Shown: in pieces, positions 1 through 64,000 of the stretch
Position numbering within the stretch: the stretch's first letter is position 1
Layout of the letters: every line of letters begins with the position of its first letter
Assembly: GCA_964468545.1 (NCBI GenBank)
Contig: CAYXTT010000001.1
Location: forward strand, 1,894-65,893
DNA from: Candidatus Woesearchaeota archaeon
GTDB taxonomy: Archaea > Nanobdellota > Nanobdellia > Pacearchaeales > GW2011-AR1
DNA length: 64,000 nt
Direction: 5' to 3'
The notes under the pieces: generated by a model
The model's database searches: none
Seen by the model: the letters and a program-made list of their open reading frames with translations, nothing else
What the model was told of the DNA's origin: nothing
Program-made: the position numbers and the translations under genes

Positions 1-1966
1 CGACATCAAAGCCAACCTTGCAGGACTTGGCGTAAGATACGAAAACTTCAACAACCGAACCAACCAAGGAAAAGAAAAAATAGGAAACATCAAAAACAAA
101 ATAGAAAAATTAAATATTGAAATATCAAAAATTCGAACATCCTCCCCAGAAATAAAAAAACAACAAGAACAAAACAAAATTCTTCAAGAACAATTAGACA
201 AACTTGAACAAGAAAGAAGAAAATTCTACATCCTAAAATCCGATTTATCAACAACCGAAAACCAAAAACAACAAAGAGAAAAAATCCTAATCGAATCTTC
301 AAAAGAAATCCAACTGATAGAACAGACAATCACATCCCTCTTCTACGAAATAAAATACTCAAAATCCGTCGAGGAAAACGAAAAACTCAAGACAGAAACC
401 AAAAATAAAATCGAAACAACAATAGGGCAAATATTAAAATCAGAAAAAGAAATTCTCGAAAAAGAAAAAAGAAACGCGATTTTAGAAACAACAATCAAAC
501 GAGAAGAAAAACTAAAAGACGACATAATCCAGCTCAAATTCTGTCCAATCTGCAAACAAAACGTAGGAGAAGACCACAAGCACAACATCTCGATAAACGC
601 GAACGCGAAAATAGACTCAACAAAAAAAGAAATCGAAGAAAATCTCCGAACAAAACTTGAAGACAACACGAAAGCAACCAACCTTAAAGAAAAATTATCG
701 ACGCTAAGAATTAAACTAAACGAATTAGACATTGACCAAATAAAATTAAAAAACTCCGAAGAGAAAAAAGAACAAATAAAAAAAATCACGAAAAACCAAG
801 AAGAAACAAAAAAGGAATTGGTATACCTAAACGAAAAATTTCATTCAATAAAAACAGAATATGAAAAATTAAAAAACATAGAAGAAAAATACGATGAAAC
901 AAAATTAGCTCTTCAAGAAATCTCCTTCACCGACATGGACATCGACACCGAAATAATAATCAAGAAAAAAGAAACAAACCGGTTGTCAATGGAACTCAAA
1001 TCAACAGAAAGAGATATCGAAGAATCCGAAATCGAACTAAAAAAAATAGAAATCGCGATAAAGGAAAAAGAAAAAGAGGCAGGAAAAAAAGAAATTGAAG
1101 AACAAAAATTATACGAAAAAGCGCAAAGATTCTTCGACGAAAGAAATGAAACTCAAGACCAGCAAAAAACAATCGAAACTGATGTCATCGGAATACAACA
1201 CATAATCAAAAACTTCGAAGACAAAATAAATCAAAACAAAATACAAAGAGCGCAACTCTCAGCGCAAATAGATTCAATAAAAACAGAACTTGCAGAATTC
1301 GAACAAATAGAACTTCTACCATTGCCAATCGACCAAATAAAAGAACGTCTCCAAAAAGCCCAATTCCAAATATCAAGACTCGGCAGCGTAAACATGCGAG
1401 CCCTCGAAGTTTTTGACACCGTCGAGGAACAAGTAAAATTAATCCAAGAAAAAATCGCCACAATCCAGTCCGAAGAAGAAAAAATCAAAACCATCATCAC
1501 TGAAATCGACAAGAAAAAAAAGAAATCATTCTTGACAACCCTAACCGCCATCAACGAATTTTTCACAAGAAATTTCACCCAACTTTCCCACAAAGGGCAA
1601 GTGTTCCTCGAGCTCGAAAACAAAAATGACCCATTTGATGGCGGACTAAATATTTTAATCAAAGTTTCAAGAGGACGATACTTCGACATCAAATCCCTCT
1701 CCGGCGGCGAACAAACAATGGTCGCACTCTCGCTAATCTTCGCAATTCAAGAATACCGACCCTACTGCTTCTATGTGTTCGACGAAATCGACGCCGCCCT
1801 CGACAAACATAACTCCGAACTCCTAGCTGCCCTAATCAAAAAATACATGACATCCGGCCAATACATAATCATCACTCACAACGACACCCTAATCTCCGAA
1901 GCCTCAAACCTCTACGGCGTATCCATGCAAGAAAATATAAGCAAAATTATTTCTCTCAAAATATAA
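1..1966 (+). CDS. rad50: Rad50 ATPase, 5'-truncated by the window edge. Frame 2 is open from nt 2 to 1966; the track ORF 818..1966 is its C-terminal part.
   Basis: Long coiled-coil translation with a CPIC zinc-hook motif near nt 545-556. C-terminal ABC signature LSGGE, Walker B/D-loop DEIDAALD and H-loop ITHN. Confidence 0.8.
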   Translation, partial: DIKANLAGLGVRYENFNNRTNQGKEKIGNIKNKIEKLNIEISKIRTSSPEIKKQQEQNKILQEQLDKLEQERRKFYILKSDLSTTENQKQQREKILIESSKEIQLIEQTITSLFYEIKYSKSVEENEKLKTETKNKIETTIGQILKSEKEILEKEKRNAILETTIKREEKLKDDIIQLKFCPICKQNVGEDHKHNISINANAKIDSTKKEIEENLRTKLEDNTKATNLKEKLSTLRIKLNELDIDQIKLKNSEEKKEQIKKITKNQEETKKELVYLNEKFHSIKTEYEKLKNIEEKYDETKLALQEISFTDMDIDTEIIIKKKETNRLSMELKSTERDIEESEIELKKIEIAIKEKEKEAGKKEIEEQKLYEKAQRFFDERNETQDQQKTIETDVIGIQHIIKNFEDKINQNKIQRAQLSAQIDSIKTELAEFEQIELLPLPIDQIKERLQKAQFQISRLGSVNMRALEVFDTVEEQVKLIQEKIATIQSEEEKIKTIITEIDKKKKKSFLTTLTAINEFFTRNFTQLSHKGQVFLELENKNDPFDGGLNILIKVSRGRYFDIKSLSGGEQTMVALSLIFAIQEYRPYCFYVFDEIDAALDKHNSELLAALIKKYMTSGQYIIITHNDTLISEASNLYGVSMQENISKIISLKI

Positions 1967-2039
1967 CCCCCACTTCGCGTGAAGGCGGCAAAGCCATCCT
2001 ACAAATAAACGAAGCAAAGCTTCGACAAATCACTACCCT

Positions 2040-2531
2040 CTACTTTCTACCATCTATTAACCACCTCGGCACCATCCTTCGCGTATACCTCGCAAAACTT
2101 TTCTTCTCTCCAACATAATACCGACGATACGCCATCACAACATCATCACCCTTATACTCATCCGGCATCGCCAAAACAAACCTCGTCAAACCTTTCTTCG
2201 CAACCTTCGGCTTATTCGCAACACACCACTCAACAACCTTCTGCGACTTATGAACTTTCCCATATCTCAAAGTATACTCACTACAAAGAGCCAACCCAAG
2301 CCGACAAAGAAAATCATAATTATCCAAACTCTCCCGAACCCAAACGCAACATGGATGATTAACATGCGTCAATTTATATGGCGCCGAACCACAACAAACC
2401 CAATGAGCCGAACAAAGCATCTGCGCGCTTTCCAGTATCATTTTCACAACATGCTTGTCATTGTGATACGTCGCACACTTCCTCAAATTTTTATCAAGCA
2501 AAAAAATATTCATCTTCTTCCTTACCTCCAC
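2040..2531 (-). CDS. Cys-rich hypothetical protein. Possibly a pyrimidine-dimer DNA glycosylase (endonuclease V-like), but the match is weak.
   Basis: 163 aa. The N-terminal pattern MNIFLLDKNL...DKHVVKMILESAQML is reminiscent of the Pyr_excise family. It lies convergent to rad50. Confidence 0.3.
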   Translation of the reverse strand: MEVRKKMNIFLLDKNLRKCATYHNDKHVVKMILESAQMLCSAHWVCCGSAPYKLTHVNHPCCVWVRESLDNYDFLCRLGLALCSEYTLRYGKVHKSQKVVEWCVANKPKVAKKGLTRFVLAMPDEYKGDDVVMAYRRYYVGEKKSFARYTRRMVPRWLIDGRK

Positions 2532-2590
2532 CTAAATGTTTTTCTCTCGAAAAACAAAAATCCTCAAAAAATTAAAGAGGAAAATTAAAA

Positions 2591-3823
2591 TTAATAATAT
2601 GAAGTTTCTACTTCTTCAATTGGCTTTTCCTTCCGTGTAAGAAGAACAACCAAAACAATAAGGAGAACAACAAAGACAATTACAAGAACTACCGTCAAAG
2701 CAACAACCGAAGTCGAAACACTTTTGCCGACGACGTTCGCGCCAAAAACAGTTTGTTCACCGTTAACGCCCACAGAAAAAGTATAAGTTCCAATCTCAGC
2801 ATCATCTGCCGCAGTCACGCTAATAACAACGCTCTCGCTCGAATCAGGGCCAACAGTAACTACTGAGGGAACTGAAACACTTAAGACATTGCCAGAAACG
2901 GACTCTATATTGAAAACCTTAATGCTATCCGCAGAATTAACAATAACCAAATCATAAGTCACTGTCTCTCCAGCATTCAAATCCTTATTCTTCGCAGCAG
3001 CCAAAACCATAGTCGAAGCCGAATCGCCAACACTAATTAACTTAGTGGCAATCGCCTCAGCATCGTAGTTGTAAGCCCTAATTTCAAGTTCATAAACGCC
3101 ACCCTTGGCATTATCAGGAACTCTCAAAGGAACAACTATCTCCATGGAATCTTCGTCGTCACAATTGCTCACAACAACATTATCGTAACCATCTTCAGAC
3201 AAGATACAATCTTCCGTAGGAATCAAATCCCCAACATACCCTCGCGAAGAAATCGCCAAGGCCGGAATCGAAACCTGGACATAAACATCGTCCAATCTGT
3301 CATAACCATTATTCTTAACAACAACAGAAATCGGAACAACATCGCCAGCCGAAACCCTCGAAGAATAATCAACAGTCAAAACTTTAATAGTATAAGATTC
3401 TCTCTGCATACTAACAGTATACTTCTGCTCCGTTCTCTTATCCTTAGAAACAATCTCAACATAAAGAGTATATTCCTCAGACAATTCGTCAGAATCAGAA
3501 GGTAACTTCAAGCTTAAAAGTTTGGTATAAACATTGCCACCTTCAACATCAAACCTGTCAGTCGAAGCGGAAACATCCTCACGATAACCTTCCATAGAAA
3601 CCTTGACTCTCACATCGCTCTCATCGCCGCAAGCCCGAAATGTTACTCGCACAGGAACAACATCGCCGACATTACCAACCATTGTGGTCGAAGCCCCCAG
3701 CCCAACGCTATTAAATTCTACAGCGACGTCATTAGCAAGACCAGCCGAAGCAAAACTCAAAACCATCAGAGTTAGAACTGCAACAAAAGGAATTAAAAGC
3801 AAATTTCTTTTCATTTTTTCCAT
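2591..3823 (-). CDS. Surface or secreted protein with an N-terminal signal peptide and a C-terminal transmembrane anchor. Ser/Val-rich, with a beta-rich CARDB-like repeat character.
   Basis: The N-terminus MEKMKRNLLLIPFVAVLTLMVLSFASA is hydrophobic. The C-terminus VVALTVVLVIVFVVLLIVLVVLLTRKEK is a transmembrane segment followed by basic residues. Confidence 0.5.
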   Translation of the reverse strand: MEKMKRNLLLIPFVAVLTLMVLSFASAGLANDVAVEFNSVGLGASTTMVGNVGDVVPVRVTFRACGDESDVRVKVSMEGYREDVSASTDRFDVEGGNVYTKLLSLKLPSDSDELSEEYTLYVEIVSKDKRTEQKYTVSMQRESYTIKVLTVDYSSRVSAGDVVPISVVVKNNGYDRLDDVYVQVSIPALAISSRGYVGDLIPTEDCILSEDGYDNVVVSNCDDEDSMEIVVPLRVPDNAKGGVYELEIRAYNYDAEAIATKLISVGDSASTMVLAAAKNKDLNAGETVTYDLVIVNSADSIKVFNIESVSGNVLSVSVPSVVTVGPDSSESVVISVTAADDAEIGTYTFSVGVNGEQTVFGANVVGKSVSTSVVALTVVLVIVFVVLLIVLVVLLTRKEKPIEEVETSYY

Positions 3824-3936
3824 CCTAATTTAGTTAAACACTCAACAAATAAAAGCTATTTAAACCTTAGCATTGTTGTAATTTTAAAAGGACAAAAAGA
3901 TTTAAATAGTATACCATCGTATACCGAATATCGTAA

Positions 3937-4218
3937 ATGAGAGTAACAAAAATGGCAATTAAAAAAATAACAGAAAAAATCACAACCATAAAACTTCTGG
4001 AAGAAACAAAACTCCGAATCGAAAAACTCCGACAAAACAAAGGCGAATCCTACGACGACATTCTTAGAAAAATCCTCTACATCTTAAACACCGCGCGAGA
4101 CGAACCCGACAAAGCAAAACGAATTCTCGAAAAAATTTCCGAACTCCGACAACGAATGCTCGACGAGGAAAAACAACAGGAAGAAGATCTGAAAAAAGAA
4201 AACGGAAGAGAAGAGTAA
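3937..4218 (+). CDS. Small ribbon-helix-helix-like DNA-binding protein.
   Basis: 93 aa. TIKLLEETKLRIEKL...GESYDDILRKIL fits the strand-helix-helix pattern. It has a charged C-terminal tail. Confidence 0.35.
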   Translation: MRVTKMAIKKITEKITTIKLLEETKLRIEKLRQNKGESYDDILRKILYILNTARDEPDKAKRILEKISELRQRMLDEEKQQEEDLKKENGREE

Positions 4219-4485
4219 TGGACGAAGAACTTAATAGACGAAGAACTTAATGAAAAAATAACAGACAGAATAGATTCAGCAATAGCCAGAGCCCATCAAT
4301 TCTTACAAAGCTGCACCATCGAAGAATTAGTTAAAGAATCTATCAAATTAGGAGCAGCAAAAGAAAAATTAGAAACCATCAAAGAATACTTTGTGCCAAG
4401 ATTGTACGAAGAATTAAAAACAAAAATCAGCATCCTTGAAAAAAAATACCTCATAGAAGCACAATACCAAGATCGACAAAGATAA
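4218..4485 (+). pseudogene. Small hypothetical ORF disrupted by a 16-bp tandem duplication.
   Basis: ATG at 4218 overlaps the upstream stop (TAATG). The duplication GACGAAGAACTTAAT(A) at 4222-4252 shifts the frame; MDEELNRRRT* then terminates. Without one copy, a clean about 83-aa ORF reads through to the TAA at 4483-4485. Confidence 0.45.
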
Positions 4486-5310
4486 CTACAAACTCCCCCA
4501 CTCTCTCATCCCAACAACCGAATCTCCAACAGCGTCGGGACTTTCACATATCAAAACAACATCTTTATCTAACCCAGACAAAAATTCCAACACCTTCTTC
4601 CATTCAGACAAAGGCGTCACCAAATGTTTCTTCTCGCCCTTATCTCCAAACTCAATCCCTGAAAAATGCACGTGCCAATTCTTCAACTTGAAAACCTCTT
4701 CAATTTTCTCAAACTCATAATTTTTATAACGAGCCAAAACATGCGCAATATCAATACAAACCCCGCAACCCGTCTCGCGAACCAATCGCCCAACCTCGTC
4801 AATCGAACCAAAAACATTCACCTTCCCCATAACCTCCGGACACAATTCAACATCCCATTTATTTTCCTTCACAACTTCCATCATCTCAACCACCCCTTCC
4901 TTAATCTTCTGAAAATCCGCTTCCATCCATTCTGAATTCTGACACCTGACACCTGACACCTTATTCAAATTCTTTGAGTTTGAATAAAATCCCGGATGAA
5001 AAACAACCCGCTTCGCCCCGAGCCACGACGCAACCTCGCAACATTTCAAAATCCGAGCCCTCGACATCTCAACCTTCTTCTCTTCCTTCGAATTCAAATT
5101 AATCCAATATGGCGCATGCACCGACAAATAAATCCCCAACTTTTTCGCAACCCGACCAATTCTCAAAGCATCCTCTTTCTTTTTAATATAAATCCCATAA
5201 GTAAACAAAACCTCCGCCGCCCGAAAACCCAACTTATGATACATCTCCAAATTCGCAACCGCATCACCAACCGACCCAATCCCCGTCGGACCAAATCTTA
5301 TATTAGACAT
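4486..5310 (-). CDS. nfo: Endonuclease IV (AP endonuclease, xylose-isomerase-like TIM barrel).
   Basis: Motifs HAPYWINL, HPGFY and IDIAHV. 274 aa. It carries an in-frame repeat insertion, listed separately. Confidence 0.8.
   Translation of the reverse strand: MSNIRFGPTGIGSVGDAVANLEMYHKLGFRAAEVLFTYGIYIKKKEDALRIGRVAKKLGIYLSVHAPYWINLNSKEEKKVEMSRARILKCCEVASWLGAKRVVFHPGFYSNSKNLNKVSGVRCQNSEWMEADFQKIKEGVVEMMEVVKENKWDVELCPEVMGKVNVFGSIDEVGRLVRETGCGVCIDIAHVLARYKNYEFEKIEEVFKLKNWHVHFSGIEFGDKGEKKHLVTPLSEWKKVLEFLSGLDKDVVLICESPDAVGDSVVGMREWGSL
4939..4987 (+). repeat. (GACACCT)x3 tandem heptamer followed by a 9-bp-stem hairpin (TTATTCAAA-ttctttgag-TTTGAATAA). It is inserted in-frame inside nfo.
   Basis: Read directly from the sequence. 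On the coding strand it translates as ...NSKNLNKVSGVRCQNSEW... Confidence 0.8.
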
Positions 5311-5351
5311 AATAATTAAATAATCATCAACAATTTAAACATTTCCTATAA

Positions 5352-6614
5352 TCACTCATATCTCATTAACGCATCCACCGGCTTCAACCTCGACGCTCTA
5401 TACGCCGGTATCGCTCCCGCAATCATTCCTATAAATATTGAAAGCAAAAACACCCCGATTATCAGCGTCGGACTAAAATAAGTAGAACTAAACGACAATC
5501 TCCCAAACGAACCACTCGCCAAACTTCCAATAAGACCCGCGCCAAAAACACCGAGGACAATTCCGCCAATCCCGCCAATCAATCCCAGCAAACCCGAACT
5601 AAACAAAAATATAACAAGTATATCCTTGTTCTGCGCACCAATCGCTTTCAAAATTCCAATCTCTCTCGTCTTCTCCATCACAGAAGTAAACATCGTGTTC
5701 GCTATACCAACCGCCCCGACAATTAACGAAATCGCCGCAATAGCCGCCAAAAACAACGCAATCGAATTAAGTGAAGAACTAACCGTCGCCTGAATTTCCG
5801 CAGGATTTGAAACACTAAAGTCGATATTCTTCGTCTGAAGAATCCCACGAGACAACATCAACTTCTGGGTTATCTCAGCAACCGTCTCATTCGTCAAATC
5901 CACATCTTTTATCTTCACAGAAATAGAATTAAACTTTTCATCTCCAACATTATCAATAACCTCTCGCGCCATCAAAATCGGCATGTAAATATTTGAATCA
6001 ACACTCCCACTCTGCTCCAGTACTCCGACAATCTTGAAAATTTTCCCCTCTATCGTAATCTGCCTATTTATTTGCATCCCATCAAAAACAGAATTCGCAA
6101 CACGATAACCAACAACAACCGAATTCGAATCTCCCTGCATCAAGTATCTCCCCGAACTCAAACCCGTCGTGATAAAATCTTTCCACACTTCCGCATCAAC
6201 TCCCTCAATATTCACCGTCGACGATTTACTCAAATAAGTCACATCTGCCCTGCCAGAAACCATCCCCATCACAAAATCAATATTCTGAATCCCTTTCAAA
6301 ACAATCACATCTTTCGCAGTAAGATTTTTTTGCTCCGACGAAGACGAAGAACTTCCAAAATCTCCGCCGCCGCCACGAATCTGAAACCCACCCCCGGAAC
6401 CCATCGCCCGCGAAGCCCCGGGACTAATCGTCAAAACATCCCCCCCTAAATTCCCTAAACTTTCCTGCAACTGCTGCTGCGCCCCCTGACTAACAGAAAC
6501 AATCGAAACAACCGCCGCAATTCCAATCACAATCCCGATAATCGTCAGATAACTTCTCAGTCTGCTATGTATCAACATATTAAGCGAAAGTTGAAACGCT
6601 TTTTTCGTTTTCAT
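5352..6614 (-). CDS. ABC transporter permease of the FtsX/MacB type.
   Basis: 420 aa. An N-terminal transmembrane segment, a large extracytoplasmic domain, then a C-terminal cluster of transmembrane helices typical of FtsX-domain permeases. Confidence 0.75.
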   Translation of the reverse strand: MKTKKAFQLSLNMLIHSRLRSYLTIIGIVIGIAAVVSIVSVSQGAQQQLQESLGNLGGDVLTISPGASRAMGSGGGFQIRGGGGDFGSSSSSSEQKNLTAKDVIVLKGIQNIDFVMGMVSGRADVTYLSKSSTVNIEGVDAEVWKDFITTGLSSGRYLMQGDSNSVVVGYRVANSVFDGMQINRQITIEGKIFKIVGVLEQSGSVDSNIYMPILMAREVIDNVGDEKFNSISVKIKDVDLTNETVAEITQKLMLSRGILQTKNIDFSVSNPAEIQATVSSSLNSIALFLAAIAAISLIVGAVGIANTMFTSVMEKTREIGILKAIGAQNKDILVIFLFSSGLLGLIGGIGGIVLGVFGAGLIGSLASGSFGRLSFSSTYFSPTLIIGVFLLSIFIGMIAGAIPAYRASRLKPVDALMRYE

Positions 6615-6616
6615 GG

Positions 6617-7621
6617 TTACTTCCTCTTCCTTTCAGCTAAAACCCAATCTGGAACTCCCTTAGAATTTTTCCCACCCTCAATCTTTTTCGACCCCGATTT
6701 CAATCCCAAAAATAATTTCTTCATCTTCCCGGGATATTTACTATGATACCAATATCCTCCTCCCGCAACCAAAACAACAACTATCCAAAACCAAACACTC
6801 TTGAAAATACTACTACTCTGTTGCGTCGTTGTAAAATTACCTCTTTGAAAATTTCCACCAATAACTTGCCCCGTTATATTTATTGGAGAAGCCGAAATAA
6901 ACTGAACATTTTTCACAACGCTCCTTCTTCCTCCAATGCTATCCGTATAATCTAACTGAACCTGCAAATCACTTCCCTGACTTCTCCCAACTTGCGTCAA
7001 ACTAAAACTAACAATAGTATAATCCCCAGAATCAAGATTCCCAACCATCTGCCCATTAGTTCCAGAAATTCTATAATTATCCTGCTCCGGAATTCTAACT
7101 ATCAAAGAATTCGCAGTATTCACGCCCGTATTCGCAATCGCAATCGAAACATCCGTCCCAGAAGATTCCTGCACAACTAAATCAAAATCCGTCTGCACAT
7201 TCGAAACTTCTATCGGAAAAGAACTAATAACCCCTGAATTTAATTTGCTATTCATATATTTTAATTTAAATTCATTTTCCCCCTCAACGGCATCCTTACT
7301 CACACGAATCTTATAATGCATGACAACCTCAAAAGAACTCGCGTCCTTATACTCTCTAACAGGATTTTCATTTTCATCGACGCTAAACGGAAAACTATCA
7401 ATCAATTCAAACTTCGCATAATCAACCGAATTCCCCAACGACGCCTTAACCCAAACATCAAAATATTCCCCGGGACTTACAGGATAAGGTTCGTACTTTA
7501 ACTGAGTTATCTGAGTACCATCATAATCATAATTATACGAATAATTCAAAACCTCCTCTGCGGAAATAATGCTCGTCAAAAAAACACACATCACTAAAAT
7601 CAAAATAAATCTACTTTTCAT
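6617..7621 (-). CDS. Secreted or membrane-anchored protein of the ABC transporter operon (substrate-binding or accessory role).
   Basis: N-terminal signal peptide MKSRFILILVMCVFLTSIISA and a C-terminal transmembrane segment. The stop overlaps the permease start and the start overlaps the ATPase stop. Confidence 0.45.
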   Translation of the reverse strand: MKSRFILILVMCVFLTSIISAEEVLNYSYNYDYDGTQITQLKYEPYPVSPGEYFDVWVKASLGNSVDYAKFELIDSFPFSVDENENPVREYKDASSFEVVMHYKIRVSKDAVEGENEFKLKYMNSKLNSGVISSFPIEVSNVQTDFDLVVQESSGTDVSIAIANTGVNTANSLIVRIPEQDNYRISGTNGQMVGNLDSGDYTIVSFSLTQVGRSQGSDLQVQLDYTDSIGGRRSVVKNVQFISASPINITGQVIGGNFQRGNFTTTQQSSSIFKSVWFWIVVVLVAGGGYWYHSKYPGKMKKLFLGLKSGSKKIEGGKNSKGVPDWVLAERKRK

Positions 7622-8325
7622 CTTCTCTTGCGCATCTCCCCACTTTCAATATTTTTCTCAATCCTTCCGTCCATCACATAAACAATTCTCTTGGCATACT
7701 GGACCAAGTTCAAATCATGAGTAACAATAACAACCGTTTTCCCCTCGCCATTTAATTTCCCAAGAAAATCCATCACAAATTTTCCCGTCTTGCTATCCAA
7801 ATTTCCCGTCGGCTCGTCCGCCAAAATAACTTCCGGGTCATTCGCCAAACTCCTCGCAATCGCAACTCTTTGCTGTTGCCCTCCAGACAACTCGTTCGGT
7901 TTATGATTAAGACGGTCTCCCAATCCTAATTTCACCAAAAGTTTCGTCGCCCTCTCTCTCGCAATTTTCTCGGAAGTATCAACAATTTCCATCGGCAGCA
8001 TCACATTCTGAAGCGCACTCAAAGTAGGTATCAAATTAAATTGCTGAAAAATAAATCCAACTTTCTTACTTCTCAACTTCGCCAAAGACGATTCGCTTAT
8101 TTTACCAATATCTTTATCATCAAGATAAATCGTCCCATAAGAAGGAACATCAAGAGCACCAATCATATTTACCATCGTGCTTTTCCCACTCCCGCTCGGA
8201 CCAACGACAGCGACAAACTCTCCCCTCTCGACTTTCAAATCAATTTCCTTCAAAACCGTCAATCCGCCCGCCTTGCCCATGTCATATCTTTTCCATACAT
8301 CATCAAGAACAATCACGGGTTTCAT
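7618..8325 (-). CDS. ABC transporter ATP-binding protein (MacB/LolD-like).
   Basis: Walker A GPSGSGKST, signature LSGGQQQRVAIARSL and Walker B ILADEPTGNLD. Confidence 0.9.
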   Translation of the reverse strand: MKPVIVLDDVWKRYDMGKAGGLTVLKEIDLKVERGEFVAVVGPSGSGKSTMVNMIGALDVPSYGTIYLDDKDIGKISESSLAKLRSKKVGFIFQQFNLIPTLSALQNVMLPMEIVDTSEKIARERATKLLVKLGLGDRLNHKPNELSGGQQQRVAIARSLANDPEVILADEPTGNLDSKTGKFVMDFLGKLNGEGKTVVIVTHDLNLVQYAKRIVYVMDGRIEKNIESGEMRKRR

Positions 8326-8346
8326 ATTCTCTCATCGGTTTCCTAT

Positions 8347-8367
8347 TTTTAAACAATGTGGATTTAA
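8347..8367. promoter_or_regulatory. Near-perfect 19-bp palindrome TGTGGATTT-a-AAATCCACA between the ABC ATPase start and the DedA stop.
   Basis: The inverted repeat is seen in the sequence. It could be a terminator for the DedA-like gene or an operator for the ABC operon. Confidence 0.4.
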
Positions 8368-8393
8368 AATCCACAAATAAAATCAAGCTCGCA

Positions 8394-9095
8394 TCAAATC
8401 CCCGAATTCCCCAATCGCCCAAAAATTCTCGGAAAACTAATCCTCAAAATTCCTCCAATTTCCCCTCGATAAAAAAACAAAGCAACAACAGTTATTACAA
8501 TCAAACTAGCAATCGAAAAATATATTTGAAAATAATTTGAATAAATCATCCCATTAATCAAATAAGCCGTAAAAAAAGTATTCGGAAGATTCCCTAAAAA
8601 AGTAGCAAGAAAATAATCTCTCAAATTAATTTTCATAATCCCCCCAAGAAAATTCGGAATCGTCGGCGGAACAAAAAATATCGTGCTCAAAATAAAAACT
8701 GTCTTGAAAGGACTTTTCTCGACGACCTCATCAAATTTTTCCAAACCACGACCCCGCCGTTTAAGATAATTCTGCACATATTCTCTCCCAAGTTTTCTCG
8801 CAATATAAAAATCAACAATCGAACTCCCGAGAATTCCAATCATCGCATAAACAACAAGACCCGGAAGAGAAAAAATCAACGCACCCAATCCTGTCATAAC
8901 ACTCACCGAAAACGAAAAAGAAGCAAGCACGATAAACGCCAGCGAATACAAAAATCCCGCGAGAAAAGGATTCAGCGAAACAAATAAATCTATCGAAGAA
9001 GAATTCAATCCAAAATATCCGGACAAAACACCGACGGCAACTGAGACAACCACAAAAACAAGAAACAGCAAAAACTTCTTCTTGGAACCGCTCAT
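8394..9095 (-). CDS. DedA/TVP38-family membrane protein.
   Basis: Multi-pass membrane protein. The core YIARKLGREYV...FKTVFILSTIFFVPPTIPNFLGG is typical of DedA/SNARE-associated proteins. Confidence 0.5.
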   Translation of the reverse strand: MSGSKKKFLLFLVFVVVSVAVGVLSGYFGLNSSSIDLFVSLNPFLAGFLYSLAFIVLASFSFSVSVMTGLGALIFSLPGLVVYAMIGILGSSIVDFYIARKLGREYVQNYLKRRGRGLEKFDEVVEKSPFKTVFILSTIFFVPPTIPNFLGGIMKINLRDYFLATFLGNLPNTFFTAYLINGMIYSNYFQIYFSIASLIVITVVALFFYRGEIGGILRISFPRIFGRLGNSGI

Positions 9096-9394
9096 ATTTT
9101 CTTCACAACTCTCTCCTCATTTAAATCCAAAATATAATGCTTCTTCAAACTCCCATTTATCACCTCGACATTAACTCTGCCCCTCGACGAATAAACATTA
9201 AAACCATTTATCTTATAATCGCCAACGCCGATACTCTTGTTAAGAATGCTCGCCACTCGCTCCCTATCTAACTCGCTAAGCGGAATTATATGTTTATGAA
9301 ACTCGACAAAATAAATCAAATGAAAAATCAAATTTGCAAAAAGAATCAACGCGACAACCAACAAAACAACCAACAAAAATAAACGTTTTTTCAT
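9092..9394 (-). CDS. Small membrane-anchored hypothetical protein.
   Basis: An N-terminal transmembrane helix. Its stop overlaps the DedA start by 4 nt. Confidence 0.4.
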   Translation of the reverse strand: MKKRLFLLVVLLVVALILFANLIFHLIYFVEFHKHIIPLSELDRERVASILNKSIGVGDYKINGFNVYSSRGRVNVEVINGSLKKHYILDLNEERVVKKI

Positions 9395-9488
9395 AACAAG
9401 ATATAGAATCTAAATTATTAAACATATCTCTCTAAATTCCACGTCCATCATTTTTATAAATCCTCACACCCACTCAACACAAGATAAA

Positions 9489-10220
9489 ATGCCAATATCA
9501 ACGGGAAGAATTATTTTCAAAAGCATTGGAAGAGAAAAATTAACCAGCCTGCTCGGACTAGGATTAGGAGCAGAATTTTTTTACTCGTTCATAATAATCG
9601 TCTGCAGTTTAATAATTTATTTCGGCACAAAAGAACTTTACGAATTAAGCTCACACAAAGGAATAAAATATTTCAGACAAGCATTTCTATTTTTCGCAAT
9701 CGCCTATTTCTTCAGAGGGTTCATAAAATTTATAGTTATTTACTTTGATATCAACGGAATACTAGAACTTTCTCCAATCACATTTGGAATCACAGGACTA
9801 GCAACTCAACTTTTATTTGTATACTTCAGCTCGATGGCAATATTTTATCTTCTTTATAGTGTAATGCAAAAATGGAATAACAATTCCCGCAAAATTTATT
9901 TATTACACTTTCTTGCCATAACTCTCGCTCTAATAAGCGTCTTGTCAAGAAACCCGCTAGTTTATCTGGGACTAAATCTTTTCCTTCTTGCCGTCGTCGT
10001 TTTCATTATTCGAATCTCTTATCAATATAAAAAGAACAGAAAAGGAAAACACCATCTTTACCTGACTTACATTCTTCTTTCTTTGTTCTGGGTACTTAAC
10101 ATCATAGACACTTTAATCCCAAAATTTTTCCAGGGCTTCCAATTATTTATCTACCTGGCATCAACATTAGTATTCTTGCTTGTTTTATACAGAGTTATAA
10201 AAAATACTGGGACTGATTAA
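9489..10220 (+). CDS. Multi-pass integral membrane protein, hypothetical.
   Basis: 243 aa with about seven hydrophobic segments. Confidence 0.5.
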   Translation: MPISTGRIIFKSIGREKLTSLLGLGLGAEFFYSFIIIVCSLIIYFGTKELYELSSHKGIKYFRQAFLFFAIAYFFRGFIKFIVIYFDINGILELSPITFGITGLATQLLFVYFSSMAIFYLLYSVMQKWNNNSRKIYLLHFLAITLALISVLSRNPLVYLGLNLFLLAVVVFIIRISYQYKKNRKGKHHLYLTYILLSLFWVLNIIDTLIPKFFQGFQLFIYLASTLVFLLVLYRVIKNTGTD

Positions 10221-10221
10221 A

Positions 10222-10491
10222 ATGACAAAAAGAGGAAAACTAGAAATAATAAAAGACGTCCTATCTATAATTTATAAAAACCACAACTCCATAAAAATAA
10301 CCCCGCTAATAAGACAATCAAACATATCATCCACAAGATTCAAGGAATACTATTCTGAACTACTTAACAAAAATCTCATAAAAGAAAATAACCACAAAGA
10401 AAACAAAACAATCTCCCTTACCGACAAAGGACATCAGTTCCTAGAAAAATACAAAACGATAATCAACTTCATCAACGAATTCGAATTATAA
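10222..10491 (+). CDS. Small winged-helix-like putative transcriptional regulator.
   Basis: 89 aa, basic and helix-rich. It is translationally coupled to the membrane protein upstream. Confidence 0.35.
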   Translation: MTKRGKLEIIKDVLSIIYKNHNSIKITPLIRQSNISSTRFKEYYSELLNKNLIKENNHKENKTISLTDKGHQFLEKYKTIINFINEFEL

Positions 10492-10492
10492 T

Positions 10493-10972
10493 TCAAGAAC
10501 TCGCCGCCTCCAAAATATCCAAATTAATCTTCCCTAAATTCTGAACAAGATAAGTATGCAACTTCTTAATCACCAAATCCTGCAATCCCTCCTTCAACAT
10601 CCCATGACATCTCCCGATATTACTCTCTGGAATCATCACAACACCGTCGGGCAACACGCAACTCATCGTCTGATGCTCCAACCTAATCGAATCTTGATTA
10701 TTCAACTCTCCCACCAACAACTCGACATCAACTTCACACCCCGCGTCAGAACTCCCCTTAATTGTATACTCAAAAATCATATCCGTTCCACCAACAAACT
10801 TCACCCTATCACAATTTTTCAAATTCTCATTAAAACAATTCCAACTATCGCAACTCTTATAACTAAAAAACCGAAACCACGTAACAGCCAAAACAACAGC
10901 CAACAAAATCAAAACAATAACCAACTTCCAACCAAAACGTCGCGACTCCTTCTTTTTCAACATTCTTATCAA
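10493..10972 (-). CDS. Cys-containing secreted or membrane-anchored hypothetical protein.
   Basis: An N-terminal transmembrane helix (LVIVLILLAVVLAVTWF) and six Cys residues. Confidence 0.4.
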   Translation of the reverse strand: MIRMLKKKESRRFGWKLVIVLILLAVVLAVTWFRFFSYKSCDSWNCFNENLKNCDRVKFVGGTDMIFEYTIKGSSDAGCEVDVELLVGELNNQDSIRLEHQTMSCVLPDGVVMIPESNIGRCHGMLKEGLQDLVIKKLHTYLVQNLGKINLDILEAASS

Positions 10973-11039
10973 AACAAAAAGAAGTATATAAAACTTATCA
11001 AAACAAAAAACAAAAAGCCCTCAAACAAGGGTATTAATT

Positions 11040-12191
11040 TTAAAGCGAAATTAACTGAACACTATCTGACGAAACCTTGCCAAACGTCTTCGCCGCCACC
11101 GCCCTCGAACCAAGTTTTTCAGCGGCCTCGACGACAACATCGGTCGCAGACAAAACCATCAAAACAAAAGCGTCCTTCGCATCAACACTATCAAGTTTCG
11201 AAACAGGAATATTCTCGACAACTTTCAAATCTTCGTTAACAACAAGAACATTCCGCCCCTTGATTTCAGAAGCAATCTCTCTCAACTTGACAATATCGTC
11301 ATCACTCAAATTCCTCCGAACAACATTCTCATTAGAGTTACGATTTGCAATCTGCGAACTGAAATCAGATTTACTCAAAAAAACCCGAGTCGGAACTTTT
11401 TTCCTAAGGGCCTGTAAAATTTCCTTCCCGGCCAACTCCTCGACTTCCTTACCATCAGGCGCAACAGCGATATAAACAACCTTCGCATTATCACAAACAT
11501 TCTGTGCAATCAATTTTCCACCCCTATCACCGTCGACAAACAAGGTTAATTCCTTACTCTCTCCCAACGTCGCGATTGTTCTAGGAAACCGAGTCCCCTG
11601 CATTCCAATAACATTCTTAATGCCACACTTCAACAAATTGATAACATCAGCTCGCCCCTCGACAACAATAATATCATCAGACGAATCAACATCAGGACCA
11701 GCAGCCAAACTTTCCGGACCATAACTTACAACCTTCGAAACTCGCGTCGAATCTCTCAACTCAGCTCCCATCTCCGTCGAATCCATTCCTTTATTCTTAA
11801 TCCCAGCCAACAAAGCCTTCGCCCGCTCCATAATATAATCACGTTTCGAACCGCGAACATCAGAAATATCTCGAATAGTTATCTTCGCATCCGTCGGACC
11901 AATTTTGTCAATCGTCTCCAAAGCCGCAGCAATAATCGTCGTCTCTGTCTTATCCAAAGCAGTCGGAATCACAATCTCACCAGTCGTCTTCCCATTCTCA
12001 GAATTCAAATCAACCTCGATGCGGCCAATCTTTCCTTCCTTCTGAAGCTCCCGTAATTCCATATCAGAACCAAGCAAACCCTCGGTCTGCCCAAACAAAG
12101 CCCCAATAACATCCGGTTTTTGAAACGGACCCTCAGCCACAAAATCAGCAATAATCGAATACTTTATCGACGTCGGACTAATCTTGGCCAT
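11040..12191 (-). CDS. dnaG: Archaeal DnaG primase (Toprim domain).
   Basis: The N-terminus ...FQKPDVIGALFGQTEGLLG and the Toprim motif IIVVEGRADVINLLKCG. The size, 383 aa, is typical. Confidence 0.85.
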   Translation of the reverse strand: MAKISPTSIKYSIIADFVAEGPFQKPDVIGALFGQTEGLLGSDMELRELQKEGKIGRIEVDLNSENGKTTGEIVIPTALDKTETTIIAAALETIDKIGPTDAKITIRDISDVRGSKRDYIMERAKALLAGIKNKGMDSTEMGAELRDSTRVSKVVSYGPESLAAGPDVDSSDDIIVVEGRADVINLLKCGIKNVIGMQGTRFPRTIATLGESKELTLFVDGDRGGKLIAQNVCDNAKVVYIAVAPDGKEVEELAGKEILQALRKKVPTRVFLSKSDFSSQIANRNSNENVVRRNLSDDDIVKLREIASEIKGRNVLVVNEDLKVVENIPVSKLDSVDAKDAFVLMVLSATDVVVEAAEKLGSRAVAAKTFGKVSSDSVQLISL

Positions 12192-12485
12192 CTCGTCTTA
12201 AAACAAAACAACCTACGATATTTTTACAAATTTTCTTTGCCATTTTATTCTCCATATTTAATTCATTAGAAATATACCTAGTTAAACTTTCCAACCGTGA
12301 ATATGATAATCATGAACTGCAGGTAATCCCTAACGAAAAACACAGCAAATTTCAACTTATAAATCTTTCCAATAAACAATTAACAACAACCAACCCTTTA
12401 AACCCTTTTCCATATTTCAAAACCAAAAAAATTTCACACAAATATTTATAAAGATTTTATCCGCTAAAAAATAAATAAAGAGGAC

Positions 12486-12563
12486 ATGGAAAACAAAAAA
12501 GACAGCGACCTCGAAGATGAAGAGTTTGATGACGAAGAAGAACTCGAAGATGAAGAGGAATAA
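12486..12563 (+). CDS. 25-aa hyper-acidic micro-ORF (MENKKDSDLEDEEFDDEEELEDEEE).
   Basis: A strong Shine-Dalgarno-like AAAGAGGAC lies 4 nt upstream of the ATG. It is divergent from dnaG. Confidence 0.3.
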   Translation: MENKKDSDLEDEEFDDEEELEDEEE

Positions 12564-12574
12564 TCCAAAACAAA

Positions 12575-12655
12575 ATGCCCGAAGAAGAAACTGATTTGAA
12601 CGCAGACTATATGGACATGAATCCAGACGTTGACCTAGAAGAAGACCTCGAATAA
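12575..12655 (+). CDS. 26-aa acidic micro-ORF (MPEEETDLNADYMDMNPDVDLEEDLE).
   Basis: It follows 11 nt after the first micro-ORF and has a weaker ribosome-binding site. Confidence 0.25.
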   Translation: MPEEETDLNADYMDMNPDVDLEEDLE

Positions 12656-12706
12656 TTTTTCTTATTTTATTTTATCCGAACTAAAAACTAATATCTAATA
12701 CCTTAA

Positions 12707-13270
12707 CTAATCACCCAGCATCCGCGCCTCTCTAAACATCCCTAATGCCTTATACATCTTCAACAATTTTTCCCTAATCTCACTCTTTTCCATCTCATCC
12801 AAATTCATCTTAATCAACTTCTCATAAAATTTCACCGCCCCCAACCTCTTCCCACTCATCTCCAAATCTCTCGCCAAAACAAAATAAATATTTTTTCTCG
12901 CCAACTTTATTTTCGCCATTTCAACATTATTAGCTTCCCGCCCCGCCCGAATAAACATCTCCTCAGCGTCGTCAATCTTCCCAACTTTCGTAAACAACTC
13001 AGCCGCGCTCAAATAACTCTCGACCTTGTCCCGAAAAGAAATCTCAATCCCTGCCCTGTTCGCCATCGCCTTCGCCGCTTTCTCAAACATCTTCCTCTCT
13101 TTATATAACTCGCACAACTCCCCCCACAAAAATCTCTTAATCTCAAAATTAAACCCCGGCACTCGCACCGCCGACTCCAAATAAATAATCTTATTCAAAG
13201 CCGTATTCATCTCTTTCAACTTCTCCACAATCTCTTCAACCGTCCGCTCCCGCACTTGAATTCCCATCAC
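12707..13270 (-). CDS. Helical, TPR-like hypothetical protein.
   Basis: 187 aa with a helix-repeat character. A GTG-ATG start lies directly after a 36-nt promoter-like repeat. Confidence 0.45.
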   Translation of the reverse strand: MMGIQVRERTVEEIVEKLKEMNTALNKIIYLESAVRVPGFNFEIKRFLWGELCELYKERKMFEKAAKAMANRAGIEISFRDKVESYLSAAELFTKVGKIDDAEEMFIRAGREANNVEMAKIKLARKNIYFVLARDLEMSGKRLGAVKFYEKLIKMNLDEMEKSEIREKLLKMYKALGMFREARMLGD

Positions 13271-13300
13271 AAAAAAACGAAGAGAGAGTTTTTAAGAATT
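13264..13300 (-). promoter_or_regulatory. Copy 1 of a 36-nt leaderless-promoter-like repeat (AATTCTTAAAAACTCTCTCTTCGTTTTTTTGTG-ATG).
   Basis: A TATA-like CTTAAAAA sits about 25 nt upstream of the start codon. It is near-identical to copy 2. Confidence 0.5.
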
Positions 13301-13721
13301 ATTGCGATAGAGTTTTTTCCAAGCAATCATAAGTCCCAAAAAAACGATAACCACTTTTCTCTCGTGACGCTCCACGCCCCTTGGCAACATAACATCCTAC
13401 TGTCTCAGCTCCAACTTCCCTGACTCTCTTCTCTGCCTCTTCCATTAACTGAACAGCAAGCCCCCTGCCAAGCCCTTTATTTCTATAATCCTCACTAACA
13501 GCTAATCTAAAAATCGTCGCCATCCACGGGTCCAAAACCACAGCCACACTCCCGACAATTCTCTCATCATCCTCAGCCAAAATAATAGACCCAGGAGAAA
13601 ATTCAATCTTCTGCCGAAGCAAACTTCTCTTGTCAGAACTAGGGATATAAAGACCGACAGAAGTCCACAACCCTATAACCCCATCATAATCCGAATCAGT
13701 ATAACCCCTAATCACAACCAT
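13299..13721 (-). CDS. GNAT-family N-acetyltransferase.
   Basis: The acetyl-CoA-binding motif RNKGLGRGLAVQLMEEAE and the GNAT fold pattern. Confidence 0.75.
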   Translation of the reverse strand: MVVIRGYTDSDYDGVIGLWTSVGLYIPSSDKRSLLRQKIEFSPGSIILAEDDERIVGSVAVVLDPWMATIFRLAVSEDYRNKGLGRGLAVQLMEEAEKRVREVGAETVGCYVAKGRGASREKSGYRFFGTYDCLEKTLSQ

Positions 13722-13758
13722 TACAAAAAAACAAAGAGAGACTTTTTAAGAATTTAGA
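13722..13758 (-). promoter_or_regulatory. Copy 2 of the 36-nt promoter-like repeat, immediately upstream of the GNAT ATG.
   Basis: AATTCTTAAAAAGTCTCTCTTTGTTTTTTTGTA-ATG. It differs from copy 1 at 2-3 positions. Confidence 0.5.
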
Positions 13759-13810
13759 TACTTTACAACAAAAAAAAACAAAACAGGAATTAAAAATAAA
13801 TTCCTAAAAA

Positions 13811-15091
13811 TTATATTTTTTTCTCGACGAGGGATTTACAAACTCCAGCAGCAACAGTAACCCCAGCATCTCGAATCGCGAACCTCGACATGTTTGGATT
13901 CTTATCAGCAGACTCCAAAACAAGATTCCCAATCGGCTTAACTCTAACAATCGCAACATCTCCATTTTTCAAAAAATCTGGATTCTGTTGTGAAACCTGT
14001 CCCGTCGCTGGGTCCAACTTCGCCTTAAGTTCAATGAATTGACATGGAACCTGAGCCGTGTGAACATGGAAAACTGGTGTATACCCTTTTGCAATAACAG
14101 TCGGATGATTAATCACAGCAATCTGTGCCTCAAACTCCTCGACCATACTTGCCGGATGAGCCGCATCACAGATAACATCCCCTCGAGCAACATCTTTCTT
14201 GCCAACGCCTCGAATGTTAACACCAACATTGTCTCCAGCTTCAGCTTCTTTCAACTGCTCATGGTGAGCCTCAATACTTCGAACCTCACCCTGAATACCA
14301 GCCCCAGACCGACCTGGAATCACAATAATTTTTTGCCCAACTTTCATAATTCCAGTCTCAACCTTTCCTACAGGAACCGTACCAATTCCAGTAATCTCAT
14401 AGACATCCTGAATCGGCATCCTCATTGGTAAGCCCGTCGGTTTTTCAGGTGCAGGGAACTTATCAATCTGTTCCAAAACAGTAGGACCGGTATACCAAGC
14501 CATCTTATCAGATTTCTTAGCGATATTATCACCCTTCAAAGCGGAACCCGCAATAAAAGGCACATCCTTGTATCCTACCTTGCTAATAACATCAGTAACA
14601 TTTTTCTTAACCTCATTAAACTTCTCTTCGGAATAATTAACAACATCCATCTTATTCACAAGAACTGCAAGTTGCTTAACTCCCATAGTTCGAAGCAAAG
14701 AAACATGCTCCCGAGTTTGTGGTTGAACACCACCATCAGCTGCTACAACTAAAAACGCCGCATCTGCCTGTGAAGCACCAGTAATCATATTCTTGACAAA
14801 ATCCTTGTGCCCAGGCGCGTCAATAATAGTAACCTCAAAATTCTTCGTGACAATTTTCTTGTAAGACAAGTTAATAGTAACTCCTCTCTCCCGCTCCTCT
14901 TTAAGATTATCCATCACATACGCAAATTCAAATCCGGCCTTACCATGCTTTTCCGCTTCTTCCTTGAACTTTTTCATTTCCTGTTCGGAAACCATCCCAC
15001 TATCATAGAAAAGTCTGCCAACACAAGTCGACTTCCCGTGATCAACATGTCCGACGAAGACAACATTAATTCCTGGTTTTGTTTTAGCCAT
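13811..15091 (-). CDS. tuf: Translation elongation factor 1-alpha (aEF-1alpha / EF-Tu).
   Basis: [30 protein letters not shown] and NKMD. 426 aa. Confidence 0.95.
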
Positions 15092-15321
15092 ATTATATTA
15101 ATTAAAATTTAGGTTTTTAAAGATTGCGGTTGTGAAAAAAATTTTTAAAAAATAAAAAATAAAATTTACAATCACAAACCGGACAATCGAAAACCACATA
15201 ACTTTCATATCATCCGACGACAACTCTTAAAAAATTCACCACCAACTTATCCTAACATTACAATCGCGCACGAAGCGCGAAACACTCGCGAAAAAAATTT
15301 AACAACACTGTCCCCTCCCAC

Positions 15322-15392
15322 GCGAAACAAAATTTTGGGCGCAGATTGTCCGACGAAGTTGGACGACGCCATAGAAAAATTTTGTTTCGCAC
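15322..15392. other. Long hairpin in the 370-nt tuf-fusA spacer. A 15-bp stem, GCGAAACAAAATTTT...AAAATTTTGTTTCGC, encloses a 40-nt loop.
   Basis: The inverted repeat is read from the sequence. Nearby are a GCGAAAC triplicate, a CGCGC-acgaa-GCGCG hairpin, and the palindrome AGAGGATATCCTCT at 15441-15454 just downstream of the fusA stop. Confidence 0.4.
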
Positions 15393-15460
15393 TAAATACG
15401 AAATCGTAGATTTCGCTTAACCAAGGAGATACAGAGCCAAAGAGGATATCCTCTTAGGCC

Positions 15461-17632
15461 TTATTGATTCTCCGCCAACCCCTTCCGACTTCTAATCTGC
15501 TTAATCACTTTCGCCTGCAACTCCGACGGCAATCTCTTGAACGACTGCGACACCAATGATGAAACTCCTCGTCCCTCCGTCGCTGAACGCAAATCCGAAG
15601 TCCACCCAATCATCTCTTGAACTGGGAGCTCAGCCCGAATTATAATCCCGCTCTCATCCTGCTGAACATCAACCAATGTCCCCCTCTTCGTCGAAACCAA
15701 ACTCGTCACCGCCCCCATAAAATCCGTCGGCGCTTCAATCTGGTGAATCTGAACCGGCTCAAAAATCACAGGCGTCGCCTTCGCAAACGCTTCCTTAATC
15801 GCATCACGAACCGCCGGATAAACTTGCGCCGGCCCACGATGAATCGCGTCCTCATGCAACTTCATGTCAACAACCGAAACTTTCATCTTATGACACGGCT
15901 CCCTCGCCAACGGCCCCGCATCCATAACCTGCTCAAACGCATCCAGCAACAACTCAATCACTTCGCCAATCTGCACAATCCCCTTCGTCCTATCCAAAAA
16001 AATCGAACCCTTGTAAATATCCCTATACTGTTGCGCCTCATCCCTCGGTATACCAAGTTTAACCAGTGTCTCATCCAAAGTCTTGTCCTTCTTTTTCATC
16101 CTCCCCTTCGGCAAAATCCCGTCGGCAATCGCCGCAACAATCGACTCCTCCAACGGCTCAACTGTAACAAAAAAATCATTATGCTTATTCGGCGTTCTCC
16201 CGACAGCAACACCACTCGGCTTCACAACTGACTCACGAAAAACAACAATCGGCGGACCCATCTCAACCTCAAGCCCTTTCTCTGTCTTAATTCGATTTTC
16301 AATAATTTCCAAATGTAACTCGCCCATCCCAGAAATCAACGACTCCCCCGTCTCATCATTAATCTCAATCCTCAATCCCGGGTCCTCTTTCCCAACCTGT
16401 CTCAAAATCTCAATCAGCTTCGGCAAATCTGCAGTTCTCTTCGCCGCAATCGACTTCGTAACAACCGGTTCAAACAAATGACTAATCGCCTCGAACGGCT
16501 CAATCGGATTTCTCGAAATCGTCTCGCCAACGACAACATCTCTCAACCCGACAATCCCAACAATATTCCCAGCAACAACCTCATCTAACTGAACTCTCGA
16601 CGCACCTTTGTAAATCGAAACCTGTTGCGCCCGAACTTTCGTCCCCGCAATATTCATATACAACTCATCACCCTGTTTAATTTTCCCTCCAAACAATCTG
16701 CCACAAGCAACCTCCCCCGCGTGCGGATCAACCACAATCTTAATCGGCACAAACGCAACTTCACCGTCGATATTACAACTCCTCAAATCCTTCCCAACCT
16801 CTGAATTAATATCGCCATGCCAAATTTTCGGAATCCTATAATCCTGCGCCTGAACCGGGTCCGGATGATTCCTAATAACCATATTCAAAATAACCTCATG
16901 AATCGGCGCCCTCTTCGCCAACTCCTTATAATTCTCCCCACCCTTCTCATACGCTTCAATAATCTCCTTGAACGAAATCCCTTTCTTCTTCATATATGGA
17001 ATACTCAAAGCCCAATTATGAAACGCCGACCCAAACGCAACCGACCCATCACCGACGCCAACTTGCCACTTCTGCTTATAATCCGATTCCGCAATCTCCG
17101 CAATCAACTTGTTCACCGAATTAATAATATCGACAAATCTCTTCTGCATTTCCTCCGGCGTCAACTTAACCTCACGAATCAACCTATCAACTTTATTGAT
17201 AAACAAAATAGGCTTAACCCTCTCCTTCAACGCCTGTCTCAAAACCGTCTCCGTCTGCGGCATAATTCCCTCAGACGCACAACACAAAACAATCGCGCCA
17301 TCAACCGCCCTCATCGCTCTCGTAACATCCCCGCCAAAATCAACATGCCCAGGCGTATCAATCAAATTAATCAAATAATCCTGCCCCTCAAACTTATGGA
17401 CCATCGACACCGACGCTGAATCAATCGTAATCCCACGCTCCGCCTCATCCTCGTGAAAATCCAAAGTCCGCGCCTTCCCCGCCAACGCCTCCGACATCAT
17501 CCCAGCCCCCGCCAAAAGATTATCCGAAAACGTCGTCTTCCCGTGGTCAATGTGCGCGCAAATCGCAATATTCCGAATATGCTTCGGCTCATTCTGCAAT
17601 TCCTTAACTCTCGCCATCGTATCAACTGCCAT
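15461..17632 (-). CDS. fusA: Translation elongation factor 2 (aEF-2).
   Basis: AHIDHGKTT and the diphthamide region HEDAIHRGPAQV. 723 aa. Confidence 0.95.
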   Translation of the reverse strand: MAVDTMARVKELQNEPKHIRNIAICAHIDHGKTTFSDNLLAGAGMMSEALAGKARTLDFHEDEAERGITIDSASVSMVHKFEGQDYLINLIDTPGHVDFGGDVTRAMRAVDGAIVLCCASEGIMPQTETVLRQALKERVKPILFINKVDRLIREVKLTPEEMQKRFVDIINSVNKLIAEIAESDYKQKWQVGVGDGSVAFGSAFHNWALSIPYMKKKGISFKEIIEAYEKGGENYKELAKRAPIHEVILNMVIRNHPDPVQAQDYRIPKIWHGDINSEVGKDLRSCNIDGEVAFVPIKIVVDPHAGEVACGRLFGGKIKQGDELYMNIAGTKVRAQQVSIYKGASRVQLDEVVAGNIVGIVGLRDVVVGETISRNPIEPFEAISHLFEPVVTKSIAAKRTADLPKLIEILRQVGKEDPGLRIEINDETGESLISGMGELHLEIIENRIKTEKGLEVEMGPPIVVFRESVVKPSGVAVGRTPNKHNDFFVTVEPLEESIVAAIADGILPKGRMKKKDKTLDETLVKLGIPRDEAQQYRDIYKGSIFLDRTKGIVQIGEVIELLLDAFEQVMDAGPLAREPCHKMKVSVVDMKLHEDAIHRGPAQVYPAVRDAIKEAFAKATPVIFEPVQIHQIEAPTDFMGAVTSLVSTKRGTLVDVQQDESGIIIRAELPVQEMIGWTSDLRSATEGRGVSSLVSQSFKRLPSELQAKVIKQIRSRKGLAENQ

Positions 17633-17791
17633 CTTAACAAATAAAAAATTCAGTTTAAAAATCTTTGGTGAAATAAATTTATACTAACCAATTTTAATTT
17701 ATATCAATAAATTTCGCAGCGTAAAAATTTTCGTGGTGTACTAACATACATAAGGAGAATTTTACTAAGAAATAGTCAGCGAAAATCAAAA

Positions 17792-18409
17792 TTATCTTGC
17801 TGCATCAGCCGCCTTTTCCGAATCATTCCTCTTCGAAATCGCATAACTCTCGCCAGAATTCGCCGCCGCCAGCATCAACTCCTTCGCCAACGCCTCGACA
17901 ATCGTCGCCTTTTTATTAAACGCCTTGTCATAAGCCCCATTTACAAAATATCTCAAAACTAAATTCAATCTCCGTCGCGGAGAAACATCAACCGCCTGCG
18001 GATACTTCGCCCCCCCATATTCAATCGATGTAACCTCGTCCCGTGGCGCCGCATTCTCAATCGCCTTCACAAAAACCTTCAACGGATTCTCCCCCGTGCT
18101 CTTCTCTATAATCTTAAACGCATCAATCACAATCATCGTGCACCTCGTCTGCTTCCCACTAATCCACCCCGTAATAATCCTGTGCTTCTTCCCTCGACTT
18201 CCCGGCACTTGCAACAAATTAATCAATCTCTCGACGACATTAACCTTCGCCCTCGTCGGGTCCCACTTAATCCTCCCATGCGATTTCAACAACAACTTCG
18301 GCGACAAATTCACAACTTTCTTCAATCCCGGATCCTCAACTCGAACCTCTGACGCATCAAACAATCCAAAAACTTTCATCTCTACCATCAAAAAACCGAC
18401 CTCCCACAC
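17792..18409 (-). CDS. rps7: Ribosomal protein S7.
   Basis: KVFGLFDASEVRVEDPGLKKV... The true start is probably the internal MKVFG (about 18379). Confidence 0.9.
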   Translation of the reverse strand: MWEVGFLMVEMKVFGLFDASEVRVEDPGLKKVVNLSPKLLLKSHGRIKWDPTRAKVNVVERLINLLQVPGSRGKKHRIITGWISGKQTRCTMIVIDAFKIIEKSTGENPLKVFVKAIENAAPRDEVTSIEYGGAKYPQAVDVSPRRRLNLVLRYFVNGAYDKAFNKKATIVEALAKELMLAAANSGESYAISKRNDSEKAADAAR

Positions 18410-18593
18410 ACCATAGAATTCATTTTATTAGACTGTCCATATAGACAAATTTCTCGCTGACCCTTCATTTTATCTTCCTCTCTAATAATTGTCCTATTAA
18501 ATGGAGCACCGACGATATACTCAACACTCACAAGCGTATCATACCTTCCATTAAAACCATCCTTATTATCTCTTAACCATCTCAACTCCCATA

Positions 18594-18730
18594 AAAAATC
18601 CGTGTTAGTCCGTGTTAGTCTATGTGCTATTTTTTCTCCAGTTACACAAGTCACACCAAGCAACCCAAGTCGTGCGACAAGCGACAAGCGACAAGCGACA
18701 AGCGCAATGAAATTTCTCTGAAATTTCATC
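18594..18730 (+). repeat. Composite repeat element A in the S12-S7 spacer. It has a CGTGTTAGTC decamer block, an AGTTACACAAG segment, (GCGACAA)x4 and the hairpin ATGAAATTTC-tct-GAAATTTCAT.
   Basis: Tandem repeats and the inverted repeat are read directly. It shares its architecture and partial sequence with element B at 23433-23565. Confidence 0.8.
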
Positions 18731-19148
18731 GTCTCCCCTTCTCAATCTTCCCCATCCACAATCTATCCAATGGCTGGTCATTCACTTTAATTACTTGAAA
18801 TCTAATCCCAGACAAATCCCCTTTCGTCCGTCCCTGCTTTCCACCAATCCTCTCAACTACAACCTCGTCGTGCTCATCGATAAATGTCTGCGCCAAGTTC
18901 CCAGGAATAAACGCCGTAACTTCTTTCCCGTTCTTAATCAACTGCACCTTGCAACATTTCCTCATAGCTGAGTTCGGCTGCTTCGCCTCTTTCTGAACTT
19001 TCTTTATAACAATCCCCTTCGCCTGCGACGCTCGCCCAATCGGGTCAAATTTCAAACTAATCCCAAGCCGTTTCTTTTTATGCGGCAACTTATTATCACG
19101 AAACTTTTTCCTATCCTTCTTCAACTTCCGCCCGCTCATTATTCCCAT
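18726..19148 (-). CDS. rps12: Ribosomal protein S12.
   Basis: GIVIKKVQKEAKQPNSAMRKCCKVQLIKNGKEVTAFIPG. Confidence 0.95.
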   Translation of the reverse strand: MGIMSGRKLKKDRKKFRDNKLPHKKKRLGISLKFDPIGRASQAKGIVIKKVQKEAKQPNSAMRKCCKVQLIKNGKEVTAFIPGNLAQTFIDEHDEVVVERIGGKQGRTKGDLSGIRFQVIKVNDQPLDRLWMGKIEKGRR

Positions 19149-19229
19149 ATCATATCAAGTGAAAAATCCCTTTAAAAACTTTTAGCAAAAATTTTTGATG
19201 AAACATTTCAATATATCCTACAAATTTCC

Positions 19230-19655
19230 CTACACAATCTTCAACTTCGCAATCCCAAAAAAATTTTTCAAAACATCTCCCAATTCTTTTTCTCTCAATC
19301 GCCCTCGGCCAATCAACGCCGCCTTGCTTTGCCTACCAGCCGTAAGAACAACCGAATCCCCCCTCACTTCAATCTTATTAAAATCAACCGGCGCAACAAC
19401 ATCCTCGACAAATTTCCCAATCTCCTCGGAACTATCCACCAACGGCATCGCAACAACTTTAATCTTCCTCCGCAAAATCTCATTCAATCTCTTTACATTA
19501 ACCGCCCCTTTCCCGATAGCCAAAGAAACTTTAAATCTCGGAACCGCAAAAATAATTTGATTATTATAAACAAAAACCCGCTTCGTCTGAACTCGCGTCG
19601 TCCTCTCAAACAAATTAATATACCTCATCAACTGCATGTCAATCGTCCCTGCCAT
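19230..19655 (-). CDS. nusA: Archaeal NusA-like transcription termination factor (KH domains).
   Basis: 141 aa, with the KH GxxG pattern LAIGKGAVNVKRL. It occupies the conserved position between L30e and S12. Confidence 0.8.
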   Translation of the reverse strand: MAGTIDMQLMRYINLFERTTRVQTKRVFVYNNQIIFAVPRFKVSLAIGKGAVNVKRLNEILRRKIKVVAMPLVDSSEEIGKFVEDVVAPVDFNKIEVRGDSVVLTAGRQSKAALIGRGRLREKELGDVLKNFFGIAKLKIV

Positions 19656-19675
19656 TATAATCCCCTCCTAAAAAA

Positions 19676-19740
19676 TCCGCGTTCATCCACACTCCTTTTT
19701 CTTTAGCAATACAAAAAGTTACACACAAATAACAATCCAT
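19676..19740 (+). repeat. Degenerate copy of the decamer element (AAAAATCCGCGTTCATCCACACTCC...AGTTACACACAA) in the nusA-L30e spacer.
   Basis: About 70% similar to the heads of elements A and B. Confidence 0.4.
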
Positions 19741-19979
19741 CATTTCCTAACAGAAAAAACTTCACATTCAAAATCAAGATTTAATTCCTTGGCAACGTCT
19801 TCCTTCAACTTCAAAACATCAAATTCAATCTTCGCAGCCTCCAATTTCTCGACAATTTCATCTCGAGTATCTTTGCAAATAAAAACATTTTTCAACTTTT
19901 TCCCGCCCTTCAACGCCTGCCTCAACCCAAAAAAAACTTTCCCCCTTTCCATCGCTTCCGCCAAATCTTTTACACTCAT
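19740..19979 (-). CDS. rpl30e: Ribosomal protein L30e (L7Ae/L30e fold).
   Basis: GKVFFGLRQALKGGKKLKNVFIC. Conserved position downstream of rpoA. Its ATGA start overlaps the rpoA stop. Confidence 0.7.
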   Translation of the reverse strand: MSVKDLAEAMERGKVFFGLRQALKGGKKLKNVFICKDTRDEIVEKLEAAKIEFDVLKLKEDVAKELNLDFECEVFSVRK

Positions 19980-22900
19980 TTCTTTTTCTCCTTAACTTTA
20001 TTAGCCAAACTTCCTGTCACCTTAACCAACAACCCCGGCAATCCCGTCCCAACCGGAACCGGCTGATTCAAAATAATATTCTCAATCACCGACGCTAATT
20101 TATCTTTCTTCCCGGTTTTCGTCGCTTGAACAAATTGCTTGACTGGTGTTTCAAAAGATGCCCTCGCCAAAATCGAACTCTTGTCAGAAATAATTCCCAT
20201 TCTCGTAATCCCTTTCACTATCCCCGAACTAACCATCGTATCCGCAACCAACATCGCATGTTTACCATCAACCGCCAACCCCTGCGAACTAATTATTTTA
20301 TTAATTTCATTAATTATCAATTGTCGCGCCGCCTCAATCCCAAGAACACTCGCAACCTCATGAATATCATTACTCAAAACCTTATTGCCATCAACTCCCT
20401 TAAACGCCAGCACATCTTTAAGATTAGAACCCGCCGTCAAAATCACAAAATCTTTCCCCCTCTTGACAACCAAAACCTGAGAAATCTTTTTAACTCCAGT
20501 TAAAATAACCTCCTTAATTTTCTCTTTTGTTTTATAAATAGTTTTAAAATCTTCCTTCGTCATATCCAACACAAACCCATCAGACAATCTTTTCATACTA
20601 TAACCCTTTATCTTCAAAACCTCCACAACTTTTTCCAATCCAATATGCACCGACCTCAAAGCCTTCTCGTCAATATTAACTTTAATCTTCTTCGTCCCAA
20701 AATCAATACCAATGCCAGAAATAACCTCCTTCAACTTGACCTCTTTGATTTTCTCCGCAACAACCCTCGCATCCTTCTCATTATTGTGTTCTTTATCCAA
20801 CCAAATTTCCATCGACGGTGTTTTCGGCAATTTCCTCGCATCTAAAATTTCAATAATACGTGGCAATCCCTGCGTAACCTGCATCTCAGCAACACCAGCA
20901 GAATGGAAAACATTCAAAACCATTTGCGTCGATGCCTCGCCAAAACTCTGAGCAGTTACAACACCAATCGCTTCACCCGGAGCAACTTTCTTATTATTAT
21001 GCCTCTCTGAAATGTCAACTCCATCAACTCCATACACGAACTGAACAATATTATTAGAAGCATCCCTCACCGTCCCATCATAAGCCATAACTAAATCTTG
21101 CAACGCATTCGCCAACCTTCTATACAAATAACCCGACTTCGGCGTCCTCAACGCAACATCCATTAACCCATCTCTGCCAGTCATCGCACCAAAGAAAAAT
21201 TCATCAGGTCTAAACCCATCCATCAACGAACTATAAACAAACCCGCGCGCCCTCGGCGACAAATCATCCTTCCTGAAAAACGACAATGTTCTACCGGTAT
21301 ACCCAAAATCGATTCTCCTTCCATGCAAAACCTGTTGCCCAACCGAACACGCAATCTGTGTAATATTCAACATACTACCAGATGCCCCAGAACCAATCAT
21401 CTTACTCGCCAAATTATCCTTAGGAAAACCTTCCTTAACCGCGTCGCCGATCTCCGTTCTCGTTTCATTCAACACCTGCAAAATTTTTGTCTCTCTTGTT
21501 TCTTCCGCACTCTTTCCCGGCAACAAATCCAAACTTTTATTATAATAATTTTCTATAATCTCTTTCGTCTTCAACTCAGCAGATTCTATAATCTTCTCCG
21601 TTTTCTTCTTCACGGCGTCGGGAACATTCAAATCATCAGCCGAAAGCGTAAACCCCGTCCTCGACAAAAACACCGTCCCCAACATAAAAACCTGTCTCAA
21701 TAATTCCATAGTTTCATCTCGACCCAATTTTATATCCGCCGCCCTCAAAGCATCTCCCCGCCCAGTTTTAAAGCTCGTCGCATTAAACTTACCATTTTTA
21801 GAAGATATACCATGCGCAATCCCCACAACTTCCTTCGGCACAATCTTCTCAAAAATACTTATTCCCGAATTCATCTTATTTAAACCGCCAACCTTGATAC
21901 CCGATTCATACAATAACTGCGTCGCATCCTCTTTATTTAATTCCGACTCACTCAAAATAAAATTCCCAGAAACAGCATCCTTAACACACCCAATAAAATT
22001 CATATTATTTTTAGGAGAAAACAAATTAGCATTTACATTCAACAACAACTTCGCTTCAGCCCTCGCCTCCTCAGTTTGCGGCGCATGAATATTCATCTCG
22101 TCGCCATCAAAATCCGCGCCATAAGGACCACAAGTCGCCGGATGAATTCTAAAAGTTCTCCCGGGAATTATCTTGACAAAATGCGCCATCAACGAAGCCC
22201 GATGCAAAGAAGGATGCCTGTTAAACAAAACCACATCTCCGTCAACAAGATGCCTCTCAACAATATATCCCGTCTCCAGTTCTTCAACCAATTCCTCTCT
22301 CAAATCATCAGTAATCCTCTTCCTCTTCCCGTCAGACCGAATAATATAATTCGCGGCAGGATAACTCGTCTTAGCAACCAACGCCTTCATTCTCTTCATG
22401 TTCACACTCGTAACCCTCTCCGCAACCGTCAAAATTTTCGCAACTTCAATCGGTATACCAACCTCATTCAACTTCATATTAAGATCTGGCGAAATAACCG
22501 TCCTCGCAGAATAATTAACTCTTTTCCCTGCCAAGTTTTTCCTAATCCGACCTTCCTTCCCCTTAATCCTCTCGGTAATCGTTTTCAATGGCTGCCCACT
22601 CCTATGCCTCGCCGGCGGAATCTTCGCAATCGAATTATCAAAAAAAGTCGTAACATGATACTGCAACAAATCCCACAAGTCCTCGATAATAACTTCCGGC
22701 GCACCCGCATTCAAATTCTCCCACAACCTCTGATTCGACCTAATAATGTCCGACAACTTATGAGTCAAATCATCCTCTGACCTCTCTCCCGACTCCAAAG
22801 TAATCGACGGTCGCACAGTTACCGACGGCACCAACAACAAAGTCAAAATCGTACTCTCCGGTCTCAATGTCGCAGCATTAATCCCAAGAATTTTCAAATC

Positions 22901-23416
22901 CCCATCACTAACCTTAACCAATCTCTCTCTAATCTCCGACGGAAACAATCTCCTTCTCCCGCTCCTAAAAGTCGTCGGCTTCTCCAGCCTCACCCTTTCC
23001 TGAATAATCCCACAATGCGGACACCTCTTCCCGTCCTTCGCCTTCTTAATTCTCATTACTAACCCCTTCGACAAATCCTTCTCATCCTTAATCAAAACTT
23101 TCCCACACGCCTCACAAGTGCACCTCAAAACCAAATCAATAATTGGTAAATACTTAATATGAATCACCGGCCGCGCCAGCTCAATCATCCCAGGATGACC
23201 AAGACATTCTTTCAACCGCCCTCCGCAAGTCCGACACCTCACTCCCGGGTCAATCGCACCAAGTCGCAAATCCATCAAACCACCGTCGACAGGATATCCA
23301 TCAACATCATAAAGTTCCGGCGTCACAATCTTCGCAACCGATAATTTCTTAATCTGCTCCGGATTCAACAACTGAAACTCCATTCCCTTAACTTGCTTCT
23401 TCACCGGCCTATTCAT
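19976..23416 (-). CDS. rpoA: DNA-directed RNA polymerase subunit A, with the A' and A'' parts fused in one reading frame. The track start 23434 is a TTG; the first ATG gives MNRPVKKQVKGMEFQLL.
   Basis: The N-terminal Zn motif CRTCGG...C and the A' catalytic regions. The frame continues through GVDGVDISE...GEASTQMVLNVFHSAGV into A''-type C-terminal motifs (VDGKHAMLVADTM). Confidence 0.9.
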   Translation of the reverse strand: MNRPVKKQVKGMEFQLLNPEQIKKLSVAKIVTPELYDVDGYPVDGGLMDLRLGAIDPGVRCRTCGGRLKECLGHPGMIELARPVIHIKYLPIIDLVLRCTCEACGKVLIKDEKDLSKGLVMRIKKAKDGKRCPHCGIIQERVRLEKPTTFRSGRRRLFPSEIRERLVKVSDGDLKILGINAATLRPESTILTLLLVPSVTVRPSITLESGERSEDDLTHKLSDIIRSNQRLWENLNAGAPEVIIEDLWDLLQYHVTTFFDNSIAKIPPARHRSGQPLKTITERIKGKEGRIRKNLAGKRVNYSARTVISPDLNMKLNEVGIPIEVAKILTVAERVTSVNMKRMKALVAKTSYPAANYIIRSDGKRKRITDDLREELVEELETGYIVERHLVDGDVVLFNRHPSLHRASLMAHFVKIIPGRTFRIHPATCGPYGADFDGDEMNIHAPQTEEARAEAKLLLNVNANLFSPKNNMNFIGCVKDAVSGNFILSESELNKEDATQLLYESGIKVGGLNKMNSGISIFEKIVPKEVVGIAHGISSKNGKFNATSFKTGRGDALRAADIKLGRDETMELLRQVFMLGTVFLSRTGFTLSADDLNVPDAVKKKTEKIIESAELKTKEIIENYYNKSLDLLPGKSAEETRETKILQVLNETRTEIGDAVKEGFPKDNLASKMIGSGASGSMLNITQIACSVGQQVLHGRRIDFGYTGRTLSFFRKDDLSPRARGFVYSSLMDGFRPDEFFFGAMTGRDGLMDVALRTPKSGYLYRRLANALQDLVMAYDGTVRDASNNIVQFVYGVDGVDISERHNNKKVAPGEAIGVVTAQSFGEASTQMVLNVFHSAGVAEMQVTQGLPRIIEILDARKLPKTPSMEIWLDKEHNNEKDARVVAEKIKEVKLKEVISGIGIDFGTKKIKVNIDEKALRSVHIGLEKVVEVLKIKGYSMKRLSDGFVLDMTKEDFKTIYKTKEKIKEVILTGVKKISQVLVVKRGKDFVILTAGSNLKDVLAFKGVDGNKVLSNDIHEVASVLGIEAARQLIINEINKIISSQGLAVDGKHAMLVADTMVSSGIVKGITRMGIISDKSSILARASFETPVKQFVQATKTGKKDKLASVIENIILNQPVPVGTGLPGLLVKVTGSLANKVKEKKK

Positions 23417-23432
23417 CTTACCGCCCCCAAAC

Positions 23433-23565
23433 AAAATCCGTGTTCGTCCATGTTAGTCCGTGTACCATTATTTCCAAAACTATAAGTTACATCAAGTTGC
23501 CCAACTCCTCCGAATGCCGAATGCCGAATGCCGAATGCCGCGAATGAAATTTCCGATTTCATTCG
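23433..23565 (+). repeat. Composite repeat element B in the rpoB-rpoA spacer. It has the decamer block AAAATCCGTGTTCGTCCATGTTAGTCCGTGT, an AAGTTACATCAAGTTGCCC segment, (CCGAATG)x3.5 and the hairpin GAATGAAAT-ttccg-ATTTCATTC.
   Basis: Seen in the sequence. The 3' hairpin arm overlaps the last two rpoB codons. Confidence 0.8.
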
Positions 23566-26500
23566 TACTTGTTTTTGAGTTCGAATTTAGTTAACAAATG
23601 CAAACCCTGCAACTCTTCAATCAACAACTTGAACGCATACGAAACCTCGACGGGCTCAACCTGATTCGAATGACAAAGCGAACAAACTTTCTTGTTATGA
23701 ATTTGGTCATCGATAACAATAGCCCCGCACTTCGTGCAAATATTTATCACAACCTTATCAGAATCATATCTCTCTTTCAATAACAGCGACGCTCCGTGCC
23801 CGACCAATGCCTCTTGCTCCATTTCTCCAAGTCTCAAAGCTCCACCTCGTGCCCGACCTTCAATCGGCTGTCGCGTCAACAACGCAATCTTCCCCGACGC
23901 CCGCGAATGCATCTTGTCCGCGACCATATATTTCAACTTCAAATAAAACATATTACCAATAAAAATCTTCACCGGCATCCTCTGTCCCGTAATTCCATTA
24001 TACATAACCTCTTTCCCATTCTCTCTAAACCCAAGCTTCTTCAAATTATTTTCCAAACTATCAATCTTCTCTCCAGAAAAAGCCGAAGCATCAACAATTC
24101 TTCCCGACAAAGCCGCAACCTTCCCAGCCAAAACATCCATCAAATAACCGACAGTCATACGCGACGGTATACCATGCGGATTAAACATAATATCCGGACG
24201 TATACCACTAATAGTAAATGGAACATCACACTCCGGCGCAATCATTCCAAGTATACCCTTTTGCCCATGAGGCACCGAAAATTTATCACCAATCTCGGGA
24301 ATCCTCAACTCTCTCGTCCTCACATGAACAACCATATTCCCCTCCTGATCCTGCGTCACAAAAACAGCGTCGACAATTCCAGTTTCTTCCTGCCTTATCG
24401 CTGAAGAATTCTCTTTTTTCGTCTGAATAGAAATCTCACGCGCCTCGCTCAAAAATTTAGGAGGACTAACCTTCCCAATAACAACTTCTCCCTCGACCAT
24501 CTCGGCCTCAGGAAACACAATTCCATCATCTTCCAAAAATCTATAATTCTCTTCAAGTCTATAACCAGAAACATCTTTATTCGGAATAGTAATCTCATCC
24601 TTAAGCCCACCCGCATAATTTAACTCAACCGAAGTATACGGCCTAAACCTCGAGCTCCTGCCAAATCCCCTATCAACCGAACCTCCATTCAAAACAGTAG
24701 CGTCCTCCATATTGTAACCTTCATAAGGCATGACAGCCAAAACAACATTCTGCCCAACCGGATGCACATCCAAAGTATCATAAATAAAACTTCTAACCAA
24801 CGGCTTCTGCGGATAATGCAAAAGCGAAACATCTGTATCAATTCTCACCGGAAAATTCCCAGCATAAATTCCAAGCCCCTGTCTATAAGCCCTCGAACCC
24901 CCCTTGACCATTCGCGCCGGCGGGTCATGGTCGCCAAACGGAATCAACGAAACACTAACTCCAAAAATATCTATAGCATCAACTTCCAAATGCGTATGTT
25001 CCTTCGTTAAATCTTTCTCATCCAAACAAATATAACAATCGTCCTCTTCGGCCGCGTCCAAATATTCCAAAATTCCCTTTTCAAACAAACCCTCCCAAGT
25101 CAAAACCCCGCTCTTAACCAATTCTAAATGCTCATTCTTCAATCTCGAAACTCCATCCTCGACGACAATCAACGGCCGAATCACACGACCAATTTCAGAA
25201 CTAATAAAAACCGTATCTAAAAATCTATCAAACCTCACCGAAACCTCAAACGGCAATCTTCCCTCTCTTCTAAAATTCCTAACCTTCCCAACAAATCCAT
25301 CAACATCATCAACAGCCCCGATAAACCTCCCGTTATAAAAAACATCAACAGCCCCTTCCACATCTCTCATCCCAGAATCCTTCAATACCCTCAAAACATT
25401 CTCATACTCTATCGTCGTCCTCGTAGAAATCCTCGCCAACAAAGCCAAATTTTTTCTCAATCCAATCTCTGTTCCCTCCGGCGTCTCAATCGGACAAAAC
25501 CTGCCATAATGCGTCGGATGCACAGTCCTCGCCGCAAAATTTTCTTGTTCACCCGGCAAAGTCGAAGTAACTCTCTGTAACTGCGACATAACCGCGAACG
25601 AATTATTTTTATCCATATTCTGCGTCACCCCGCTCCTCTCACCAATCCACGACCCAGTCGCAATCGCCGATTCAACTCGATGAGTAAACAAAGTCGACTT
25701 CGCAATCGTCTTAATCGAATAAAACTTCCTCCTTTTCATCGTCTTCTGCAAAGTGTGCTGCACCTCCCTCAAAAGAATATTAATATTAACCCTAAATAAA
25801 TCAGACAACAAATCCCCAGACAACCTCACTCTCTTGTTTGCGTAATGGTCCTTATCTGTCATCGCCGCACTCGGATTTTCCCTCGCAATATAAAACTGCT
25901 TAATAAACTTACAAAGTGTCCTCGCCTTCTCCATCCTCGATGCCTTATCTAAACCAATATGTGGCAAAAAATACGAATCAATTCTCTGCTTAACTCTATC
26001 AAGCATTTCCTTATTCGTCCCCTGCAACGAACTCTTCTCCGCAATCCACATCAACGCATCATTAACACTTCCAATCCCCGCAAACTCATAAAGATTAACA
26101 ACCAATCCATCCGTCTGCTTCCCAATAAATTTCACAATATCAGCGTCGCTGATCAAACCCAACGCCTTCAATAAAACAATCGCAGGAATATCCCTAAATC
26201 TCGAAAACGAAACCTCCAAAATTCCATAAGGACTCTCAACCAAAGAAACCGGAATTTTATACGCCCCTCTCTGCGAAAATAATCTCAGCATCAACCTATT
26301 CCTTGTTTTCTGCCATTCAACAAAAGTTTGATTCGACGCCAAATCCTCCGCCATCACCATCACTCTCTCATTTCCATTAATCAAAAAATAACCTCCATGA
26401 TCTCTCGAATCAATATAATTCTTCACTAAATCCTCGTCGCTCATCCCACTGAGATTACAAACTCCACTCTTAACCATAATCGGAATTCTCCCCAACTGAA

Positions 26501-26813
26501 CATCCTCGGTCTCAACCTGCCCCCCATAATTAATCGTCATCTCCATCCAAATCGGCGCCGAATAAGTCAAGCTCCTAAGTCTAACCTCCGCCGGCATAAC
26601 CAACCTCGAAGAACCATCCGCCTCGACAATATTGGGCTTCCCAACACGAATCTTCCCCAACTTAATTTCAAAATCATCCGTAGACAAAGAATCAGACAAC
26701 TCCGTCACAATCTCTTGCATCCTATTCTCAATAAAATCATTAAACGATTTTATATTCGACTCAACCAAAGAATGATTCTTCAAAAATTCTTTAACTAAAA
26801 TATGCTCAGTCAT
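23559..26813 (-). CDS. rpoB: DNA-directed RNA polymerase subunit B (unsplit).
   Basis: 1084 aa. Conserved RNAP beta regions, and a C-terminal Zn motif CTKCG...CSLC. Confidence 0.95.
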   Translation of the reverse strand: MTEHILVKEFLKNHSLVESNIKSFNDFIENRMQEIVTELSDSLSTDDFEIKLGKIRVGKPNIVEADGSSRLVMPAEVRLRSLTYSAPIWMEMTINYGGQVETEDVQLGRIPIMVKSGVCNLSGMSDEDLVKNYIDSRDHGGYFLINGNERVMVMAEDLASNQTFVEWQKTRNRLMLRLFSQRGAYKIPVSLVESPYGILEVSFSRFRDIPAIVLLKALGLISDADIVKFIGKQTDGLVVNLYEFAGIGSVNDALMWIAEKSSLQGTNKEMLDRVKQRIDSYFLPHIGLDKASRMEKARTLCKFIKQFYIARENPSAAMTDKDHYANKRVRLSGDLLSDLFRVNINILLREVQHTLQKTMKRRKFYSIKTIAKSTLFTHRVESAIATGSWIGERSGVTQNMDKNNSFAVMSQLQRVTSTLPGEQENFAARTVHPTHYGRFCPIETPEGTEIGLRKNLALLARISTRTTIEYENVLRVLKDSGMRDVEGAVDVFYNGRFIGAVDDVDGFVGKVRNFRREGRLPFEVSVRFDRFLDTVFISSEIGRVIRPLIVVEDGVSRLKNEHLELVKSGVLTWEGLFEKGILEYLDAAEEDDCYICLDEKDLTKEHTHLEVDAIDIFGVSVSLIPFGDHDPPARMVKGGSRAYRQGLGIYAGNFPVRIDTDVSLLHYPQKPLVRSFIYDTLDVHPVGQNVVLAVMPYEGYNMEDATVLNGGSVDRGFGRSSRFRPYTSVELNYAGGLKDEITIPNKDVSGYRLEENYRFLEDDGIVFPEAEMVEGEVVIGKVSPPKFLSEAREISIQTKKENSSAIRQEETGIVDAVFVTQDQEGNMVVHVRTRELRIPEIGDKFSVPHGQKGILGMIAPECDVPFTISGIRPDIMFNPHGIPSRMTVGYLMDVLAGKVAALSGRIVDASAFSGEKIDSLENNLKKLGFRENGKEVMYNGITGQRMPVKIFIGNMFYLKLKYMVADKMHSRASGKIALLTRQPIEGRARGGALRLGEMEQEALVGHGASLLLKERYDSDKVVINICTKCGAIVIDDQIHNKKVCSLCHSNQVEPVEVSYAFKLLIEELQGLHLLTKFELKNKYE

Positions 26814-26832
26814 TTTTCACCTCTTTAAAAAA

Positions 26833-26892
26833 CGACCAGCGACCAGCGACCAGCGACCAGCGATATGAAAAAATCAAAGATCTTTTCATATT
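26833..26892 (+). repeat. Mini-element E in the rpoH-rpoB spacer. (CGACCAG)x4 is followed by the hairpin ATATGAAAA-(11 nt)-TTTTCATAT.
   Basis: Seen in the sequence. It lies between the rpoH stop and the rpoB Shine-Dalgarno GAGGTGA. Confidence 0.8.
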
Positions 26893-27080
26893 ACCACCCT
26901 ATAATAAATTTCATCCGCACGAAAAATTTTAACAACATCTCCCTTTTCGCACCCCTCAGGAAGCCCCGCATCACTCTTAGAAATCTTCGGCAACTGCGCC
27001 AAAGAAATATTAAATTCCTTAAGAACCTTCTCAGCCTCGCTCGAACTCAACTTCACATGTTTGGATTGGAGCACGTGCAT
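26886..27080 (-). CDS. rpoH: RNA polymerase subunit H (Rpb5 homolog).
   Basis: 64 aa. ...LPKISKSDAGLP...GDVVKIFRADEIYYRVVI is typical of RpoH. Confidence 0.9.
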   Translation of the reverse strand: MHVLQSKHVKLSSSEAEKVLKEFNISLAQLPKISKSDAGLPEGCEKGDVVKIFRADEIYYRVVI

Positions 27081-27171
27081 TTTTAGAATATCGCCTTTAG
27101 ATATTCAAAACACCAAAAGTGGCTTTAAAAACTTTTTGCTTTCGCTATTACAAAGTGGTTCGAGTCAAAAA

Positions 27172-28968
27172 TCACAAATCTACAGAAACCATTTTATAAA
27201 ATTCAATCAAATGCGGAATTAAAACTCTACTCCAAGTTTCATACAGTTTATTCGACCCAGAATTCTCCAAAATACTTTTTATATTAACCATTCGCCCAGA
27301 AGAAATAGAACTCTCTCTCGGAATAATTTCACCATTAGTACGAATTGCGTAAACCAACCCAAAATGAACTTTATCGACAGGATTATCTGGCCGATATAAA
27401 GTCCCAAGAAATACCGGCTGACCAACATCGCCAGAAATTTTAACCTCTTCGCCAACTTCCCTCTCTAATCCAGACACAATAAAATTAGGCCCATCTTTTC
27501 TACCAATATGCCCACCAATACCAAGAGAATGCTTCCCAAATAATCTTTCATCGCCATAGTCCTTGATGTCCTTTGCTCTAACATAGCTAAAAACCTCCCT
27601 CTTATCATTAAAACCCAAAACATAAGGAATCAACTGCAACACTAAATCATCTCTCTCGCAATCATAACGAGAATGAAAGAAACCCTCTCCCTCAATTAAA
27701 TCGAACAACTTTTTCTTTTTCTCATCCGAAACAAACTCAAAACCTTCTCGCTCACCCCTAGTCGCCAACAACAATCTCGCATCCTGAACCAAAACATCCC
27801 TGCCTAATTTCGCATAATTCTTAGCAGCCATTCCAAAGTCAAACGACTTAAAATATTTCGCAGTCTTTGGACCTTTCTGAAACTGATAATGGGAACCACT
27901 TCTATCATCCCCATAAAGCTTATCTGGAAACTCAGTCCTAAAGACAGCAATCTCACCAAGAGACATACCATGATGAATCTCTAAATCCGTCGCTTCCTCC
28001 GATGTAATTTCAAAAACCAAATCCCCATCAAAACCATTATCAATAAAACCGGCCCTATGAAGCGATCCACTAATACCCTGATGAGAATGCGCTTTCAATT
28101 CAACATTACAACATTCAGGCACATTCAAAACTTCTTCCGAAGAAACCAAATAATACTCACCTCTTTTAATCTCTAAGACCCCTCCTTTCGCATTCATTGG
28201 TTCAAAATAATCTTCAGCCGAATACTTTTCGCTTTTAGTTAAATCAATCACATTCGGATTTCTTCTCGCTCTTAATGCGACAATGCCCTCGCTATTCCTT
28301 CCCTCCACATCAGAATGAATCTGCAATGCCCCTCCCATATCAGGAGTATCAATAGCCTTCCCATCTACATAATATAAAATAGGATTACTCGACCACGATT
28401 CCACAATTTCCCTCGGCGTCAACTGCGCATTAAACCCTTTAAAAAATCTCAACTGATTCAAACTAATCCCAGGAAAAAGACCAAGATTAAAAGCCAACGG
28501 CTGAAACAAAAGCCACATCATCAACTCTCTGTCTCCACCATAAGAACTAAGCGCTTCATCAAAAGAAGAATTAAAATCTGTTAAAAATCTTGTATTAGGG
28601 AAAACTCTCCCAATACTACTTTTCGGAGAAGATTCAATCATCCTAAATCCATCAAAATGAACACGCTGAACAAGCGGAAGCAAATAAGTAAATCCTATTT
28701 TCGATTCAAACCCACCAGAAATATCAACCCTTTGTCTTCTTCTCGCCGGAAGCTCAAGCAACGACCTATAAACCGCCTTATCTCTACTTGGTCTAAACAA
28801 AGCCTTATCAGTATCAATCACATATACCTCCTCTCCAATCGTCGGCTCAAACGAACTCGGCTGAATTCTAGATTCATCAAATTCAGGATCAACAATAGCT
28901 CCGCTCCTCGCTAACTCTCGAATTTCCTGAGAAACAAGACAACAATCATCTAAACTCATAAAAATCAA
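27172..28968 (-). CDS. Large dCTP-deaminase-family (dUTPase-fold) protein with a duplicated barrel, plus about 230 extra C-terminal residues that may carry a Nudix-like box.
   Basis: The N-terminus LVSQEIRELARSGAIVDPEFDESRIQPSSFEP matches the Dcd start (ILSD.DI...I.P....IQPsSiDLRLG). Also SSIGRVF and LHRAGFIDNGFDGDLVFEI (Dcd gfIDpGf.G.itLE). The C-terminal GGHIGRKDGPNFIVSGLEREVGEEV resembles a Nudix box. Confidence 0.6.
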   Translation of the reverse strand: MIFMSLDDCCLVSQEIRELARSGAIVDPEFDESRIQPSSFEPTIGEEVYVIDTDKALFRPSRDKAVYRSLLELPARRRQRVDISGGFESKIGFTYLLPLVQRVHFDGFRMIESSPKSSIGRVFPNTRFLTDFNSSFDEALSSYGGDRELMMWLLFQPLAFNLGLFPGISLNQLRFFKGFNAQLTPREIVESWSSNPILYYVDGKAIDTPDMGGALQIHSDVEGRNSEGIVALRARRNPNVIDLTKSEKYSAEDYFEPMNAKGGVLEIKRGEYYLVSSEEVLNVPECCNVELKAHSHQGISGSLHRAGFIDNGFDGDLVFEITSEEATDLEIHHGMSLGEIAVFRTEFPDKLYGDDRSGSHYQFQKGPKTAKYFKSFDFGMAAKNYAKLGRDVLVQDARLLLATRGEREGFEFVSDEKKKKLFDLIEGEGFFHSRYDCERDDLVLQLIPYVLGFNDKREVFSYVRAKDIKDYGDERLFGKHSLGIGGHIGRKDGPNFIVSGLEREVGEEVKISGDVGQPVFLGTLYRPDNPVDKVHFGLVYAIRTNGEIIPRESSISSGRMVNIKSILENSGSNKLYETWSRVLIPHLIEFYKMVSVDL

Positions 28969-29066
28969 AACTTTGTTATTTTATTTAAACACTTGTATCT
29001 TAAAAAATATATTTCAAAAAACAACTCTCGGTAACTTTTTAAATTGAAATCCCTCATAAAATTTAT

Positions 29067-29141
29067 GGCTCCGTAGCTCAGCCTGGTTAGAGCACTGGAC
29101 TTTTAATCCAGGTGTCGGGGGTTCAAATCCCCTCGGGGCCA
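29067..29141 (+). tRNA. tRNA-Lys (anticodon TTT).
   Basis: A cloverleaf can be drawn. The anticodon loop is CTTTTAA, the T-loop is TTCAAAT and the acceptor is GGCTCCG/CGGGGCC. Confidence 0.85.
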
Positions 29142-29220
29142 TATAAGGAATTGAAGATTCCTTTTCTATTCTGAATATATTTAAATTCACGACACCATGG
29201 TATCGGCGAACAATTCGCTT

Positions 29221-29292
29221 TGAGTTGTGCTATTTTAATTATTACACAACGAAATGCAAATTGCGAGTAAGATTCAAATCCCCTCAGAGTCA
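29221..29292 (+). repeat. Degenerate decamer-element tail (TGTGCTATTTT...TTACACAA) followed by a partial copy of the tRNA-Lys T-loop and 3' stem (GATTCAAATCCCCTC).
   Basis: Sequence similarity to elements A and D, and a 14/15-nt match to the tRNA-Lys T-arm 125 nt upstream. Confidence 0.4.
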
Positions 29293-29297
29293 CCCCC

Positions 29298-30944
29298 CTA
29301 CATCCTAAAAAACTTAGCCAACCTCGGGCCATTTTGCCTATGATAATGAGATCCCTTTTCAGAAGAACCATACAACTCCCTCGGAGAACTCTTCATAGGA
29401 TAAAACTTAAAGCTCGCAATTTTCTGTCCATCTCTCAATAAAAACGGCTGCCCAAAATTTCTAACCTCAAGAGTCGCCTGCGCATTCCAATTAGGATCAA
29501 AAAATCCCGCATAATGAACTCTCACCTCGCCCGAATCAGTTTCAATATCCATCATCTCGGAACAAAAATCCTTAGGAACACTAACAACCTCCTTGCTCGA
29601 CAAAATATAAAAAGAATTAGGCCCAACGATAATCTGCTTCTTATCTTCCCCAGACAAATATACCTTATCAAAATACTCCGAAAAAAGATGGTCCCTCCGC
29701 GAAAGATCAATAGGAGGAGTATTATGTTTCGCCACAAAACCAGGATTATTTTCATCCAAATCCAAACTCGCAGAAACAATATTATCATCGACAATAAAAG
29801 AATTTCCAGACAAACCATCCCCCGTCTTTGAATCAAACAAAATCCCCTGACTCCTATTAAGTTCATTCAATTCAGACGCATCAAGACAATCAATCCCAAA
29901 ATCAAAAAGTCTCATCTGATTAAGACAGTCCCCCTCATGAACAATGATATCAAAAGAACGCGGATAAACCTCTATCCAAAGATCCCCCTTGTAACCAAAA
30001 GGAATCTTATCAAAAGACCTACCCCCCTCGACAATCAACCTAACATGAACATCTATTCTACCAATAGAACTCTTGGGATTAATCCGTCCCCCTATCCCCT
30101 CGGGCAAATTAAGACTTTCTTGCAATTTAAAAACATAAATGCACCCCTTATGCAAAAACCCATTTTTACTCAAATCAATATCATAAGAACAATTACGCTC
30201 CAAAAAAGAATCAAAATTAGTTCCAGAAGGAACAGAGGAAAAGGGCAAACAAAAACCCCTACTCCCCAACCTCAAATCCAAAGAAGATGGCTGAATTTGA
30301 CTTTCATTTATCTTATTATTTGAACAAATCACCCTCCTATCAATTAAAGACCTTATCCCATCATCAGAATAAACACCCTTCCCTTCACCCCCCTCCCCAA
30401 CAATCCTTCTCAAAATCCTCTCGACCTTCCCATGTAAATCAGTAATCGTCCAATCATTTTTAAAAACATAATCTGCCATCTCCACACATCTTTTCAAATC
30501 CTGTTTATTCGAATCACCAGACATCATCTCTCTCTGCTCACTAGCCACAAACTCATCAAACGAAACACCATCGACCATCTCTCCCCTCTCGACAACCCGC
30601 GCATACCTCGTTTCAACATCAGCGTCAATCGCAAACAAAACAAAATTCCCTTTTTTCTTTAGCGCCTCAACCTCACTCGGACACCTAACACTCTCAATGA
30701 CACAATCCCCTCCTTCCTTCTCTGCCTTTTTATACAATTCCTCGACGATATACCCCACGCCAAACTTTTCTCTCAAATCATTAGCAACTAAAACCATATT
30801 CACTCTATTCAAACTCAACCCTCTCTTTAAAATCTCTTCACTCAAAAAATCTCTAACAGAACAATGTTTAAACCCCCTGCTCTTAAGATATTCAACAACC
30901 ACTCCTTTCCCCGCACCCAAAGTCCCAGTAACCCCAATAATCAT
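29298..30944 (-). CDS. Fusion protein: an N-terminal P-loop nucleotide/nucleoside-monophosphate kinase domain joined to a C-terminal duplicated dCTP-deaminase-family domain.
   Basis: P-loop GVTGTLGAGKG, about 190 aa. Then SQIQPSSLDLRLG, GRINPKSSIGRIDVHV, VHYAGFFDPNWNAQATLEV, and a C-terminal GSHYHRQNGPRLAKFF tail shared with 27172-28968. Confidence 0.65.
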   Translation of the reverse strand: MIIGVTGTLGAGKGVVVEYLKSRGFKHCSVRDFLSEEILKRGLSLNRVNMVLVANDLREKFGVGYIVEELYKKAEKEGGDCVIESVRCPSEVEALKKKGNFVLFAIDADVETRYARVVERGEMVDGVSFDEFVASEQREMMSGDSNKQDLKRCVEMADYVFKNDWTITDLHGKVERILRRIVGEGGEGKGVYSDDGIRSLIDRRVICSNNKINESQIQPSSLDLRLGSRGFCLPFSSVPSGTNFDSFLERNCSYDIDLSKNGFLHKGCIYVFKLQESLNLPEGIGGRINPKSSIGRIDVHVRLIVEGGRSFDKIPFGYKGDLWIEVYPRSFDIIVHEGDCLNQMRLFDFGIDCLDASELNELNRSQGILFDSKTGDGLSGNSFIVDDNIVSASLDLDENNPGFVAKHNTPPIDLSRRDHLFSEYFDKVYLSGEDKKQIIVGPNSFYILSSKEVVSVPKDFCSEMMDIETDSGEVRVHYAGFFDPNWNAQATLEVRNFGQPFLLRDGQKIASFKFYPMKSSPRELYGSSEKGSHYHRQNGPRLAKFFRM

Positions 30945-31061
30945 AAAAAGAAATCCGCCCCCAACCTTATAAAAACTATTATACTAAACTATACAAAACC
31001 CAACTAAGCCTAAACCCACAAACACAGACAAACCACACAACATTACCCAGCCCCCATAAAC

Positions 31062-31709
31062 CTAACACCTAACACCCGTCGAACCCCACGCCCCATCTCC
31101 TCTCGTCGTCTCGCTCAACTCCTCAACAACCTCGACCTCAACCGTCGCAACCGGAGCAATAACAATCTGCGCAACTTTATCCCCCGCATTAATCTCAAAA
31201 TCCTCGTCGCCAGTATTCAAAACCACAACGCCATACTCTCCTCTATAACTACACTCAACAACCCCACCCAAAATACAAATTCCCTTCTTCAACGCCAACC
31301 CACTCTTCCCTCGAATATTCGCCCAATAACCTTCCGGCAACTCCATCGCAATCCCCGTCGACACCAAAACTCTTTTCCCCGCACCGACAACATAATCCTC
31401 AGTCGAAAACAAATCCATCGCCGCATCACCCTCGTGCGCATACCTCGGCACAACCGCATTCCCCTTCAACTTCTTAACTTTAATTTTAACCCCACTCTTT
31501 CCAATTAACTCAAACCTCTTAACTCTCCGACCATCTTCAAAAATTTTATATCCCTCAAATTCCTCCAAATCTCTAACCCAAACCTGCCCATCCCCATAAA
31601 GCGCCCGATAAACAACAACATATCTCAAACTATCACAATCTTTCGCCAACGCAACAATTTCATATTTACCTCCTTTAAAATGCCTATATCTCTCTCCTAC
31701 TTCAACCAT
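31062..31709 (-). CDS. dut: dUTP diphosphatase with an N-terminal DUF1653-like domain.
   Basis: N-terminal YRHFKGGKYEI...VVYRALYGDGQVWVRDLEEF (DUF1653 pattern). dUTPase motifs AAMDLFS, RGKSGLALK, GGVVECSYRGE and RGDGAWGSTG. Confidence 0.8.
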   Translation of the reverse strand: MVEVGERYRHFKGGKYEIVALAKDCDSLRYVVVYRALYGDGQVWVRDLEEFEGYKIFEDGRRVKRFELIGKSGVKIKVKKLKGNAVVPRYAHEGDAAMDLFSTEDYVVGAGKRVLVSTGIAMELPEGYWANIRGKSGLALKKGICILGGVVECSYRGEYGVVVLNTGDEDFEINAGDKVAQIVIAPVATVEVEVVEELSETTRGDGAWGSTGVRC

Positions 31710-31786
31710 CCCAATTAATTAAAAACCATCTTTATAAAAATTATTATACTCAAAACAAATTCGCGTCAATCCTGTGGCTCAATTTT

Positions 31787-32578
31787 TCAAACCCTAACCC
31801 CAACTTCCTCAAAATAATCCGCTATACTCTTTCTCAACTCCTTCAAAAATTCCTCACTCACATCTTTCTCGTCGACAAAAGAAGAATCAACAAACTTACC
31901 CTTATTCTTAAACCCCTGCAAAAAAAACCTCCTCGGCTTTCCCCTACAAACCTCATTTATCCACCTCGCCATCTCAACGACACTCTCCTTTGAATGCAAC
32001 CGCCCAACAACCGTCGTTCTAAACTCATAACCCCTGCTAAAATCCGTGTTAGTCCGTGTTAGTCCGTGTGCTAAATTTAATTCCTTATCAAGTTGTCCAA
32101 AATCATAAATCATCTTCATCGACCTTTCCACCGACGACAAATCAACGCTAACGCCAACAATTTTGGAATAATCCTCACGACAACCCTTAACATCCATCGC
32201 AACATAATCCACCAATCCTTCGTCAATCAACTCTTTAAGCCGAGAAGGAAACGACCCATTCGTATCAATCTTCACCTTAAACCCCATCTCTTTTACCCGA
32301 CGAACAAAATCAAAATCCAAACTCATCAACGGCTCACCCCCACTAATACAAACCCCATCCAACTTTCCAACTCGACTCTTTAAAAAATTCAAAACCTCTT
32401 TTTCTGCGAATTGCGAATTGCTAATTGCTAATTGCGCATCAACGGAGTTGACGAGTTCCGGATTATGACAAAACCCACAACGAAAATTACACCCGCACAA
32501 AAAAACAACACAACAAATTTCCTCCGGATAATCAATCGTCGAAACCTTTTGCAACCCAGCAATTTTCATTCTCCACAT
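31787..32578 (-). CDS. nrdG: Anaerobic ribonucleotide reductase activating protein (radical SAM). It carries two in-frame repeat insertions.
   Basis: CGCNFRCGFCHNPE radical-SAM cluster motif. The heptamer repeat encodes AQLAISNSQFA and the decamer repeat encodes GLTRTNTDF. Confidence 0.8.
   Translation of the reverse strand: MWRMKIAGLQKVSTIDYPEEICCVVFLCGCNFRCGFCHNPELVNSVDAQLAISNSQFAEKEVLNFLKSRVGKLDGVCISGGEPLMSLDFDFVRRVKEMGFKVKIDTNGSFPSRLKELIDEGLVDYVAMDVKGCREDYSKIVGVSVDLSSVERSMKMIYDFGQLDKELNLAHGLTRTNTDFSRGYEFRTTVVGRLHSKESVVEMARWINEVCRGKPRRFFLQGFKNKGKFVDSSFVDEKDVSEEFLKELRKSIADYFEEVGVRV
32041..32072 (+). repeat. (TCCGTGTTAG)x3 decamer block (AATCCGTGTTAGTCCGTGTTAGTCCGTGTGCTA), in-frame inside nrdG.
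   Basis: It is identical in type to the heads of elements A, B and D. An AAGTTGTCC segment follows, as in element B. Confidence 0.8.
32406..32451 (+). repeat. (GCGAATT)x2(GCTAATT)x2 heptamer block plus a short hairpin TCAAC-gga-GTTGA, in-frame inside nrdG.
   Basis: Seen in the sequence. Confidence 0.75.
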
Positions 32579-32680
32579 TCACAAGCAAACATCATTCTAT
32601 CCTTGAACTCCGCAAACTTCCCCTCGTTCCATTGCGCAGTCGGTCGCAAATACCCGACAACTCGACTCCACACTTCACAT

Positions 32681-34897
32681 TTAGTCCTCTCCATCTTCTC
32701 CTCCGAAATTTAATTTAAGTTTCATCGGAACCAAAACTTCATGCCCAATTTTTGACCCCGAAACAATACCATCCTCCTCGATAAAAATCGACGACCCAAC
32801 GCTCTCATCAATAATAATCTCCTCCGCCATTTCCTTCTTGCTGCTCTCAACCTCAATCGCAACAACCTCCCGTTCAGCGTCGCACTTCGGACAATACTCA
32901 TGCTCACCCGCAAGATAACCATGAATCGGACAAATCGAAAATGTCGGCGTAATCGTAAAATATGGCAAATGATAATTATTAGAAATCTTCCTCACCATAT
33001 TCTTAACCGCGTCCTTCGTCATCCTCTCACCAACAAAAGTATGAAACACTGTCCCGCCGGTATACTTACATTGAAATTCATCCTGCAAATCCAACGCCTC
33101 AAAAACATCGTCGGTAAAATTCACCGGCAAATGCGACGAATTCGTGTAATACGGCTTAGCCCCTTTCTGAACCGCCACCTCGTTTGCAACAATAATCCTC
33201 CCAAATCTTTTCTTATCCATCCTCGCAAAACGATAAGTCGCACCCTCACCCGGCGTCGCTTCCAAATTATAAATATTCCCCGTCTCCTCCTGGAACTCCG
33301 CCAACTTATCCCTCATAAAATCCAAAATCTTCAAAGCAAATTCCCGCCCTCTCTCTGTCGCAATGCTTTCCCCCGGCATAAAATTCAAAATCGCCTCATT
33401 CATCCCAAGCAACCCAATCGTCGCAAAATGATTTTTCCAATACTGCCCAAATCTCTGGTATACCTGCCTCAAATAAAACTTACTATAAGGATACAACCCC
33501 ACCTTCGTGAAATTCTCAATCGCCTTCCTCTTAATTTCAAGACTCTCTTTCGTTAACTCCATCAATCTATCCAGTCGCCCGATAAAATCCTCCTCGCTCG
33601 TCGACACATATCCCAACCTCGCCATATTAATCGTTACAACTCCAATCGAACCAGTCTGTGGATTCGACCCAAACAAACCGCCACCACGTTTTTTCAAAGT
33701 AGTATTATCAATTCTCAACCGGCAACACATCGACCTCGCGTCCTCCGGCTTCATATCAGAATTAACAAAATTCGAAAAATACGGTATACCATACTTCGCC
33801 GTCATCTCCCAAATCAAATCATACTCCGGATTATCCCAGTCAAAATCTTTCGTAATATTATAAGTCGGAATCGGGAAAGTAAAAACTTGTCCCGACGCAT
33901 CACCATCCATCATACACTCCGCAAACGCCCGATTCAACATATCCATCTCTGGCTTAAATTCCTTGTATGTCTCAATCTGCGGCTGACCACCAATAATCAC
34001 ATGTTCGTCCATCATATAATCTGGCACTTTCAAATCCATTGTAATATTTGTAAAAGGGGTTTGAAATCCTGTTCTCGTCGGCACCGCCATATTATAACAA
34101 AAACTCTGAATCGCTTTTTTTACTTGCTTGTAATCCAGATTCTCATATCTAATAAATGGAGCCAATAATGTATCAAAATTCGAAAACGCCTGCGCCCCCG
34201 CACTCTCTCCCTGCAAAGTATAAAAAAAATTCACTACCTGCCCCAATGCCGCATTAAAATGTTTTGGTGGCCTACACTCAACTTTCCCTTTCACGCCCCT
34301 AAATCCAACCATCAACAAATCTTTCAAATCCCACCCAACACAATATGCCCCAAGACAATCTAAATCATGAACATGAATATCTCCGGCCTCATGTGCTTTC
34401 CTAATCGCCTCTGGATAAATCCGCCTCATCCAATAATTAGAAATAATCTTCCTCTTAATATACTCATTCAACCCCTGCAAACTATAACCCATATTTGAAT
34501 TCTCCTTTACCATCCAATCGTCTAACCCAATATAATCCTCGACCGCCTCAATTGTATCAAACAATCCCTTAACCTTCCTCAACTCATCATGACTCTGCCT
34601 ATAAAGAATATACGCCTTCGCAACCTTCGCGTGCCCCTCTTCAATCAAAATCTTCTCAACCAAATCCTGAACTTCCTCGACCTCTGGAATCCCAAACTCT
34701 CCGTGAATCTCATTAAGTTTCTCGATGACCATATCTGCCAACCACACTGGTCTCTCTCTATCTTCTCCTCCAACCGCCCGCGCCGCTTTCCAAATCGCCT
34801 CCGCAATCTTCTCTTTCTGAAAAAACACAACACTCCCATCTCTCTTCCTAATTTTCTTTACCATCTTCCACCTCGCCATATTTTTTATCTTCTTCAA
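32681..34897 (-). CDS. nrdD: Anaerobic ribonucleoside-triphosphate reductase, class III. The real start is probably MVKKIRKRDG at about 34864.
   Basis: The N-terminal ATP-cone VKKIRKRDGSVVFFQKEKI and NrdD core motifs (RTGFQTPFTNITMDL). The C-terminus has a CPIHGY...CPKC Zn ribbon and Gly-radical region, then an acidic tail. Confidence 0.9.
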   Translation of the reverse strand: MKKIKNMARWKMVKKIRKRDGSVVFFQKEKIAEAIWKAARAVGGEDRERPVWLADMVIEKLNEIHGEFGIPEVEEVQDLVEKILIEEGHAKVAKAYILYRQSHDELRKVKGLFDTIEAVEDYIGLDDWMVKENSNMGYSLQGLNEYIKRKIISNYWMRRIYPEAIRKAHEAGDIHVHDLDCLGAYCVGWDLKDLLMVGFRGVKGKVECRPPKHFNAALGQVVNFFYTLQGESAGAQAFSNFDTLLAPFIRYENLDYKQVKKAIQSFCYNMAVPTRTGFQTPFTNITMDLKVPDYMMDEHVIIGGQPQIETYKEFKPEMDMLNRAFAECMMDGDASGQVFTFPIPTYNITKDFDWDNPEYDLIWEMTAKYGIPYFSNFVNSDMKPEDARSMCCRLRIDNTTLKKRGGGLFGSNPQTGSIGVVTINMARLGYVSTSEEDFIGRLDRLMELTKESLEIKRKAIENFTKVGLYPYSKFYLRQVYQRFGQYWKNHFATIGLLGMNEAILNFMPGESIATERGREFALKILDFMRDKLAEFQEETGNIYNLEATPGEGATYRFARMDKKRFGRIIVANEVAVQKGAKPYYTNSSHLPVNFTDDVFEALDLQDEFQCKYTGGTVFHTFVGERMTKDAVKNMVRKISNNYHLPYFTITPTFSICPIHGYLAGEHEYCPKCDAEREVVAIEVESSKKEMAEEIIIDESVGSSIFIEEDGIVSGSKIGHEVLVPMKLKLNFGGEDGED

Positions 34898-35240
34898 ACC
34901 CGCTCCACTTAATCATAGTTCCCCCTCGCTGAGCATCAACAAAATTAAACCCATTCGGATATCTCTCCTTCAACTTGTCAATATTCCCCCGCAAACAATC
35001 CTCTAACTTCCACCCAAAAAAATTACAAATCATAGCCGCATACCACATCATGTCCCCAATATTTTCTTTAATCCCGTCCTTCACCGCTTCATTTTTATGC
35101 GCAAAGGTTTTCTTAATACAACTCGCGATATCACCTGCCTCACCTGCAATCCCGAGCCCCCATGTCGCAATCTCCAACTCTGGCTCATTAAATTTCTTCG
35201 ACGTTCTCTTACAAGCCTCCTGATATTCATTCAATTCCAT
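34848..35240 (-). CDS. MazG-like nucleoside triphosphate pyrophosphohydrolase domain protein.
   Basis: 130 aa, EACKRTS...GLGIAGEAGDIASCIKK (MazG/HisE-like helical NTP-PPase pattern). It sits between nrdR and nrdD. Confidence 0.55.
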   Translation of the reverse strand: MELNEYQEACKRTSKKFNEPELEIATWGLGIAGEAGDIASCIKKTFAHKNEAVKDGIKENIGDMMWYAAMICNFFGWKLEDCLRGNIDKLKERYPNGFNFVDAQRGGTMIKWSGFEEDKKYGEVEDGKEN

Positions 35241-35277
35241 TTTATTTTTCCCTATCCCAAACCGCCAAGTCCCGATA

Positions 35278-35305
35278 CACCGCCAACCCGAAGAAACTCA
35301 AACTC
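35278..35305 (-). terminator. Hairpin GAAACTCAA-actcat-TTGAGTTTC immediately downstream of the nrdR stop.
   Basis: A 9-bp inverted repeat. An adjacent 18-nt direct repeat (AGTCCCGATACACCGCC) is also found inside the nrdR 3' end. Confidence 0.4.
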
Positions 35306-35744
35306 ATTTGAGTTTCTTTATCTCCTCCTTAAAATCATCAATATCCCCAAAGTCCCGATACACCGCCGCAAACCGAATATACGCAACCTTGTCAATCTTC
35401 TTCAGCTTATTCATAACCATCTCGCCAATCTGCGAACTTTTGATATCCTTCCCCTTCGCAACCCGATAAACATTCGCCTCAATATCATCAACGACCCCAT
35501 CTATCTCCTCACTCGTAAACGGCCGCTTCTGCAAATTCTTGTCAACCCCAACAAACAACTTCTCCCGCAAAAACTTTTCCCGACGCCCATCCTTCTTAAT
35601 AACATTCAAATCCAACTCGACTCGCTCATACGTCGTAAACCGCTTCCCACATTTCAAACACTCCCTTCTCCGACGAGTCACAGAATCACAATCACGCTTA
35701 TCCGTCACCTTCGTCTCAACAGCAGTACAATATGGACACCTCAT
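35304..35744 (-). CDS. nrdR: NrdR transcriptional repressor (Zn ribbon plus ATP-cone).
   Basis: MRCPYCTAVETKVTDKR...CLKCGKRFTTYE and the ATP-cone VIKKDGRREKF. Confidence 0.85.
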   Translation of the reverse strand: MRCPYCTAVETKVTDKRDCDSVTRRRRECLKCGKRFTTYERVELDLNVIKKDGRREKFLREKLFVGVDKNLQKRPFTSEEIDGVVDDIEANVYRVAKGKDIKSSQIGEMVMNKLKKIDKVAYIRFAAVYRDFGDIDDFKEEIKKLK

Positions 35745-35756
35745 TTAATAGTTAAT

Positions 35757-35879
35757 ACAAGATATTGTATCTCGCACCCCTCTTTGCCACAATTACTTGT
35801 GGTCGTAAGCAATCACTAACCAAATGACTATTTAAAGATTGTTGTAGCCCACCATACATTTTCGTTCACTATAGTTAAC
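35757..35879. promoter_or_regulatory. Two NrdR-box-like palindromes in the nrdR-glyA spacer. They are TACAAGATATTGTA at 35757-35770 and GTTCACTATAGTTAAC at 35864-35879.
   Basis: Imperfect palindromes resembling the NrdR-box consensus acaCwAtATaTwGtgt. The first lies 10-30 nt upstream of the nrdR ATG. Confidence 0.35.
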
Positions 35880-35959
35880 AATACAAACCGACAGTTACGT
35901 TTTTCTAATGATTACGCAAATTTAAATACTCAAAAAAATCATCGACGAAACAAATCTTC

Positions 35960-37201
35960 TCAATAAACCCCAAACTTCCCACAAATATCCCGAACCTCTC
36001 CCTTAACTCTAACGCGAACAGCCTCATCAAAAATATTTTCAATAACGTCCGCAATCCAATTCCCAACAACAACCATTTCATCCTCCTTCATCCCCATCGT
36101 CGTCAAAATCGGAGTCCCAAGTCGAATTCCGGAAGGATTAAACGGGGTCGACGGATCAAACGGAATCGTATTCGCATTAACAACAATCCCCGCATCCTCC
36201 AACGCAACCGCAACTTCCTTCCCTTTCCCCGCCTCACCGACGACAACCGTCTTAATCAAATCAATCAAAATCAAATGATTATCACTCCCGCCACTAACCA
36301 AATTAATTCCTCTCTTCTTCAATGTCTCTGCCAAAACCTTACAATTCTTAACAATCTGCAAAGAATACTCCTTAAACCCCGACGTCAACGCCTCCCCAAA
36401 ACAAACCGCCTTCGCCGCAATCGTATGTTCATGAGGTCCACCCTGCAACCCCGGAAAAACCGCCTTATCAACAGCTTTACCAAACTCATCCTTACACATT
36501 ATAATAGCACCCCGCGGTCCCCTCAAAGTTTTATGCGTTGTCGTCGTCACAAAATCAAAATCAGGAAATGGAGAACAATGGATTCCTGAAGCAACCATCC
36601 CCGCAATATGAGAAATGTCAGCCAAACAATATGCCCCGACCTCCCGAGCAATCGAAACAAACCCCCGAAAATCAATCTCCCGTGGATAAGCCGTCGCCCC
36701 ACAAACAATCATCTTCGGCCTCTCCGCCAAAGCAATCTCGCGAACCCTCGCCATATCAATAAAACCATTTTCACCGACGCCATAAGAAACAAACTCATAA
36801 TCCTTCCCAGAAAAATTAACAGGCGACCCATGCGTCAAATGCCCACCATGACTCAAATCCATTCCCAAAATCTTATCGCCCTTTTCCAAAACCGCCGCAT
36901 AAACCGCCATGTTAGCCGGACTCCCAGAATTCGGCTGCACATTCACATGCCCCGCCCCAAACAATTTCTTCGCCCGCTCAATCGCCAAATTCTCAATCTT
37001 GTCAACAAACTCATTCCCCTGATAATACCGCTTCCCAGGATAACCTTCCGCATACTTGTTATTCAAAACCGAACCACACGCCGCCAAAACATCCTTCGAA
37101 CAAAAATTCTCCGACGGTATCATATTCAAAGTCGTCTTCTGCCTGCCCAACTCACCGACGACAATATCATTCACCTCTTTATCCGAAATCCAAAAAGTCA
37201 T
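35960..37201 (-). CDS. glyA: Serine hydroxymethyltransferase.
   Basis: The PLP-binding region TTTTHKTLRGPRG and the SHMT length and pattern. Confidence 0.9.
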   Translation of the reverse strand: MTFWISDKEVNDIVVGELGRQKTTLNMIPSENFCSKDVLAACGSVLNNKYAEGYPGKRYYQGNEFVDKIENLAIERAKKLFGAGHVNVQPNSGSPANMAVYAAVLEKGDKILGMDLSHGGHLTHGSPVNFSGKDYEFVSYGVGENGFIDMARVREIALAERPKMIVCGATAYPREIDFRGFVSIAREVGAYCLADISHIAGMVASGIHCSPFPDFDFVTTTTHKTLRGPRGAIIMCKDEFGKAVDKAVFPGLQGGPHEHTIAAKAVCFGEALTSGFKEYSLQIVKNCKVLAETLKKRGINLVSGGSDNHLILIDLIKTVVVGEAGKGKEVAVALEDAGIVVNANTIPFDPSTPFNPSGIRLGTPILTTMGMKEDEMVVVGNWIADVIENIFDEAVRVRVKGEVRDICGKFGVY

Positions 37202-39450
37202 AACAAACTACTCTTAGCCTCCGTCGCCTCCTCCGCCTTCAACCGACCAAGCTCCTCCTCGGAATAATTACAAACAATATACTTCGCCAAAATCGGATAC
37301 CTCTCCTTCAAAATCTCATAAATCCGATAAGCAATCTTCTTATACGAATCATGCGCCAACGGAATCGTCCTCAATTTAATCAAATGATAAAGCTCCCTCA
37401 AATTCATACTAATCAAAAACCTTTTCCTAAACCCCAACGGCAAAAGATACTGCGCCTGCCACGGATACTTCTCACGAACCTTATCGTAAACAACCTTCGC
37501 CCTTTCCATTGCAAGCCGATACTCAGTCTCAACTCCCGCAGCGACGATATCTTTCGGCACATCATAACCCAAATCCGCCGTAAAAATCGGACTCGTCTGG
37601 CTACAAATCCTATGCCTCTGCAAATCACGAAATGCCCCATAATCCATCACAATCTCAAAACTAAAATTCTCATGTTCCAACTCCCTCATCGGACAATCGA
37701 ATTCTCCCATCCTCCCAAGATAATTATCCAAAACTCTCTCCTTGTCCAAATCATCCATTAAAACAACATCACGAGCAACCTTCTCAAACGAACGATTATT
37801 AAACCTATACAAAATCGAAGAAACAATTTTATCCTCCGCATTCTCAGGAACCGCAACCAACTTCACTCTCTCCCCATCAAAATCATTATCAATAAAATCG
37901 TAGCTCTGCATATTTTTCTGCGTATCACAAAAATAATCCTTTCTATCAGCAAACTCCAACAGCGACGGCAAAACCTTCCGACCCTCAATTTTCAACATCT
38001 CACCAATCTCATTCATCTCTTTCAACGGATGGGATAAAAGCTTTGAAATACCATAAGACAATTGCCGAGCATTAACCGTCCACCCAAGACTCGTCTTCGT
38101 GCAAGTCGGAAGCAAATAACGAATCGCGTCGAACCGTCGCGAACCACACGCCCTTTCCCAAGCCACTCTCGAATCCCCATCCTTCAAAGGAACCAACCCC
38201 TTAACATACTCCAAAACCGGCTCATGCAATCTCTCATAAGTTTCAAAAAGATAATCTAACATCTCATTAATCTCGTCGACAAACTCAGAATTCCTCAAAA
38301 CCTCGTCAACATAAAACGAACTCCGACTAAACGAAACATACCTAGTCGACTTCTCACAAAAAGAACTCAACCGATTATCCTCGATAACTTTCGTCGCCAA
38401 AATACTAATCCCCTCAAGCCCAAGTCCAACCACCGCACCCTCGGCAATAGAACTGTGCCCATAACCAAGAACCCATTTCTCCATAAACCGAATCGCACTC
38501 TCGCTCGCGTGCTTCGTAACCTCGCCAACATTCGCCCGCTTTAACTCCTTAATCAACAAATTAAAATTACTCTCATCCTCCCTCAACAAACTCAAAAACC
38601 CTTCACGCAAACCTTCCTGCGACCGGCTATATCTCGCCTGCATCAACGCCCAAACCTCCGGATGAAAATTCTTCGCCGCAAAAATCGGACCATCAAGATT
38701 CGTAAAAAAATAATCTAAAACCAACCTCTCATCCGAACTATAACTCAAAACATCGCTCAATTTTTCCCAAATTTCCCCGTGAATTTCCTCCGGCGTTTTC
38801 AGCGACGCCATCGTCCCGTCCGGCGCACAATTAATCATAACCCAACCATACAACTTCGCCAAATGCAAATACGACTCCTCCGCATTCCTCATATGATCCT
38901 CATTCCCCTCATGCCCATCCAACTTCTCCGCCCCCGGATGAAACTCCGACTTCCTCTCGCGCGTCCTCATTAACTCCCGTCCAACCTCATACGGCATATA
39001 CAAAAACACAACAGCGTCAGGCTTCGGCAACTTGAAATTCCCATACTCCAACTCCCGCAACCACTCAAAAAACTTCTCTCTCTCAACCCTGTCTCGAATC
39101 TTCCCACCCTGATGTCCCATGTTCGATTCAACATACCTGTCCAAAATCGTCACATTCCCCTTATCTAACTCATCCTTAACAAACTCCTTCGACGCACTCC
39201 TATCTTCCGCATAAAAAATCGACGCAACCTTCGCCGGAATTTCATTCGCCGGTCCAAACTCCCCATCAAGATACCTCCTCACTATCTTCCCCGTCGGCGT
39301 CGAATAATTCGGAAAATCCAAAGTCACAACCCCACGATTCATCAACTTCAACTTCTCAATCAACAAATTAATCTGCGTCGACTTCCCCGAACAATCCGTC
39401 CCCTCAAAAACAACCAACTTCCCCTTTCTCATAAAAAACCAAACATCCAA
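37198..39450 (-). CDS. thyX: Fusion of thymidylate kinase (N-terminal, about 210 aa) with a tandem-duplicated flavin-dependent thymidylate synthase ThyX (C-terminal, about 540 aa).
   Basis: Tmk P-loop VVFEGTDCSGKSTQ. ThyX unit 1 has GHSSIAEGAVV...RLSSFCEKSTRYVSF, with RHR degenerated. ThyX unit 2 has FRDLQRHRICSQTSP, the RHRx7S signature. Confidence 0.75.
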   Translation of the reverse strand: MDVWFFMRKGKLVVFEGTDCSGKSTQINLLIEKLKLMNRGVVTLDFPNYSTPTGKIVRRYLDGEFGPANEIPAKVASIFYAEDRSASKEFVKDELDKGNVTILDRYVESNMGHQGGKIRDRVEREKFFEWLRELEYGNFKLPKPDAVVFLYMPYEVGRELMRTRERKSEFHPGAEKLDGHEGNEDHMRNAEESYLHLAKLYGWVMINCAPDGTMASLKTPEEIHGEIWEKLSDVLSYSSDERLVLDYFFTNLDGPIFAAKNFHPEVWALMQARYSRSQEGLREGFLSLLREDESNFNLLIKELKRANVGEVTKHASESAIRFMEKWVLGYGHSSIAEGAVVGLGLEGISILATKVIEDNRLSSFCEKSTRYVSFSRSSFYVDEVLRNSEFVDEINEMLDYLFETYERLHEPVLEYVKGLVPLKDGDSRVAWERACGSRRFDAIRYLLPTCTKTSLGWTVNARQLSYGISKLLSHPLKEMNEIGEMLKIEGRKVLPSLLEFADRKDYFCDTQKNMQSYDFIDNDFDGERVKLVAVPENAEDKIVSSILYRFNNRSFEKVARDVVLMDDLDKERVLDNYLGRMGEFDCPMRELEHENFSFEIVMDYGAFRDLQRHRICSQTSPIFTADLGYDVPKDIVAAGVETEYRLAMERAKVVYDKVREKYPWQAQYLLPLGFRKRFLISMNLRELYHLIKLRTIPLAHDSYKKIAYRIYEILKERYPILAKYIVCNYSEEELGRLKAEEATEAKSSLL

Positions 39451-39588
39451 ACCTTAATAAAAAAATATATACTCCAATATATATATCATAAAAAACAACA
39501 ACTTAATATAATAAATTATACAACAAACACTCAAAAAATAATACTCCATCACACAAAAACATATAAACTAAAAACATTAGACATCCCA

Positions 39589-39879
39589 ATGGCAAAAAAA
39601 AGAATAATATTTAAAACATACGTAGGAAGAAGAGAACTCGAATGCTGTACACTAAGTGGAGACACTACTTCTGAAGAACTTAAGAAAGGATTGGGAGCAA
39701 AATTACAAAATGTAGTTTGGGGGGAAGCCACCCCAAAAAATTTTTTCAGCGATAGAGAAACTGAACTTAATAAAGCTCTATCTCAATATTTAGCCCATTC
39801 AGAATATGCCACATCCCGAGAAAAAGATTTTAGAGGAAACTATAAAGTTGTAATAAAAGTTAACAATATAAAAAAATAA
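39589..39879 (+). CDS. Small hypothetical protein.
   Basis: 96 aa, the only + strand gene in this stretch. It has an AT-rich promoter region upstream. Confidence 0.4.
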   Translation: MAKKRIIFKTYVGRRELECCTLSGDTTSEELKKGLGAKLQNVVWGEATPKNFFSDRETELNKALSQYLAHSEYATSREKDFRGNYKVVIKVNNIKK

Positions 39880-39881
39880 CT

Positions 39882-40697
39882 CTACAAACACTCAAAAATA
39901 TTACACGCACTACAAACACTCCCACTCGCCGGCTCCCCACACTTCTCACACTTCCCCAACTCTCTTTCATCAACACTCAAATTCAAATTCAAAAATTCTT
40001 CAACAATTTTCAACTTCTCAGCGTCGCTAATCACCTTCATCCAATCCCGAGTCTCAACCCGATAAGTCCCAAACGCACACGGACACTTATTATACAAAAT
40101 ATCAAACTTCTTCATCTTAGCAAACTTCCTAATCTCCGACTCCGGCACAAAAAACAACGGCTTAACTCGTTGCACAAATCCACTGACACCTGACACCTGA
40201 CACCTGACACCTGTTTTTGGCGCACTCCTCGCGCCCAAAAACAAATTGCCTTTCAAGAAATTCATCAAAACATTCTGACATTCATCGTCGAGATTATGCC
40301 CCGTCACCAACTTATCAGCCCCGAGCTTCCGAGCCCACCGATTCAAAACCCACCGCTTCACCGTCCCACAAACCGAACACCCAGTCAACCCTTTCTTCTT
40401 TTTCAAAACCGCCTTAATAAAACAAATTCCCTGCCCCAACTCCGCCTTCAAATCAACAATCGTCAACCGAACCCCAATCTCCCCACAAAATTTCTCCATA
40501 TTCTTATTATGAACCCTAGACCACTCGCCAAGTCCCAAGTCAATCATCAACCCAGAAACATCGTAACCCAACTTCTTCAAAATATACAACACCGACGTCG
40601 AATCCTTCCCACCCGACAACGCCACAACAACTTTGTCCGACTTTTCCAACAACTCATACTTCCCAATCGTCTCCACAACTTTCTTTTCAACATCCAT
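39882..40697 (-). CDS. PP-loop ATPase of the TtcA/TtuA/NcsA tRNA-thiolation family. It carries an in-frame repeat insertion.
   Basis: PP-loop SGGKDS, then CSVCG and a C-terminal CEKCG...CSAC. The insertion encodes LFLGARSAPKTGVRCQVSGVSG. Confidence 0.7.
   Translation of the reverse strand: MDVEKKVVETIGKYELLEKSDKVVVALSGGKDSTSVLYILKKLGYDVSGLMIDLGLGEWSRVHNKNMEKFCGEIGVRLTIVDLKAELGQGICFIKAVLKKKKGLTGCSVCGTVKRWVLNRWARKLGADKLVTGHNLDDECQNVLMNFLKGNLFLGARSAPKTGVRCQVSGVSGFVQRVKPLFFVPESEIRKFAKMKKFDILYNKCPCAFGTYRVETRDWMKVISDAEKLKIVEEFLNLNLSVDERELGKCEKCGEPASGSVCSACNIFECL
40183..40243 (+). repeat. (GACACCT)x4 tandem heptamer plus the imperfect hairpin TGTTTTTGGCGC-actcct-CGCGCCCAAAAACA, in-frame inside the PP-loop ATPase gene.
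   Basis: Seen in the sequence. It uses the same heptamer as the nfo insertion at 4939-4960. Confidence 0.8.
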
Positions 40698-40747
40698 ATG
40701 GACTTAAAATCCAAAACATTTATAAAGAATTCCTATTTAAAAAATTC

Positions 40748-41716
40748 ATGGCAGAAAAAAAGGAGAACGAACTTTCTAAATCATTCAAAAAACTTTCAAA
40801 AAACTATTGGGCAATCTCAACGATAATACTAGCAGCACTCTTGGTAATAGTATTGTTAACAGGAAACGGAACAACAGTAAGCGCAAACGAAGCCGGACAA
40901 AAAATGTTAAACTTCGCACTCGAACAATATCCAAACACAACATTAGTATCTGTAAACAACAGCGGAGAATTCTACGAAGTAGTCCTTTTAATTAACGGAC
41001 AAGAAGTCCCGGTTCAAGTTACAAAAGACGGAGAAAATTTAATCCCGCAATTAATCCCACTAACAGCAAGAGCAACTCAAGATACTACAACAGAACAACC
41101 GGCTCAAACCGAAGTTCCAAAATCAGACAGACCCGTCGTCGAATTATATGTATTTACCTATTGCCCTTACGGGACACAATCCGAAAAAGGTATAATCCCA
41201 GTAGTAAACCTATTAGGGGATAAAATCGATTTCAGATTAAGACAAATCGGCGCAATGCACGGCGAACATGAAAAAATCGAGGCCGAAAGACAATTATGTA
41301 TAGAACAAGAACAGCCAGACAAATTACTAAACTACGTCCTTGATTTCGCACAAAACGAAGCAATCGGAAAATGCAGTAGCGATACAACATGCTCAGATCC
41401 ATTAGTAAACACACTATTCACAAAATTAGGAATCAATAAAGCAAAAATAGAATCCTGTATAAAAACCGACGGGGAAACTTTATACACCGCAGAAGAAGCA
41501 AATTCAAAAAATAAAGGTGTCGGTGGCTCTCCAACATTAATCATTAACGGAGTAAATACGCAATCCGGAAGAGATTCCGCAAGTTACCTCGCAACAATCT
41601 GTAACGCTTTCGCCGAAGCACCAGAAGAATGTAACGAAGAATTAAGTTCGGCAAGTCCAACTCCAGGATTCGGAGCCAGCACTTCAACCGCATCAAGTAC
41701 CGGCGCTCAATGTTAA
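40748..41716 (+). CDS. Membrane-anchored thioredoxin-fold protein (DsbA-like thiol:disulfide oxidoreductase).
   Basis: An N-terminal transmembrane helix, the CxxC motif FTYCPYG and cis-Pro GSPTLIING. It has a Ser/Thr-rich C-terminal tail. Confidence 0.6.
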   Translation: MAEKKENELSKSFKKLSKNYWAISTIILAALLVIVLLTGNGTTVSANEAGQKMLNFALEQYPNTTLVSVNNSGEFYEVVLLINGQEVPVQVTKDGENLIPQLIPLTARATQDTTTEQPAQTEVPKSDRPVVELYVFTYCPYGTQSEKGIIPVVNLLGDKIDFRLRQIGAMHGEHEKIEAERQLCIEQEQPDKLLNYVLDFAQNEAIGKCSSDTTCSDPLVNTLFTKLGINKAKIESCIKTDGETLYTAEEANSKNKGVGGSPTLIINGVNTQSGRDSASYLATICNAFAEAPEECNEELSSASPTPGFGASTSTASSTGAQC

Positions 41717-41740
41717 TAAAATAATTCTCAAAAGCAAAAC

Positions 41741-42718
41741 CTAAATATTTTTATTAACTTGCCCCTCTATCCAAGCATAAGTTTTTTCCATCCCTTTTCT
41801 AAGTGGATAATTTGGCGACCACCCGAGTTTTTCTTTAATCAAAGAATTCTCAGAATTCCTCCCCCTAACACCCAACGGCCCATCAATATGTTTAAGCGAA
41901 ATTTCCTTCCCCGCAATATCTGCCGCCATCAAAGCTAAATCATTTATACTAACCATCTCCTCAGAACCAATATTAACAGGCCCAACAAAATCCGAATCCA
42001 TCAACCTTCTTACACCCTCCAAACATTCATCAATATACAAAAACGACCTCGTCTGCTTACCATCCCCCCAAACCTCAATTTCTCCTCCCTCACTCGGCAA
42101 ATAAGCAACCTTCCTACACATCGCAGCCGGCGCTTTTTCGCGTCCACCATCATAAGTCCCCTCGGACCCAAAAATATTATGAAACCTCGCAATCCTAACA
42201 GGAACACCTCTATTCCTCATCATCGCCAAATAAACCCTCTCACTAAAAAGTTTCTCAAACCCATAATCACTATCAGGATTAGCCGGATAAGCCATCTCTT
42301 CCCTGAGCCCAATATTAGCAGGATCTCCCTGAATCTCCTGCGGATAAACACAAGCCGACGACGAATAAAACAATTTTCCAAACTTATCACTTAAACTAGA
42401 AAAATTTAAATTAATCTGTCCAGAATTATGCATTATATCAAAATCATGTTCCCTTGTAAAAACAAATCCTGCGCCTCCCATATCCGCCGCCAACTGATAA
42501 ACTTCATCAACTCCTCCCTCTAACGCACGACGACAATTTGCCTTATAACGCAAATCAGCAACAATAAACTCATCTGCACGAGTATGAGAAAACTCAGACT
42601 TCTTCAAATCAACTCCCCGAACAAAATACTTTTCATCCTTAAGTCGATTAACAAGATGACTCCCAATAAAACCCCCAGCCCCACAAACAAGCGCACTTTT
42701 TACCATAAGATAAAACAC
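41741..42718 (-). CDS. NAD-dependent epimerase/dehydratase of the extended SDR family (UDP-sugar 4-epimerase or decarboxylase type).
   Basis: Rossmann motif CGAGGFIGSHL and catalytic YSSSACVYP...K. Confidence 0.85.
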   Translation of the reverse strand: MFYLMVKSALVCGAGGFIGSHLVNRLKDEKYFVRGVDLKKSEFSHTRADEFIVADLRYKANCRRALEGGVDEVYQLAADMGGAGFVFTREHDFDIMHNSGQINLNFSSLSDKFGKLFYSSSACVYPQEIQGDPANIGLREEMAYPANPDSDYGFEKLFSERVYLAMMRNRGVPVRIARFHNIFGSEGTYDGGREKAPAAMCRKVAYLPSEGGEIEVWGDGKQTRSFLYIDECLEGVRRLMDSDFVGPVNIGSEEMVSINDLALMAADIAGKEISLKHIDGPLGVRGRNSENSLIKEKLGWSPNYPLRKGMEKTYAWIEGQVNKNI

Positions 42719-42745
42719 AAAATAGGATTTATAAAAATTTATATC

Positions 42746-43948
42746 TTACACAACGACCTTATCCAAATACCCAACCTCGTCCTCGCTCAACTTCAATTCT
42801 TTTCTAATCGTCTCATTCCCCAATATAATTCTCAACAACAAAAAATCCCGCATCGCCGTCTTCGTAGAAATATGAACCAACTTCGCATACTTCTGACAAA
42901 TCGATTTCTTTTTCGCCGACCTCTGATTCTGCAACCAAATTTTCAAAATCCTCGACGGCTTCTTATAACTCGTCCACCCAACCCTGTCATAATTCTTCAC
43001 CCCAGCAATCCCCGCCCCCAGCAAAAAATATTCATAAACCATAAATCTCCAATGCCTCTGACGACGAATCCGCCCGCGAAAAACATCCGCCAAACTCAAC
43101 GCCCGAATCGCCCGACACAATTCCTCACCCTTGTACGCAATCGGCAAATTCTCCTCAACCCACAAAAATACATCATCAATCGGCATCCCAACCTCGTCGT
43201 AAATCCTCAACATCTCGTCGTCAATTTTCGCACTCTGAAAAACATGTTGCAACGCGCCAAAAATCGACTGCTCCCTATTCCTTTCCCCAACCTCCCGCGC
43301 CAACTCCGGCGAATCCATCCTCGCCAAAATCTGCAAATCATTCAACGCTGCCCGAATATCCCCCCGCGCCCGAATCGCAATCGAAGTCAAAACCTCCGAC
43401 GACACAACACAATTCTCCTTCTCGCAAACATTCTTTAAAACCCCCAACACAACCTTATAATCAACTTCCTTCAACACCACCAACTCCGCCTTCTTTCTCA
43501 ACAAACTAAACTTCTTATCCCAAATATCATTCGCCGTCACAATCACCGGAAACGCCGACCTCTCCAACAAAACCAACAGCTCGCCAAGCCCGCCCCTATC
43601 CTTCACCGCCGCAATCCCATCAACCTCATCAACCAAAATAATTTTCCCCTTCCCAAACAAACTCTTCTGCCTCGACGCTGGTCCAATAATTTCATAAATC
43701 TTTTCCTTATTCCTCAAATCCGACGCATTCAACTCCAAAATTTCAGCATCCATCTCAAACGCAATCGCATAAGCCAAAGACGTTTTGCCAACCCCAGCCG
43801 GCCCATGCAAAACCACTGCCCTCTTCCTCGGAAAACTTTTCAAAAAAACCTTAATCCTATCAATCGCCAAGTCCTGCCCCCGCACATCAGCAAAACATTT
43901 AGCCCGATACTTCTCACACCACGGAATATTCTCCTTATTTATCATCAT
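42746..43948 (-). CDS. rfcL: Replication factor C large subunit.
   Basis: IPWCEKYRAKCFADVRGQ, Walker A GPAGVGKTS and DEVD. Confidence 0.85.
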   Translation of the reverse strand: MMINKENIPWCEKYRAKCFADVRGQDLAIDRIKVFLKSFPRKRAVVLHGPAGVGKTSLAYAIAFEMDAEILELNASDLRNKEKIYEIIGPASRQKSLFGKGKIILVDEVDGIAAVKDRGGLGELLVLLERSAFPVIVTANDIWDKKFSLLRKKAELVVLKEVDYKVVLGVLKNVCEKENCVVSSEVLTSIAIRARGDIRAALNDLQILARMDSPELAREVGERNREQSIFGALQHVFQSAKIDDEMLRIYDEVGMPIDDVFLWVEENLPIAYKGEELCRAIRALSLADVFRGRIRRQRHWRFMVYEYFLLGAGIAGVKNYDRVGWTSYKKPSRILKIWLQNQRSAKKKSICQKYAKLVHISTKTAMRDFLLLRIILGNETIRKELKLSEDEVGYLDKVVV

Positions 43949-44514
43949 TCAAAATCCTCCAATCTCAACTTAACAAAACGAGAACAAACATCCAATAAAT
44001 GATTACTTAAAGAAAACGGGCTCCCTCTCTTCTTATCAAAATAGGTATACAAAATAATTTCAATTCCATCTTTCTCCTGAACCTCTCTAACAATAGGAGC
44101 AAAATCCGAATCTGAAGAAACCAAAATAATTTTTTTCACTTCGGGAAAATCCAACTTCAACCTAGCTAAATCAAAAACAACCCAAGAATCAACACCCTTC
44201 TGAGAATACTTATAATCTCCATCAACCTTCAACCTCTGACACCTACCCTCCTGCACAGTTATCCACTTCTTATAACCAAATAAAGAAACCAACTTATCAT
44301 ACTCCCTCCTCAAAAAATCCTCTTTCCTCGTCGGAACCTTACTCTGATAAGGAGGAGCTGTGCAAAAAAACAAATGCTTCAATTTAAAATTTTCATTCTC
44401 ACAAATATTCCTAAACGACTTCAACAACTTCACTCTCTTATTATTTTTTTCCCGAAATTCTCTTTTTACCAACTTATAGAAACCATCATCAATAATAACT
44501 ACGCAATCCTCCAT
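43945..44514 (-). CDS. NYN-domain (LabA/PIN-like) putative ribonuclease. It is inserted between the rfc genes.
   Basis: VVIIDDGF...ILVSSDSDFAPIVREVQEKDGIEIIL matches the NYN pattern. Its stop overlaps the rfcL ATG (ATGA). Confidence 0.7.
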   Translation of the reverse strand: MEDCVVIIDDGFYKLVKREFREKNNKRVKLLKSFRNICENENFKLKHLFFCTAPPYQSKVPTRKEDFLRREYDKLVSLFGYKKWITVQEGRCQRLKVDGDYKYSQKGVDSWVVFDLARLKLDFPEVKKIILVSSDSDFAPIVREVQEKDGIEIILYTYFDKKRGSPFSLSNHLLDVCSRFVKLRLEDFE

Positions 44515-44622
44515 CTAAAAACCCCCCAACAAACATAAGAAAAAAAACATCTGGCAACCCGAAGATCACCAGGGAATATACTCCTAATATTACTACTAGT
44601 AACACAGCAAACATCTTCACCT

Positions 44623-44763
44623 TTATAAATTTTCCTGTCCATTAAACATCCTCCGCAAAAAAATCTTAACCTTGTCAACCGCCAAATCCTGTCCACGCAC
44701 ATCCGCAAAACAACCCGCCCGATATTTCTCACACCACGGCACATTATCCATATTCATCATCAT
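44623..44763 (-). pseudogene. Truncated duplicate of the rfcL 5' end (MMMNMDNVPWCEKYRAGCFADVRGQDLAVDKVKIFLRRMFNGQENL*).
   Basis: About 80% nucleotide identity to 43860-43948. It ends in a stop after 46 codons. It keeps the ancestral ATGA overlap with the upstream gene's stop. Confidence 0.55.
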
Positions 44764-45101
44764 ATCTTCTCCAGCCCGTCAAAATGAACCAACCTATCAT
44801 TTAAATCATAAACTTCAACAACCTCAAAACCTCCCTTCGTCCAAACATCGCCATCCTTCAAAAAATGCATCGCCTCAATAATCTTAACACTCGCCAAAGT
44901 CTTCGATAAAACACCGCCACCCTTCGTCTCCCTCAACGGAATTTCTCCAAAAAACCAATAATGCTTTTGTCCTAACTTTAAAAAACCATATCTCTTCCCA
45001 ACTTCCAATTTCTCAGGCAAACACTCATTAATCCCTCGTCCCTCAGTTCCAAACTTCCTCAATGCTAAATCCGGACAATACTCAACAACAATTCCCATCA
45101 C
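44760..45101 (-). CDS. Hypothetical protein encoded between rfcS and rfcL.
   Basis: 113 aa. Translationally coupled, with 4-nt overlaps to rfcS and to the rfcL fragment. Confidence 0.45.
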   Translation of the reverse strand: MMGIVVEYCPDLALRKFGTEGRGINECLPEKLEVGKRYGFLKLGQKHYWFFGEIPLRETKGGGVLSKTLASVKIIEAMHFLKDGDVWTKGGFEVVEVYDLNDRLVHFDGLEKI

Positions 45102-46099
45102 TCACCCTCCTCCTTTGTTCCACAAACACAACCCTCCCCCGCCAAAATAAAACTCGCAATCAAACTCTCAAGTTGAATAAATTCGTCCGCACCCTCGACC
45201 AAACGAAACTCCGCCTCACCCGTCTTCTCAGTCAACCTCACCTTCAACGCATTATCAATCGGCAAATTCCAAACCTCCTTCTGAATCGCCTTAATCACAT
45301 CCTGCCCCGAAATCGATTCCTTCAACATAATATCCAACAACTTATCCCGCGAACTCACAAAATCCCCCGACAAAGCATAATCCAAAACAACCTTGATATC
45401 CGATGGCTTCGCCTTCGAAACAATCGTATTCACCAAATCCGGAGTAATGTTCGGCGAAATCGAAGCAGTCGCCTGTAACAAATTAATCACCCGACGACAA
45501 TCCCCCTCGCTCGCTTCATACAACGCATCAAACGCACCAGCCGAAATCGACAGCCCCTCGCTCTCCGCAATCAAATCAATCCTCTTCTTAATGTCCTTCT
45601 TCTCCAACAACTGAAACCTAAACACAACCGCCCTCGACTGAATCGGATCCAAAATCTTCGACGAATAATTACAACTCATTACAAACCGGCAAGTCGAAGT
45701 AAAATTCTCCATCGTCCTCCTCAAAGCTTGCTGCGCCTCTCTCGTCAACGCATCCGCCTCATCCAAAAAAATAACCTTAAACGGCACATTCCCCAATGCC
45801 TTCGTCCTCGCGAAATCCTTAACCTTCTGCCGCACAACATCAATCCCCCGCTCGTCCGACGCATTCAACTCCAAATAATTCTCACGCCAACTCTCACCAA
45901 AAAGTGTCTTCACAATTATCAAAGCCAAAGTCGACTTCCCCGTCCCCGCCGGCCCCGCAAAAAGCAAATGAGGAATATTCATAGAATTCACCAACGCCCG
46001 CACCCTCTTGATAATCTCCTCCTGCCCAACCATGTCATCAAAACGCCGCGGCCGATATTTCTCCGTCCACACCTCAGACCCATAATGCTCCATCAACAA
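45098..46099 (-). CDS. rfcS: Replication factor C small subunit.
   Basis: EKYRPRRFDDMVGQ, GPAGTGKST, DEADAL and the SRC motif region. Confidence 0.9.
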   Translation of the reverse strand: MLMEHYGSEVWTEKYRPRRFDDMVGQEEIIKRVRALVNSMNIPHLLFAGPAGTGKSTLALIIVKTLFGESWRENYLELNASDERGIDVVRQKVKDFARTKALGNVPFKVIFLDEADALTREAQQALRRTMENFTSTCRFVMSCNYSSKILDPIQSRAVVFRFQLLEKKDIKKRIDLIAESEGLSISAGAFDALYEASEGDCRRVINLLQATASISPNITPDLVNTIVSKAKPSDIKVVLDYALSGDFVSSRDKLLDIMLKESISGQDVIKAIQKEVWNLPIDNALKVRLTEKTGEAEFRLVEGADEFIQLESLIASFILAGEGCVCGTKEEGE

Positions 46100-46144
46100 A
46101 AACCTAAAACCAACTTTATAAGGATTATTGTAATCAAAACGAAA

Positions 46145-46216
46145 CTACTTATTCCTCTTCAACTTCCTCTTCCTCTTTTCCTTCTTTAACCTCTTCCTCT
46201 GCCACTTCCATCTCAT
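46145..46216 (-). CDS. rpl41e: Ribosomal protein L41e (23 aa: MRWKWQRKRLKKEKRKRKLKRNK). It may extend to an upstream ATG at 46255.
   Basis: Close match to the eL41 consensus MRxKWRKKRMRRLKRKRRKMR. It is not in the ORF track because it is shorter than 60 aa. Confidence 0.5.
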   Translation of the reverse strand: MRWKWQRKRLKKEKRKRKLKRNK

Positions 46217-46316
46217 CTGACCTTTCTTCTTCCAACGTCGCGAACTTCTCTTCATCTTAATAATTCCAAATCTCCGTTTATAAAGTTTTTTAAAGTTAAA
46301 CCCCATCACAAAACAA

Positions 46317-46389
46317 AGCCCTGTAGTCTAGTGGTCAAGGATACGAGACTCTGGCTCTCGTGACCGCGGTTCGAATCCGCGCGGGGCTA
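46317..46389 (+). tRNA. tRNA-Gln (anticodon CTG).
   Basis: Anticodon stem CGAGA/TCTCG with loop CTCTGGC. T-arm CGCGG-TTCGAAT-CCGCG. Acceptor AGCCCTG/CGGGGCT. Confidence 0.7.
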
Positions 46390-46443
46390 TAAAATAACAA
46401 CGCGAAGCGCAAAACTTTATAACTCAAAAAATCATAAATAATC

Positions 46444-46965
46444 ATGCCCAAAATCAAAGCAACTCTAATCTCGGAAAGAATTACATCAAATTCAACCGAA
46501 GCCCAAACCCTCTTCGAAAAATCCAGCTTCGGCGAAAAACTCGGCGAAAAAATTCTGTACTCACTCTCCGAATCCCTCTTCCTCGTCGAAGAAAAAAAAA
46601 TGGAAATCCACGACCACCAAAATAAAAAACTAACCAACGAAGAAATCCTAAAAAAATTCCAAAACATCGACAAAAAATTCAAGACAAAATACCTCATCTT
46701 CAAAGACCTCCGCCAAAAAGGATACATAGTAAAATCCGCATTAAAATTCGGAGCCGAATTCCGCGTCTACGAAAAAGGCAAAAGAATAAACAACGCCCAC
46801 TCCAAATGGATTCTTTTTCCAGTTACGGAAAACTCGACGATGACCTGGCAAGATTTCTCCGCAAAAAATCGCGTCGCTCATTCAACTAAAAAAAATCTCC
46901 TAATCGCAGTCGCCGACGAAGAAGGCGACGTCTCCTACTACGAAGTCAAATGGACCCAACCATAA
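46444..46965 (+). CDS. endA: tRNA-splicing endonuclease (homotetramer-type EndA).
   Basis: Catalytic domain YLIFKDLRQKGYIVKSALKFGAEFRVYEKG...HSKWILFPV. Confidence 0.8.
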   Translation: MPKIKATLISERITSNSTEAQTLFEKSSFGEKLGEKILYSLSESLFLVEEKKMEIHDHQNKKLTNEEILKKFQNIDKKFKTKYLIFKDLRQKGYIVKSALKFGAEFRVYEKGKRINNAHSKWILFPVTENSTMTWQDFSAKNRVAHSTKKNLLIAVADEEGDVSYYEVKWTQP

Positions 46966-47004
46966 TTCCTAAATCTTTATAACTCTAAAACATTTCTAAA
47001 TCCA

Positions 47005-47859
47005 ATGATAGATGTACAAGAGAAAAAAAATAAAATAATTTCATTTCTAAAAATAAACGGACCATCACTCCCAGTCCGAATCGCAAAAACAATCGAGATG
47101 GACCCCGTCTTCGCGTCGGCAATTCTCTCAGAACTTCTCGGCTCAAAACAAATCAAAACAAGCCACATGAAAATCGGCGCGTCTCCGCTTTATCTCCTTT
47201 CCGGCCAAGAACAAAAACTCGAAGAACACACGGGAAATTTAAAACCCGTCGAAAAAGAAACACTCTTAAAATTAAAAGGAAAAAAAATTCTAACAGACGA
47301 AAACGAAGAACCCTCAACCCGAGTTGCCCTCAGGAACATCAAGGACTTCGCAATTCCATTCAAGTCCCAAGATAAAATAATGTGGAAATATGCATTCCCC
47401 GACGGAGAAAAATTAAAAAAACCAGAACTCATCAAAGAAGCTATCCAGCCAGAACCAATTAGAAAACCCATAGAACAACAATCCAAAATAGAAAACATCT
47501 TCGAAAAAAAAGAAATCGTAAACATTCAAAAATCCATCGAACACCCAAAACCAGAATTTCTAAACGAAGTAAAATCATTCCTCCAAAAACACAAAATTGA
47601 ATTCATAGAAGAAATACAATCAGAAAAAAAAGAAATCGTCGCAAAAGTAAATATAGAATCCGTTCTCGGACATGTCCACTTCCTTCTCATCGCCAAAAAT
47701 AAACGCACAACATCACAAGAAGAAATCAACGCATCGATTCAAAGAGCACAATACAGCAAAATGCCATGTCTTCTAATCATCCGAAAAGAACCCTCTAAAT
47801 CCCTTCAAAAAACAATCGACGAAAATCATCTCATCAAACTGCTAATTATGCAACCATAA
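47005..47859 (+). CDS. Hypothetical protein with an N-terminal winged-helix-like domain.
   Basis: 284 aa. ISFLKINGPSLPVRIAKTIEMD...AILSELLGSK. The C-terminal region is unassigned. Confidence 0.4.
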   Translation: MIDVQEKKNKIISFLKINGPSLPVRIAKTIEMDPVFASAILSELLGSKQIKTSHMKIGASPLYLLSGQEQKLEEHTGNLKPVEKETLLKLKGKKILTDENEEPSTRVALRNIKDFAIPFKSQDKIMWKYAFPDGEKLKKPELIKEAIQPEPIRKPIEQQSKIENIFEKKEIVNIQKSIEHPKPEFLNEVKSFLQKHKIEFIEEIQSEKKEIVAKVNIESVLGHVHFLLIAKNKRTTSQEEINASIQRAQYSKMPCLLIIRKEPSKSLQKTIDENHLIKLLIMQP

Positions 47860-47889
47860 ACTTTTAAACCCAAGACAACACGACTAATC

Positions 47890-48096
47890 ATGGGAAGAAT
47901 AAAATCCACTCTAATCAAAAGAACATCAAGACAACTAATAGAAAATTCGGAAGAATCCTTCGACAAAACATTCGGAAAAAACAAAAAAACACTCGGGAAC
48001 ATCTTGCCAAGCAAAAAAATGCGAAACAAAATCGCGGGCTATATCACTCGAATAAACAAAAACAAAAAAAACATCATCGACGATACAACCAAATAA
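47890..48096 (+). CDS. rps17e: Ribosomal protein S17e.
   Basis: MGRIKSTLIKRTSRQLIE... matches the S17e N-terminus MGRVRTKTVKK. Confidence 0.8.
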   Translation: MGRIKSTLIKRTSRQLIENSEESFDKTFGKNKKTLGNILPSKKMRNKIAGYITRINKNKKNIIDDTTK

Positions 48097-48097
48097 A

Positions 48098-48397
48098 ATG
48101 ACAGAAGAAACAATTAAATCTGAAGAAAACTCTATTTTTATAGGAGCCAAACCATTCATGAATTATGTAACAGGAGTTATAATGCAATTTGGAAACGGCG
48201 CCGAAGAAGTAATAGTCAAAGCACGCGGAAAATTTATATGCAAAGGTGTAGATGTTGCAGAAGTCGCGCGAAGAAAATTCCTCGAAGACAAAAATGTATC
48301 AGTAAAAAATGTCTCAATCGGCAGCGAAGAATTCGAAAACAAAGAAGGCAAAACCGTCAACGTCTCCGTCATAGAAATAACTTTAAAAAAAGAATAA
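48098..48397 (+). CDS. albA: Alba DNA/RNA-binding protein.
   Basis: NSIFIGAKPFMNYVTGVIMQFGNGAEEVIVKARGKFICKGVDVAE. Confidence 0.85.
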   Translation: MTEETIKSEENSIFIGAKPFMNYVTGVIMQFGNGAEEVIVKARGKFICKGVDVAEVARRKFLEDKNVSVKNVSIGSEEFENKEGKTVNVSVIEITLKKE

Positions 48398-48652
48398 CTA
48401 CTTTTTAAATTTCCTTTTCAAAAGTTTATCCACCTTTCCACCAATCAAATCAATCTTCCCTTCGAGAACACCCAGTTTTTTATATCTCTTAATATTCAAA
48501 ACAAAACTAATAATCAAATAAACAACATAAACAATAAACGCAATACTAACAGCTTGTAAAACAACAATAAGTCCGCCAATTTTCTCAATAATCTCCGGCG
48601 GCAAAACTGAAATGATATCAGACAAATTCACAACAACATCACTCACGACCAT
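48398..48652 (-). CDS. Small single-pass membrane protein, hypothetical.
   Basis: 84 aa with a central transmembrane helix and a basic C-terminus. Confidence 0.35.
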   Translation of the reverse strand: MVVSDVVVNLSDIISVLPPEIIEKIGGLIVVLQAVSIAFIVYVVYLIISFVLNIKRYKKLGVLEGKIDLIGGKVDKLLKRKFKK

Positions 48653-48761
48653 CCGACAAGAAGCAATTCCACATATATAAAATTAACCAACCCTATAAAA
48701 CCATCCACTGATGAAATCGTTTTACCACACAACACATCCTAACCTAATCCCTAACGGTTAA

Positions 48762-48833
48762 TGGCTCTGACGAGTGCTGACCTCGTGACCTCCGCCTCAT
48801 GAGAGCGGCGCTCTACCGCTGAGCTACAGAGCC
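48762..48833 (-). tRNA. tRNA with a CAT anticodon (Met, or Ile2 if modified). The T-loop is unusual (GTCAGCA).
   Basis: The reverse complement folds with D-arm GCTC-AGCGGTA-GAGC, anticodon loop CTCATGA and acceptor GGCTCTG/CAGAGCC. Confidence 0.6.
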
Positions 48834-48869
48834 ATACAAAAAACTAACAAATTTAATTTAAAAGACTTC

Positions 48870-50195
48870 CTAAAACAACTCATTCAACCAATTAACAAAA
48901 TTATCAAACCAAGAACCTGCCTCGGATACCACAACTTTATATTTATCATCACAAGACATACAATCACCACCACAATCAATTCCCGTCTCGTCTCCATCTA
49001 AAACATTATCATAACAATAATCACAATAACTGCTATTTTCCCTATCGTCAAAATAAATATCCATATAAAGATTTTCCCCCGTCCCCTCTTTAACTCTTGC
49101 AATTAAATTATCATTCAATTTATTATAAACTCCAATAAACTCCGCCCCACATCGAATAAACTTCTTAACATAAATATCCACACCAACAGAACAACTCCTT
49201 ATTTCCTCCTCTGAATCAACGCAAAAATTCTTATCTCTGCAAATTCTGGATTTAATACCCTCAAGACTACTTACCTTCTCCTCTATTAAATTCATAAAAT
49301 TGTAATTAACTTCGCAACTCGTCCATTCGCCACATTCAATATCTGGAACACACTCACCCAAAAAATTACATTCCAATTTTTGCGGAACATCATAGGAAGT
49401 TCCACAATCATTCAAATCCCTACACGCAGGAACAGTATATCCACCACTACATCCCGACCACTCACACTTCCAATCCTCAACACAAGTTCCATTACAATAC
49501 CTCACCGCCAATGGAACATTCGTCGACACAAAACATTTATTGACATCTTTACACCCTCTTCTCTGAACTCCATCAACACAACTTTCCCACTCACCACACT
49601 TCCAATCAGATTTGCACTTAGATTCCCACACCATTTCTCTATCAACCAAATTCAAATTAAAAATATCCGAATTTGAGAAAACATCTTTGACAACCTCTAC
49701 ATAATCATCAGCACCAACTCCATCCAAAGGACTTATACTTACATTAAATCCATTCTCGTTTACCCTCGCTGGGCAATAGCTCACAAAAACTTTTTTAGTA
49801 TTATTACAAATCGGCACAGAAAAATTCTTAACAACATCAAACACCACATCGAGATTCTGCGGATTTCTCTCGGCGGAAATCTTGTATGCCTGAGACCCAC
49901 CCATAACCGGCACATCCGTCAACTTATAAAATTGAGAATCAAAATCAAAAAATGAAACTTTCAAAAAATTAATCTTATAATCATCTTTGCCTCTCTTTAT
50001 TTCGAGAAAAATAGTTTTAGAATAAGCGTCATAACACGAATCATAACTAAAACTTGGAGCCGCATTTACATCAACACACTCTTCAGAATTAACTACCGCA
50101 TCCTCGGAAGAAAAATTCCACAACATCCCACCTAAAACTAAAATAGCAATAATCAAAATCGCCACATTTATTATCGCCAACCACTTTCCCCTCAT
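48870..50195 (-). CDS. Cys-rich secreted or surface protein with an N-terminal membrane anchor.
   Basis: 441 aa, about 40 Cys in repeated CxxC/CxC contexts. The N-terminal transmembrane helix is LAIINVAILIIAILVLGGMLW. Confidence 0.5.
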   Translation of the reverse strand: MRGKWLAIINVAILIIAILVLGGMLWNFSSEDAVVNSEECVDVNAAPSFSYDSCYDAYSKTIFLEIKRGKDDYKINFLKVSFFDFDSQFYKLTDVPVMGGSQAYKISAERNPQNLDVVFDVVKNFSVPICNNTKKVFVSYCPARVNENGFNVSISPLDGVGADDYVEVVKDVFSNSDIFNLNLVDREMVWESKCKSDWKCGEWESCVDGVQRRGCKDVNKCFVSTNVPLAVRYCNGTCVEDWKCEWSGCSGGYTVPACRDLNDCGTSYDVPQKLECNFLGECVPDIECGEWTSCEVNYNFMNLIEEKVSSLEGIKSRICRDKNFCVDSEEEIRSCSVGVDIYVKKFIRCGAEFIGVYNKLNDNLIARVKEGTGENLYMDIYFDDRENSSYCDYCYDNVLDGDETGIDCGGDCMSCDDKYKVVVSEAGSWFDNFVNWLNELF

Positions 50196-50248
50196 AGCAT
50201 CATAAGAAAAAAAGAGTTTAATTATTTATCTACACATTAAAACATATT

Positions 50249-51211
50249 TTACCAAGATAATTCCTTTGCCCTATTAACAATTCTCGAAGCAACTCCACCT
50301 TCAGAAGTTGAATCATTTTCATCTTTTTTGCGAACAAACTTATCTCCAAAAACTTTAGTACGAGCAACCAACCCCTGCTTTTTTTCTTCTCTCATGACCA
50401 ATGCCCCTTTTTTTGCAATCAATCCCTCCTTCTTAGCATCATATCTTCTTTTTTTAATTAACTCTTTTTTCTTCTTTTTGAGAAGATTTCTTTCTCCATG
50501 AGCCTTCATTAAAATTAAAGCTCTTTTTCTTCTGGCGGCAATTCTATCTAATTTATTTTTTCTCTTCTTCCGCAAAGCAATAACTCTTTCTTTCTTTTTA
50601 CTAATTTTTAACAATCCCTTCTTCTTAATAGCCGCAATTTTTTTCATTTTTTTAACACGTTTAAAATTAATTCTTTCACGACCTCTTTGTTTAACGACCT
50701 CGCGATATTTATTAAAAAATCCCCCAACTTTTTCAAAAACAGAAGGCGATTTTGAAACCACATCAACTCTCTTTTTCTTATTAATAATATCCAACAACAA
50801 ATCACCCAACATCCTCACACGACCATTAATCAACTCCTCATTAGAATAATAACTTGCAAACATCGCCTTACAAAAACCAATCTCTTCTTCTTCATTGTCC
50901 TTTTCAAACTTAGCAATTAGTATAGAATAACTATCTCTCCCATGTGTTCCATAAATCCGTGCAAAATACTCCTTCGCTGTTTTATCAATAAAATCCAATT
51001 TTTCTTTCGCTGTTTTATCTCCTTTCAAAAACTTCCTTAATTTATCAACCGGAGTACTCTCTCGCGCCATCTTCTCTATGCGTATTTTTTTCTTCTTCAA
51101 AGAAACTTCAATAAAAATAAGAATAATAGCGACGATAATAGCAACAATCACAAACCCGAACAAAAACCTGATGCGACCATCTGAAAACAACGAAACAACC
51201 AAATACCACCT
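50249..51211 (-). CDS. Lys-rich membrane-anchored hypothetical protein. The start is uncertain: the track ORF extends to 51394 but would overlap the Sm gene.
   Basis: A transmembrane segment FLFGFVIVAIIVAIILIF, then a highly basic KKKR-rich C-terminal half. Alternative start MARESTP at about 51073. Confidence 0.35.
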   Translation of the reverse strand, partial: RWYLVVSLFSDGRIRFLFGFVIVAIIVAIILIFIEVSLKKKKIRIEKMARESTPVDKLRKFLKGDKTAKEKLDFIDKTAKEYFARIYGTHGRDSYSILIAKFEKDNEEEEIGFCKAMFASYYSNEELINGRVRMLGDLLLDIINKKKRVDVVSKSPSVFEKVGGFFNKYREVVKQRGRERINFKRVKKMKKIAAIKKKGLLKISKKKERVIALRKKRKNKLDRIAARRKRALILMKAHGERNLLKKKKKELIKKRRYDAKKEGLIAKKGALVMREEKKQGLVARTKVFGDKFVRKKDENDSTSEGGVASRIVNRAKELSW

Positions 51212-51285
51212 CATAAAAATCACAACACAATCCCATATAAAAAGCTTCCCAAAATATTTAAATACCCAAACAATCGAATACTCCA

Positions 51286-51525
51286 ATGGTAAACGGAATC
51301 GATAGACCTTTGGATTTGCTGAATTCAGCAAAAGGTAAAGAGATTTTAGTGCAGCTGAAAAACGGCAAGCAACTTGTCGGAACTTTGCTCGCATTCGACA
51401 TCCACATCAACGTGGTTCTCGACAACGCGAAAGAAGTTGAAAACGGAGAACAAACAACAAGCTACGGCTTGACTTTCCTCCGAGGAGACACGATAATTTT
51501 CATCTCCCCAGCCACTAAAGCATAG
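51286..51525 (+). CDS. Sm-like archaeal protein (SmAP/LSm).
   Basis: RPLDLLNSAKGKEILVQLKNGKQLVGTLLAFDIHINVVLDNAKE. A TATA-like ATATTTAAATA lies about 28 nt upstream, suggesting a leaderless transcript. Confidence 0.85.
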   Translation: MVNGIDRPLDLLNSAKGKEILVQLKNGKQLVGTLLAFDIHINVVLDNAKEVENGEQTTSYGLTFLRGDTIIFISPATKA

Positions 51526-51587
51526 AGCGTTCGTCTGATTAATTTCGCAAGACAACGAATTCTAAAAATTAACAAACATAGTGAAAG

Positions 51588-52493
51588 CTACAATTCTAAT
51601 TTATCCAAATCCTCCGCAACCCTAACATTCTTAAAAATCTCAGAAGCCTCGCCCAATATCACTTTCGGAATCTCATCATACCTCTGACTCAAATGCGTCA
51701 AAATCAACTTCCCAACCTTTGCCTTCTTCGCAATCTTCGCCGCACCCACCGACGTCAAATGCCCATACTTCTCAGCAATCTCTTTCTCATCAACAGAATA
51801 AGTCGCCTCGCAAACCAGCAAATCAGAATCCTTAACTAACTCAATAATATTATCATTCATCCGCGTATCCAAAACAAAACTTATCTTCCTCTCTTTCTCC
51901 TTGTAAACCAACTTCTTCCCGTCAACTTTCTTCCCATTAATCAAAACACTTTCCCCCTTCACCAACTCACCAATCAAAGGCGAATTCCCTAATTTCAACT
52001 TTTCCAACTTCTCCTTACTAATTCTAACTTTCTCTTTCAAAACAAAAGCATACGCGACACACAAGACATCATGCTCCATCACCGACGACTCCAAATAAAA
52101 ATCATCGCTCTCAAAAAATTTCCCATCGCCAACCTCGTGAACATCAATCTTTAACTCCGTCCCCTTGTGCGCGAAAAGTTCCAAATACAAATCAATTTTT
52201 CTCCTCGTCCCTCTCGGCCCATAAATTTCCAACTTCCGATTATACCCATTCAACATCAGCGTCTTGAAAAGCCCAGGCAAACCCAAAACATGATCACCGT
52301 GCCAATGCGTAATCAAAATCTTCGTAATCTTACATGGGTTCAACTTCGCCCGCCTAAACTGCCTCTGCGCCCCTTCCCCACAATCAACCAAAATATTCTC
52401 GTCCTTAAATTGCAAATACATCGCCGGATGATTACGCCTCGCCGTCGGAACCGCACTCCCCGTCCCCAAAAATGTTAATTTAATTTTCTCCAT
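51588..52493 (-). CDS. rnz: Ribonuclease Z (tRNA 3'-processing metallo-beta-lactamase).
   Basis: LGTGSAVP and the ITHWHGDHVLGLPGL His motif. 301 aa. Confidence 0.9.
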   Translation of the reverse strand: MEKIKLTFLGTGSAVPTARRNHPAMYLQFKDENILVDCGEGAQRQFRRAKLNPCKITKILITHWHGDHVLGLPGLFKTLMLNGYNRKLEIYGPRGTRRKIDLYLELFAHKGTELKIDVHEVGDGKFFESDDFYLESSVMEHDVLCVAYAFVLKEKVRISKEKLEKLKLGNSPLIGELVKGESVLINGKKVDGKKLVYKEKERKISFVLDTRMNDNIIELVKDSDLLVCEATYSVDEKEIAEKYGHLTSVGAAKIAKKAKVGKLILTHLSQRYDEIPKVILGEASEIFKNVRVAEDLDKLEL

Positions 52494-52522
52494 AAAACAA
52501 TACAGAAAAAGACTTTTTATTT

Positions 52523-52828
52523 CTACCTAATACTTTTCAAATCTACAATTTCTCCATCAGTCTCACCCAAATACTTAGCACTATAAACTACCTCAACACA
52601 TATAGAACTTATAATCCCAGGAACACTCTGCGCATACTTATTCGATTGATATGTAGCACAAAAACTAAAACTCATAATGTCATGCCCATTAAATGCCCCC
52701 ATTTCACAAGCCTTCATTTCCCCCCTCTCTCTTAGCTGTTCTTCGGAAAAACCATGAGTAACCATCTCATAACACAAGCCATTAATATAAAACGGACATC
52801 GTTCATCTGAAGCCATAAAACAATACAA
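52523..52828 (-). CDS. Small Cys-containing hypothetical protein.
   Basis: About 95 aa from MASDERCPFYINGLC. Confidence 0.3.
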   Translation of the reverse strand: MYCFMASDERCPFYINGLCYEMVTHGFSEEQLRERGEMKACEMGAFNGHDIMSFSFCATYQSNKYAQSVPGIISSICVEVVYSAKYLGETDGEIVDLKSIR

Positions 52829-52866
52829 ATACTCTCTTTAAAAGAATTATTGTAATAAAGAATCCA

Positions 52867-52937
52867 AGCAGACACCAGGATTTGCACCTGGGATCAGCGG
52901 GTTGCAGCCGCTTGCCTTACTACTTGGCTATGCCTGC
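52867..52937 (-). tRNA. tRNA-Cys (anticodon GCA).
   Basis: The reverse complement has acceptor GCAGGCA/TGTCTGC, anticodon stem AGCGG/CCGCT with loop CTGCAAC, and T-arm CCAGG-TGCAAAT-CCTGG. Confidence 0.7.
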
Positions 52938-53028
52938 ATACAAGATTTACAAATCAATAGTTTTTAAGATTAATTGCACCTGGGATTAGTATGATTGTAG
53001 AAAAAATTTCGCTTCAAAAAAAATCCGT

Positions 53029-53058
53029 GTTAGTCTGTGTTAGTCCGTGTGCTATTTC
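53029..53058 (+). repeat. Decamer element D (AAAATCCGTGTTAGTCTGTGTTAGTCCGTGTGCTATTT) in the tRNA-Cys/tRNA-Arg spacer.
   Basis: Same family as 18594, 23433 and 32041. A partial tRNA-Cys T-arm copy (TTGCACCTGGGAT) lies at 52971-52988. Confidence 0.8.
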
Positions 53059-53082
53059 TCTAAAAACAGATTACTAACTCAA

Positions 53083-53157
53083 CGCTCCCGACAGGATTTG
53101 AACCTGCGACTTTTAGCTTAGAAGGCTAACACTCTATCCAGGCTGAGTTACGGGAGC
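53083..53157 (-). tRNA. tRNA-Arg (anticodon TCT).
   Basis: The reverse complement has acceptor GCTCCCG/CGGGAGC, D-arm ACTC...GAGT, anticodon stem TTAGC/GCTAA with loop CTTCTAA, and T-loop TTCAAAT. Confidence 0.8.
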
Positions 53158-53230
53158 ACAAGATTAGTTAATTATCCCAATTTAAAAGTTTATTGACAAA
53201 GAATAAAAACTCTACTTTTCTTAAGATACC

Positions 53231-54739
53231 ATGACAAAGAATAAAAACAAAACAAAAGAATTCTCAAGTTTCATAAGCGACTCCGGATTAATCTGGGGAC
53301 CCGAACCAGAAATCTACGGCGGTCTCGCCGGCTTCTACACCTACGGCCCACTCGGCAAACTCCTAAAAAACAAAGTCGAAAACTCCGTCCGAAAAATTTT
53401 CAACTCAAACGGATTAAGAGAACTCGAAGGCCCAACCGTAATGCCCGACTCAGTTTGGGAAGCATCCGGCCATCTCAACACCTTCAAAGACCGAACAATA
53501 AAATGCTCAAAATGCAACGCAACTTTCCGCGCCGACAAAATCGTAGAAGAAAGTTTCGACGTCTCAGCCGACGCATGGAACGACAAAAAAATCCTCGACT
53601 TCATAAAAGAAAAACAAATCAAATGCCCGTCCTGCAAATCGAACTTCGAAAACAAAATCGAAACCCAAAGCCTAATGATGAAAACAAAAGTCGCAGGAAC
53701 AGAAAGCTCCCTAAGGCCAGAAACAGCGACGGTAACCTACCTCCCATATCTCCGATTCTACAACTACTTCAAACGAAAACTTCCATTCGGCGTCTTCCAA
53801 ATCGGCAAGGCCTACCGAAACGAAATCTCCCCAAGACAACACGTTCTCCGCGGCCGCGAATTCACCCAAGCCGAAGGCCAACTCTTCATCGACCCAAAAG
53901 AAAAAAACAGCTGGGAAAAATTCAACGAAATCAAAAAAAACAAACTTCCATTCTGGGACTACAAAAGCCAAGAAAAAAACAAAGAGCCCAAATCAATCAG
54001 CGTCGAAGATGCCCTAAAAAACAAACTCATAAAATCCCAAGCATACGGCTGGTGCATCAATCTCGCATACCAACTCTACATCGGCTTCGGAATTCCAGAA
54101 AATAAAATAAGGTTAAGACAACATCACCCCGACGAAAAAGCATTCTATGCCGACGACGCCTGGGACCTCGAAGTAAATCTCAACGAATATGGCTGGACAG
54201 AAATGTGCGGCGTCCACGACCGAACAGACTACGACCTCACACAGCACTCAAAATTCTCCGGACAAAAACTCGAAGCAACACGAGAGGATGGAAGTAAATT
54301 CACACCTCACGTTTTAGAAATCGCCTTCGGAACCGACCGCCCAACCTACGCACTCATCGACTTATTCTACAAAGAAAAAAAAGAACAGGAAGGTAAAACA
54401 ACTTTCGAAATCCCATACCACATGGCGCCAATCGACATCTCAATTTTCCCGCTAATGAAAAAACCCGAACTAACAAAACTCGCCAAAAAAATAAAAGAAG
54501 ACCTCGAAAAAAATTTCATCATCGACTATAACACATCAGGCAGCATCGGCAAACGATATCTCCGAAGCGCGACTGAAGGAACCCCATACGCAATCACAAT
54601 TGACTATGACTCCCTCAAAAACAACGACATCACAATCCGCGACCGCGACACCGAAAAACAAATCAGAATAAAAATCGAAACCCTCAAAGACACACTAAGA
54701 AAACTCTTATCCAACGAAATCAAATTCAAAAACAAATAA
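53231..54739 (+). CDS. glyS: Glycyl-tRNA synthetase, archaeal/eukaryotic alpha2 type.
   Basis: GFYTYGPLG (human GlyRS has YDFGPVG) and TFRADKIVEE (GlyRS CFRADHLLK). A Zn-ribbon insertion CSKC...CPSC. Class II motifs and a C-terminal anticodon-binding domain. Confidence 0.75.
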   Translation: MTKNKNKTKEFSSFISDSGLIWGPEPEIYGGLAGFYTYGPLGKLLKNKVENSVRKIFNSNGLRELEGPTVMPDSVWEASGHLNTFKDRTIKCSKCNATFRADKIVEESFDVSADAWNDKKILDFIKEKQIKCPSCKSNFENKIETQSLMMKTKVAGTESSLRPETATVTYLPYLRFYNYFKRKLPFGVFQIGKAYRNEISPRQHVLRGREFTQAEGQLFIDPKEKNSWEKFNEIKKNKLPFWDYKSQEKNKEPKSISVEDALKNKLIKSQAYGWCINLAYQLYIGFGIPENKIRLRQHHPDEKAFYADDAWDLEVNLNEYGWTEMCGVHDRTDYDLTQHSKFSGQKLEATREDGSKFTPHVLEIAFGTDRPTYALIDLFYKEKKEQEGKTTFEIPYHMAPIDISIFPLMKKPELTKLAKKIKEDLEKNFIIDYNTSGSIGKRYLRSATEGTPYAITIDYDSLKNNDITIRDRDTEKQIRIKIETLKDTLRKLLSNEIKFKNK

Positions 54740-54857
54740 ACAAAACAATTCTCGACCCACCAAAACAAAAACATCTACCACGCTCCTCAATTTATTGCCA
54801 ACATAAATAACATCTTCAAAACCCGAATATTTATAAATACAAAAATCATAGAAAAGT

Positions 54858-55061
54858 ATGCTAACAAAAAAAAGCGTGACAATCTTGGTTATTATCGCAA
54901 TAGTTTTAGCCGGAATCACAATTGCAATTCAATTCTCTAACACAGAAGAAGTTTCAACAACTACACCAGTCACAGGAAACTCAATAAAAGGAAGTAGCGT
55001 CGGAATTAATATTCTTCCACCACAAGTCGAAGACAAACTTACCAGCGGTGAACAATCATGA
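54858..55061 (+). CDS. Small pilin-like protein with a probable class III (type IV prepilin-like) signal peptide.
   Basis: MLTKKS|VTILVIIAIVLAGITIAIQF: a short basic N-terminus, then a hydrophobic helix. Confidence 0.4.
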   Translation: MLTKKSVTILVIIAIVLAGITIAIQFSNTEEVSTTTPVTGNSIKGSSVGINILPPQVEDKLTSGEQS

Positions 55062-55648
55062 AAATTAATATAACAGAAATCATAGGATACTTCGCCATCG
55101 CAGTAATATTAATTTCACTTTTTTCCATTGGAACTAAAATCACCGGATTTGCAGTAACAGATAATGAAACAGGAGTAGTCAATGTCACAATATCCGGCTC
55201 AGGAGCATTAAACTTCACAACAGCTATTCTAGATTTCGGCGCCGGTGCAGTGAATGGAGGACAAGCAGGGGCAACAATAAACAGCGAAGGAAGTCAAGGC
55301 GAAGGAACATGGGCAGCACAAAATGGACAATTAGTTCTCGAAAACATTGGAAATGTAAATGTAAGCTTAACACTCTCAACAAACAAATCAGTAGCCGACT
55401 TCATCGGAGGAACAAGCCCAACATTCAAAGCAAAAACAACAGACAGTGCCTCAAACACTGGAGCATGCACCGGTACCGAAACATTCAGCTCATACGCAAC
55501 AATTAACACAACTCTTCAAACAGCATGCTCTGTCTTTGGATATTCATCCGCCCTCGACGAAATAGATATTGATTTCGAATTATACATTCCTAACGATGCA
55601 ACAGGCGAAAAAACAGTCGGAATAGTCGCAATAGGAACATACACATAA
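55058..55648 (+). CDS. Secreted or pilin-like Thr/Gly/Ser-rich protein.
   Basis: An N-terminal hydrophobic segment. It overlaps the preceding gene by 4 nt. Confidence 0.4.
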   Translation: MKINITEIIGYFAIAVILISLFSIGTKITGFAVTDNETGVVNVTISGSGALNFTTAILDFGAGAVNGGQAGATINSEGSQGEGTWAAQNGQLVLENIGNVNVSLTLSTNKSVADFIGGTSPTFKAKTTDSASNTGACTGTETFSSYATINTTLQTACSVFGYSSALDEIDIDFELYIPNDATGEKTVGIVAIGTYT

Positions 55649-55677
55649 TTTATAAATTAGAATTTATTCAACACCTC

Positions 55678-56832
55678 ATGAAGAGGATTACTATTTTAAA
55701 ACTCATAATATTTATTTCCTTATCCACAAACATCATTTCTGCAGGTGGCGTAGGTATTACTCCTGTACACTACAAAGAATTTTTCGAACCTGGTCTGCAA
55801 AAATCATTCGAATTTCAATCTTTCAACACAGACCCAACCAAAGGAGTACAAGTTTACATAAAAGGAGACCTCGCAAATTACACAAATCTAAGCGAAACTT
55901 ACTTCATCGGCTCAGGAAAATTTATAGTAACAATAAAACTCCCGCAAAAAATAGACAAACCCGGAACACACCAAATAATCGTCGGGGCAATAGAAGCAAA
56001 AGAAAACGGAAAAACGACTATAGGTGGAATCGCCGCAATTCAGGGAAGAATTGATATTCTCGTTCCCTACCCAGGAAAATACGCCGAAGCGACATTTGAA
56101 ATAAATAATATCAACGAAGGGGAAGAAGCAAACTGTAAACTAGAAATTCAAAACCTCGGAACCGAAGAAATCTCCATAAATCCAAAAATAGAAATATACA
56201 AAGAAAATAAATCCAACAACCTACTAACCAAAATTCTAAACAGAACAACACTCGAACCAAAACACACAACAACTTTAATAGAAATCCTAAAGACACAAAA
56301 TCTCCCCCCAGGAGAATATCAAGCAACAGCGACGGTAAATTATGGACCAATAATAGAAACAAACAAAACATTTCGAATCGGCGAATTCTTAGTAGAGATA
56401 ACAGACTACGACTATCTCTTCGAAAAAGGAAAAATAAATAAATTTAATATCGAAATAAAAAATAAATGGAACAGTAAAATAAATGAAATATTCGCAGAAG
56501 TTTCAATCACTGATAACGGCAAATTTATAACAGGTTTCAAAACAGTATCAACAAACACTGCCCCGTGGGAAATCAAAAATCTTACAGGATACCTCGACAC
56601 GACAAACTTCGAAACCAAAAGATATATTGCGAACATAATGCTCTCCTACGACAACGAAACAACAAGCAAACTGGTAGCAATTTACATCAAAAAACCTGTC
56701 GGAAAAATAAACTACTTGCTATACATAACAATCATCACGGGAATCACCGTCGGAATCATACTAATTTATCTACTTAAAAAAATAAGACAGTTAAAAAAAC
56801 TTGCAAAAAAACGAAATGGAAAACGAAATTAA
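55678..56832 (+). CDS. Surface protein with an N-terminal signal peptide and a C-terminal transmembrane anchor.
   Basis: MKRITILKLIIFISLSTNIISAGG at the N-terminus and YLLYITIITGITVGIILIYLLKKIRQLKK at the C-terminus. Confidence 0.5.
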   Translation: MKRITILKLIIFISLSTNIISAGGVGITPVHYKEFFEPGLQKSFEFQSFNTDPTKGVQVYIKGDLANYTNLSETYFIGSGKFIVTIKLPQKIDKPGTHQIIVGAIEAKENGKTTIGGIAAIQGRIDILVPYPGKYAEATFEINNINEGEEANCKLEIQNLGTEEISINPKIEIYKENKSNNLLTKILNRTTLEPKHTTTLIEILKTQNLPPGEYQATATVNYGPIIETNKTFRIGEFLVEITDYDYLFEKGKINKFNIEIKNKWNSKINEIFAEVSITDNGKFITGFKTVSTNTAPWEIKNLTGYLDTTNFETKRYIANIMLSYDNETTSKLVAIYIKKPVGKINYLLYITIITGITVGIILIYLLKKIRQLKKLAKKRNGKRN

Positions 56833-57214
56833 ATATATAATCATCTTTTTCGCTCTCGCCTTTACTATCCCATTCATTCTTAGCTACAACTCACAAACAG
56901 AAAAAACAATAATAAAAACCAGCTTCCTCGTGGGCAACAAACCCGGCTTCGACCTAAACCCAAACGAGCTAACCTTTGGACGAATCACTCCAAACAGCAG
57001 TGCCTCTCGAGCCATCGCAATAACAAACAGCGACGACAAACCCAAAAAAATCTCCATCAAATCATCGGGAGAAATAACAAAATATATAATCGCATCCGAA
57101 AACAATTTCTTTCTAAATCCAAATGAAACCAAAAACATGACATTCTCCGTCTATTCAACCAACCTAACCAAATTCAAAAAATATTCTGGAAAAATAATAA
57201 TCCTCTCAAAATAA
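56801..57214 (+). CDS. Small membrane-anchored hypothetical protein.
   Basis: An N-terminal transmembrane helix IIIFFALAFTIPFIL. Confidence 0.4.
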   Translation: MQKNEMENEIKYIIIFFALAFTIPFILSYNSQTEKTIIKTSFLVGNKPGFDLNPNELTFGRITPNSSASRAIAITNSDDKPKKISIKSSGEITKYIIASENNFFLNPNETKNMTFSVYSTNLTKFKKYSGKIIILSK

Positions 57215-57218
57215 AATA

Positions 57219-58148
57219 TTACGGCACAACTTTAAATCTTAAATTATATAAAACCCATAAAATGCTAAAAAGAAAAACGGCAACAAGCAAAAAATAAAAC
57301 GTTAAATCAATAGTCACTTGCTTGGAAATTTTATTCACCAAACTATTAAATGATTCCCCCATCTCATTAATATCATTAACCCTAAAAAATTGCCCACCAC
57401 TATTGAAAGCCAACGACTTCAAAAAATCCTCATCAGATTTTGAAATAGTATTAAAATTTGTCACACCTCCTTCAATAGTTCCAACCGCAATCGTATTCAC
57501 CATTAAATTATTCGTATTCATATACCTTATAATTCTCGGGGCATCCTCGACATTCAACTGTCCATCACTAATTAAAATAACAGATTTCATCTGCTCTTTC
57601 CCAAAAAGTTTGTTAGCACTAACAACAGCATTATAAACATTCGTTCCCTGAACGCTTCCAAAAGTCAATTCATCCAAAGCCATCTTCGCTTTTAATTTGG
57701 AACTATCTAACTCCTGATAAACCAACGCATCCCCGGAAAAACCAATAACACCAATCTCAACCCCAACTGGCAATAAATCAACAAAATTTTTAGCTTCAAT
57801 AATTGCAGCGCCCAATCGATTCGGAGAAACATCAATAGCACTCATACTCTCCGAAGTATCAACAACAATAACAAACGAAAAAGCACTACTACTGGCATCA
57901 AAAGAAATAGAGGTCCCAGCCAACGAAAAAATCAATAAAACCAAAATAATTAAATTAATATAAAGAGCCAAAAAATTTTTAGAAAAAAATTCAATATCAT
58001 AAAATCTTTCCATAGCTGCAAAATTACCAAATACCACGGCCTTCTTTTTATTATATATTAAGCCAAAAAAATATATGAAAACAAAAAATGGAAATAACAA
58101 AAACAAAAACAAAAACCTAGGATAAAGAAACAAAAACTGCATCACCAC
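57219..58148 (-). CDS. Membrane-anchored von Willebrand factor A domain protein (BatA-like).
   Basis: N-terminal transmembrane segments and the MIDAS-like VIVVDTSESMS...GTNVYNAV. Confidence 0.75.
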   Translation of the reverse strand: MVMQFLFLYPRFLFLFLLFPFFVFIYFFGLIYNKKKAVVFGNFAAMERFYDIEFFSKNFLALYINLIILVLLIFSLAGTSISFDASSSAFSFVIVVDTSESMSAIDVSPNRLGAAIIEAKNFVDLLPVGVEIGVIGFSGDALVYQELDSSKLKAKMALDELTFGSVQGTNVYNAVVSANKLFGKEQMKSVILISDGQLNVEDAPRIIRYMNTNNLMVNTIAVGTIEGGVTNFNTISKSDEDFLKSLAFNSGGQFFRVNDINEMGESFNSLVNKISKQVTIDLTFYFLLVAVFLFSILWVLYNLRFKVVP

Positions 58149-58239
58149 ACACTCCCACTTCTCAATTCCTCAATCACCGACAAACAAAACAATCGACGAA
58201 CAAAACAATCGACGAACTCAAAACATAAAATTTCTAATC

Positions 58240-59199
58240 TCATATCCTGCCTCCCTTATCGGCCCGAAACTTCAAAAAAGCAATAGTCGGGATAACAAAA
58301 GATTTATTCGTCATCAATTCCAACAAATCAATCCGTGATTTTTTAAATATCTCCTTCACCTTCCCTTTTTGTCTAATAACTGCAGCCCTATACCTCTCAA
58401 CCGCAATCTCTGGATCTAAAATCATTTGCCTTTTAGAATAAGGATCCTGCAATGCAAATTGATATTTCGTCCTTGGTAAATTCTCGTCTAACTCATCCCT
58501 TGTCATAATCGCAAAAGTTTCAAACTGAGTACCTATCAAACGAAGTCTTCGTGCACTATTCTCATTCATCTTAATAAAATCAGAAACTAAAACAAAAACT
58601 GTATACGGAGTTTTAACATAATTAAGAACACTATCAATCGCAACTTTTAAATCAAAACCACCACCATAAAGACCTGTATCAGAAAGATATTTCATAAAAA
58701 GTGCAAATTGATTCTTACTATTCGATGGATGCAAAAATTTAACAATCTTATCGCTAAACATTACAAGTCCAATTCTATCACCAGAAGTCATAATCAAATG
58801 ACTCAACGCACAAACAATCTCTATCGCATATTCTGCCTTCAACTTATCTCTCGAACCAAAAAGCATACTACTACTAACATCAACAAGAAAATAAACACTC
58901 AAATCCCTCTCTTCAACATATTTTTTCGCCAAAAGACTATTGGCTCGCAACGACGCCTTCCAATCAATCATACTAGCATCATCAGATGATTCAAATTGCC
59001 TATAAGAATCAAACTCTAAACCCCTCCCTCTAAACAATATATTATACAAAATCTTCTTTATAGGAAATCTACGCAACGCCGATTCAAATTCAGCAATAGC
59101 CCCTGGAACATCAACATTAAATTTAGCCCCTTTTGGAATTTTTAAATCCGGGGGCGTATCACCTGCAACTTTATAACTCTCAACATCTCTATCTTTCAT
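58240..59199 (-). CDS. DUF58-family protein (vWA-like MoxR partner).
   Basis: FLVDVSSSMLFGS. Confidence 0.7.
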   Translation of the reverse strand: MKDRDVESYKVAGDTPPDLKIPKGAKFNVDVPGAIAEFESALRRFPIKKILYNILFRGRGLEFDSYRQFESSDDASMIDWKASLRANSLLAKKYVEERDLSVYFLVDVSSSMLFGSRDKLKAEYAIEIVCALSHLIMTSGDRIGLVMFSDKIVKFLHPSNSKNQFALFMKYLSDTGLYGGGFDLKVAIDSVLNYVKTPYTVFVLVSDFIKMNENSARRLRLIGTQFETFAIMTRDELDENLPRTKYQFALQDPYSKRQMILDPEIAVERYRAAVIRQKGKVKEIFKKSRIDLLELMTNKSFVIPTIAFLKFRADKGGRI

Positions 59200-60200
59200 T
59201 ACGGAACATTGACTCTACCAAGAATATGTTTAATAATCTGATCCGTAGTAACCTTCTCGGCTTCGGCTTCATAATTTAAAATAATTCTATGTCTTAAAAC
59301 ATGATAAGCAACAGATTGAACATCGGACGGAGTAACATAATTCCTGCCATTCATTAATGCCTCAGCTTTGGCAGCAATATACATAGCGATAGAAGCCCTT
59401 GGAGAACCACCATAAGATATATATTTTGAATACTCTGAATTTTTACTTCGCGTCTCATCGGCAATCTTAACAATATATTCTTCAATCGCTTTCGAAGCAA
59501 AAATCTGCTTAACCATCTCTTGCAACTTAAGAATCAAAGTCGGCGACAAAACACTCTTCAAATTATACTGCTCAAATAATTTTGTCGTCACATTTTTACT
59601 CAAAATATCTTTCTCTTCATCATGTTCTGGATAGCCAATCAATAATTTAAACAAAAATCTATCTATCTGTGCCTCAGGAAGAGAATAAACCCCGCTCACT
59701 TCTAATGGATTCTCTGTAGCTATAACAAAAAACGGACTAGGTAAATCATACGTCTTCCGAGAAATCGTGACCCGCTTTTCCTGCATCGCCTCCAACAAAG
59801 CCGACTGAGTCTTCGACGGACTACGATTAATTTCATCAGCTAAAACAAAATTTGTAAAAATAGGACCCTTCAAAATTTCAAAACCCTTTTTCGAATCATA
59901 ACTCATAATACCAGTAATGTCCGTCGGCAAAAGATCAACAGTAAACTGAATTCTTTTCGAATCACAACCAAGAACTTTGGCCATAGCTCTAACAATTACA
60001 GTTTTAGCAACCCCAGGAACACCTTCGATTAAAACATGCCCATCACAAATAATAGCACACAAAATCCCATGAATTATATCCTTTTGCCCAACAATAATCT
60101 TAGACATCTCTTCTTCAACTTGAGCAAACATACGCTTTGCATCAGCAACACCAGAAAGCTTCCGACCATCACCTTCTTTTTTCATCACAAAAACTTCCAA
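59199..60200 (-). CDS. MoxR-family AAA+ ATPase.
   Basis: IVGQKDIIHGILCAIICDGHVLIEGVPGVAKT and VLADEINR. Confidence 0.9.
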   Translation of the reverse strand: MEVFVMKKEGDGRKLSGVADAKRMFAQVEEEMSKIIVGQKDIIHGILCAIICDGHVLIEGVPGVAKTVIVRAMAKVLGCDSKRIQFTVDLLPTDITGIMSYDSKKGFEILKGPIFTNFVLADEINRSPSKTQSALLEAMQEKRVTISRKTYDLPSPFFVIATENPLEVSGVYSLPEAQIDRFLFKLLIGYPEHDEEKDILSKNVTTKLFEQYNLKSVLSPTLILKLQEMVKQIFASKAIEEYIVKIADETRSKNSEYSKYISYGGSPRASIAMYIAAKAEALMNGRNYVTPSDVQSVAYHVLRHRIILNYEAEAEKVTTDQIIKHILGRVNVP

Positions 60201-60218
60201 CCTCCGACATCTCTTCTA

Positions 60219-63200
60219 TCATTGTAATTCATTCACTTTATATTTATTAAACCTTATCCTTTTATAGACATAAAAAATAAATCCTAAAACAAAAACAACC
60301 AATGTTAAAAAGGAAATATAATAAAAATTGTCCCTAACGAGCCCAATAATAGGATATTTAATTTGCTCATTAGAAGCAATCGCCTCCCGACAAGCATCTT
60401 GAGCCTCTCTCGCTAAATTCAAAGCAGTCGAAAAATCTCCAGAATTAAATGCCTCCCTAGCCTGATTAAGCAATTCGGTTAATTCCAAACACTGTGGATT
60501 CTCTGAAATAAGCTTCTCTGTAAAAATCAAAATATTATCTGCCTCTGTCTCATTAATTTTTTTCAATTCAATAAAAAAATATCCCCAATCAGTAAGTTTG
60601 GGAGAAGCCACGTTCGCAAAAATCGTCGCCCTATACTTACCAGCTTTATGAGTATCAACAAAAATTTTCATAGAATAATCTTTCTTTTCACCAACTCTCA
60701 ATATTGGAATAAAGGTATCATTAACTTCAACTCTAATATTATCAGAAAACTGCCCATCGTAAAGAATCTCACTCGTCAAACTAATCCCATTCAAATCAAC
60801 TGTCCCAGCATTTTGTAAACTAAAAGGAACCTCAATATAATTCTCATCAGAAATAATCACATCTTGAGGAACAACAATCCTCAAAGAAAAATACTTCAGA
60901 CGAGTACTCGACCCGCCACTCGTAGGAGTAGGAACCGTGGTTTCCGTAACCGTCGGCGCAGTAAAAGTAAGTTTAAAATTATTAGACGTAGCACTCGTCA
61001 AACTTGAATTATCAACAAAGCTAATATCTAACGCCGTAACATTTACCAATTCAGAAAATGCAGTATTATATCCAGTACTAAAAACCAATCCCCAATTATT
61101 ATAAGAAATATTTGCGGGAATTTTAACACTATTTGCATCAATATTGCTCGACGATACATTCGATAAAATAGTCAGATTCACACTCTGAAGATAATAACTA
61201 TCGTCAGAATCCACATCAGAAAAATAATTACCCAAATCATAACTAATATCCTGATCATAATTCGCTTGAGAATTTCCAATTGCCGACACGAAAACAATTG
61301 GCGCATTAGTATGACTAATATTCAACTTAAAACTAAAATTACTAACAACCGACAATCTCTGGCTGGAATTTAGCGTCGTAACATTTGGATAAACAACAAC
61401 CGTCAAATTTTTATAATTTCTGTAACTCTCGTCGGTAAAATTCGGAGTAAATACCCAGCCGAAAACACTTCCGTCGCCAAAAGAACTAGTCATATTTCTA
61501 AACACTAAATTTTCATAACTACAATCAGAACTATTTTGATAACCACAACTAATAGAATCAATCCAAAACTCATAGGTCAAATTATCACCAACAGAATGAC
61601 TAATTGTAAAATTCAAAACACCGGTAATATTCTCAGTCAAATTAAAAACACTCCCAGAAATTGGCGACACAAGAGTTGCATTCCCATAAATATAAATGTA
61701 AAAAGTTTCAACATCAGTCATTCCATCAGAATCATTAACCGTAACATTATATCCCCAAATCCCCGCATAAGATTCGTTAAAACTCAAATTAAACTCAATC
61801 CTCCCCGTCTCATTCCCAATGCTTAAATTCGGAGCACTCACATTTAATCGCTCAATAAAAAAACTCAAATTAATCCCATTATAATCATCCTCATTATCCG
61901 TCGCTGTCACGCTAAAATCAACATAATCATTTATCGTAACAGAAACATTATCGATAGAATCTAAAACCGGCGCCTCAAGACTCGCACTAATATTCAAATA
62001 AAAACTCCTGCCAACAGGAACACCAAAACTATCACTAATATTAACAAAAATTAAATAATCGCCGACATGAGAAATATTTGGAGTAAAAGTCGCATTATAA
62101 GAAACACTCTGACTACTCGGATTTCCAAACTCGACAAACGAAAAATTAAACAAATCCTCACTACCTCCAGTAAGATTAGTAACAATAATTCCGACATTTA
62201 ACGACTCATTATAATAACTCCTCTGCGCAGAAGGAATCAAAAAATCGTCATCATTAATTATTAAAATAAAGGTCGTCGCATTATTTTCAGATACTAAAAC
62301 AGTCGAACCATTACTAATCGTCGTCGAATTATCTGACCTATAAAAATCATATATAACCGGAGTATCGTCGACATTATCTATGGTAAAATTAAATTGATGA
62401 GTCACGTTCACATTGCCATCACTCGCATAAACCGTTATGCCATGATAACCAACATCAACATCACCGGGGGTAAAATTAATCACCCAACTCCCACTGGAAT
62501 TACTCAAATTGAAATCATTAAATTGCGTATAATTAACATAATAAAAAGTTATATTCTCACCATCAGCGTCGCTAACATATCCATCGCTCAAATTAATCCC
62601 GCCCCAACTTGAATTATCCTCTTCTATTGAAAAATTATAAATCGCACTGCTATTCCAAACAGGAAAATTATTACTATTATCAAAAATCATACTAAACACC
62701 GTCCAATTATAATTACCTGCCGTATCAACAACACTAATATTAATCGTCACATTCTCGCCACTAACAAGACCAGAACGATTCATAGCATCCCAATCAACAT
62801 AAGCCGTCACAACACGATGATTAGTATTCCCATCTTCCTGTAAATTACTCAAGCTACTAACCCTCGACCCACCAACATTCCTAAAATAAACAAACGCACT
62901 ATTATTAGAACTAAAATTTAATCTCTCATCCTCCACCGACGACTGAGAATCAGAAACCAAAAAATCGTCGTCGTAAGCGGTAATACCCTTAGTAATATTC
63001 TCAAACGCCCAAAAATCAGCAACATCGTCAACATAAACTAAATCCTCAATATTATTCACGAAAAAAGAAAAACTCTCCCAACCAATAGTGTTTATCGAAC
63101 CTGTATCGGTCACGCTAATATTCACAGACCAATTACCGACAGCAGAATCGTTCAAAACAAAAGTTACATTCGCCGACGCATTACACTGCCCCACACCAGA

Positions 63201-64000
63201 ACAAATATAAACATAACTTTTTGTAGAATCATTAAAGGTAAACTGAGCCAAACCAGAACTAATCGCAAAAGTCAAATTATTACTCTCGTCAATATCCGTC
63301 GCATTAACCCAGCAGCTCATAACCTCATCCTCAACCATATCTCGATTATTATCACACGCAAAAGTTACATTCGGAGCATCATTAACATTCACTACTTCAA
63401 ACGTCACATTTATTCCGGTCTGAGCATCATAAGAATCATTCATCCAAAAACTAACATTATAATATCCCACATAATCATTCGCCAAAGTAAAATTCAAAAT
63501 CATCGACTTATTATTGCTACCAAGAGACAAATTCAACAAATCATTACAATCTGTCGCACTCAAAGTAGAATTGCACCAACTAATATTATAATCAAAACTA
63601 AGCGGATAACCGTCGCTGTAATTCACCTCACCCTCCTCATCCGTCGCATTATACTGTCGAATCAAATTAACAGAACTCTCATTAAATTGATAAGAACCAC
63701 CATCAACAAGCTCCGTAAAAACAGGAGCGTCATTAACCGAAGAAATATTAAAAACAAAAGGACCAACGCTCCCAGCCTTTGAAGGATCAACGACGCTCAC
63801 TGAAATATTAAAAATTCCCGATTGAGAATTATTTGTAGAATTAATTTTCATCATTCCCGAAGAAGAATTTAAACTTATCCACGGAAATAACAACTCCAAA
63901 TTAGAATTCGAAGAATTATAATTATTAATTGAATAAAAAGAAAAAACCATCCCCAATACAGAATTCGTAACATTCGCACTAAAATTATAAAAAAACGGCG
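60219..64000 (-). CDS. Giant Asn/Ser-rich extracellular protein with a C-terminal transmembrane anchor. It is 5'-partial: the ORF runs off the window end.
   Basis: More than 1245 aa. The C-terminus YYISFLTLVVFVLGFIFYVYKRIRFNKYK is a transmembrane helix plus basic tail. It has many N-glycosylation-like N-x-S/T sites. Confidence 0.6.
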   Translation of the reverse strand, partial: PFFYNFSANVTNSVLGMVFSFYSINNYNSSNSNLELLFPWISLNSSSGMMKINSTNNSQSGIFNISVSVVDPSKAGSVGPFVFNISSVNDAPVFTELVDGGSYQFNESSVNLIRQYNATDEEGEVNYSDGYPLSFDYNISWCNSTLSATDCNDLLNLSLGSNNKSMILNFTLANDYVGYYNVSFWMNDSYDAQTGINVTFEVVNVNDAPNVTFACDNNRDMVEDEVMSCWVNATDIDESNNLTFAISSGLAQFTFNDSTKSYVYICSGVGQCNASANVTFVLNDSAVGNWSVNISVTDTGSINTIGWESFSFFVNNIEDLVYVDDVADFWAFENITKGITAYDDDFLVSDSQSSVEDERLNFSSNNSAFVYFRNVGGSRVSSLSNLQEDGNTNHRVVTAYVDWDAMNRSGLVSGENVTINISVVDTAGNYNWTVFSMIFDNSNNFPVWNSSAIYNFSIEEDNSSWGGINLSDGYVSDADGENITFYYVNYTQFNDFNLSNSSGSWVINFTPGDVDVGYHGITVYASDGNVNVTHQFNFTIDNVDDTPVIYDFYRSDNSTTISNGSTVLVSENNATTFILIINDDDFLIPSAQRSYYNESLNVGIIVTNLTGGSEDLFNFSFVEFGNPSSQSVSYNATFTPNISHVGDYLIFVNISDSFGVPVGRSFYLNISASLEAPVLDSIDNVSVTINDYVDFSVTATDNEDDYNGINLSFFIERLNVSAPNLSIGNETGRIEFNLSFNESYAGIWGYNVTVNDSDGMTDVETFYIYIYGNATLVSPISGSVFNLTENITGVLNFTISHSVGDNLTYEFWIDSISCGYQNSSDCSYENLVFRNMTSSFGDGSVFGWVFTPNFTDESYRNYKNLTVVVYPNVTTLNSSQRLSVVSNFSFKLNISHTNAPIVFVSAIGNSQANYDQDISYDLGNYFSDVDSDDSYYLQSVNLTILSNVSSSNIDANSVKIPANISYNNWGLVFSTGYNTAFSELVNVTALDISFVDNSSLTSATSNNFKLTFTAPTVTETTVPTPTSGGSSTRLKYFSLRIVVPQDVIISDENYIEVPFSLQNAGTVDLNGISLTSEILYDGQFSDNIRVEVNDTFIPILRVGEKKDYSMKIFVDTHKAGKYRATIFANVASPKLTDWGYFFIELKKINETEADNILIFTEKLISENPQCLELTELLNQAREAFNSGDFSTALNLAREAQDACREAIASNEQIKYPIIGLVRDNFYYISFLTLVVFVLGFIFYVYKRIRFNKYKVNELQ

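Follow-up and report, generated by a model that had tools for sequence, protein, structure and literature searches.

Gene content and setting of the locus

The window analysed here is the whole 64,000-nt stretch of DNA. Three genes on its minus strand were followed up: gene A (27172-28959), gene B (29298-30944) and gene C (31062-31709). Their open reading frames, coordinates and domain assignments, as given in a preliminary description made from the sequence, are upheld by Pfam, NCBIfam and PDB matches. Specifically, domain HMM searches assign the dCTP deaminase (DCD), DUF1653, dUTPase and kinase domains as expected, while Pfam NUDIX scores below its gathering threshold.

Upstream of gene C, also on the minus strand, lies a dNTP block (31787-39450; Pfam and ORF list) that comprises nrdG (31787-32578), a 42-aa glycyl-radical ORF (32566-32694), nrdD (32681-34897), a MazG-like gene (34848-35240), nrdR (35304-35744), glyA, encoding SHMT (35960-37201), and a tmk-thyX fusion (37198-39450); Pfam confirms the neighbours named earlier. 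Downstream of gene A, RNA polymerase genes occupy 19976-27080 of the minus strand, namely rpoH (26886-27080), rpoB (23559-26813) and a fused rpoA (19976-23434), all identified with Pfam. The adjacent rpoH-rpoB-rpoA genes mark the locus as core archaeal chromosome. The composition of A, B and C is native, with a third-codon-position GC skew of +0.75 and an AT skew of -0.44 to -0.6, the same as in rpoB and nrdD.

Gene order is conserved in relatives as tmk-thyX, glyA, nrdR, mazG, nrdD, nrdG, dut, a deaminase gene, tRNA-Lys and rpoH-rpoB-rpoA. This synteny was seen in L001, L002, L005-L009, L011, L016, L020 and L088, and the upstream pathway gene order also in L001, L002, L006, L008 and L088. Synteny with nrd and thy genes, which the preliminary description had named as the mark of a metabolic role, thus holds throughout the related genomes examined and extends to the RNA polymerase operon.

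The tRNA-Lys gene and the copy of its 3' end

A tRNA-Lys(UUU) gene lies on the plus strand at 29066-29142 (ARAGORN; Rfam tRNA, 71 bits), and tRNA-Lys is found at the equivalent slot in L001, L002, L005, L007, L008 and L088. A degenerate direct copy of its 3' end (20 nt, 17 identical; 0 expected by chance) follows on the same strand at 29273-29292 and abuts the stop codon of gene B. The partial repeat noticed previously is therefore real, but it is separated from the tRNA by 130 nt (start to start, 151 nt) and not by 125 nt. The orthologous tRNA likewise has perfect or near-perfect copies downstream of it in L001, L008 and L005, the last with two, and a motif common to them comes after these copies. 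The copy at 29273-29292 is best read as an att-like scar.

The hint of past integration drawn from this repeat stands insofar as the copy is genuine and is found again in relatives, but the approximately 130 nt that it encloses are empty of cargo, and both deaminase genes lie outside the repeats. That an element integrated at tRNA-Lys brought in the deaminase pair and left the partial repeat as its att scar is extremely improbable. Such an origin would account for the genuine and recurrent 3'-end copies with their common motif, and for the variable interval between the tRNA and rpoH, which in relatives is either empty or holds gene A or an LpxC-like gene. However, the repeats span only ~16-130 nt without a gene, and no ORF or Rfam element was found inside the 130-nt gap; A is located 5' of the tRNA and B past the distal copy, so that neither is bounded by repeats. 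In addition, no integrase was found in the neighbourhood with Pfam, the codon-position composition of the genes is identical to that of core genes, and a search for the adjacent motif in viral and metagenome contigs returned nothing relevant.

Gene B, a predicted kinase fused to a two-barrel dCTP deaminase

Gene B encodes a 548-aa protein in which a P-loop nucleotide kinase domain precedes a two-barrel dCTP deaminase (Pfam, NCBIfam). The kinase domain (aa 1-185; 30390-30944) matches AAA_18, PRK08356 and SSO1041 in the PDB (3lw7). It has an adenylate-kinase-type P-loop, GTLGAGKG (aa 7-14), the motif ESVRC (aa 84-88) and a lid, DADVETRYARVVER, with conserved Arg residues (aa 107-120). K13, R31, R58, R87, D107, D109, R113, R116 and R120 are invariant across 10 orthologs. 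The residue following the P-loop GKG, usually Thr, is Val or Ala in B and its closest kinase relatives, and in one relative the P-loop Lys itself is replaced by Arg.

The N-terminal DCD barrel (29859-30386) carries PKSSIGR (aa 290-296) and keeps the Glu in LWIEVYP (aa 322-328). The C-terminal barrel and lid (29301-29858) carry AGFFDPNWNAQATLE (aa 479-493) and LYGSSEKGSHYHRQNGP (aa 524-540). B scores 166.7 bits for Pfam DCD_N (gathering cutoff 21.4), 136.1 bits for DCD_C (cutoff 22) and 297.2 bits for NCBIfam PRK07559/NF005734, passing the equivalog cutoff of 283; with Foldseek it matches PDB 2r9q (TM 0.88-0.91, E=7e-37).

The exact B protein occurs on 10 contigs; the places shown belong to one ENA assembly and to three different Logan runs. 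One ortholog has the same architecture (P0002, 72% identical). The fusion of kinase and two-barrel DCD forms a single cluster among 1.84 billion protein representatives, with no other representative of this architecture found among them, and no relatives of B were found in viral contigs.

Gene A, a predicted two-barrel dCTP deaminase fused to a Nudix domain

Gene A was listed as a mechanical ORF from TTG 28968, and its true start is probably ATG 28959. From this ATG, the 595-aa product is identical to database protein P0122 and to a 595-aa gene call. According to Pfam, AlphaFold (AF2) and Foldseek, it consists of a two-barrel dCTP deaminase followed by a TM1382-type Nudix domain. The AF2 model (pLDDT 93.5) matches 2r9q with TM(target) 0.91 (E=1e-26) and 3e57 with TM 0.85. 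Pfam DCD_N (67.7 bits) and DCD_C (72 bits) are both above their gathering scores, while NF005734 reaches 140.1 bits against the equivalog cutoff of 283. Because B passes this cutoff and A does not, B is a member of the NF005734 family and A is a divergent relative with a family of its own. The duplicated barrel noted in both proteins is real and defines a family that was already known (PF06559 + PF22569, NF005734/PRK07559; PDB 2R9Q, from Agrobacterium tumefaciens). Proteins of the 2R9Q family are stand-alone (~365 aa), whereas B adds an N-terminal kinase and A a C-terminal Nudix domain.

The N-terminal barrel of A (28390-28959) has SPKSSIGR at aa 111-118, corresponding to E. coli Dcd R110/S111/S112/R115, and has lost the catalytic Glu position (MWLLFQP). 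The C-terminal barrel (27832-28389) has AGFIDNGFDGDLVFE at aa 303-317 and the lid LYGDDRSGSHYQFQKGP at aa 348-364; in the alignment to E. coli Dcd, D307 corresponds to D128 and E317 to E138. Among 113 family members, S111, P112, K113, S114, G117 and R118 as well as D307, E317, Y349, Y358 and Q361 are invariant.

The remaining C-terminal portion (27175-27831) was assigned as a TM1382-type Nudix fold with phmmer and with Foldseek against 3e57. Its last ~220 aa match PDB 3e57 ('Tm1382, a putative Nudix hydrolase') with a phmmer E-value of 3.8e-16, and further Foldseek matches are 2fkb, NUDT12, Ndx1 and RppH. TM1382 is thus a clear homolog in sequence and fold; it is a stand-alone protein, whereas the domain of A is fused. 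Recognizable motifs are HSRYDCE (429-435), GIGGHIGRKDG (480-490), the Nudix-box core LEREVGEEV (498-506), PVDKVHFG and YETWS. Compared with the consensus GX5EX7REUXEEXGU, A has the REVGEEV core, within which R500 does not vary in the family and E501, E504 and E505 show conservation of at least 90%. It departs from this consensus at the upstream Glu, where A has Asn and the family consensus has Asp, and at the last Gly, which is replaced by Lys. The Pfam NUDIX score is 13.8 bits, below the gathering score of 21.1. The domain may also be homologous to B. subtilis YmaB, judging by COG assignment. YmaB is the Nudix protein of the nrd operon, for which preliminary dNTP pyrophosphohydrolase activity has been described (PMC5960316).

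The A family comprises proteins of ~600 aa from DPANN archaea, with at least 290 matches at 47-63% identity, and its genes always adjoin RNR, nrdR, thyX, tmk or CTP synthase in the loci examined. A is the common form in DPANN archaea and not the odd giant paralog it had seemed. Two members carry a C-terminal NDK extension. The deaminase modules of A and B are related, as had been proposed, but they are only 27% identical, so they are old paralogs and not a recent pair.

Catalytic motifs and a proposed route to dUMP

The half-proteins of A and B were aligned to E. coli Dcd after verification of the reference sequence. The three motifs that had been quoted as signatures all find their counterparts: SSIGR corresponds to R110/S111/S112/R115, AGFxD...E to A124/D128/E138, and the GSHYxxQxGP tail to the C-terminal lid. 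Equivalents of Dcd S111, R115, E138 and the lid are present. Most likely, a chain of either two-barrel deaminase forms a single composite active site, to which the N-terminal barrel would contribute the Ser/Arg motif and the C-terminal barrel the Asp/Glu motif and the lid. The residue conservation across the A family fits the pattern expected for such a single composite site.

Gene C encodes a DUF1653 domain (aa 7-67; Pfam, 69.5 bits) fused to a trimeric-type dUTPase (aa 85-212; 103 bits). It exceeds the NCBIfam cutoffs for dUTP diphosphatase in both NF001862 (141.2 bits versus 103) and TIGR00576 (140.7 bits versus 102.55). DUF1653 is also fused with or adjoins dut in L002, L006 and L088.

Class III ribonucleotide reductases act on triphosphates. 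NrdD/NrdG, of this class, would reduce CTP to dCTP, the distantly related two-barrel deaminases A and B would convert dCTP to dUTP, and the DUF1653-Dut protein C would hydrolyse dUTP to dUMP, which would pass to ThyX, with methylene-THF supplied by SHMT, and on to Tmk. The fused Nudix domain of A probably also converts dUTP to dUMP, which would make A a two-domain dCTP-to-dUMP enzyme; in its relatives with NDK the route would lengthen to dCDP, dCTP, dUTP and dUMP. The bifunctional dCTP deaminase-dUTPases of M. jannaschii and M. tuberculosis (1OGH, 2QXX) have a homologous barrel core and perform the net dCTP-to-dUMP conversion proposed here for A. However, they are single-barrel homotrimers that carry out both steps in one active site, whereas in A the pyrophosphatase step would fall to the separate, fused Nudix domain.

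We infer all enzymatic activities, including the substrates of the Nudix and kinase domains, and the names of the two-barrel DCDs, the TM1382-type Nudix domain and the kinase family rest on homology; no biochemical study of the two-barrel DCD family was found in the literature. Because a separate Dut and a MazG-like pyrophosphatase are already in the cluster, the Nudix domain of A may act on a substrate other than dUTP. Most likely the kinase of B either supplies the deaminase by phosphorylating a cytosine (deoxy)nucleotide or keeps the dCTP/dTTP branch point in balance. The Val or Ala after GKG and the relative with Arg for the P-loop Lys suggest that in DCD fusions the kinase could be a nucleotide-binding regulatory domain instead of a catalyst.

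Taken further, one paralog may be no working dCTP deaminase, with the DCD of A, for example, serving as a dCTP/dTTP sensor for its Nudix domain, or the kinase of B may be a pure allosteric nucleotide sensor. The sub-cutoff NF005734 score of A, the missing Glu position in its N-terminal barrel, the substituted Thr in B and its near relatives, and a single-barrel DCD with altered catalytic motifs and no lid in a relative (P0023) agree with this. We nevertheless consider it unlikely, because K113, S114, R118, D307, E317, Y349, Y358 and Q361 are invariant or nearly so in 113 A-family proteins, B passes the equivalog cutoff, and the catalytic-type Lys, Asp and Arg of the kinase are invariant in 10 orthologs. 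A, B and C quite probably form a resident thymidylate-precursor module of an uncultured DPANN (Pacearchaeota-like) archaeon, and neither a defence nor a mobile module.

Occupants of the slot after dut

In most relatives, the slot holds an ortholog of the B kinase whose fusion partner is most commonly a zinc dCMP-type deaminase, and otherwise a single-barrel DCD or a two-barrel DCD. Identities of RpoB and of the kinase fall together (95/77, 88/71, 87/71, 86/70, 84/68, 83/65 and 63/50%), while the type of fused deaminase does not track RpoB identity. The history of the slot is one of in-place displacement of the deaminase by a non-homologous module. The nearest relative has the single-barrel DCD (P0023) mentioned above, whose substituted catalytic motifs and absent lid indicate that module decay happens at the slot. 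Slot contents turn over fast among close relatives, which is also typical of accessory genes.

The commonest occupant, a ~345-aa kinase-dCMP-type deaminase of DPANN, CPR and Bacteroidales (P0045, P0096; annotated 'AAA family ATPase' or 'dCMP deaminase'), shares with B an orthologous kinase (57-77% identity) and the same post-dut position, but has a zinc module in place of the two-barrel DCD. The kinase family is represented at no fewer than 554 genome loci in these three groups; a zinc deaminase adjoins it in most of the loci fetched, and Tmk-ThyX adjoins it once. B is, by its domain content, a very rare, lineage-specific chimera in which an unrelated two-barrel DCD has replaced the zinc deaminase. 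The view that the locus matches no standard Dcd/Dut arrangement is true relative to textbook organisms, but the layout is normal in this archaeal lineage; only the predicted kinase and two-barrel DCD fusion is truly rare.

Defence versus housekeeping

AvcD of Vibrio cholerae combines a kinase-like and a deaminase domain in the layout of the antiphage dCTP deaminase. The latter consists of a kinase and a zinc-dependent cytidine-deaminase domain (Tal et al. preprint 10.1101/2021.04.26.441389). B is alike in having a homologous N-terminal P-loop kinase joined to an enzyme predicted to deaminate dCTP. The claim that B has the architecture of a known antiphage protein therefore holds for the kinase domain, but not for the deaminase, which has a zinc cytidine/dCMP-deaminase fold in the antiphage enzyme and an unrelated dUTPase-like DCD fold in B. 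Furthermore, the antiphage enzyme is encoded within defence islands and becomes active upon infection, whereas B lies in a conserved dNTP-synthesis block. B aa 1-185 match only positions 155-337 of the PADLOC dCTPase profile (E=4.3e-17), which has 630 positions, indicating that the antiphage enzyme has extra N- and C-terminal regions. B aa 75-185 match positions 103-213 of NCBIfam antiphage_deaminase (NF041025; E=7.7e-9), with 34.9 bits versus an equivalog cutoff of 400. Pfam gave no match to the zinc deaminase PF00383 in B. PADLOC gave no match at the locus beyond the B kinase segment, and PADLOC and Pfam found no defence genes in the neighbourhood, which consists of nucleotide-metabolism and RNA polymerase genes.

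Membership of B in the antiphage dCTP deaminase family was rejected on its missing zinc domain, its NF041025 score and its setting.

Antiphage and housekeeping roles had been called equally plausible. Synteny in every relative examined, native composition and the absence of defence neighbours favour housekeeping and speak against defence. We regard as highly unlikely that B is an archaeal antiviral dCTP-depletion enzyme built on the DCD fold, inactive until infection and then starving viral DNA synthesis. The homology of its kinase to that of the defence protein, whose nucleotide-binding motif is essential there (10.1101/2021.04.26.441389), the rarity of the fusion and the fast change of slot contents would suit such a role. 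However, the kinase segment is the sole match, viral copies were not found in the viral contigs searched, and the position of B between dut and rpoH, inside the dNTP-synthesis block, is that of the kinase-deaminase gene in every relative examined.

There is a slim chance of a dual role, in which the kinase-deaminases of the slot, including B, serve housekeeping while the kinase-like domain also responds to viruses by triggering a collapse of the dCTP pool. If so, bacterial antiphage dCTP deaminases would originate in a core dNTP-synthesis operon, and depletion immunity could be built on either deaminase fold. Better supported is a milder version, in which the kinase would be a functional partner for dCTP deamination whatever the fold of the deaminase, and this housekeeping family would have supplied the defence enzymes.

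On the housekeeping reading, what looks like a defence architecture belongs to core metabolism, and the kinase domain by which antiphage dCTP deaminases are recognized would be a widely distributed housekeeping companion of the cytosine-nucleotide deaminases of DPANN archaea, CPR bacteria and Bacteroidales. The slot offers a natural experiment, with one kinase in one place combined with three deaminase modules of two unrelated folds, which argues that the role of the kinase is tied to the reaction or pathway and not to a single deaminase structure. This bears on the unexplained requirement of the defence enzyme for its kinase domain. Proteins of the conserved DCD-Nudix family, some of which also carry NDK, offer a candidate path from dCTP to dUMP in organisms with minimal genomes that rely on class II or III reductases. 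Textbook pathways are unchanged, so the importance is moderate. Defence annotation pipelines keyed on the kinase domain could over-call. In the ~345-aa fusion both domains align with the PADLOC defence model (178 bits), whereas in B one does.

Protein B and its architecture

Protein B (548 aa; 29298-30944, minus strand) contains an AAA_18/PRK08356-like P-loop kinase domain (residues 1-185), followed by the Pfam domains DCD_N and DCD_C of the dUTPase-fold dCTP deaminase module (DCD). B scores 297 against the 283-bit cutoff of the NCBIfam equivalog for two-barrel 2'-deoxycytidine 5'-triphosphate deaminase. The AlphaFold model of B (pLDDT 84.7) matches the structure 2R9Q; for its first domain, the match is SSO1041, a Sulfolobus protein related to adenylate kinase. 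Among 1.84 billion cluster representatives, searched exhaustively, no other protein covers both halves of B, and the sole protein sharing its architecture, the ortholog P0002, is 72% identical and comes from a separate metagenome. The exact B protein is present on 10 contigs, with an ENA assembly and three different Logan runs as the places shown; an assembly artefact is thus excluded as the source of the fusion. Among kinase-deaminase fusions, a known kind of protein, B is a new and rare variant in which the deaminase fold has been swapped.

The two proteins encoded on either side of B on the same strand are A (595 aa from ATG; 27172-28959, minus strand), which contains both Pfam DCD domains with scores lower than those of B, and C (31062-31709, minus strand), a DUF1653 domain fused to a trimeric-type dUTPase. 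Pfam, NCBIfam and PDB matches bear out the three reading frames and the domains assigned to them in the preliminary description. No other DCD, zinc deaminase (the unrelated dCMP/cytidine-deaminase fold) or dUTPase is encoded within the 64-kb window.

Proposed composite active site of the deaminase barrels

E. coli Dcd, whose sequence was verified against PDB 1XS1, served as the reference for aligning every barrel. The N-barrels of A and B contain the KSSxGR motif, corresponding to Dcd R110/S111/S112/R115. The C-barrels contain AGFxD...E, corresponding to Dcd A124/D128/E138, as well as the Tyr/Gln lid. The Ser/Arg motif is absent from the C-barrels of both proteins, and the Glu is absent from the N-barrel of A. 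Such a distribution would be expected if the two barrels of a chain jointly built a single composite active site. Monomeric dUTPases of herpesviruses, found among the weak structural matches, have a similar layout. Residues of the catalytic motifs are invariant or nearly so among 113 proteins of the A family. With only 27% identity between their deaminase parts, A and B are old paralogs.

The DCD-Nudix family of protein A

The C-terminal domain of A (~220 residues) matches PDB 3e57, 'Tm1382, a putative Nudix hydrolase' (E=3.8e-16). The AlphaFold model of A, built from 113 homologs, is confident (pLDDT 93.5, pTM 0.86) and matches 2R9Q (TM 0.91), 3E57 (TM 0.85) and several further Nudix hydrolases. 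A is the common form, its full architecture being found in at least 290 proteins of ~600 aa with 47-63% identity, from Nanoarchaeota, Woesearchaeota and Pacearchaeota genomes. Some of them carry the JGI name 'NUDIX family phosphoesterase/dCTP deaminase'. A belongs to an annotated, biochemically uncharacterised family, and nothing relevant was found in the literature on COG4112, TM1382, the biochemistry of two-barrel DCDs or DPANN kinase-deaminase fusions.

In the contexts examined, A-type genes adjoin thyX, tmk, nrdR, a class II/III reductase gene, a CTP synthase gene or a kinase-zinc-deaminase gene. Two members of the family have an additional C-terminal nucleoside-diphosphate kinase, and this DCD-Nudix-NDK arrangement would read as a pathway from dCDP through dCTP and dUTP to dUMP in one fused protein. 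Family members conserve the Nudix core REVxEEV; the box is non-canonical upstream and the Pfam NUDIX score is below threshold. The putative substrate of the Nudix domain of A is dUTP; because Dut and MazG are already encoded in the cluster, the domain may be redundant or may act on a different substrate. Phage homologs share 26-34% identity with the domain, but are too poorly annotated for a function to be deduced.

Exchange of the deaminase fused to the slot kinase

Proteins encoded in the same slot of related genomes, between dut and tRNA-Lys/rpoH-rpoB-rpoA, have N-terminal domains that share 57-77% identity with the kinase domain of B. The identity declines in step with that of RpoB across the relatives, as expected for orthologs; among genome species representatives, the best match is 70% identical. 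The deaminase partner of the slot kinase differs. Specifically, most lineages (loci L005, L007, L008, L009, L016 and L020) have a zinc dCMP-type deaminase, the closest relative, L006 (RpoB 95%), has a single-barrel DCD, and the window and L001 share a two-barrel DCD. In L002 and L088, a two-barrel DCD is present without the kinase. This in-place replacement of one deaminase fold by an unrelated one, next to a kinase that is conserved, merits specialist attention.

The kinase retains the adenylate-kinase-type P-loop Lys, the DxD motif and five invariant Arg. The residue after GKG (30900-30905, minus strand; residues 13-15 of B) follows the deaminase partner: kinases fused to a DCD (B and the orthologs P0002, P0023 of L006, P0026 and P0037) have GKGV or GKGA, with GRGV in P0026, and kinases fused to a zinc deaminase have GKGT. 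Val or Ala at this position in the DCD fusions may point to altered or lost phosphotransfer; the domain may act as a catalyst or serve for nucleotide binding alone.

The B-type kinase family occupies at least 554 genome loci in DPANN, CPR and Bacteroidales. The zinc deaminase lies beside the kinase in most of 80 loci fetched, and in one Saccharibacteria genome the kinase adjoins Tmk-ThyX. That the kinase is common to Bacteroidales, CPR/Patescibacteria and DPANN archaea was unexpected.

Two side observations concern the same proteins. Bacteroidales and CPR/Patescibacteria genomes (L012-L087) very often encode close homologs of the kinase domain (52-58% identity), and a zinc dCMP-type deaminase is fused or adjacent in most of those fetched. 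P0023 (L006 8001-9062) has a single-barrel DCD substituted at the positions of Dcd S111, R115 and D128 (GKNSLAKLG, FLHPG), without the C-terminal lid; its deaminase module looks like a decaying one, and a separate zinc deaminase and ThyA adjoin it.

Metabolic and defence interpretations

A nucleotide kinase fused to a dCTP deaminase had suggested an antiphage enzyme that depletes dNTPs. The known defence enzyme consists of a kinase domain, which is essential, and a zinc-dependent cytidine-deaminase domain (10.1101/2021.04.26.441389). The deaminase folds of that enzyme and B are unrelated, and the kinase alone matches. B matches the defence profiles only in the kinase segment, at positions 155-337 of 630 in the PADLOC model and with 34.9 bits in NCBIfam, where the cutoff is 400. 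The zinc-deaminase version from the relatives matches the PADLOC defence model over both domains (178 bits), so defence enzymes and core-locus enzymes form one superfamily; this link also merits specialist attention. A literature search found no description of a role of the kinase domain beyond its essentiality in the defence enzyme.

The surroundings of B are not defence-like. The PADLOC scan and inspection of neighbouring genes revealed no defence genes in the window, and a scan of viral contigs detected no relatives of B, so a viral or mobile origin was rejected. The gene content of the window is archaeal. The strand that encodes A, B and C also carries, upstream of them, nrdG, nrdD with an ATP cone, a gene for a MazG-like pyrophosphatase, nrdR, SHMT and a Tmk-ThyX fusion, and replication factor C genes are also found upstream. 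Just downstream are rpoH, rpoB, a fused rpoA and genes for a NusA-like KH protein, S12, S7, EF-2 and EF-1alpha. The order tmk/thy, glyA, nrdR, (mazG), nrdD, nrdG, dut, deaminase, tRNA-Lys, rpoH-rpoB-rpoA is kept in every related contig fetched, with a varying deaminase gene. Third codon positions of A, B and C have a GC skew of ~+0.75 and an AT skew of -0.44 to -0.6, equal to those of rpoB and nrdD, which argues against recent acquisition. The kinase-only profile match, conserved order and native composition, together with the lack of defence or mobile signals in these scans, led us to reject the antiphage interpretation.

The metabolic alternative, which the preliminary description considered equally plausible, is better supported. 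Class III reductases use triphosphates; dCTP would thus be a direct product, and its deamination the logical path to dUMP. Together with A, B and C, the upstream genes would make up a complete thymidylate route, each enzymatic step being assigned from homology and context. Known biochemistry is not overturned by these findings.

tRNA-Lys and copies of its 3' end

The tRNA-Lys(UUU) gene separates A from B, on the strand opposite to theirs, and is fixed in the slot across seven lineages. As first described, it is flanked by A and B and has a partial repeat of its 3' end. The copy matches at 17/20 positions and lies 130 nt downstream (0 expected by chance). Copies of the last 18-25 nt of the tRNA are found 16-160 nt downstream in the window (29143-29297; degenerate), L001 (11669-11714; one perfect copy), L005 (~10010-10190; two perfect copies) and L008 (~11130-11250; one mismatch), each matching the tRNA of its own lineage. 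A shared motif, TTTGAAC..ACGACAAGTCGGGG, follows the copies in L005 and L008, and the window spacer contains a related one. In an Rfam scan of the spacer, the tRNA alone scored.

The copies look like att scars, or miniature remnants or derivatives of an integrative element targeting tRNA-Lys. The hint of past integration therefore holds insofar as the repeats are real and scar-like; it does not extend to an integration island, because the repeats enclose no gene and both A and B lie outside them. Motif searches of viral and metagenome contigs found no intact integrative element; the motif next to the copies, GGCCATTTGAACNNACGACAA, had 0 matches in viral contigs and three unrelated coding-sequence matches in metagenome contigs.

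Neighbouring genes and strand composition

A separate 42-aa ORF (32566-32694, minus strand) encodes the glycyl-radical motif (..WSRVVGYLRP..) of the class III reductase; it is in a different frame from the 738-aa nrdD and overlaps the end of that gene (stop codon 32681-32683) by 14 nt. At the same position, L001, L002, L004, L006, L007 and L088 have a called 'NRDD' ORF of 40 aa. In this lineage, NrdD shows a conserved split, coupled re-initiation or a programmed frameshift. NrdR, a typically bacterial repressor (zinc ribbon and ATP cone; 35304-35744, minus strand), is encoded beside the reductase genes in all these archaeal loci.

The Tmk-ThyX fusion (37198-39450, minus strand) has 750 aa, and its ThyX part of ~520 aa has two Thy1 matches, suggesting a tandem duplication. 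Thy1 proteins of the relatives L089 and L090 have 556 and 583 aa. ThyA replaces ThyX in L001 and L006, so the type of thymidylate synthase is also swapped among close relatives; L001 also encodes a DHFR-SHMT fusion. DUF1653 is fused to or directly upstream of dut in the window (31500-31709, minus strand), L002 (8322-8815, two copies) and L088 (6967-7260), which suggests a role connected with dUTPase. RNA polymerase subunit A, split into A' and A'' in most archaea, is one 1152-aa protein with Rpb1 domains 1-5 (19976-23434, minus strand), and is also fused in L001, L002, L007 and L088.

Nearly all genes of the window are on the minus strand, and the GC skew of the plus strand is extremely negative (-0.42 over the whole window). 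Third positions of the coding strand have a GC skew of ~+0.75 and an AT skew of ~-0.5, hence codons ending in C or A are nearly absent. This extreme composition is lineage-wide (the window, L001, L002, L006, L007, L008 and L088) and would agree with a strong C-to-T pressure acting on the coding strand; this is notable in an organism with such abundant dC-to-dU enzymology.

Follow-up and report, generated by a model that had tools for sequence, protein, structure and literature searches.

Two blocks of short tandem repeats sit inside the nrdG gene of a Candidatus Woesearchaeota archaeon, which raises the question of where such blocks come from and whether they are carried into the protein. A first-pass annotation of this 64-kb stretch of DNA (hereafter the window) had read them as two separate in-frame insertions, one from each of two repeat families, and had proposed either that the enzyme tolerates them or that they are removed at the RNA or protein level. 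We found both blocks in place and in frame, within a gene that is otherwise intact.

31787..32578, minus strand: nrdG ORF, NrdG2-type class III RNR activase, by profile matches and invariant motifs

The full ORF translates to 263 aa, and in a profile search it matched TIGR02495 NrdG2 with E = 1.3e-55 and 187.8 bits (curated cut-off, 131.15), covering profile positions 1-192 of 193; Radical_SAM/Fer4_12 domains were also matched. The CX3CX2C cysteines (C30, C34, and C37) and the GGEP motif (80-83) are invariant columns in NrdG alignments A1 and A4. Since an identical database protein from an independent ENA assembly (P0001) is 260 aa long, the second ATG, at 32569, is probably the true nrdG start. 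The nearest database relatives are DPANN (source names archaeon, Pacearchaeota, Nanoarchaeota, and Woesearchaeota), and the order in which nrdD (32681-34897) and a small C-terminal ORF lie directly upstream of nrdG is kept in relatives. NrdD itself is spread over two overlapping minus-strand ORFs (32681-34897 and 32566-32694): the 738-aa body ends after a long insertion following the CPKC zinc motif, and a separate 42-aa ORF (MERTKCEVWSRVVGYLRP...) carries the glycyl-radical motif. An NRDD-matching ORF of 40-44 aa follows nrdD in most of the relatives examined, and NrdD could be either a split enzyme with a free glycyl-radical peptide or the product of a programmed frameshift.

Given that the source is metagenome derived and that repeats can mislead assemblers, one might suspect that the nrdG blocks are an assembly artifact or that the gene is a decaying pseudogene. 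We consider this scarcely credible. An identical protein has been obtained from a different source, where it is encoded on two contigs; homologous inserts occur in syntenic relatives whose assemblies come from NCBI, JGI, and ENA; and all of the NrdG catalytic motifs are intact.

The two blocks and the hairpin that accompanies the first of them are as follows.

32438..32452, minus strand: hairpin GTCAAC-tcc-GTTGAT, directly 5' (in the sense direction) of the heptamer array, encoding VNSVD
32405..32436, minus strand: heptamer array at site 1, sense (CAATTAG)2(CAATTCG)2CA, ~4.6 copies, residues ~44-56
32039..32098, minus strand: decamer element at site 2, with GGACAACTTG box, 26-nt spacer, GCA(CACGGACTAA)2CACGGA, and TTTT; residues 162-183

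On the plus strand, the heptamer block reads (GCGAATT)2(GCTAATT)2 at 32405-32436, and in the gene sense it encodes DAQLAISNSQFAE (AQLAISNSQFA); the block-encoded peptide at site 1 spans NPELVNSVDAQLAISNSQFAEK. The decamer block, (TCCGTGTTAG)x2.7-3 at 32043-32069, encodes AHGLTRTNTDF, and its gene-sense array, (CACGGACTAA)2CACGGA, encodes HGLTRTNTD, with ELNLAHGLTR and TNTDFSR among the block-encoded peptides of site 2. Translation thus bore out the peptides that had been reported for both blocks. The supposed AAGTTGTCC tail of the decamer block, in contrast, turned out to be the conserved 5' box GGNCAACTTG of a longer decamer element, which in nrdG measures 60 nt. The nrdG hairpin has 5-6 bp, and one relative (L002) has a homologous hairpin, GTCAA-taaa-GTTGAT. 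In the protein, the blocks amount to 13 aa at site 1, right after the Fe-S cluster loop, and 22 aa at site 2, in the loop between a long helix (residues 147-171) and the following beta strand.

An AlphaFold model of NrdG built with 102 homologs had a pLDDT of 89 and a pTM of 0.88. Its only weak stretches, residues ~41-60 and 161-180, are the two insertions, with pLDDT below 50 exactly at residues 173-178 (LTRTNT). The modeled fold matches the radical-SAM partial barrel as in PFL activase structures (best Foldseek matches 8fo0, 3c8f, and 3cb8; E ~1e-10, TM 0.66-0.73), and mapping the insertion positions on this PFL-activase-like model, as had been recommended, placed both blocks in low-confidence loops. 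The PFL activase has a site-1 loop of comparable length.

We compared the lengths of both sites among the 119 closest NrdG homologs, which are DPANN and the majority of which are 232-234 aa long. The distance from the cluster motif to GKLD, which spans site 1, is exactly 25 aa in 100 of the 119 and longer in 19, and the distance from MD(V/I)K to EFRTT, which spans site 2, is 31-32 aa in 92 and longer in 27. Relative to this baseline, the window NrdG has 6 additional aa at site 1 and 21 at site 2. The activase had been described as about 30 aa too long; it is indeed longer than its homologs, but by 27 aa, the other 3 aa being due to the upstream ATG. This gain is not a clean element length, as arrays and hairpins partly replace native loop residues. 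The last nrdG heptamer unit merges into the native F-(S/A)-E codons, and a GCAAY core is common to the site-1 arrays of several lineages.

Inserts recur at the same two places in relatives, where site 1 carries heptamer-type peptides and many of the site-2 inserts in DPANN NrdG are translations of decamers (TRTNTDE, PRTSTDEH, and TRMNTDEH). Their distribution is patchy: P0002 is without the site-1 insert, and P0006, P0010, P0014, and P0017 are without both. A neighbor-joining (NJ) tree of the NrdG core requires no fewer than 14 changes of state for the 18 carriers at site 1 and no fewer than 18 for the 26 carriers at site 2. Among the matches listed in a GTDB scan with the NrdG alignment, most were bacterial or distant DPANN genes, and these, bacterial NrdG2 genes included, had the baseline length. 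The first-pass annotation had set against its own reading the possibility that NrdG proteins of unrelated lineages contain the same peptide segments. Other NrdG proteins do contain TRTNTDE-like peptides, but all of these come from DPANN relatives and the occurrence is patchy; with bacterial NrdG2 at the baseline, this points to recurrent or exchanged insertions rather than to an ancestral protein segment. The pattern fits recurrent insertion at two permissive, perhaps preferred, spots, recombination of insert-bearing alleles, or both. Because either site is occupied alone in some relatives, we treated the two insertions as separate events. The decamer block is 100% identical in nucleotides between the window and its relative L001, but several ordinary conserved blocks are also 97-100% identical, and we do not take this identity as evidence of an extra DNA-level constraint.

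The frame of the blocks bears on whether they remain in the protein. If they were removed before or after translation, by a BHB-type intron, other RNA excision, bypassing, or protein splicing, neither frame nor stop codons would be constrained. We found, however, that both nrdG blocks are open solely in the frame used by nrdG; each of the other two frames contains 1-2 stops within the heptamer module and 3-4 within the decamer module. The 7-nt unit is read in all three phases over successive copies, and the third unit is CAATTCG, placing TCG where CAATTAG would give an in-frame TAG; with a chance of about 1 in 2, this counts as weak evidence of TAG avoidance. The host frame is also open in the window copies within TtuA-like and EndoIV-like genes, in every in-gene copy seen in relatives (nrdG, TtuA-like, nrdD, malic enzyme, and deaminase-like genes), and in further hosts (dCMP-deaminase-like, LeuRS-like, and other ORFs). 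ORF-based sampling of such copies is biased to intact genes; a DNA-pattern scan that does not depend on gene calls gave three independent DPANN-type ORFs (303, 177, and 724 aa), all of them open.

Translational bypass elements are known from phage T4 gene 60 and as the mitochondrial byp elements of Magnusiomyces, and archaeal BHB introns occur in protein genes. Like the nrdG blocks, these are short non-native insertions in protein genes, often with a hairpin, but they are skipped or excised and need not be open, whereas the nrdG blocks and their relatives are open and in frame. No significant RNA fold joins the block boundaries (z = +0.18 at site 1 and -0.58 at site 2), and the blocks contain neither a stop codon nor matched take-off/landing codons for bypass. 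On these grounds we rejected a BHB intron or other RNA excision, as well as bypass. An intein was rejected as well, as it needs at least ~130 aa with splicing motifs at both ends, which are absent from blocks of 13 and 22 aa, and so was a CRISPR-like reading, for which the size is wrong and the required features are absent. DPANN archaea have unusual RNA processing, the hairpin modules are structured, and the elements are co-oriented with transcription in every case, all of which would suit removal; given that every in-gene copy is in frame, open, and open only in the frame used, we nevertheless hold removal to be very improbable. Of the two possibilities first proposed, tolerance by the enzyme is thus the one that agrees with the frames and with the position of the inserts in low-confidence loops. 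Solely from frame conservation, we infer that the blocks would be translated as loop extensions and that the enzyme would tolerate both.

Neither block is peculiar to nrdG. Across its 64 kb, the window contains six modules of the heptamer kind and four of the decamer kind, located in operon spacers and in genes (nrdG and two others).

18593..18729, minus strand: composite in the S12-S7 spacer, with hairpin 18707-18729 (containing the S12 stop), (CGCTTGT)x4.4, CTTGGGTTGCTTGG box, decamers, and T6
23433..23565, minus strand: composite in the rpoB-rpoA1 spacer, with hairpin 23541-23565 (containing the rpoB stop), (CGGCATT)x4.4, GTTGGGCAACTTG box, decamers, and TTTTGTTT
26827..26891, minus strand: hairpin (containing the rpoH stop), (CGCTGGT)x4.4, and T6, just upstream of the rpoB start
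40183..40243, minus strand: hairpin and (GTGTCAG)x~4.4-4.6, in frame in a TtuA-like PP-loop ATPase gene (39882-40697)
4939..4987, minus strand: hairpin and (GTGTCAG)x3.4, in frame in an AP_endonuc_2 (EndoIV-like) gene (4486-5310)
53016..53082, minus strand: decamer element with T8, directly 3' of tRNA-Arg(TCT)

The six heptamer arrays lie at 4939, 18674, 23510, 26833, 32405, and 40183. Four of them are perfect (31 nt, 4.4 copies, 100% match by TRF) with a different unit in each, and the exact 28-nt heptamer block of nrdG, although unique in the window, is one of six arrays of the same build. The nrdG decamer recurs at 18599, 23437, and 53024, and a 17-mer of it had 8 matches in the window compared with 0 expected from 100 shuffles. 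As had been noted, the LTRTNTDF peptide reappears in an ORF across a composite element, that at 18388-18729, which reads ...AHRLTRTNTDF.... Three intergenic copies fall in the conserved rpoH-rpoB-rpoA1...S12-S7 gene string. The decamer element at 53016-53082 lies between tRNA-Arg (53082-53158) and tRNA-Cys (52867-52937), a terminator-like context. G makes up 11.5% and C 28.4% of the window plus strand, and almost every gene lies on the opposite strand, so that the sense strand is G-rich and C-poor; the decamer unit is C-rich in sense.

The GTGTCAG unit occurs in two unrelated genes (4939-4961 in the EndoIV-like gene and 40183-40213 in the TtuA-like gene), with different perfect 9-bp hairpins, and it is unlikely that these shared arrays arose by independent in-place slippage. 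At intergenic sites, the 5' arm of the hairpin holds the stop codon of the upstream gene (rpoH, rpoB, and S12 in the window and an S14-like gene in another genome, L196, at ~2735-2760), and these stop-containing hairpins (26863-26891, 23541-23565, 18707-18729, and that of L196) always have the form ATGAAA(T)...(A)TTTCAT.

The elements are modular, being built from a hairpin, a ~four-copy array, the GGNCAACTTG box, CACGGA decamers, and, if intergenic, a T-run. The decamer array is the 3' end of a ~60-70-nt element with the conserved GGNCAACTTG box and an AATAGCA lead-in, and two window spacers contain a composite of ~135 nt in which this element is joined to the hairpin-array module. A perfect stem of at least 7 bp stands immediately 5' of the array in 8 of 9 arrays from the window and its two close syntenic relatives, L001 and L002, compared with 1.3% of background positions; the link between hairpin and array is real. 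The same composite, with a GAAATTTC...GAAATTTC hairpin, is also found in L196, between S14-like and S8-like ribosomal protein genes (by translation), and, with an 8-mer array x4.4, in frame in a 724-aa ORF of L202 that is locally leucyl-tRNA synthetase-like. The GAAATTTC hairpin composite is thereby common to the window S12-S7 spacer and L202, which are unrelated loci in different genomes. Given that the modules are joined in composites, nrdG site 1 can be read as the 5' module and site 2 as the 3' module of one element family.

Folding was confined to the short 5' hairpin of the heptamer module, and the element overall is not a palindrome forming one stable hairpin. The decamer elements showed no fold beyond that of shuffles on either strand (z -0.6 to +1.4), so we set aside the idea, unsupported in this lineage, that the decamer spacer represents a decayed inverted repeat of the decamers. 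Features of a MITE or other transposon-derived element were not seen: we found no terminal inverted repeats or target-site duplication, GGNCAACTTG and CACGGATTTT, with which the element begins and ends, do not form an inverted pair, and neither the 20 scanned window ORFs nor the syntenic loci included a transposase or mobilizing enzyme. Rfam 15 matched only five tRNAs in the window at gathering score; over the composite element and a bacterial decamer hairpin, there was no meaningful match up to E = 10. Literature searches with the element sequence strings found nothing, and those combining DPANN with repeat keywords found nothing specific.

Since many DPANN NrdG proteins have extensions at these two loops, with recurring TRTNTDE-like peptides, and since NrdD is unusual in this clade, it could be argued that the longer loops are a lineage-specific adaptation of NrdG (such as a docking surface for the split NrdD) and that the DNA repeats are incidental. 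The same DNA, however, is also found in spacers, behind a tRNA gene, and within unrelated proteins, and close relatives are without one or both inserts. Moreover, units of 7 and 10 nt pass through every reading frame, which means that the DNA repeat determines the peptide, and the inserts are the low-confidence parts of the AlphaFold model. We therefore regard adaptive loops as improbable.

Comparison of orthologous positions revealed that the arrays turn over rapidly. In the rpoH-rpoB spacer, the array is CGCTGGT x4.4 in the window, TCACTTT x5.9 in L001, CGTCGCC x4.3 in L002, and a 16-mer x4 in L087, and at the TtuA site the units across relatives are GTGTCAG x4.6, GGATGGGAGA x3.3, and GTCGCAG x6.3; the hairpin-plus-array build is kept while the unit or period changes. 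More distant relatives without the spacer or without the hairpin have no array. We considered that the TtuA hairpin might have been born from native sequence, and rejected this because an array-free relative (L084) has no hairpin there, which indicates that hairpin and array arrive together. Periods 7 and 10 dominate, with 15 and 10 arrays, respectively, in 190 kb of the clade, ~3x the density of other loci.

Several further arrays and neighboring ORFs were seen in these relatives. The longest array, ~19 heptamers as (GAAATTA)9(GAGATTA)10, lies in the spacer just upstream of nrdG in the Pacearchaeota locus L084 (9659-9792). Between rpoB and rpoA1, an ORF of 101-114 aa with no assigned function is present in L001 (15266-15610), L002 (18616-18954), and L086 (8592-8897). 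That of L001 starts with the decamer-encoded STRTNTDEHG; the window has only the 133-nt composite there (23433-23565), and L087 has 16-18-mer x4 arrays at this position. In L086 (2508-2600) and L196 (2761-2850), a conserved structured piece, with an outer stem UUCCAYG...CRUGGAA around a UUCG-loop hairpin, comes after rather than before the heptamer array, and in L086 it is in frame in a malic-enzyme fusion gene.

Such fast turnover is consistent with slippage, which has been proposed as the cause of heptanucleotide repeats, the commonest class of long simple-sequence repeats (SSRs) in prokaryotes (Mrazek 2007, as summarized in PMC4679880). It is thus conceivable that the arrays are ordinary long SSRs, generated by in-place polymerase slippage beside a hairpin with no mobile element involved. 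The differing units at orthologous sites, the merging of the last nrdG unit into native codons, the GCAAY core shared by several lineages, and the very patchy presence implied by the NJ tree would all be in keeping with this origin. Several features are not: the decamer element has conserved nonrepeat parts (the GGNCAACTTG box and AATAGCA lead-in) and recurs almost unchanged at four loci of the window and in other genomes, the whole composite, including the GAAATTTC hairpin, stands at unrelated loci (window S12-S7 and L202), the GTGTCAG unit is shared by two unrelated genes, and the NrdG insert sizes are not multiples of three units. Slippage as the entire origin of the blocks is therefore possible but, in our judgment, unlikely.

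The decamer extends well beyond this clade. A 26-nt CACGGAYKAA decamer pattern was matched exactly in 20 IMG/VR contigs of 46-66% GC, and a related 29-nt pattern had matches in GC-rich metagenome contigs. In the GC-rich contigs, the decamer array often comes after a gene, with an inverted copy of itself behind it that completes a long hairpin, and in two of them heptamer arrays lie just upstream of the decamers. In a CPR bacterial locus, the related CACAGATNAG arrays form palindromes, and a scan of viral contigs for GTCGCNN x4 returned 88 stretches. No mobilizing gene was evident between the paired decamer hairpins of one phage contig (L179), where the ORFs resemble ordinary phage structural proteins by eye. 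The GC-rich phage and bacterial contigs with CACGGAYKAA arrays (L176-L195, L197, L199, L200, and L203) have a GC content of 0.46-0.69, and L197 has a run of more than 200 nt of decamers that is open in all three frames. Spurious peptides of the TDEHG / IRVHPW type are found among database hypothetical proteins, and the GC-rich decamer arrays would be a likely source of them.

Orientation suggests a further possibility. All 16 decamer copies in DPANN-type DNA and all nine hairpin-array modules are co-oriented with genes, and the T-run is T6-T8 in intergenic decamer copies but T4 or absent in in-gene copies. Strict co-orientation and intergenic T-runs hint at an RNA-level role and are not explained by purely selfish DNA; one may speculate that the intergenic form has a transcript-level role, such as in 3'-end formation, or that oligo-T terminators are selected against in genes. 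We tentatively entertain, without favoring it, the idea that the composite (hairpin/array/GGNCAACTTG/CACGGA decamer/oligo-T) is an undescribed, transcription-oriented modular element, either an RNA-level module or a new class of non-autonomous element. Its CACGGA-decamer core would then be common to DPANN archaea, GC-rich bacteria, and phages. As an RNA-level module, it would serve in operon spacers, either to mark 3' ends or processing sites or as a platform for protein binding, and would spread into coding loops as well; as a non-autonomous element, it would move through, or be selected via, the transcript. In either case, the free-sequence, fixed-copy array would be generated rather than inherited.

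The explanation that we consider likely is that an intact nrdG took up two of its host's own repeat modules, in frame, and that these are translated and tolerated rather than removed, as selfish or neutral DNA of the kind represented by Rickettsia palindromic elements (RPE). In this scenario, nrdG is an intact and probably functional activase gene that has taken up module 1 (a small hairpin plus ~four heptamers) right after the Fe-S cluster loop and module 2 (the 60-nt GGNCAACTTG...(CACGGACTAA)n) in the loop between helix 147-171 and the next beta strand. Both co-oriented, frame-keeping modules would be translated as loops of +6 and +21 aa, which the radical-SAM core would tolerate. The modules may behave like selfish or neutral repeat DNA of the RPE kind, present in operon spacers and permissive loops, with only in-frame, open copies surviving in coding sequence. 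The arrays would turn over by replication slippage beside the hairpin, and new copies would presumably be seeded via insertion or recombination, whichever the route.

RPE were reportedly described by Ogata and colleagues in 2000 as 'selfish DNA in protein-coding genes'. They resemble the DPANN elements in being short repeats dispersed in a small genome, where they lie intergenically as well as in frame within conserved genes; in the latter, the added peptide takes up permissive, probably surface, positions and function is kept. RPE, however, make up a single sequence family of palindromes, 100-150 bp in length, and belong to an alphaproteobacterium, whereas the DPANN elements are modular, archaeal, and always co-oriented with genes, with a decamer module that has no predicted fold and with the same two nrdG loops repeatedly struck. 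Because they are modular and not palindromes overall, the DPANN elements are not members of the RPE family; the likeness is a functional analogy by description, and a sequence relationship is not expected. RPE are also mentioned in a review of MITEs (PMC10969869).

Tandem heptamer systems are known from bacteria as well, such as the cyanobacterial STRR and the TAACTGA repeats of Beggiatoaceae (PMC4679880) and the GGGNATC repeats of Xanthomonas and Nostoc, which show a four-unit preference (PMC4692102). Bacterial heptamers are enriched between co-directional genes, just upstream of starts, over stops, and in ribosomal-protein operons. By unit length and tandem build, the DPANN arrays qualify as long SSRs of this heptanucleotide class. 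Bacterial long SSRs, whose unit class is 5-11 nt, share with the DPANN arrays the tandem heptamers, mostly in few copies, and occasional in-ORF copies. They have one unit per genome, however, while the unit of the DPANN arrays varies by site and between relatives, and their in-ORF copies are peripheral or in hypothetical proteins, while DPANN copies also lie in catalytic domains of conserved enzymes. The DPANN arrays further differ in being tied to a 5' hairpin and joinable to a conserved decamer module. Among archaea, the Borg elements of Methanoperedens, as described in PMC9879509, likewise have perfect, fast-evolving repeats of independent origin at homologous places, both intergenic and genic, and their genic repeats make disordered protein segments, to which the DPANN inserts can be likened. 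Within ORFs, however, the unit length of every Borg repeat is a multiple of three, and Borg repeats are A-rich and without a conserved companion module, whereas the DPANN genic units are 7, 8, or 10 nt. With such units, the frame cycles through the unit, and openness depends on the unit sequence and on the total length.

The main interest of this locus is the element family that it exposes, less nrdG itself, and the striking features of that family are the cross-domain decamer, the constant number of ~four copies, and the strict co-orientation with genes. If our reading holds, DPANN genomes of ~1 Mb would contain an active family of short translated repeat modules that repeatedly enter conserved enzymes, including a radical-SAM cluster domain, and this would be an archaeal counterpart of the RPE of Rickettsia, built from 7-10 nt tandem units. 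The inserts would also identify natural insertion-tolerant loops in NrdG. Repeat modules of this kind would explain odd peptides (TRTNTDEHG-like) and length heterogeneity in DPANN protein families and 'hypothetical proteins', and repeat-encoded segments should accordingly not be taken as functional motifs.

Follow-up and report, generated by a model that had tools for sequence, protein, structure and literature searches.

The locus lies in a window of 64,000 nt (the whole stretch of DNA analysed) from a Candidatus Woesearchaeota archaeon, and holds an archaeal replication factor C (RFC) pair, adjacent same-strand rfcS (Rep_fac_C) and rfcL (AAA+ with an RFC1/5 lid) genes, with a cassette of ~710 bp (43945-44655) standing at the start of rfcL. 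The rfcS gene, a 113-aa ORF (X113), a 46-codon ORF, an NYN-domain nuclease gene and rfcL are all encoded on the minus strand, and the features are as follows.

42746-43948, minus strand: rfcL, replication factor C large subunit, 400 aa, intact (from Pfam).
43841-43948, minus strand: downstream, functional copy of the repeat, the intact rfcL 5' end (from repeat alignment).
43945-44514, minus strand: NYN/LabA-like nuclease gene, 189 aa (from Pfam and predicted fold).
44536-44606, minus strand: conserved leader RNA, 71 nt (from covariance model R1).
44622-44655, minus strand: left junction of the cassette and promoter, comprising filler, an A-rich BRE-like stretch and a TATA box.
44623-44763, minus strand: 46-codon ORF holding the displaced rfcL 5' end.
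44656-44763, minus strand: displaced (upstream) copy of the rfcL 5' end, codons 1-36, 82% identical in nucleotides to 43841-43948.
44760-45101, minus strand: 113-aa ORF (X113), predicted all-beta.
45098-46099, minus strand: rfcS, replication factor C small subunit, 333 aa, the upstream flank of a variable spacer.

The rfcS product matches Rep_fac_C (E 3.8e-18) and AAA (E 1.2e-15) in Pfam and shares 70-94% aa identity with the product of the gene upstream of rfcL at related loci, while RfcL matches AAA and an RCF1-5-like lid and is 47-86% identical to its counterparts at 80 related loci. The start of X113 overlaps the rfcS stop, and the X113 TGA overlaps the ATG of the rfcL fragment, so that the fragment does keep the overlap with the preceding gene described for it in a preliminary description of this DNA. 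The same description placed the NYN stop over the rfcL start, and the TGA at 43947-43945 indeed overlaps the ATG at 43948-43946. The NYN gene has no 3' UTR; a GGAGGA within its final codons (..LEDFE*), at 43955-43960, lies 6 nt ahead of the rfcL ATG and thus doubles as a Shine-Dalgarno (SD) sequence for rfcL, and the SD of NYN itself is a G-run at 44522-44527. Compact genomes often have genes that overlap by 4-8 nt, and tight coupling is therefore weak evidence when taken alone.

The rfcS-rfcL pair is present in 75 of 80 related loci. Between the two genes lies anything from 1 to 2175 nt, and many unrelated genes occur in this spacer. True homologues of X113 occur in only 4-5 of the 80 (L037, L051, L080, L167 and L202, these labels denoting the related loci or lineages compared with the window's organism), and the conserved rfcS-(small ORF)-rfcL operon assumed earlier is thus not borne out; the spacer is instead a hotspot of gene turnover. 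X113 has no match in Pfam, NCBIfam or PADLOC, its 160 homologues are all unnamed hypothetical proteins, and its AlphaFold2 (AF2) model (pLDDT 93.5) has no significant match in the PDB. The gene goes with rfcS and not with NYN. Among side observations on the spacer, X113 is fused to a NUDIX domain in L037, nucleotide-pool ‘house-cleaning’ genes gather here beside the clamp loader, and the L167 spacer holds a Y1_Tnp fragment outside the cassette.

The two copies of the rfcL 5' end (43841-43948 and 44656-44763) align over 108 nt at 82% identity without gaps and at a spacing of 815 (blastn E ~3e-28), confirming the imperfect direct repeats of about 100 bp first noticed on either side of NYN. The pair is the top and sole long local direct repeat of the 64-kb window. 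At the protein level, the upstream copy is 73% identical to the N-terminus of its own RfcL over 37 aa (E 1.7e-20), in agreement with the homology first proposed. The duplication had been given as 46 codons, which is the length of the fragment's ORF; homology to rfcL is limited to the first 36 of these codons, and the remainder of the ORF ends inside the TATA box of the cassette. The fragment had also been called decayed, which is too simple, since it is common to the window's organism and lineage L167 and is 88-90% identical in nucleotides to the rfcL 5' ends of L167, L001 and L002; it resembles the functional 5' ends of the relatives (~90%) about as closely as the functional rfcL 5' copy does (84-86%). 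At the level of sequence, these data show that the cassette entered within the first 110-130 nt of rfcL, leaving the native 5' end behind upstream and a full start after the cassette, and the proposed insertion with duplication of the target junction is thereby upheld. We also considered whether the functional rfcL 5' end was derived from a donor together with NYN, which found no support, as the mismatches are evenly spread along the repeat (5/8/6). A mosaic pattern pointing to flank co-conversion was looked for in the rfcL repeat and none was seen, and a ‘NIPW’ variant considered as a donor mark is common among lineages lacking NYN and so is not diagnostic.

The protein encoded by the cassette was correctly described as NYN/LabA-like. 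It scores 35.4 bits against Pfam PF01936 (cut-off 24.2) over residues 96-183, just its C-terminal half aligning with the model, and PF01936 is carried by all of its homologues. The AF2 model (pLDDT 92.9) has the same three-layer alpha/beta fold as the NYN/LabA-like nucleases of the PIN superfamily, and its best Foldseek match is the LabA-like 2qip (VPA0982; E 3.5e-9, TM 0.59/0.68), with a further match to the NYN domain of MARF1 (5yaa/6fdl; E 9e-6). D9, D109, D135 and D137 are invariant across 47 homologues and would correspond to the catalytic metal-site positions, an equivalence drawn from conservation rather than superposition. Compared with known NYN, LabA and MARF1 proteins, the 189-aa protein belongs to a subfamily specific to DPANN that lacks a fused RNA-binding domain, and its gene is always preceded by a dedicated structured RNA. 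The protein has no match in NCBIfam, and the PADLOC defence models gave a single insignificant one (PDLC01154 ‘NYN’, E 0.0025, over 23 residues). No relatives were found among viral contigs, and literature searches turned up no report that connects NYN with Pacearchaeota, Woesearchaeota or DPANN, nor any that ties DUF88 to an RNA motif.

Reading from the upstream end, the cassette consists of an archaeal promoter, a 71-nt RNA of two hairpins with a terminator-like hairpin and U-run, the SD and NYN, the stop of which overlaps the start of the following gene. The left junction contains ~26 nt of filler, which may represent more rfcL sequence in degraded form, together with the A-rich BRE-like stretch and a TATA box (TTTATAAA, 44622-44629), the position of which is conserved in 73 aligned regions upstream of NYN. 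In the RNA, hairpin 1 pairs 44594-44599 with 44584-44589 around a GUAA loop, a linker with an invariant AU...CCC follows, and hairpin 2 pairs 44564-44572 with 44551-44559 around a UUCG loop and includes three conserved G-U pairs; a U8 run at 44540-44547 comes after it, and the two together were flagged as terminator-like. Covariance model R1 scores 78.5 bits here (E 2.5e-15), the only credible copy in the window. In the alignment, 99.3% of cells are paired and 10 of 15 pairs show double-sided changes, values reached by none of 500 shuffles, while the single-sequence fold energy is no better than that of shuffles (z -0.11). The conserved G-U pairs establish that the transcribed RNA strand is the sense strand of NYN, and conservation of the stem in sequence as well as in structure suggests recognition by a protein. 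A small hydrophobic peptide (ORF 44489-44620) was considered in place of an RNA and rejected, as Leu/Pro swaps restore base pairs and the G-U pairs are kept. The covariance model upheld none of thirteen exact-pattern matches to the core of hairpin 2. Hairpin 2 with its GGAU tail may resemble helix 45 and the 3' tail of 16S rRNA.

Of 85 sources that carry NYN, 81 have the RNA immediately upstream of the gene, and the remaining four comprise one 5'-truncated match and three lacking upstream sequence. The distance between the two is 15-45 nt in essentially all loci. No R1 match was found in 814 kb of rfcL loci devoid of NYN, and Rfam 15 gave no relevant match either for the window region (E <= 10) or for 15 loci with consensus-like copies (E <= 5). 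The combined results strongly support a previously undescribed structured RNA tied to one nuclease family. It was missed when the locus was described as having no antitoxin-like partner, a statement that stands for proteins, as no conserved protein partner was found beside NYN and the neighbours differ from locus to locus on both sides. The leader RNA probably controls or partners the NYN RNase. Our preferred reading is that it may serve as an attenuator or an autoregulatory site bound or cut by NYN, and a partnership of type III toxin-antitoxin kind would be our second choice.

The same gene order is found in 14 contigs of separate JGI, ENA and Logan samples, and no cassette-less allele was found in that population. 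An assembly or binning artefact, in which the rfcL starts of two strains were wrongly joined on either side of foreign DNA, could account for repeat copies that differ by 18%, as two strains might; however, all 14 contigs, though sampled and assembled independently, share one layout, the same junction recurs in the divergent lineage L167-L170, and both flanks retain intact reading frames and overlaps, which leaves this explanation with next to no probability. L167 is a second species-level lineage with the same fragment/promoter junction, minus 39 nt, and carries a second duplicated fragment besides the NYN-linked one. Its NYN is 93% and its RfcL 84% identical to those of the window in amino acids, with a third-position difference of 21%, and the rfcL insertion is evidently old, dating from an ancestor shared by the two lineages.

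As to synteny in relatives, NYN is absent within 6 kb of rfcL at all 80 related species loci, which supports an insertion. The preliminary description held that NYN at the same place without duplication would speak against an insertion; such an arrangement exists in L082, L083 and L087, where NYN (79% aa identity) directly precedes rfcL, and the L167 junction carries the duplication. In neighbour-joining trees, which carry no support values, rfcL branches as (WIN,(L167,(L001,L002))), where WIN is the window's organism, and the NYN of L081 (85% aa identity), from a non-rfc context, is nested within the rfcL-linked NYN clade. L001, L002 and L202, with RfcL ~86% identical in amino acids, lack NYN, while the more distant L082 and L171 carry it.

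The NYN/RNA unit is not confined to rfcL. In other DPANN genomes of Pacearchaeota/Woesearchaeota type it stands before dozens of genes, unrelated to one another and for the most part of housekeeping function, including those for RFC-L, RtcB, PGK, TsaD, GluRS, proteasome, fibrillarin, a GatA-type amidase, HsdM and glycosyltransferases, and the gene that follows begins between -26 and +11 nt from the NYN stop in 36 of 56 loci. The search for duplicated junctions elsewhere, proposed as a check on the insertion, was successful, as direct repeats of 21 to ~300 nt bracket the cassette in 14 loci. The duplicated sequence comes from the flanking target, in most cases from the 5' end of the gene that follows, and in 9 of the 14 the downstream copy starts no more than 6 nt from the NYN stop. 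Given a background of 2.1 local direct repeats per 100 kb in control loci, the precise bracketing of a promoter-to-stop unit in 14 independent loci is far above expectation. The right end of the cassette is constant (the NYN stop codon) and the left end variable. At rtcB the same insertion site is used in two lineages, and each fragment resembles its local gene copy. A duplication scar of the same kind accompanies another gene, a 104-aa ORF, in L014 and L171, which suggests a generic mode of insertion in these genomes rather than a property of NYN.

Much of this distribution could be read as inheritance. NYN might be a vertically inherited housekeeping RNase with an autoregulatory leader, in genomes of poor DPANN synteny, and the rfcL duplication a one-off rearrangement. 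NYN proteins are 48-60% identical across many lineages and mostly single-copy per locus, like an ortholog set (L176 carries two divergent paralogs), and they diverge in step with the neighbouring rfcL and RtcB where both are known, so that much of NYN history is vertical. The variable content of the rfcS-rfcL spacer fits as well, and the RNA also precedes a distant LabA-like paralog, suggesting regulation over mobility. Nevertheless, housekeeping inheritance does not explain the 14 precisely bracketed loci, the lack of NYN in the closest rfcL relatives against its presence in more distant ones, or the placement of the L081 copy, and we consider it unlikely.

The explanation that we hold to be somewhat probable overall is that of a self-contained RNA+NYN cassette, recurrent at gene starts, moved by host recombination and partnered by its leader. 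The cassette is seen as wandering because the package recurs before many genes, often with the same duplication scar. It encodes NYN alone, with no transposase, integrase or recombinase, and no inverted repeats were found at its ends; duplications of 21 to ~300 nt and a variable left end are likewise not transposon-like. Spread would thus be by host recombination and not by transposition. A three-step cycle would be the most economical account, in which recombination between the two repeats may loop out a circle of the cassette plus one repeat, the circle may re-integrate by a single crossover at the homologous gene start of a related cell, and new sites may arise where SD/ATG-like and A-rich microhomologies permit illegitimate joining. 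Neither circles nor recent transposition events were seen. The cassette is presumably tolerated because it gives the downstream gene a promoter, an SD and translational coupling. DPANN archaea, with their tiny genomes, have poorly understood gene turnover and few known mobile elements. If confirmed, the cassette would represent a minimal form of gene mobility, in which a promoter-to-stop unit repeatedly enters the starts of essential genes harmlessly and without a recombinase of its own, and would account for the odd short ‘ORFs’ (gene-start fragments) annotated in these genomes. The 71-nt RNA is directly testable and offers a route to LabA/NYN function in prokaryotes.

A bolder proposal is that RNA+NYN is an autonomous, selfish, recombinase-free element of a new kind in DPANN archaea, one that actively drives its own entry into essential genes at their 5' ends and could persist as an addiction module. 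Insertion would proceed via nuclease action, possibly RNA-assisted, followed by host repair; the gene start would be rebuilt behind the cassette with a donated promoter and SD, and persistence could come from addiction to an RNA-neutralised RNase. We regard this as quite doubtful.

As an addiction or defence module, the locus would be akin to type III toxin-antitoxin systems, the RNA released at the U-run neutralising NYN and a patchy, selfish distribution following from this. The order of promoter, structured RNA, terminator-like hairpin and U-run, and RNase gene is that of ToxIN, CptIN and TenpIN. Two spaced RNA copies lie in tandem at L095, L108 and L133, some NYN copies adjoin MNT/HEPN pairs, type I R-M genes or Bro-N proteins, and presence among close relatives is patchy. 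Type III systems are built on a tandem direct-repeat RNA antitoxin and a ToxN/AbiQ-type toxin, whereas the present RNA is a single 71-nt unit (TRF found no tandem repeat array at the cassette), the NYN fold is unlike that of ToxN/AbiQ and the host is archaeal. Moreover, the PADLOC match is partial and insignificant, the neighbours are mostly housekeeping genes and viral contigs yielded no relative. Such a module is rather unlikely in our view. The adjacent, conserved small protein partner typical of type II toxin-antitoxin systems with PIN/VapC-like toxins is absent from the NYN loci.

Free-standing homing genes, such as seg/mob of phage T4, and fungal mitochondrial homing endonuclease genes (HEGs), which carry a duplicate of the displaced gene end, offer another parallel. 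NYN might itself be a mobility enzyme of homing-endonuclease kind that cuts cassette-free gene starts, possibly together with its RNA, with repair copying the cassette and duplicating the target end. Like homing genes, the cassette consists of a small nuclease gene equipped with expression signals of its own, lies between conserved genes (here with stop/start overlaps), is patchily distributed among close relatives and keeps host gene function via a duplicated gene end; presence/absence polymorphism is found, with NYN in the window's organism and L167 and its lack in L001, L002 and L202. The target-end duplication is recurrent, and the shared rtcB site, with fragments like the local gene copy, is in keeping with homing. 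NYN, however, does not belong to the LAGLIDADG, GIY-YIG, HNH, PD-(D/E)xK or EDxHD families, Pfam showing just NYN, and NYN domains are RNases, not known as DNA homing enzymes. No site common to the targets is evident, it is the 5' end that is duplicated, left end and repeat length vary, the same scar occurs with a non-nuclease gene in L014, and the rfcL repeat gives no sign of flank co-conversion. Homing by NYN is thus very improbable. A published partial exon duplication lies beside an intron-encoded LAGLIDADG ORF and not a free-standing HEG (PMC7902536).

Movement by host recombination, as preferred here, has its closest likeness in Campbell-type integration and homology-facilitated illegitimate recombination, where direct repeats of a stretch of host gene similarly enclose the insert, no element recombinase is needed and precise loss may occur via recombination between the repeats. 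It differs in that the cassette is one small gene with many targets and the circle is hypothetical, neither process being known to carry one particular small gene routinely to many targets. The leader RNA, in turn, is comparable to autoregulatory leaders such as those of ribosomal proteins and the archaeal L7Ae K-turn leader, with conserved hairpins likewise placed in cis on the enzyme's own transcript; in contrast to these, it is without an Rfam match and is coupled to a terminator-like U-run. Regnase-1, a PIN/NYN-like RNase, acts on a stem-loop in its own mRNA.

From rfcS to rfcL, the window carries five reading frames on one strand:

45098-46099, - strand, rfcS
44760-45101, - strand, X113, an ORF of 113 aa
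44623-44763, - strand, an ORF of 46 codons
43945-44514, - strand, the NYN gene, 189 aa
42746-43948, - strand, rfcL

The start of rfcL (43841-43948) is duplicated at 44656-44763 as an ungapped copy of 108 nt with 82% identity, offset by 815 nt, and this was the sole long local direct repeat in a scan of the 64-kb window. The displaced fragment still matches rfcL at the protein level (E 1.7e-20). Its ATG overlaps the stop codon of X113, just as the rfcL ATG overlaps that of NYN. An identical gene layout was found in 14 contigs from independent samples, which excludes an assembly artefact, and together these data confirm the preliminary description of a NYN gene lying between direct repeats of the rfcL 5' end. 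The encoded protein scores above the Pfam threshold, has four invariant aspartates and is predicted with high confidence to adopt the LabA/MARF1 NYN fold (pLDDT 92.9); on every sequence and fold criterion applied, the predicted protein belongs to the NYN family. GC skew is extreme and uniform over window 1-64000 (all 2-kb bins fall between -0.22 and -0.65 for the + strand; GC 0.34-0.45), with most genes on the strand that is strongly G-rich and C-poor; at + strand genes, for example at 40-42 kb and 54-56 kb, the skew is weaker yet still negative. A separate 49-nt direct repeat (18588-18636 vs 23426-23474, 82%, 4.8 kb between the copies) includes a short GTCCGTGTTA-like unit in tandem, has a gene boundary at both copies and may represent a common regulatory or leader element.

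The interrupted genes had been taken for a conserved rfcS-X-rfcL operon, which is overstated. Across 80 loci the gap between rfcS and rfcL varies from 1 to 2175 nt, and in this spacer true X113 homologs occur only in L037, L051, L080, L167 and L202, besides a weak one in L040. Spacer genes in the relatives (L001-L080, L082, L202), mostly on the same strand, encode MazG-like, Maf-like, NUDIX, HD, CYTH-like, cytidylyltransferase-like and small unknown proteins, and the content differs even among all the closest relatives. The spacer is thus a gene-turnover hotspot in which nucleotide 'house-cleaning' genes (MazG-like, Maf-like, NUDIX, HD, CYTH-like) recur. X113 belongs to a widespread family of ~113-aa proteins (160 homologs, all unnamed) that carries no Pfam domain; its model is confidently all-beta (pLDDT 93.5) and gave no significant PDB match. 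The overlap of its stop with the fragment ATG shows that X113 adjoined rfcL in the window lineage before the insertion. Between the window and L167, the locus with the closest NYN homolog, X113 is 57% identical, against 92-93% for the flanking rfcS and NYN genes, suggesting allele replacement or very fast evolution.

Alignment of the relatives' upstream regions showed that ~110 nt ahead of NYN travel with the gene. A TATA box (TTTATAAA, 44622-44629) comes first, followed ~22-28 nt later by hairpin 1 (6 bp and a tetraloop), an invariant AU...CCC linker, hairpin 2 (a 9-bp stem that includes three conserved G-U pairs, closed by a tetraloop), a stretch rich in U, and the SD and ATG. Over 49 distinct sequences, 99.3% of cells are paired, with two-sided changes at 10 of the 15 pairs; these values were reached by none of 500 shuffles, and slid controls collapsed. 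R1, a covariance model of the 71-nt leader RNA, found one credible copy in the window (44536-44606, - strand, 78.5 bits, E 2.5e-15). Of 85 sources with NYN, 81 have a copy immediately ahead of the gene, the others comprising one truncated hit and three sources that lack upstream sequence, while 814 kb of NYN-less rfcL loci contained none and Rfam gave no match. The partner that the preliminary description noted as missing is therefore an RNA. ORFs called over the leader (44489-44620, 44499-44744) were rejected as spurious. In L095, L108 and L133, two leader copies ~120-140 nt apart precede one NYN.

Hairpin 2 with its U8 run scored as terminator-like. The promoter-RNA-terminator-RNase layout, combined with a sequence-conserved, G-U-rich hairpin 2, points to a putative site of attenuation or autoregulation that NYN would recognise; a putative type III toxin-antitoxin-like partner is our second choice. 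Hairpin 2 recurs, in weaker form, ahead of a distant LabA-like paralog. As a lead only, hairpin 2 (44551-44572; tetraloop, then GGAU) bears a loose resemblance to helix 45 plus the 3' tail of 16S rRNA, and the GGUGAUC of its 5' arm would be complementary to 16S GAUCACC. A literature search returned no paper tying NYN to these archaea or describing the leader RNA.

The cassette (promoter, leader RNA, SD and NYN gene) recurs in ~80 further metagenome loci with NYN proteins 48-60% identical, co-oriented with its neighbours, and the next gene starts -26 to +11 nt from the NYN stop in 36 of 56 loci. The downstream genes are mutually unrelated (RtcB, phosphoglycerate kinase, TsaD, class I tRNA synthetase, cyclophilin, proteasome subunit, Hjc-like nuclease, Obg-like GTPase, fibrillarin, amidase, HsdM three times, glycosyltransferases), and the upstream genes are just as diverse. 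The duplicated junction also had counterparts elsewhere: when the 640 nt ahead of the cassette were compared with the 440 nt behind it, bracketing direct repeats emerged in 14 loci, including the following.

Direct repeats bracketing the cassette
L095, GT2 gene: 162 nt, 88%
L088, secreted protein: ~300 nt, mosaic
L151 and L160, RtcB, same codon in both: 52 nt and 38 nt, respectively
Other loci: 38, 36, 25, 22 and 21 nt

Where the downstream gene is on the same strand, the upstream copy begins at the start and SD of the target gene and ends 0-290 nt ahead of the TATA box; the downstream copy starts no more than 6 nt from the NYN stop in 9 of the 14 loci. In L130, by contrast, the repeat is the end of a convergent gene. 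Control loci held 17 such local direct repeats in 814 kb (2.1 per 100 kb), and chance bracketing is expected, roughly, at fewer than one locus. The conserved last NYN codons (..EDFE*) read GGAGGA, 6 nt ahead of the stop-overlapping ATG in window numbering, so the cassette supplies an SD to any following gene; these codons may be selected for the protein or for the SD.

In some contigs (L176, L094, L112, L115, L143) there are two NYN paralogs, both preceded by a separate copy of the leader RNA; both L176 paralogs (391-1052, 3686-4324) precede large secreted Laminin_G_3-type proteins. Cassettes in L084, L177, L104, L113, L134 and L136 adjoin nucleotidyltransferase/HEPN pairs, DUF3800, type I R-M (HsdM, HsdS-like) or Bro-N proteins, the last forming a cluster of 13 in upstream-neighbour clustering, and part of the NYN family may thus occupy a defence-island setting. 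In L153 (679-2703) fibrillarin directly follows the cassette, and since Pfam 'Nop' is among the upstream-neighbour hits overall, NYN may split a conserved Nop5-fibrillarin pair there.

A like scar, that is, a duplicated target piece bracketing an insert, surrounds a 104-aa ORF that interrupts rfcL 63 nt from its start, again with a 5'-end duplication and a stop/ATG overlap, in L014 (3264-3327 / 3655-3718) and L171 (1362-1424 / 1753). The L014 insert carries this ORF without NYN. Repeats in the control loci L032 (1518/1952), L069 (10094/10435) and L013 (4875/5289) may be similar scars. Since the scar also occurs around a non-NYN gene, the mechanism may be a general one in these genomes and NYN its commonest passenger.

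At rfcL itself, the synteny comparison bore out the expectation of relatives lacking the insert: across 80 species-representative loci, whose rfcL shows 47-86% aa identity, no NYN gene lies within 6 kb. The closest homologs of the NYN in the window are arranged as follows:

L167, NYN 93%: rfcS ... fragment 1 - two small ORFs - X113 - fragment 2 - cassette - rfcL
L171, NYN 80%: rfcS - NYN - 63-nt rfcL fragment - 104-aa ORF - rfcL
L082, L083, L087, NYN 79%: rfcS - four genes - cassette - rfcL, duplication absent
L081, NYN 85%: ahead of a large secreted protein, away from rfc

The fragment/promoter junction of L167 is that of the window, less a 39-nt deletion between short repeats, and the insertion is thus older than their split; their rfcL genes differ at 21% of third positions (84% aa identity). 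In NJ trees, which carry no support values, L167 rfcL groups with the NYN-less L001 and L002, and L081 NYN nests within the rfcL-linked clade. L202 (X113 84%, rfcL 86% aa identity) has the order X113-NUDIX-97aa-rfcL, with neither NYN nor an rfcL fragment in its rfcS-rfcL region. Such patchiness implies that NYN was repeatedly lost, transferred or relocated. The L167 spacer also contains an IS200/IS605-type Y1 transposase fragment and a second rfcL-start fragment (L167:2122-2355, 2601-2688); the latter has a 1-nt deletion, and behind it come a TATA-like box and two small ORFs. The arrangement looks like a cassette array with rfcL-start copies as separators.

A route of movement goes a step beyond the observed anatomy, RNA structure, shared old junction, patchy presence and scar recurrence. 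The cassette has no recombinase gene, inverted repeats, fixed-length target duplication or tandem array, and its movement would rely on recombination by the host. An exchange between the repeats would release the cassette plus one repeat as a circle and restore the gene precisely; the circle could then re-enter the homologous conserved gene start of a related cell by a single crossover, yielding fragment-cassette-gene again with the internal junction unchanged. This cycle would account for identical junctions in diverged lineages (the window and L167; L151 and L160), for the likeness of each fragment to its own locus's gene copy, and for the often conserved housekeeping neighbours and frequent loss. 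New target sites would require an illegitimate join. At right junctions the cassette end resembles the target SD-ATG region, and some left junctions lie in A-rich sequence by the TATA box; these positions fit microhomology joining, and selection could yield the same picture.

The original interpretation of an insertion with duplication is partly supported, and its conserved operon and missing partner need revision. Compared with known systems, the cassette fails the tests for type II toxin-antitoxin systems, PADLOC defence systems and transposons; it resembles type III toxin-antitoxin systems in architecture only, and homing endonuclease genes only in population pattern. As a whole it matches none of the families it resembles, and we regard it as a probable selfish or portable gene cassette joined with a putative cis-acting RNA leader, whose chief interest lies in the RNA-NYN unit and the recurrent gene-start scar.
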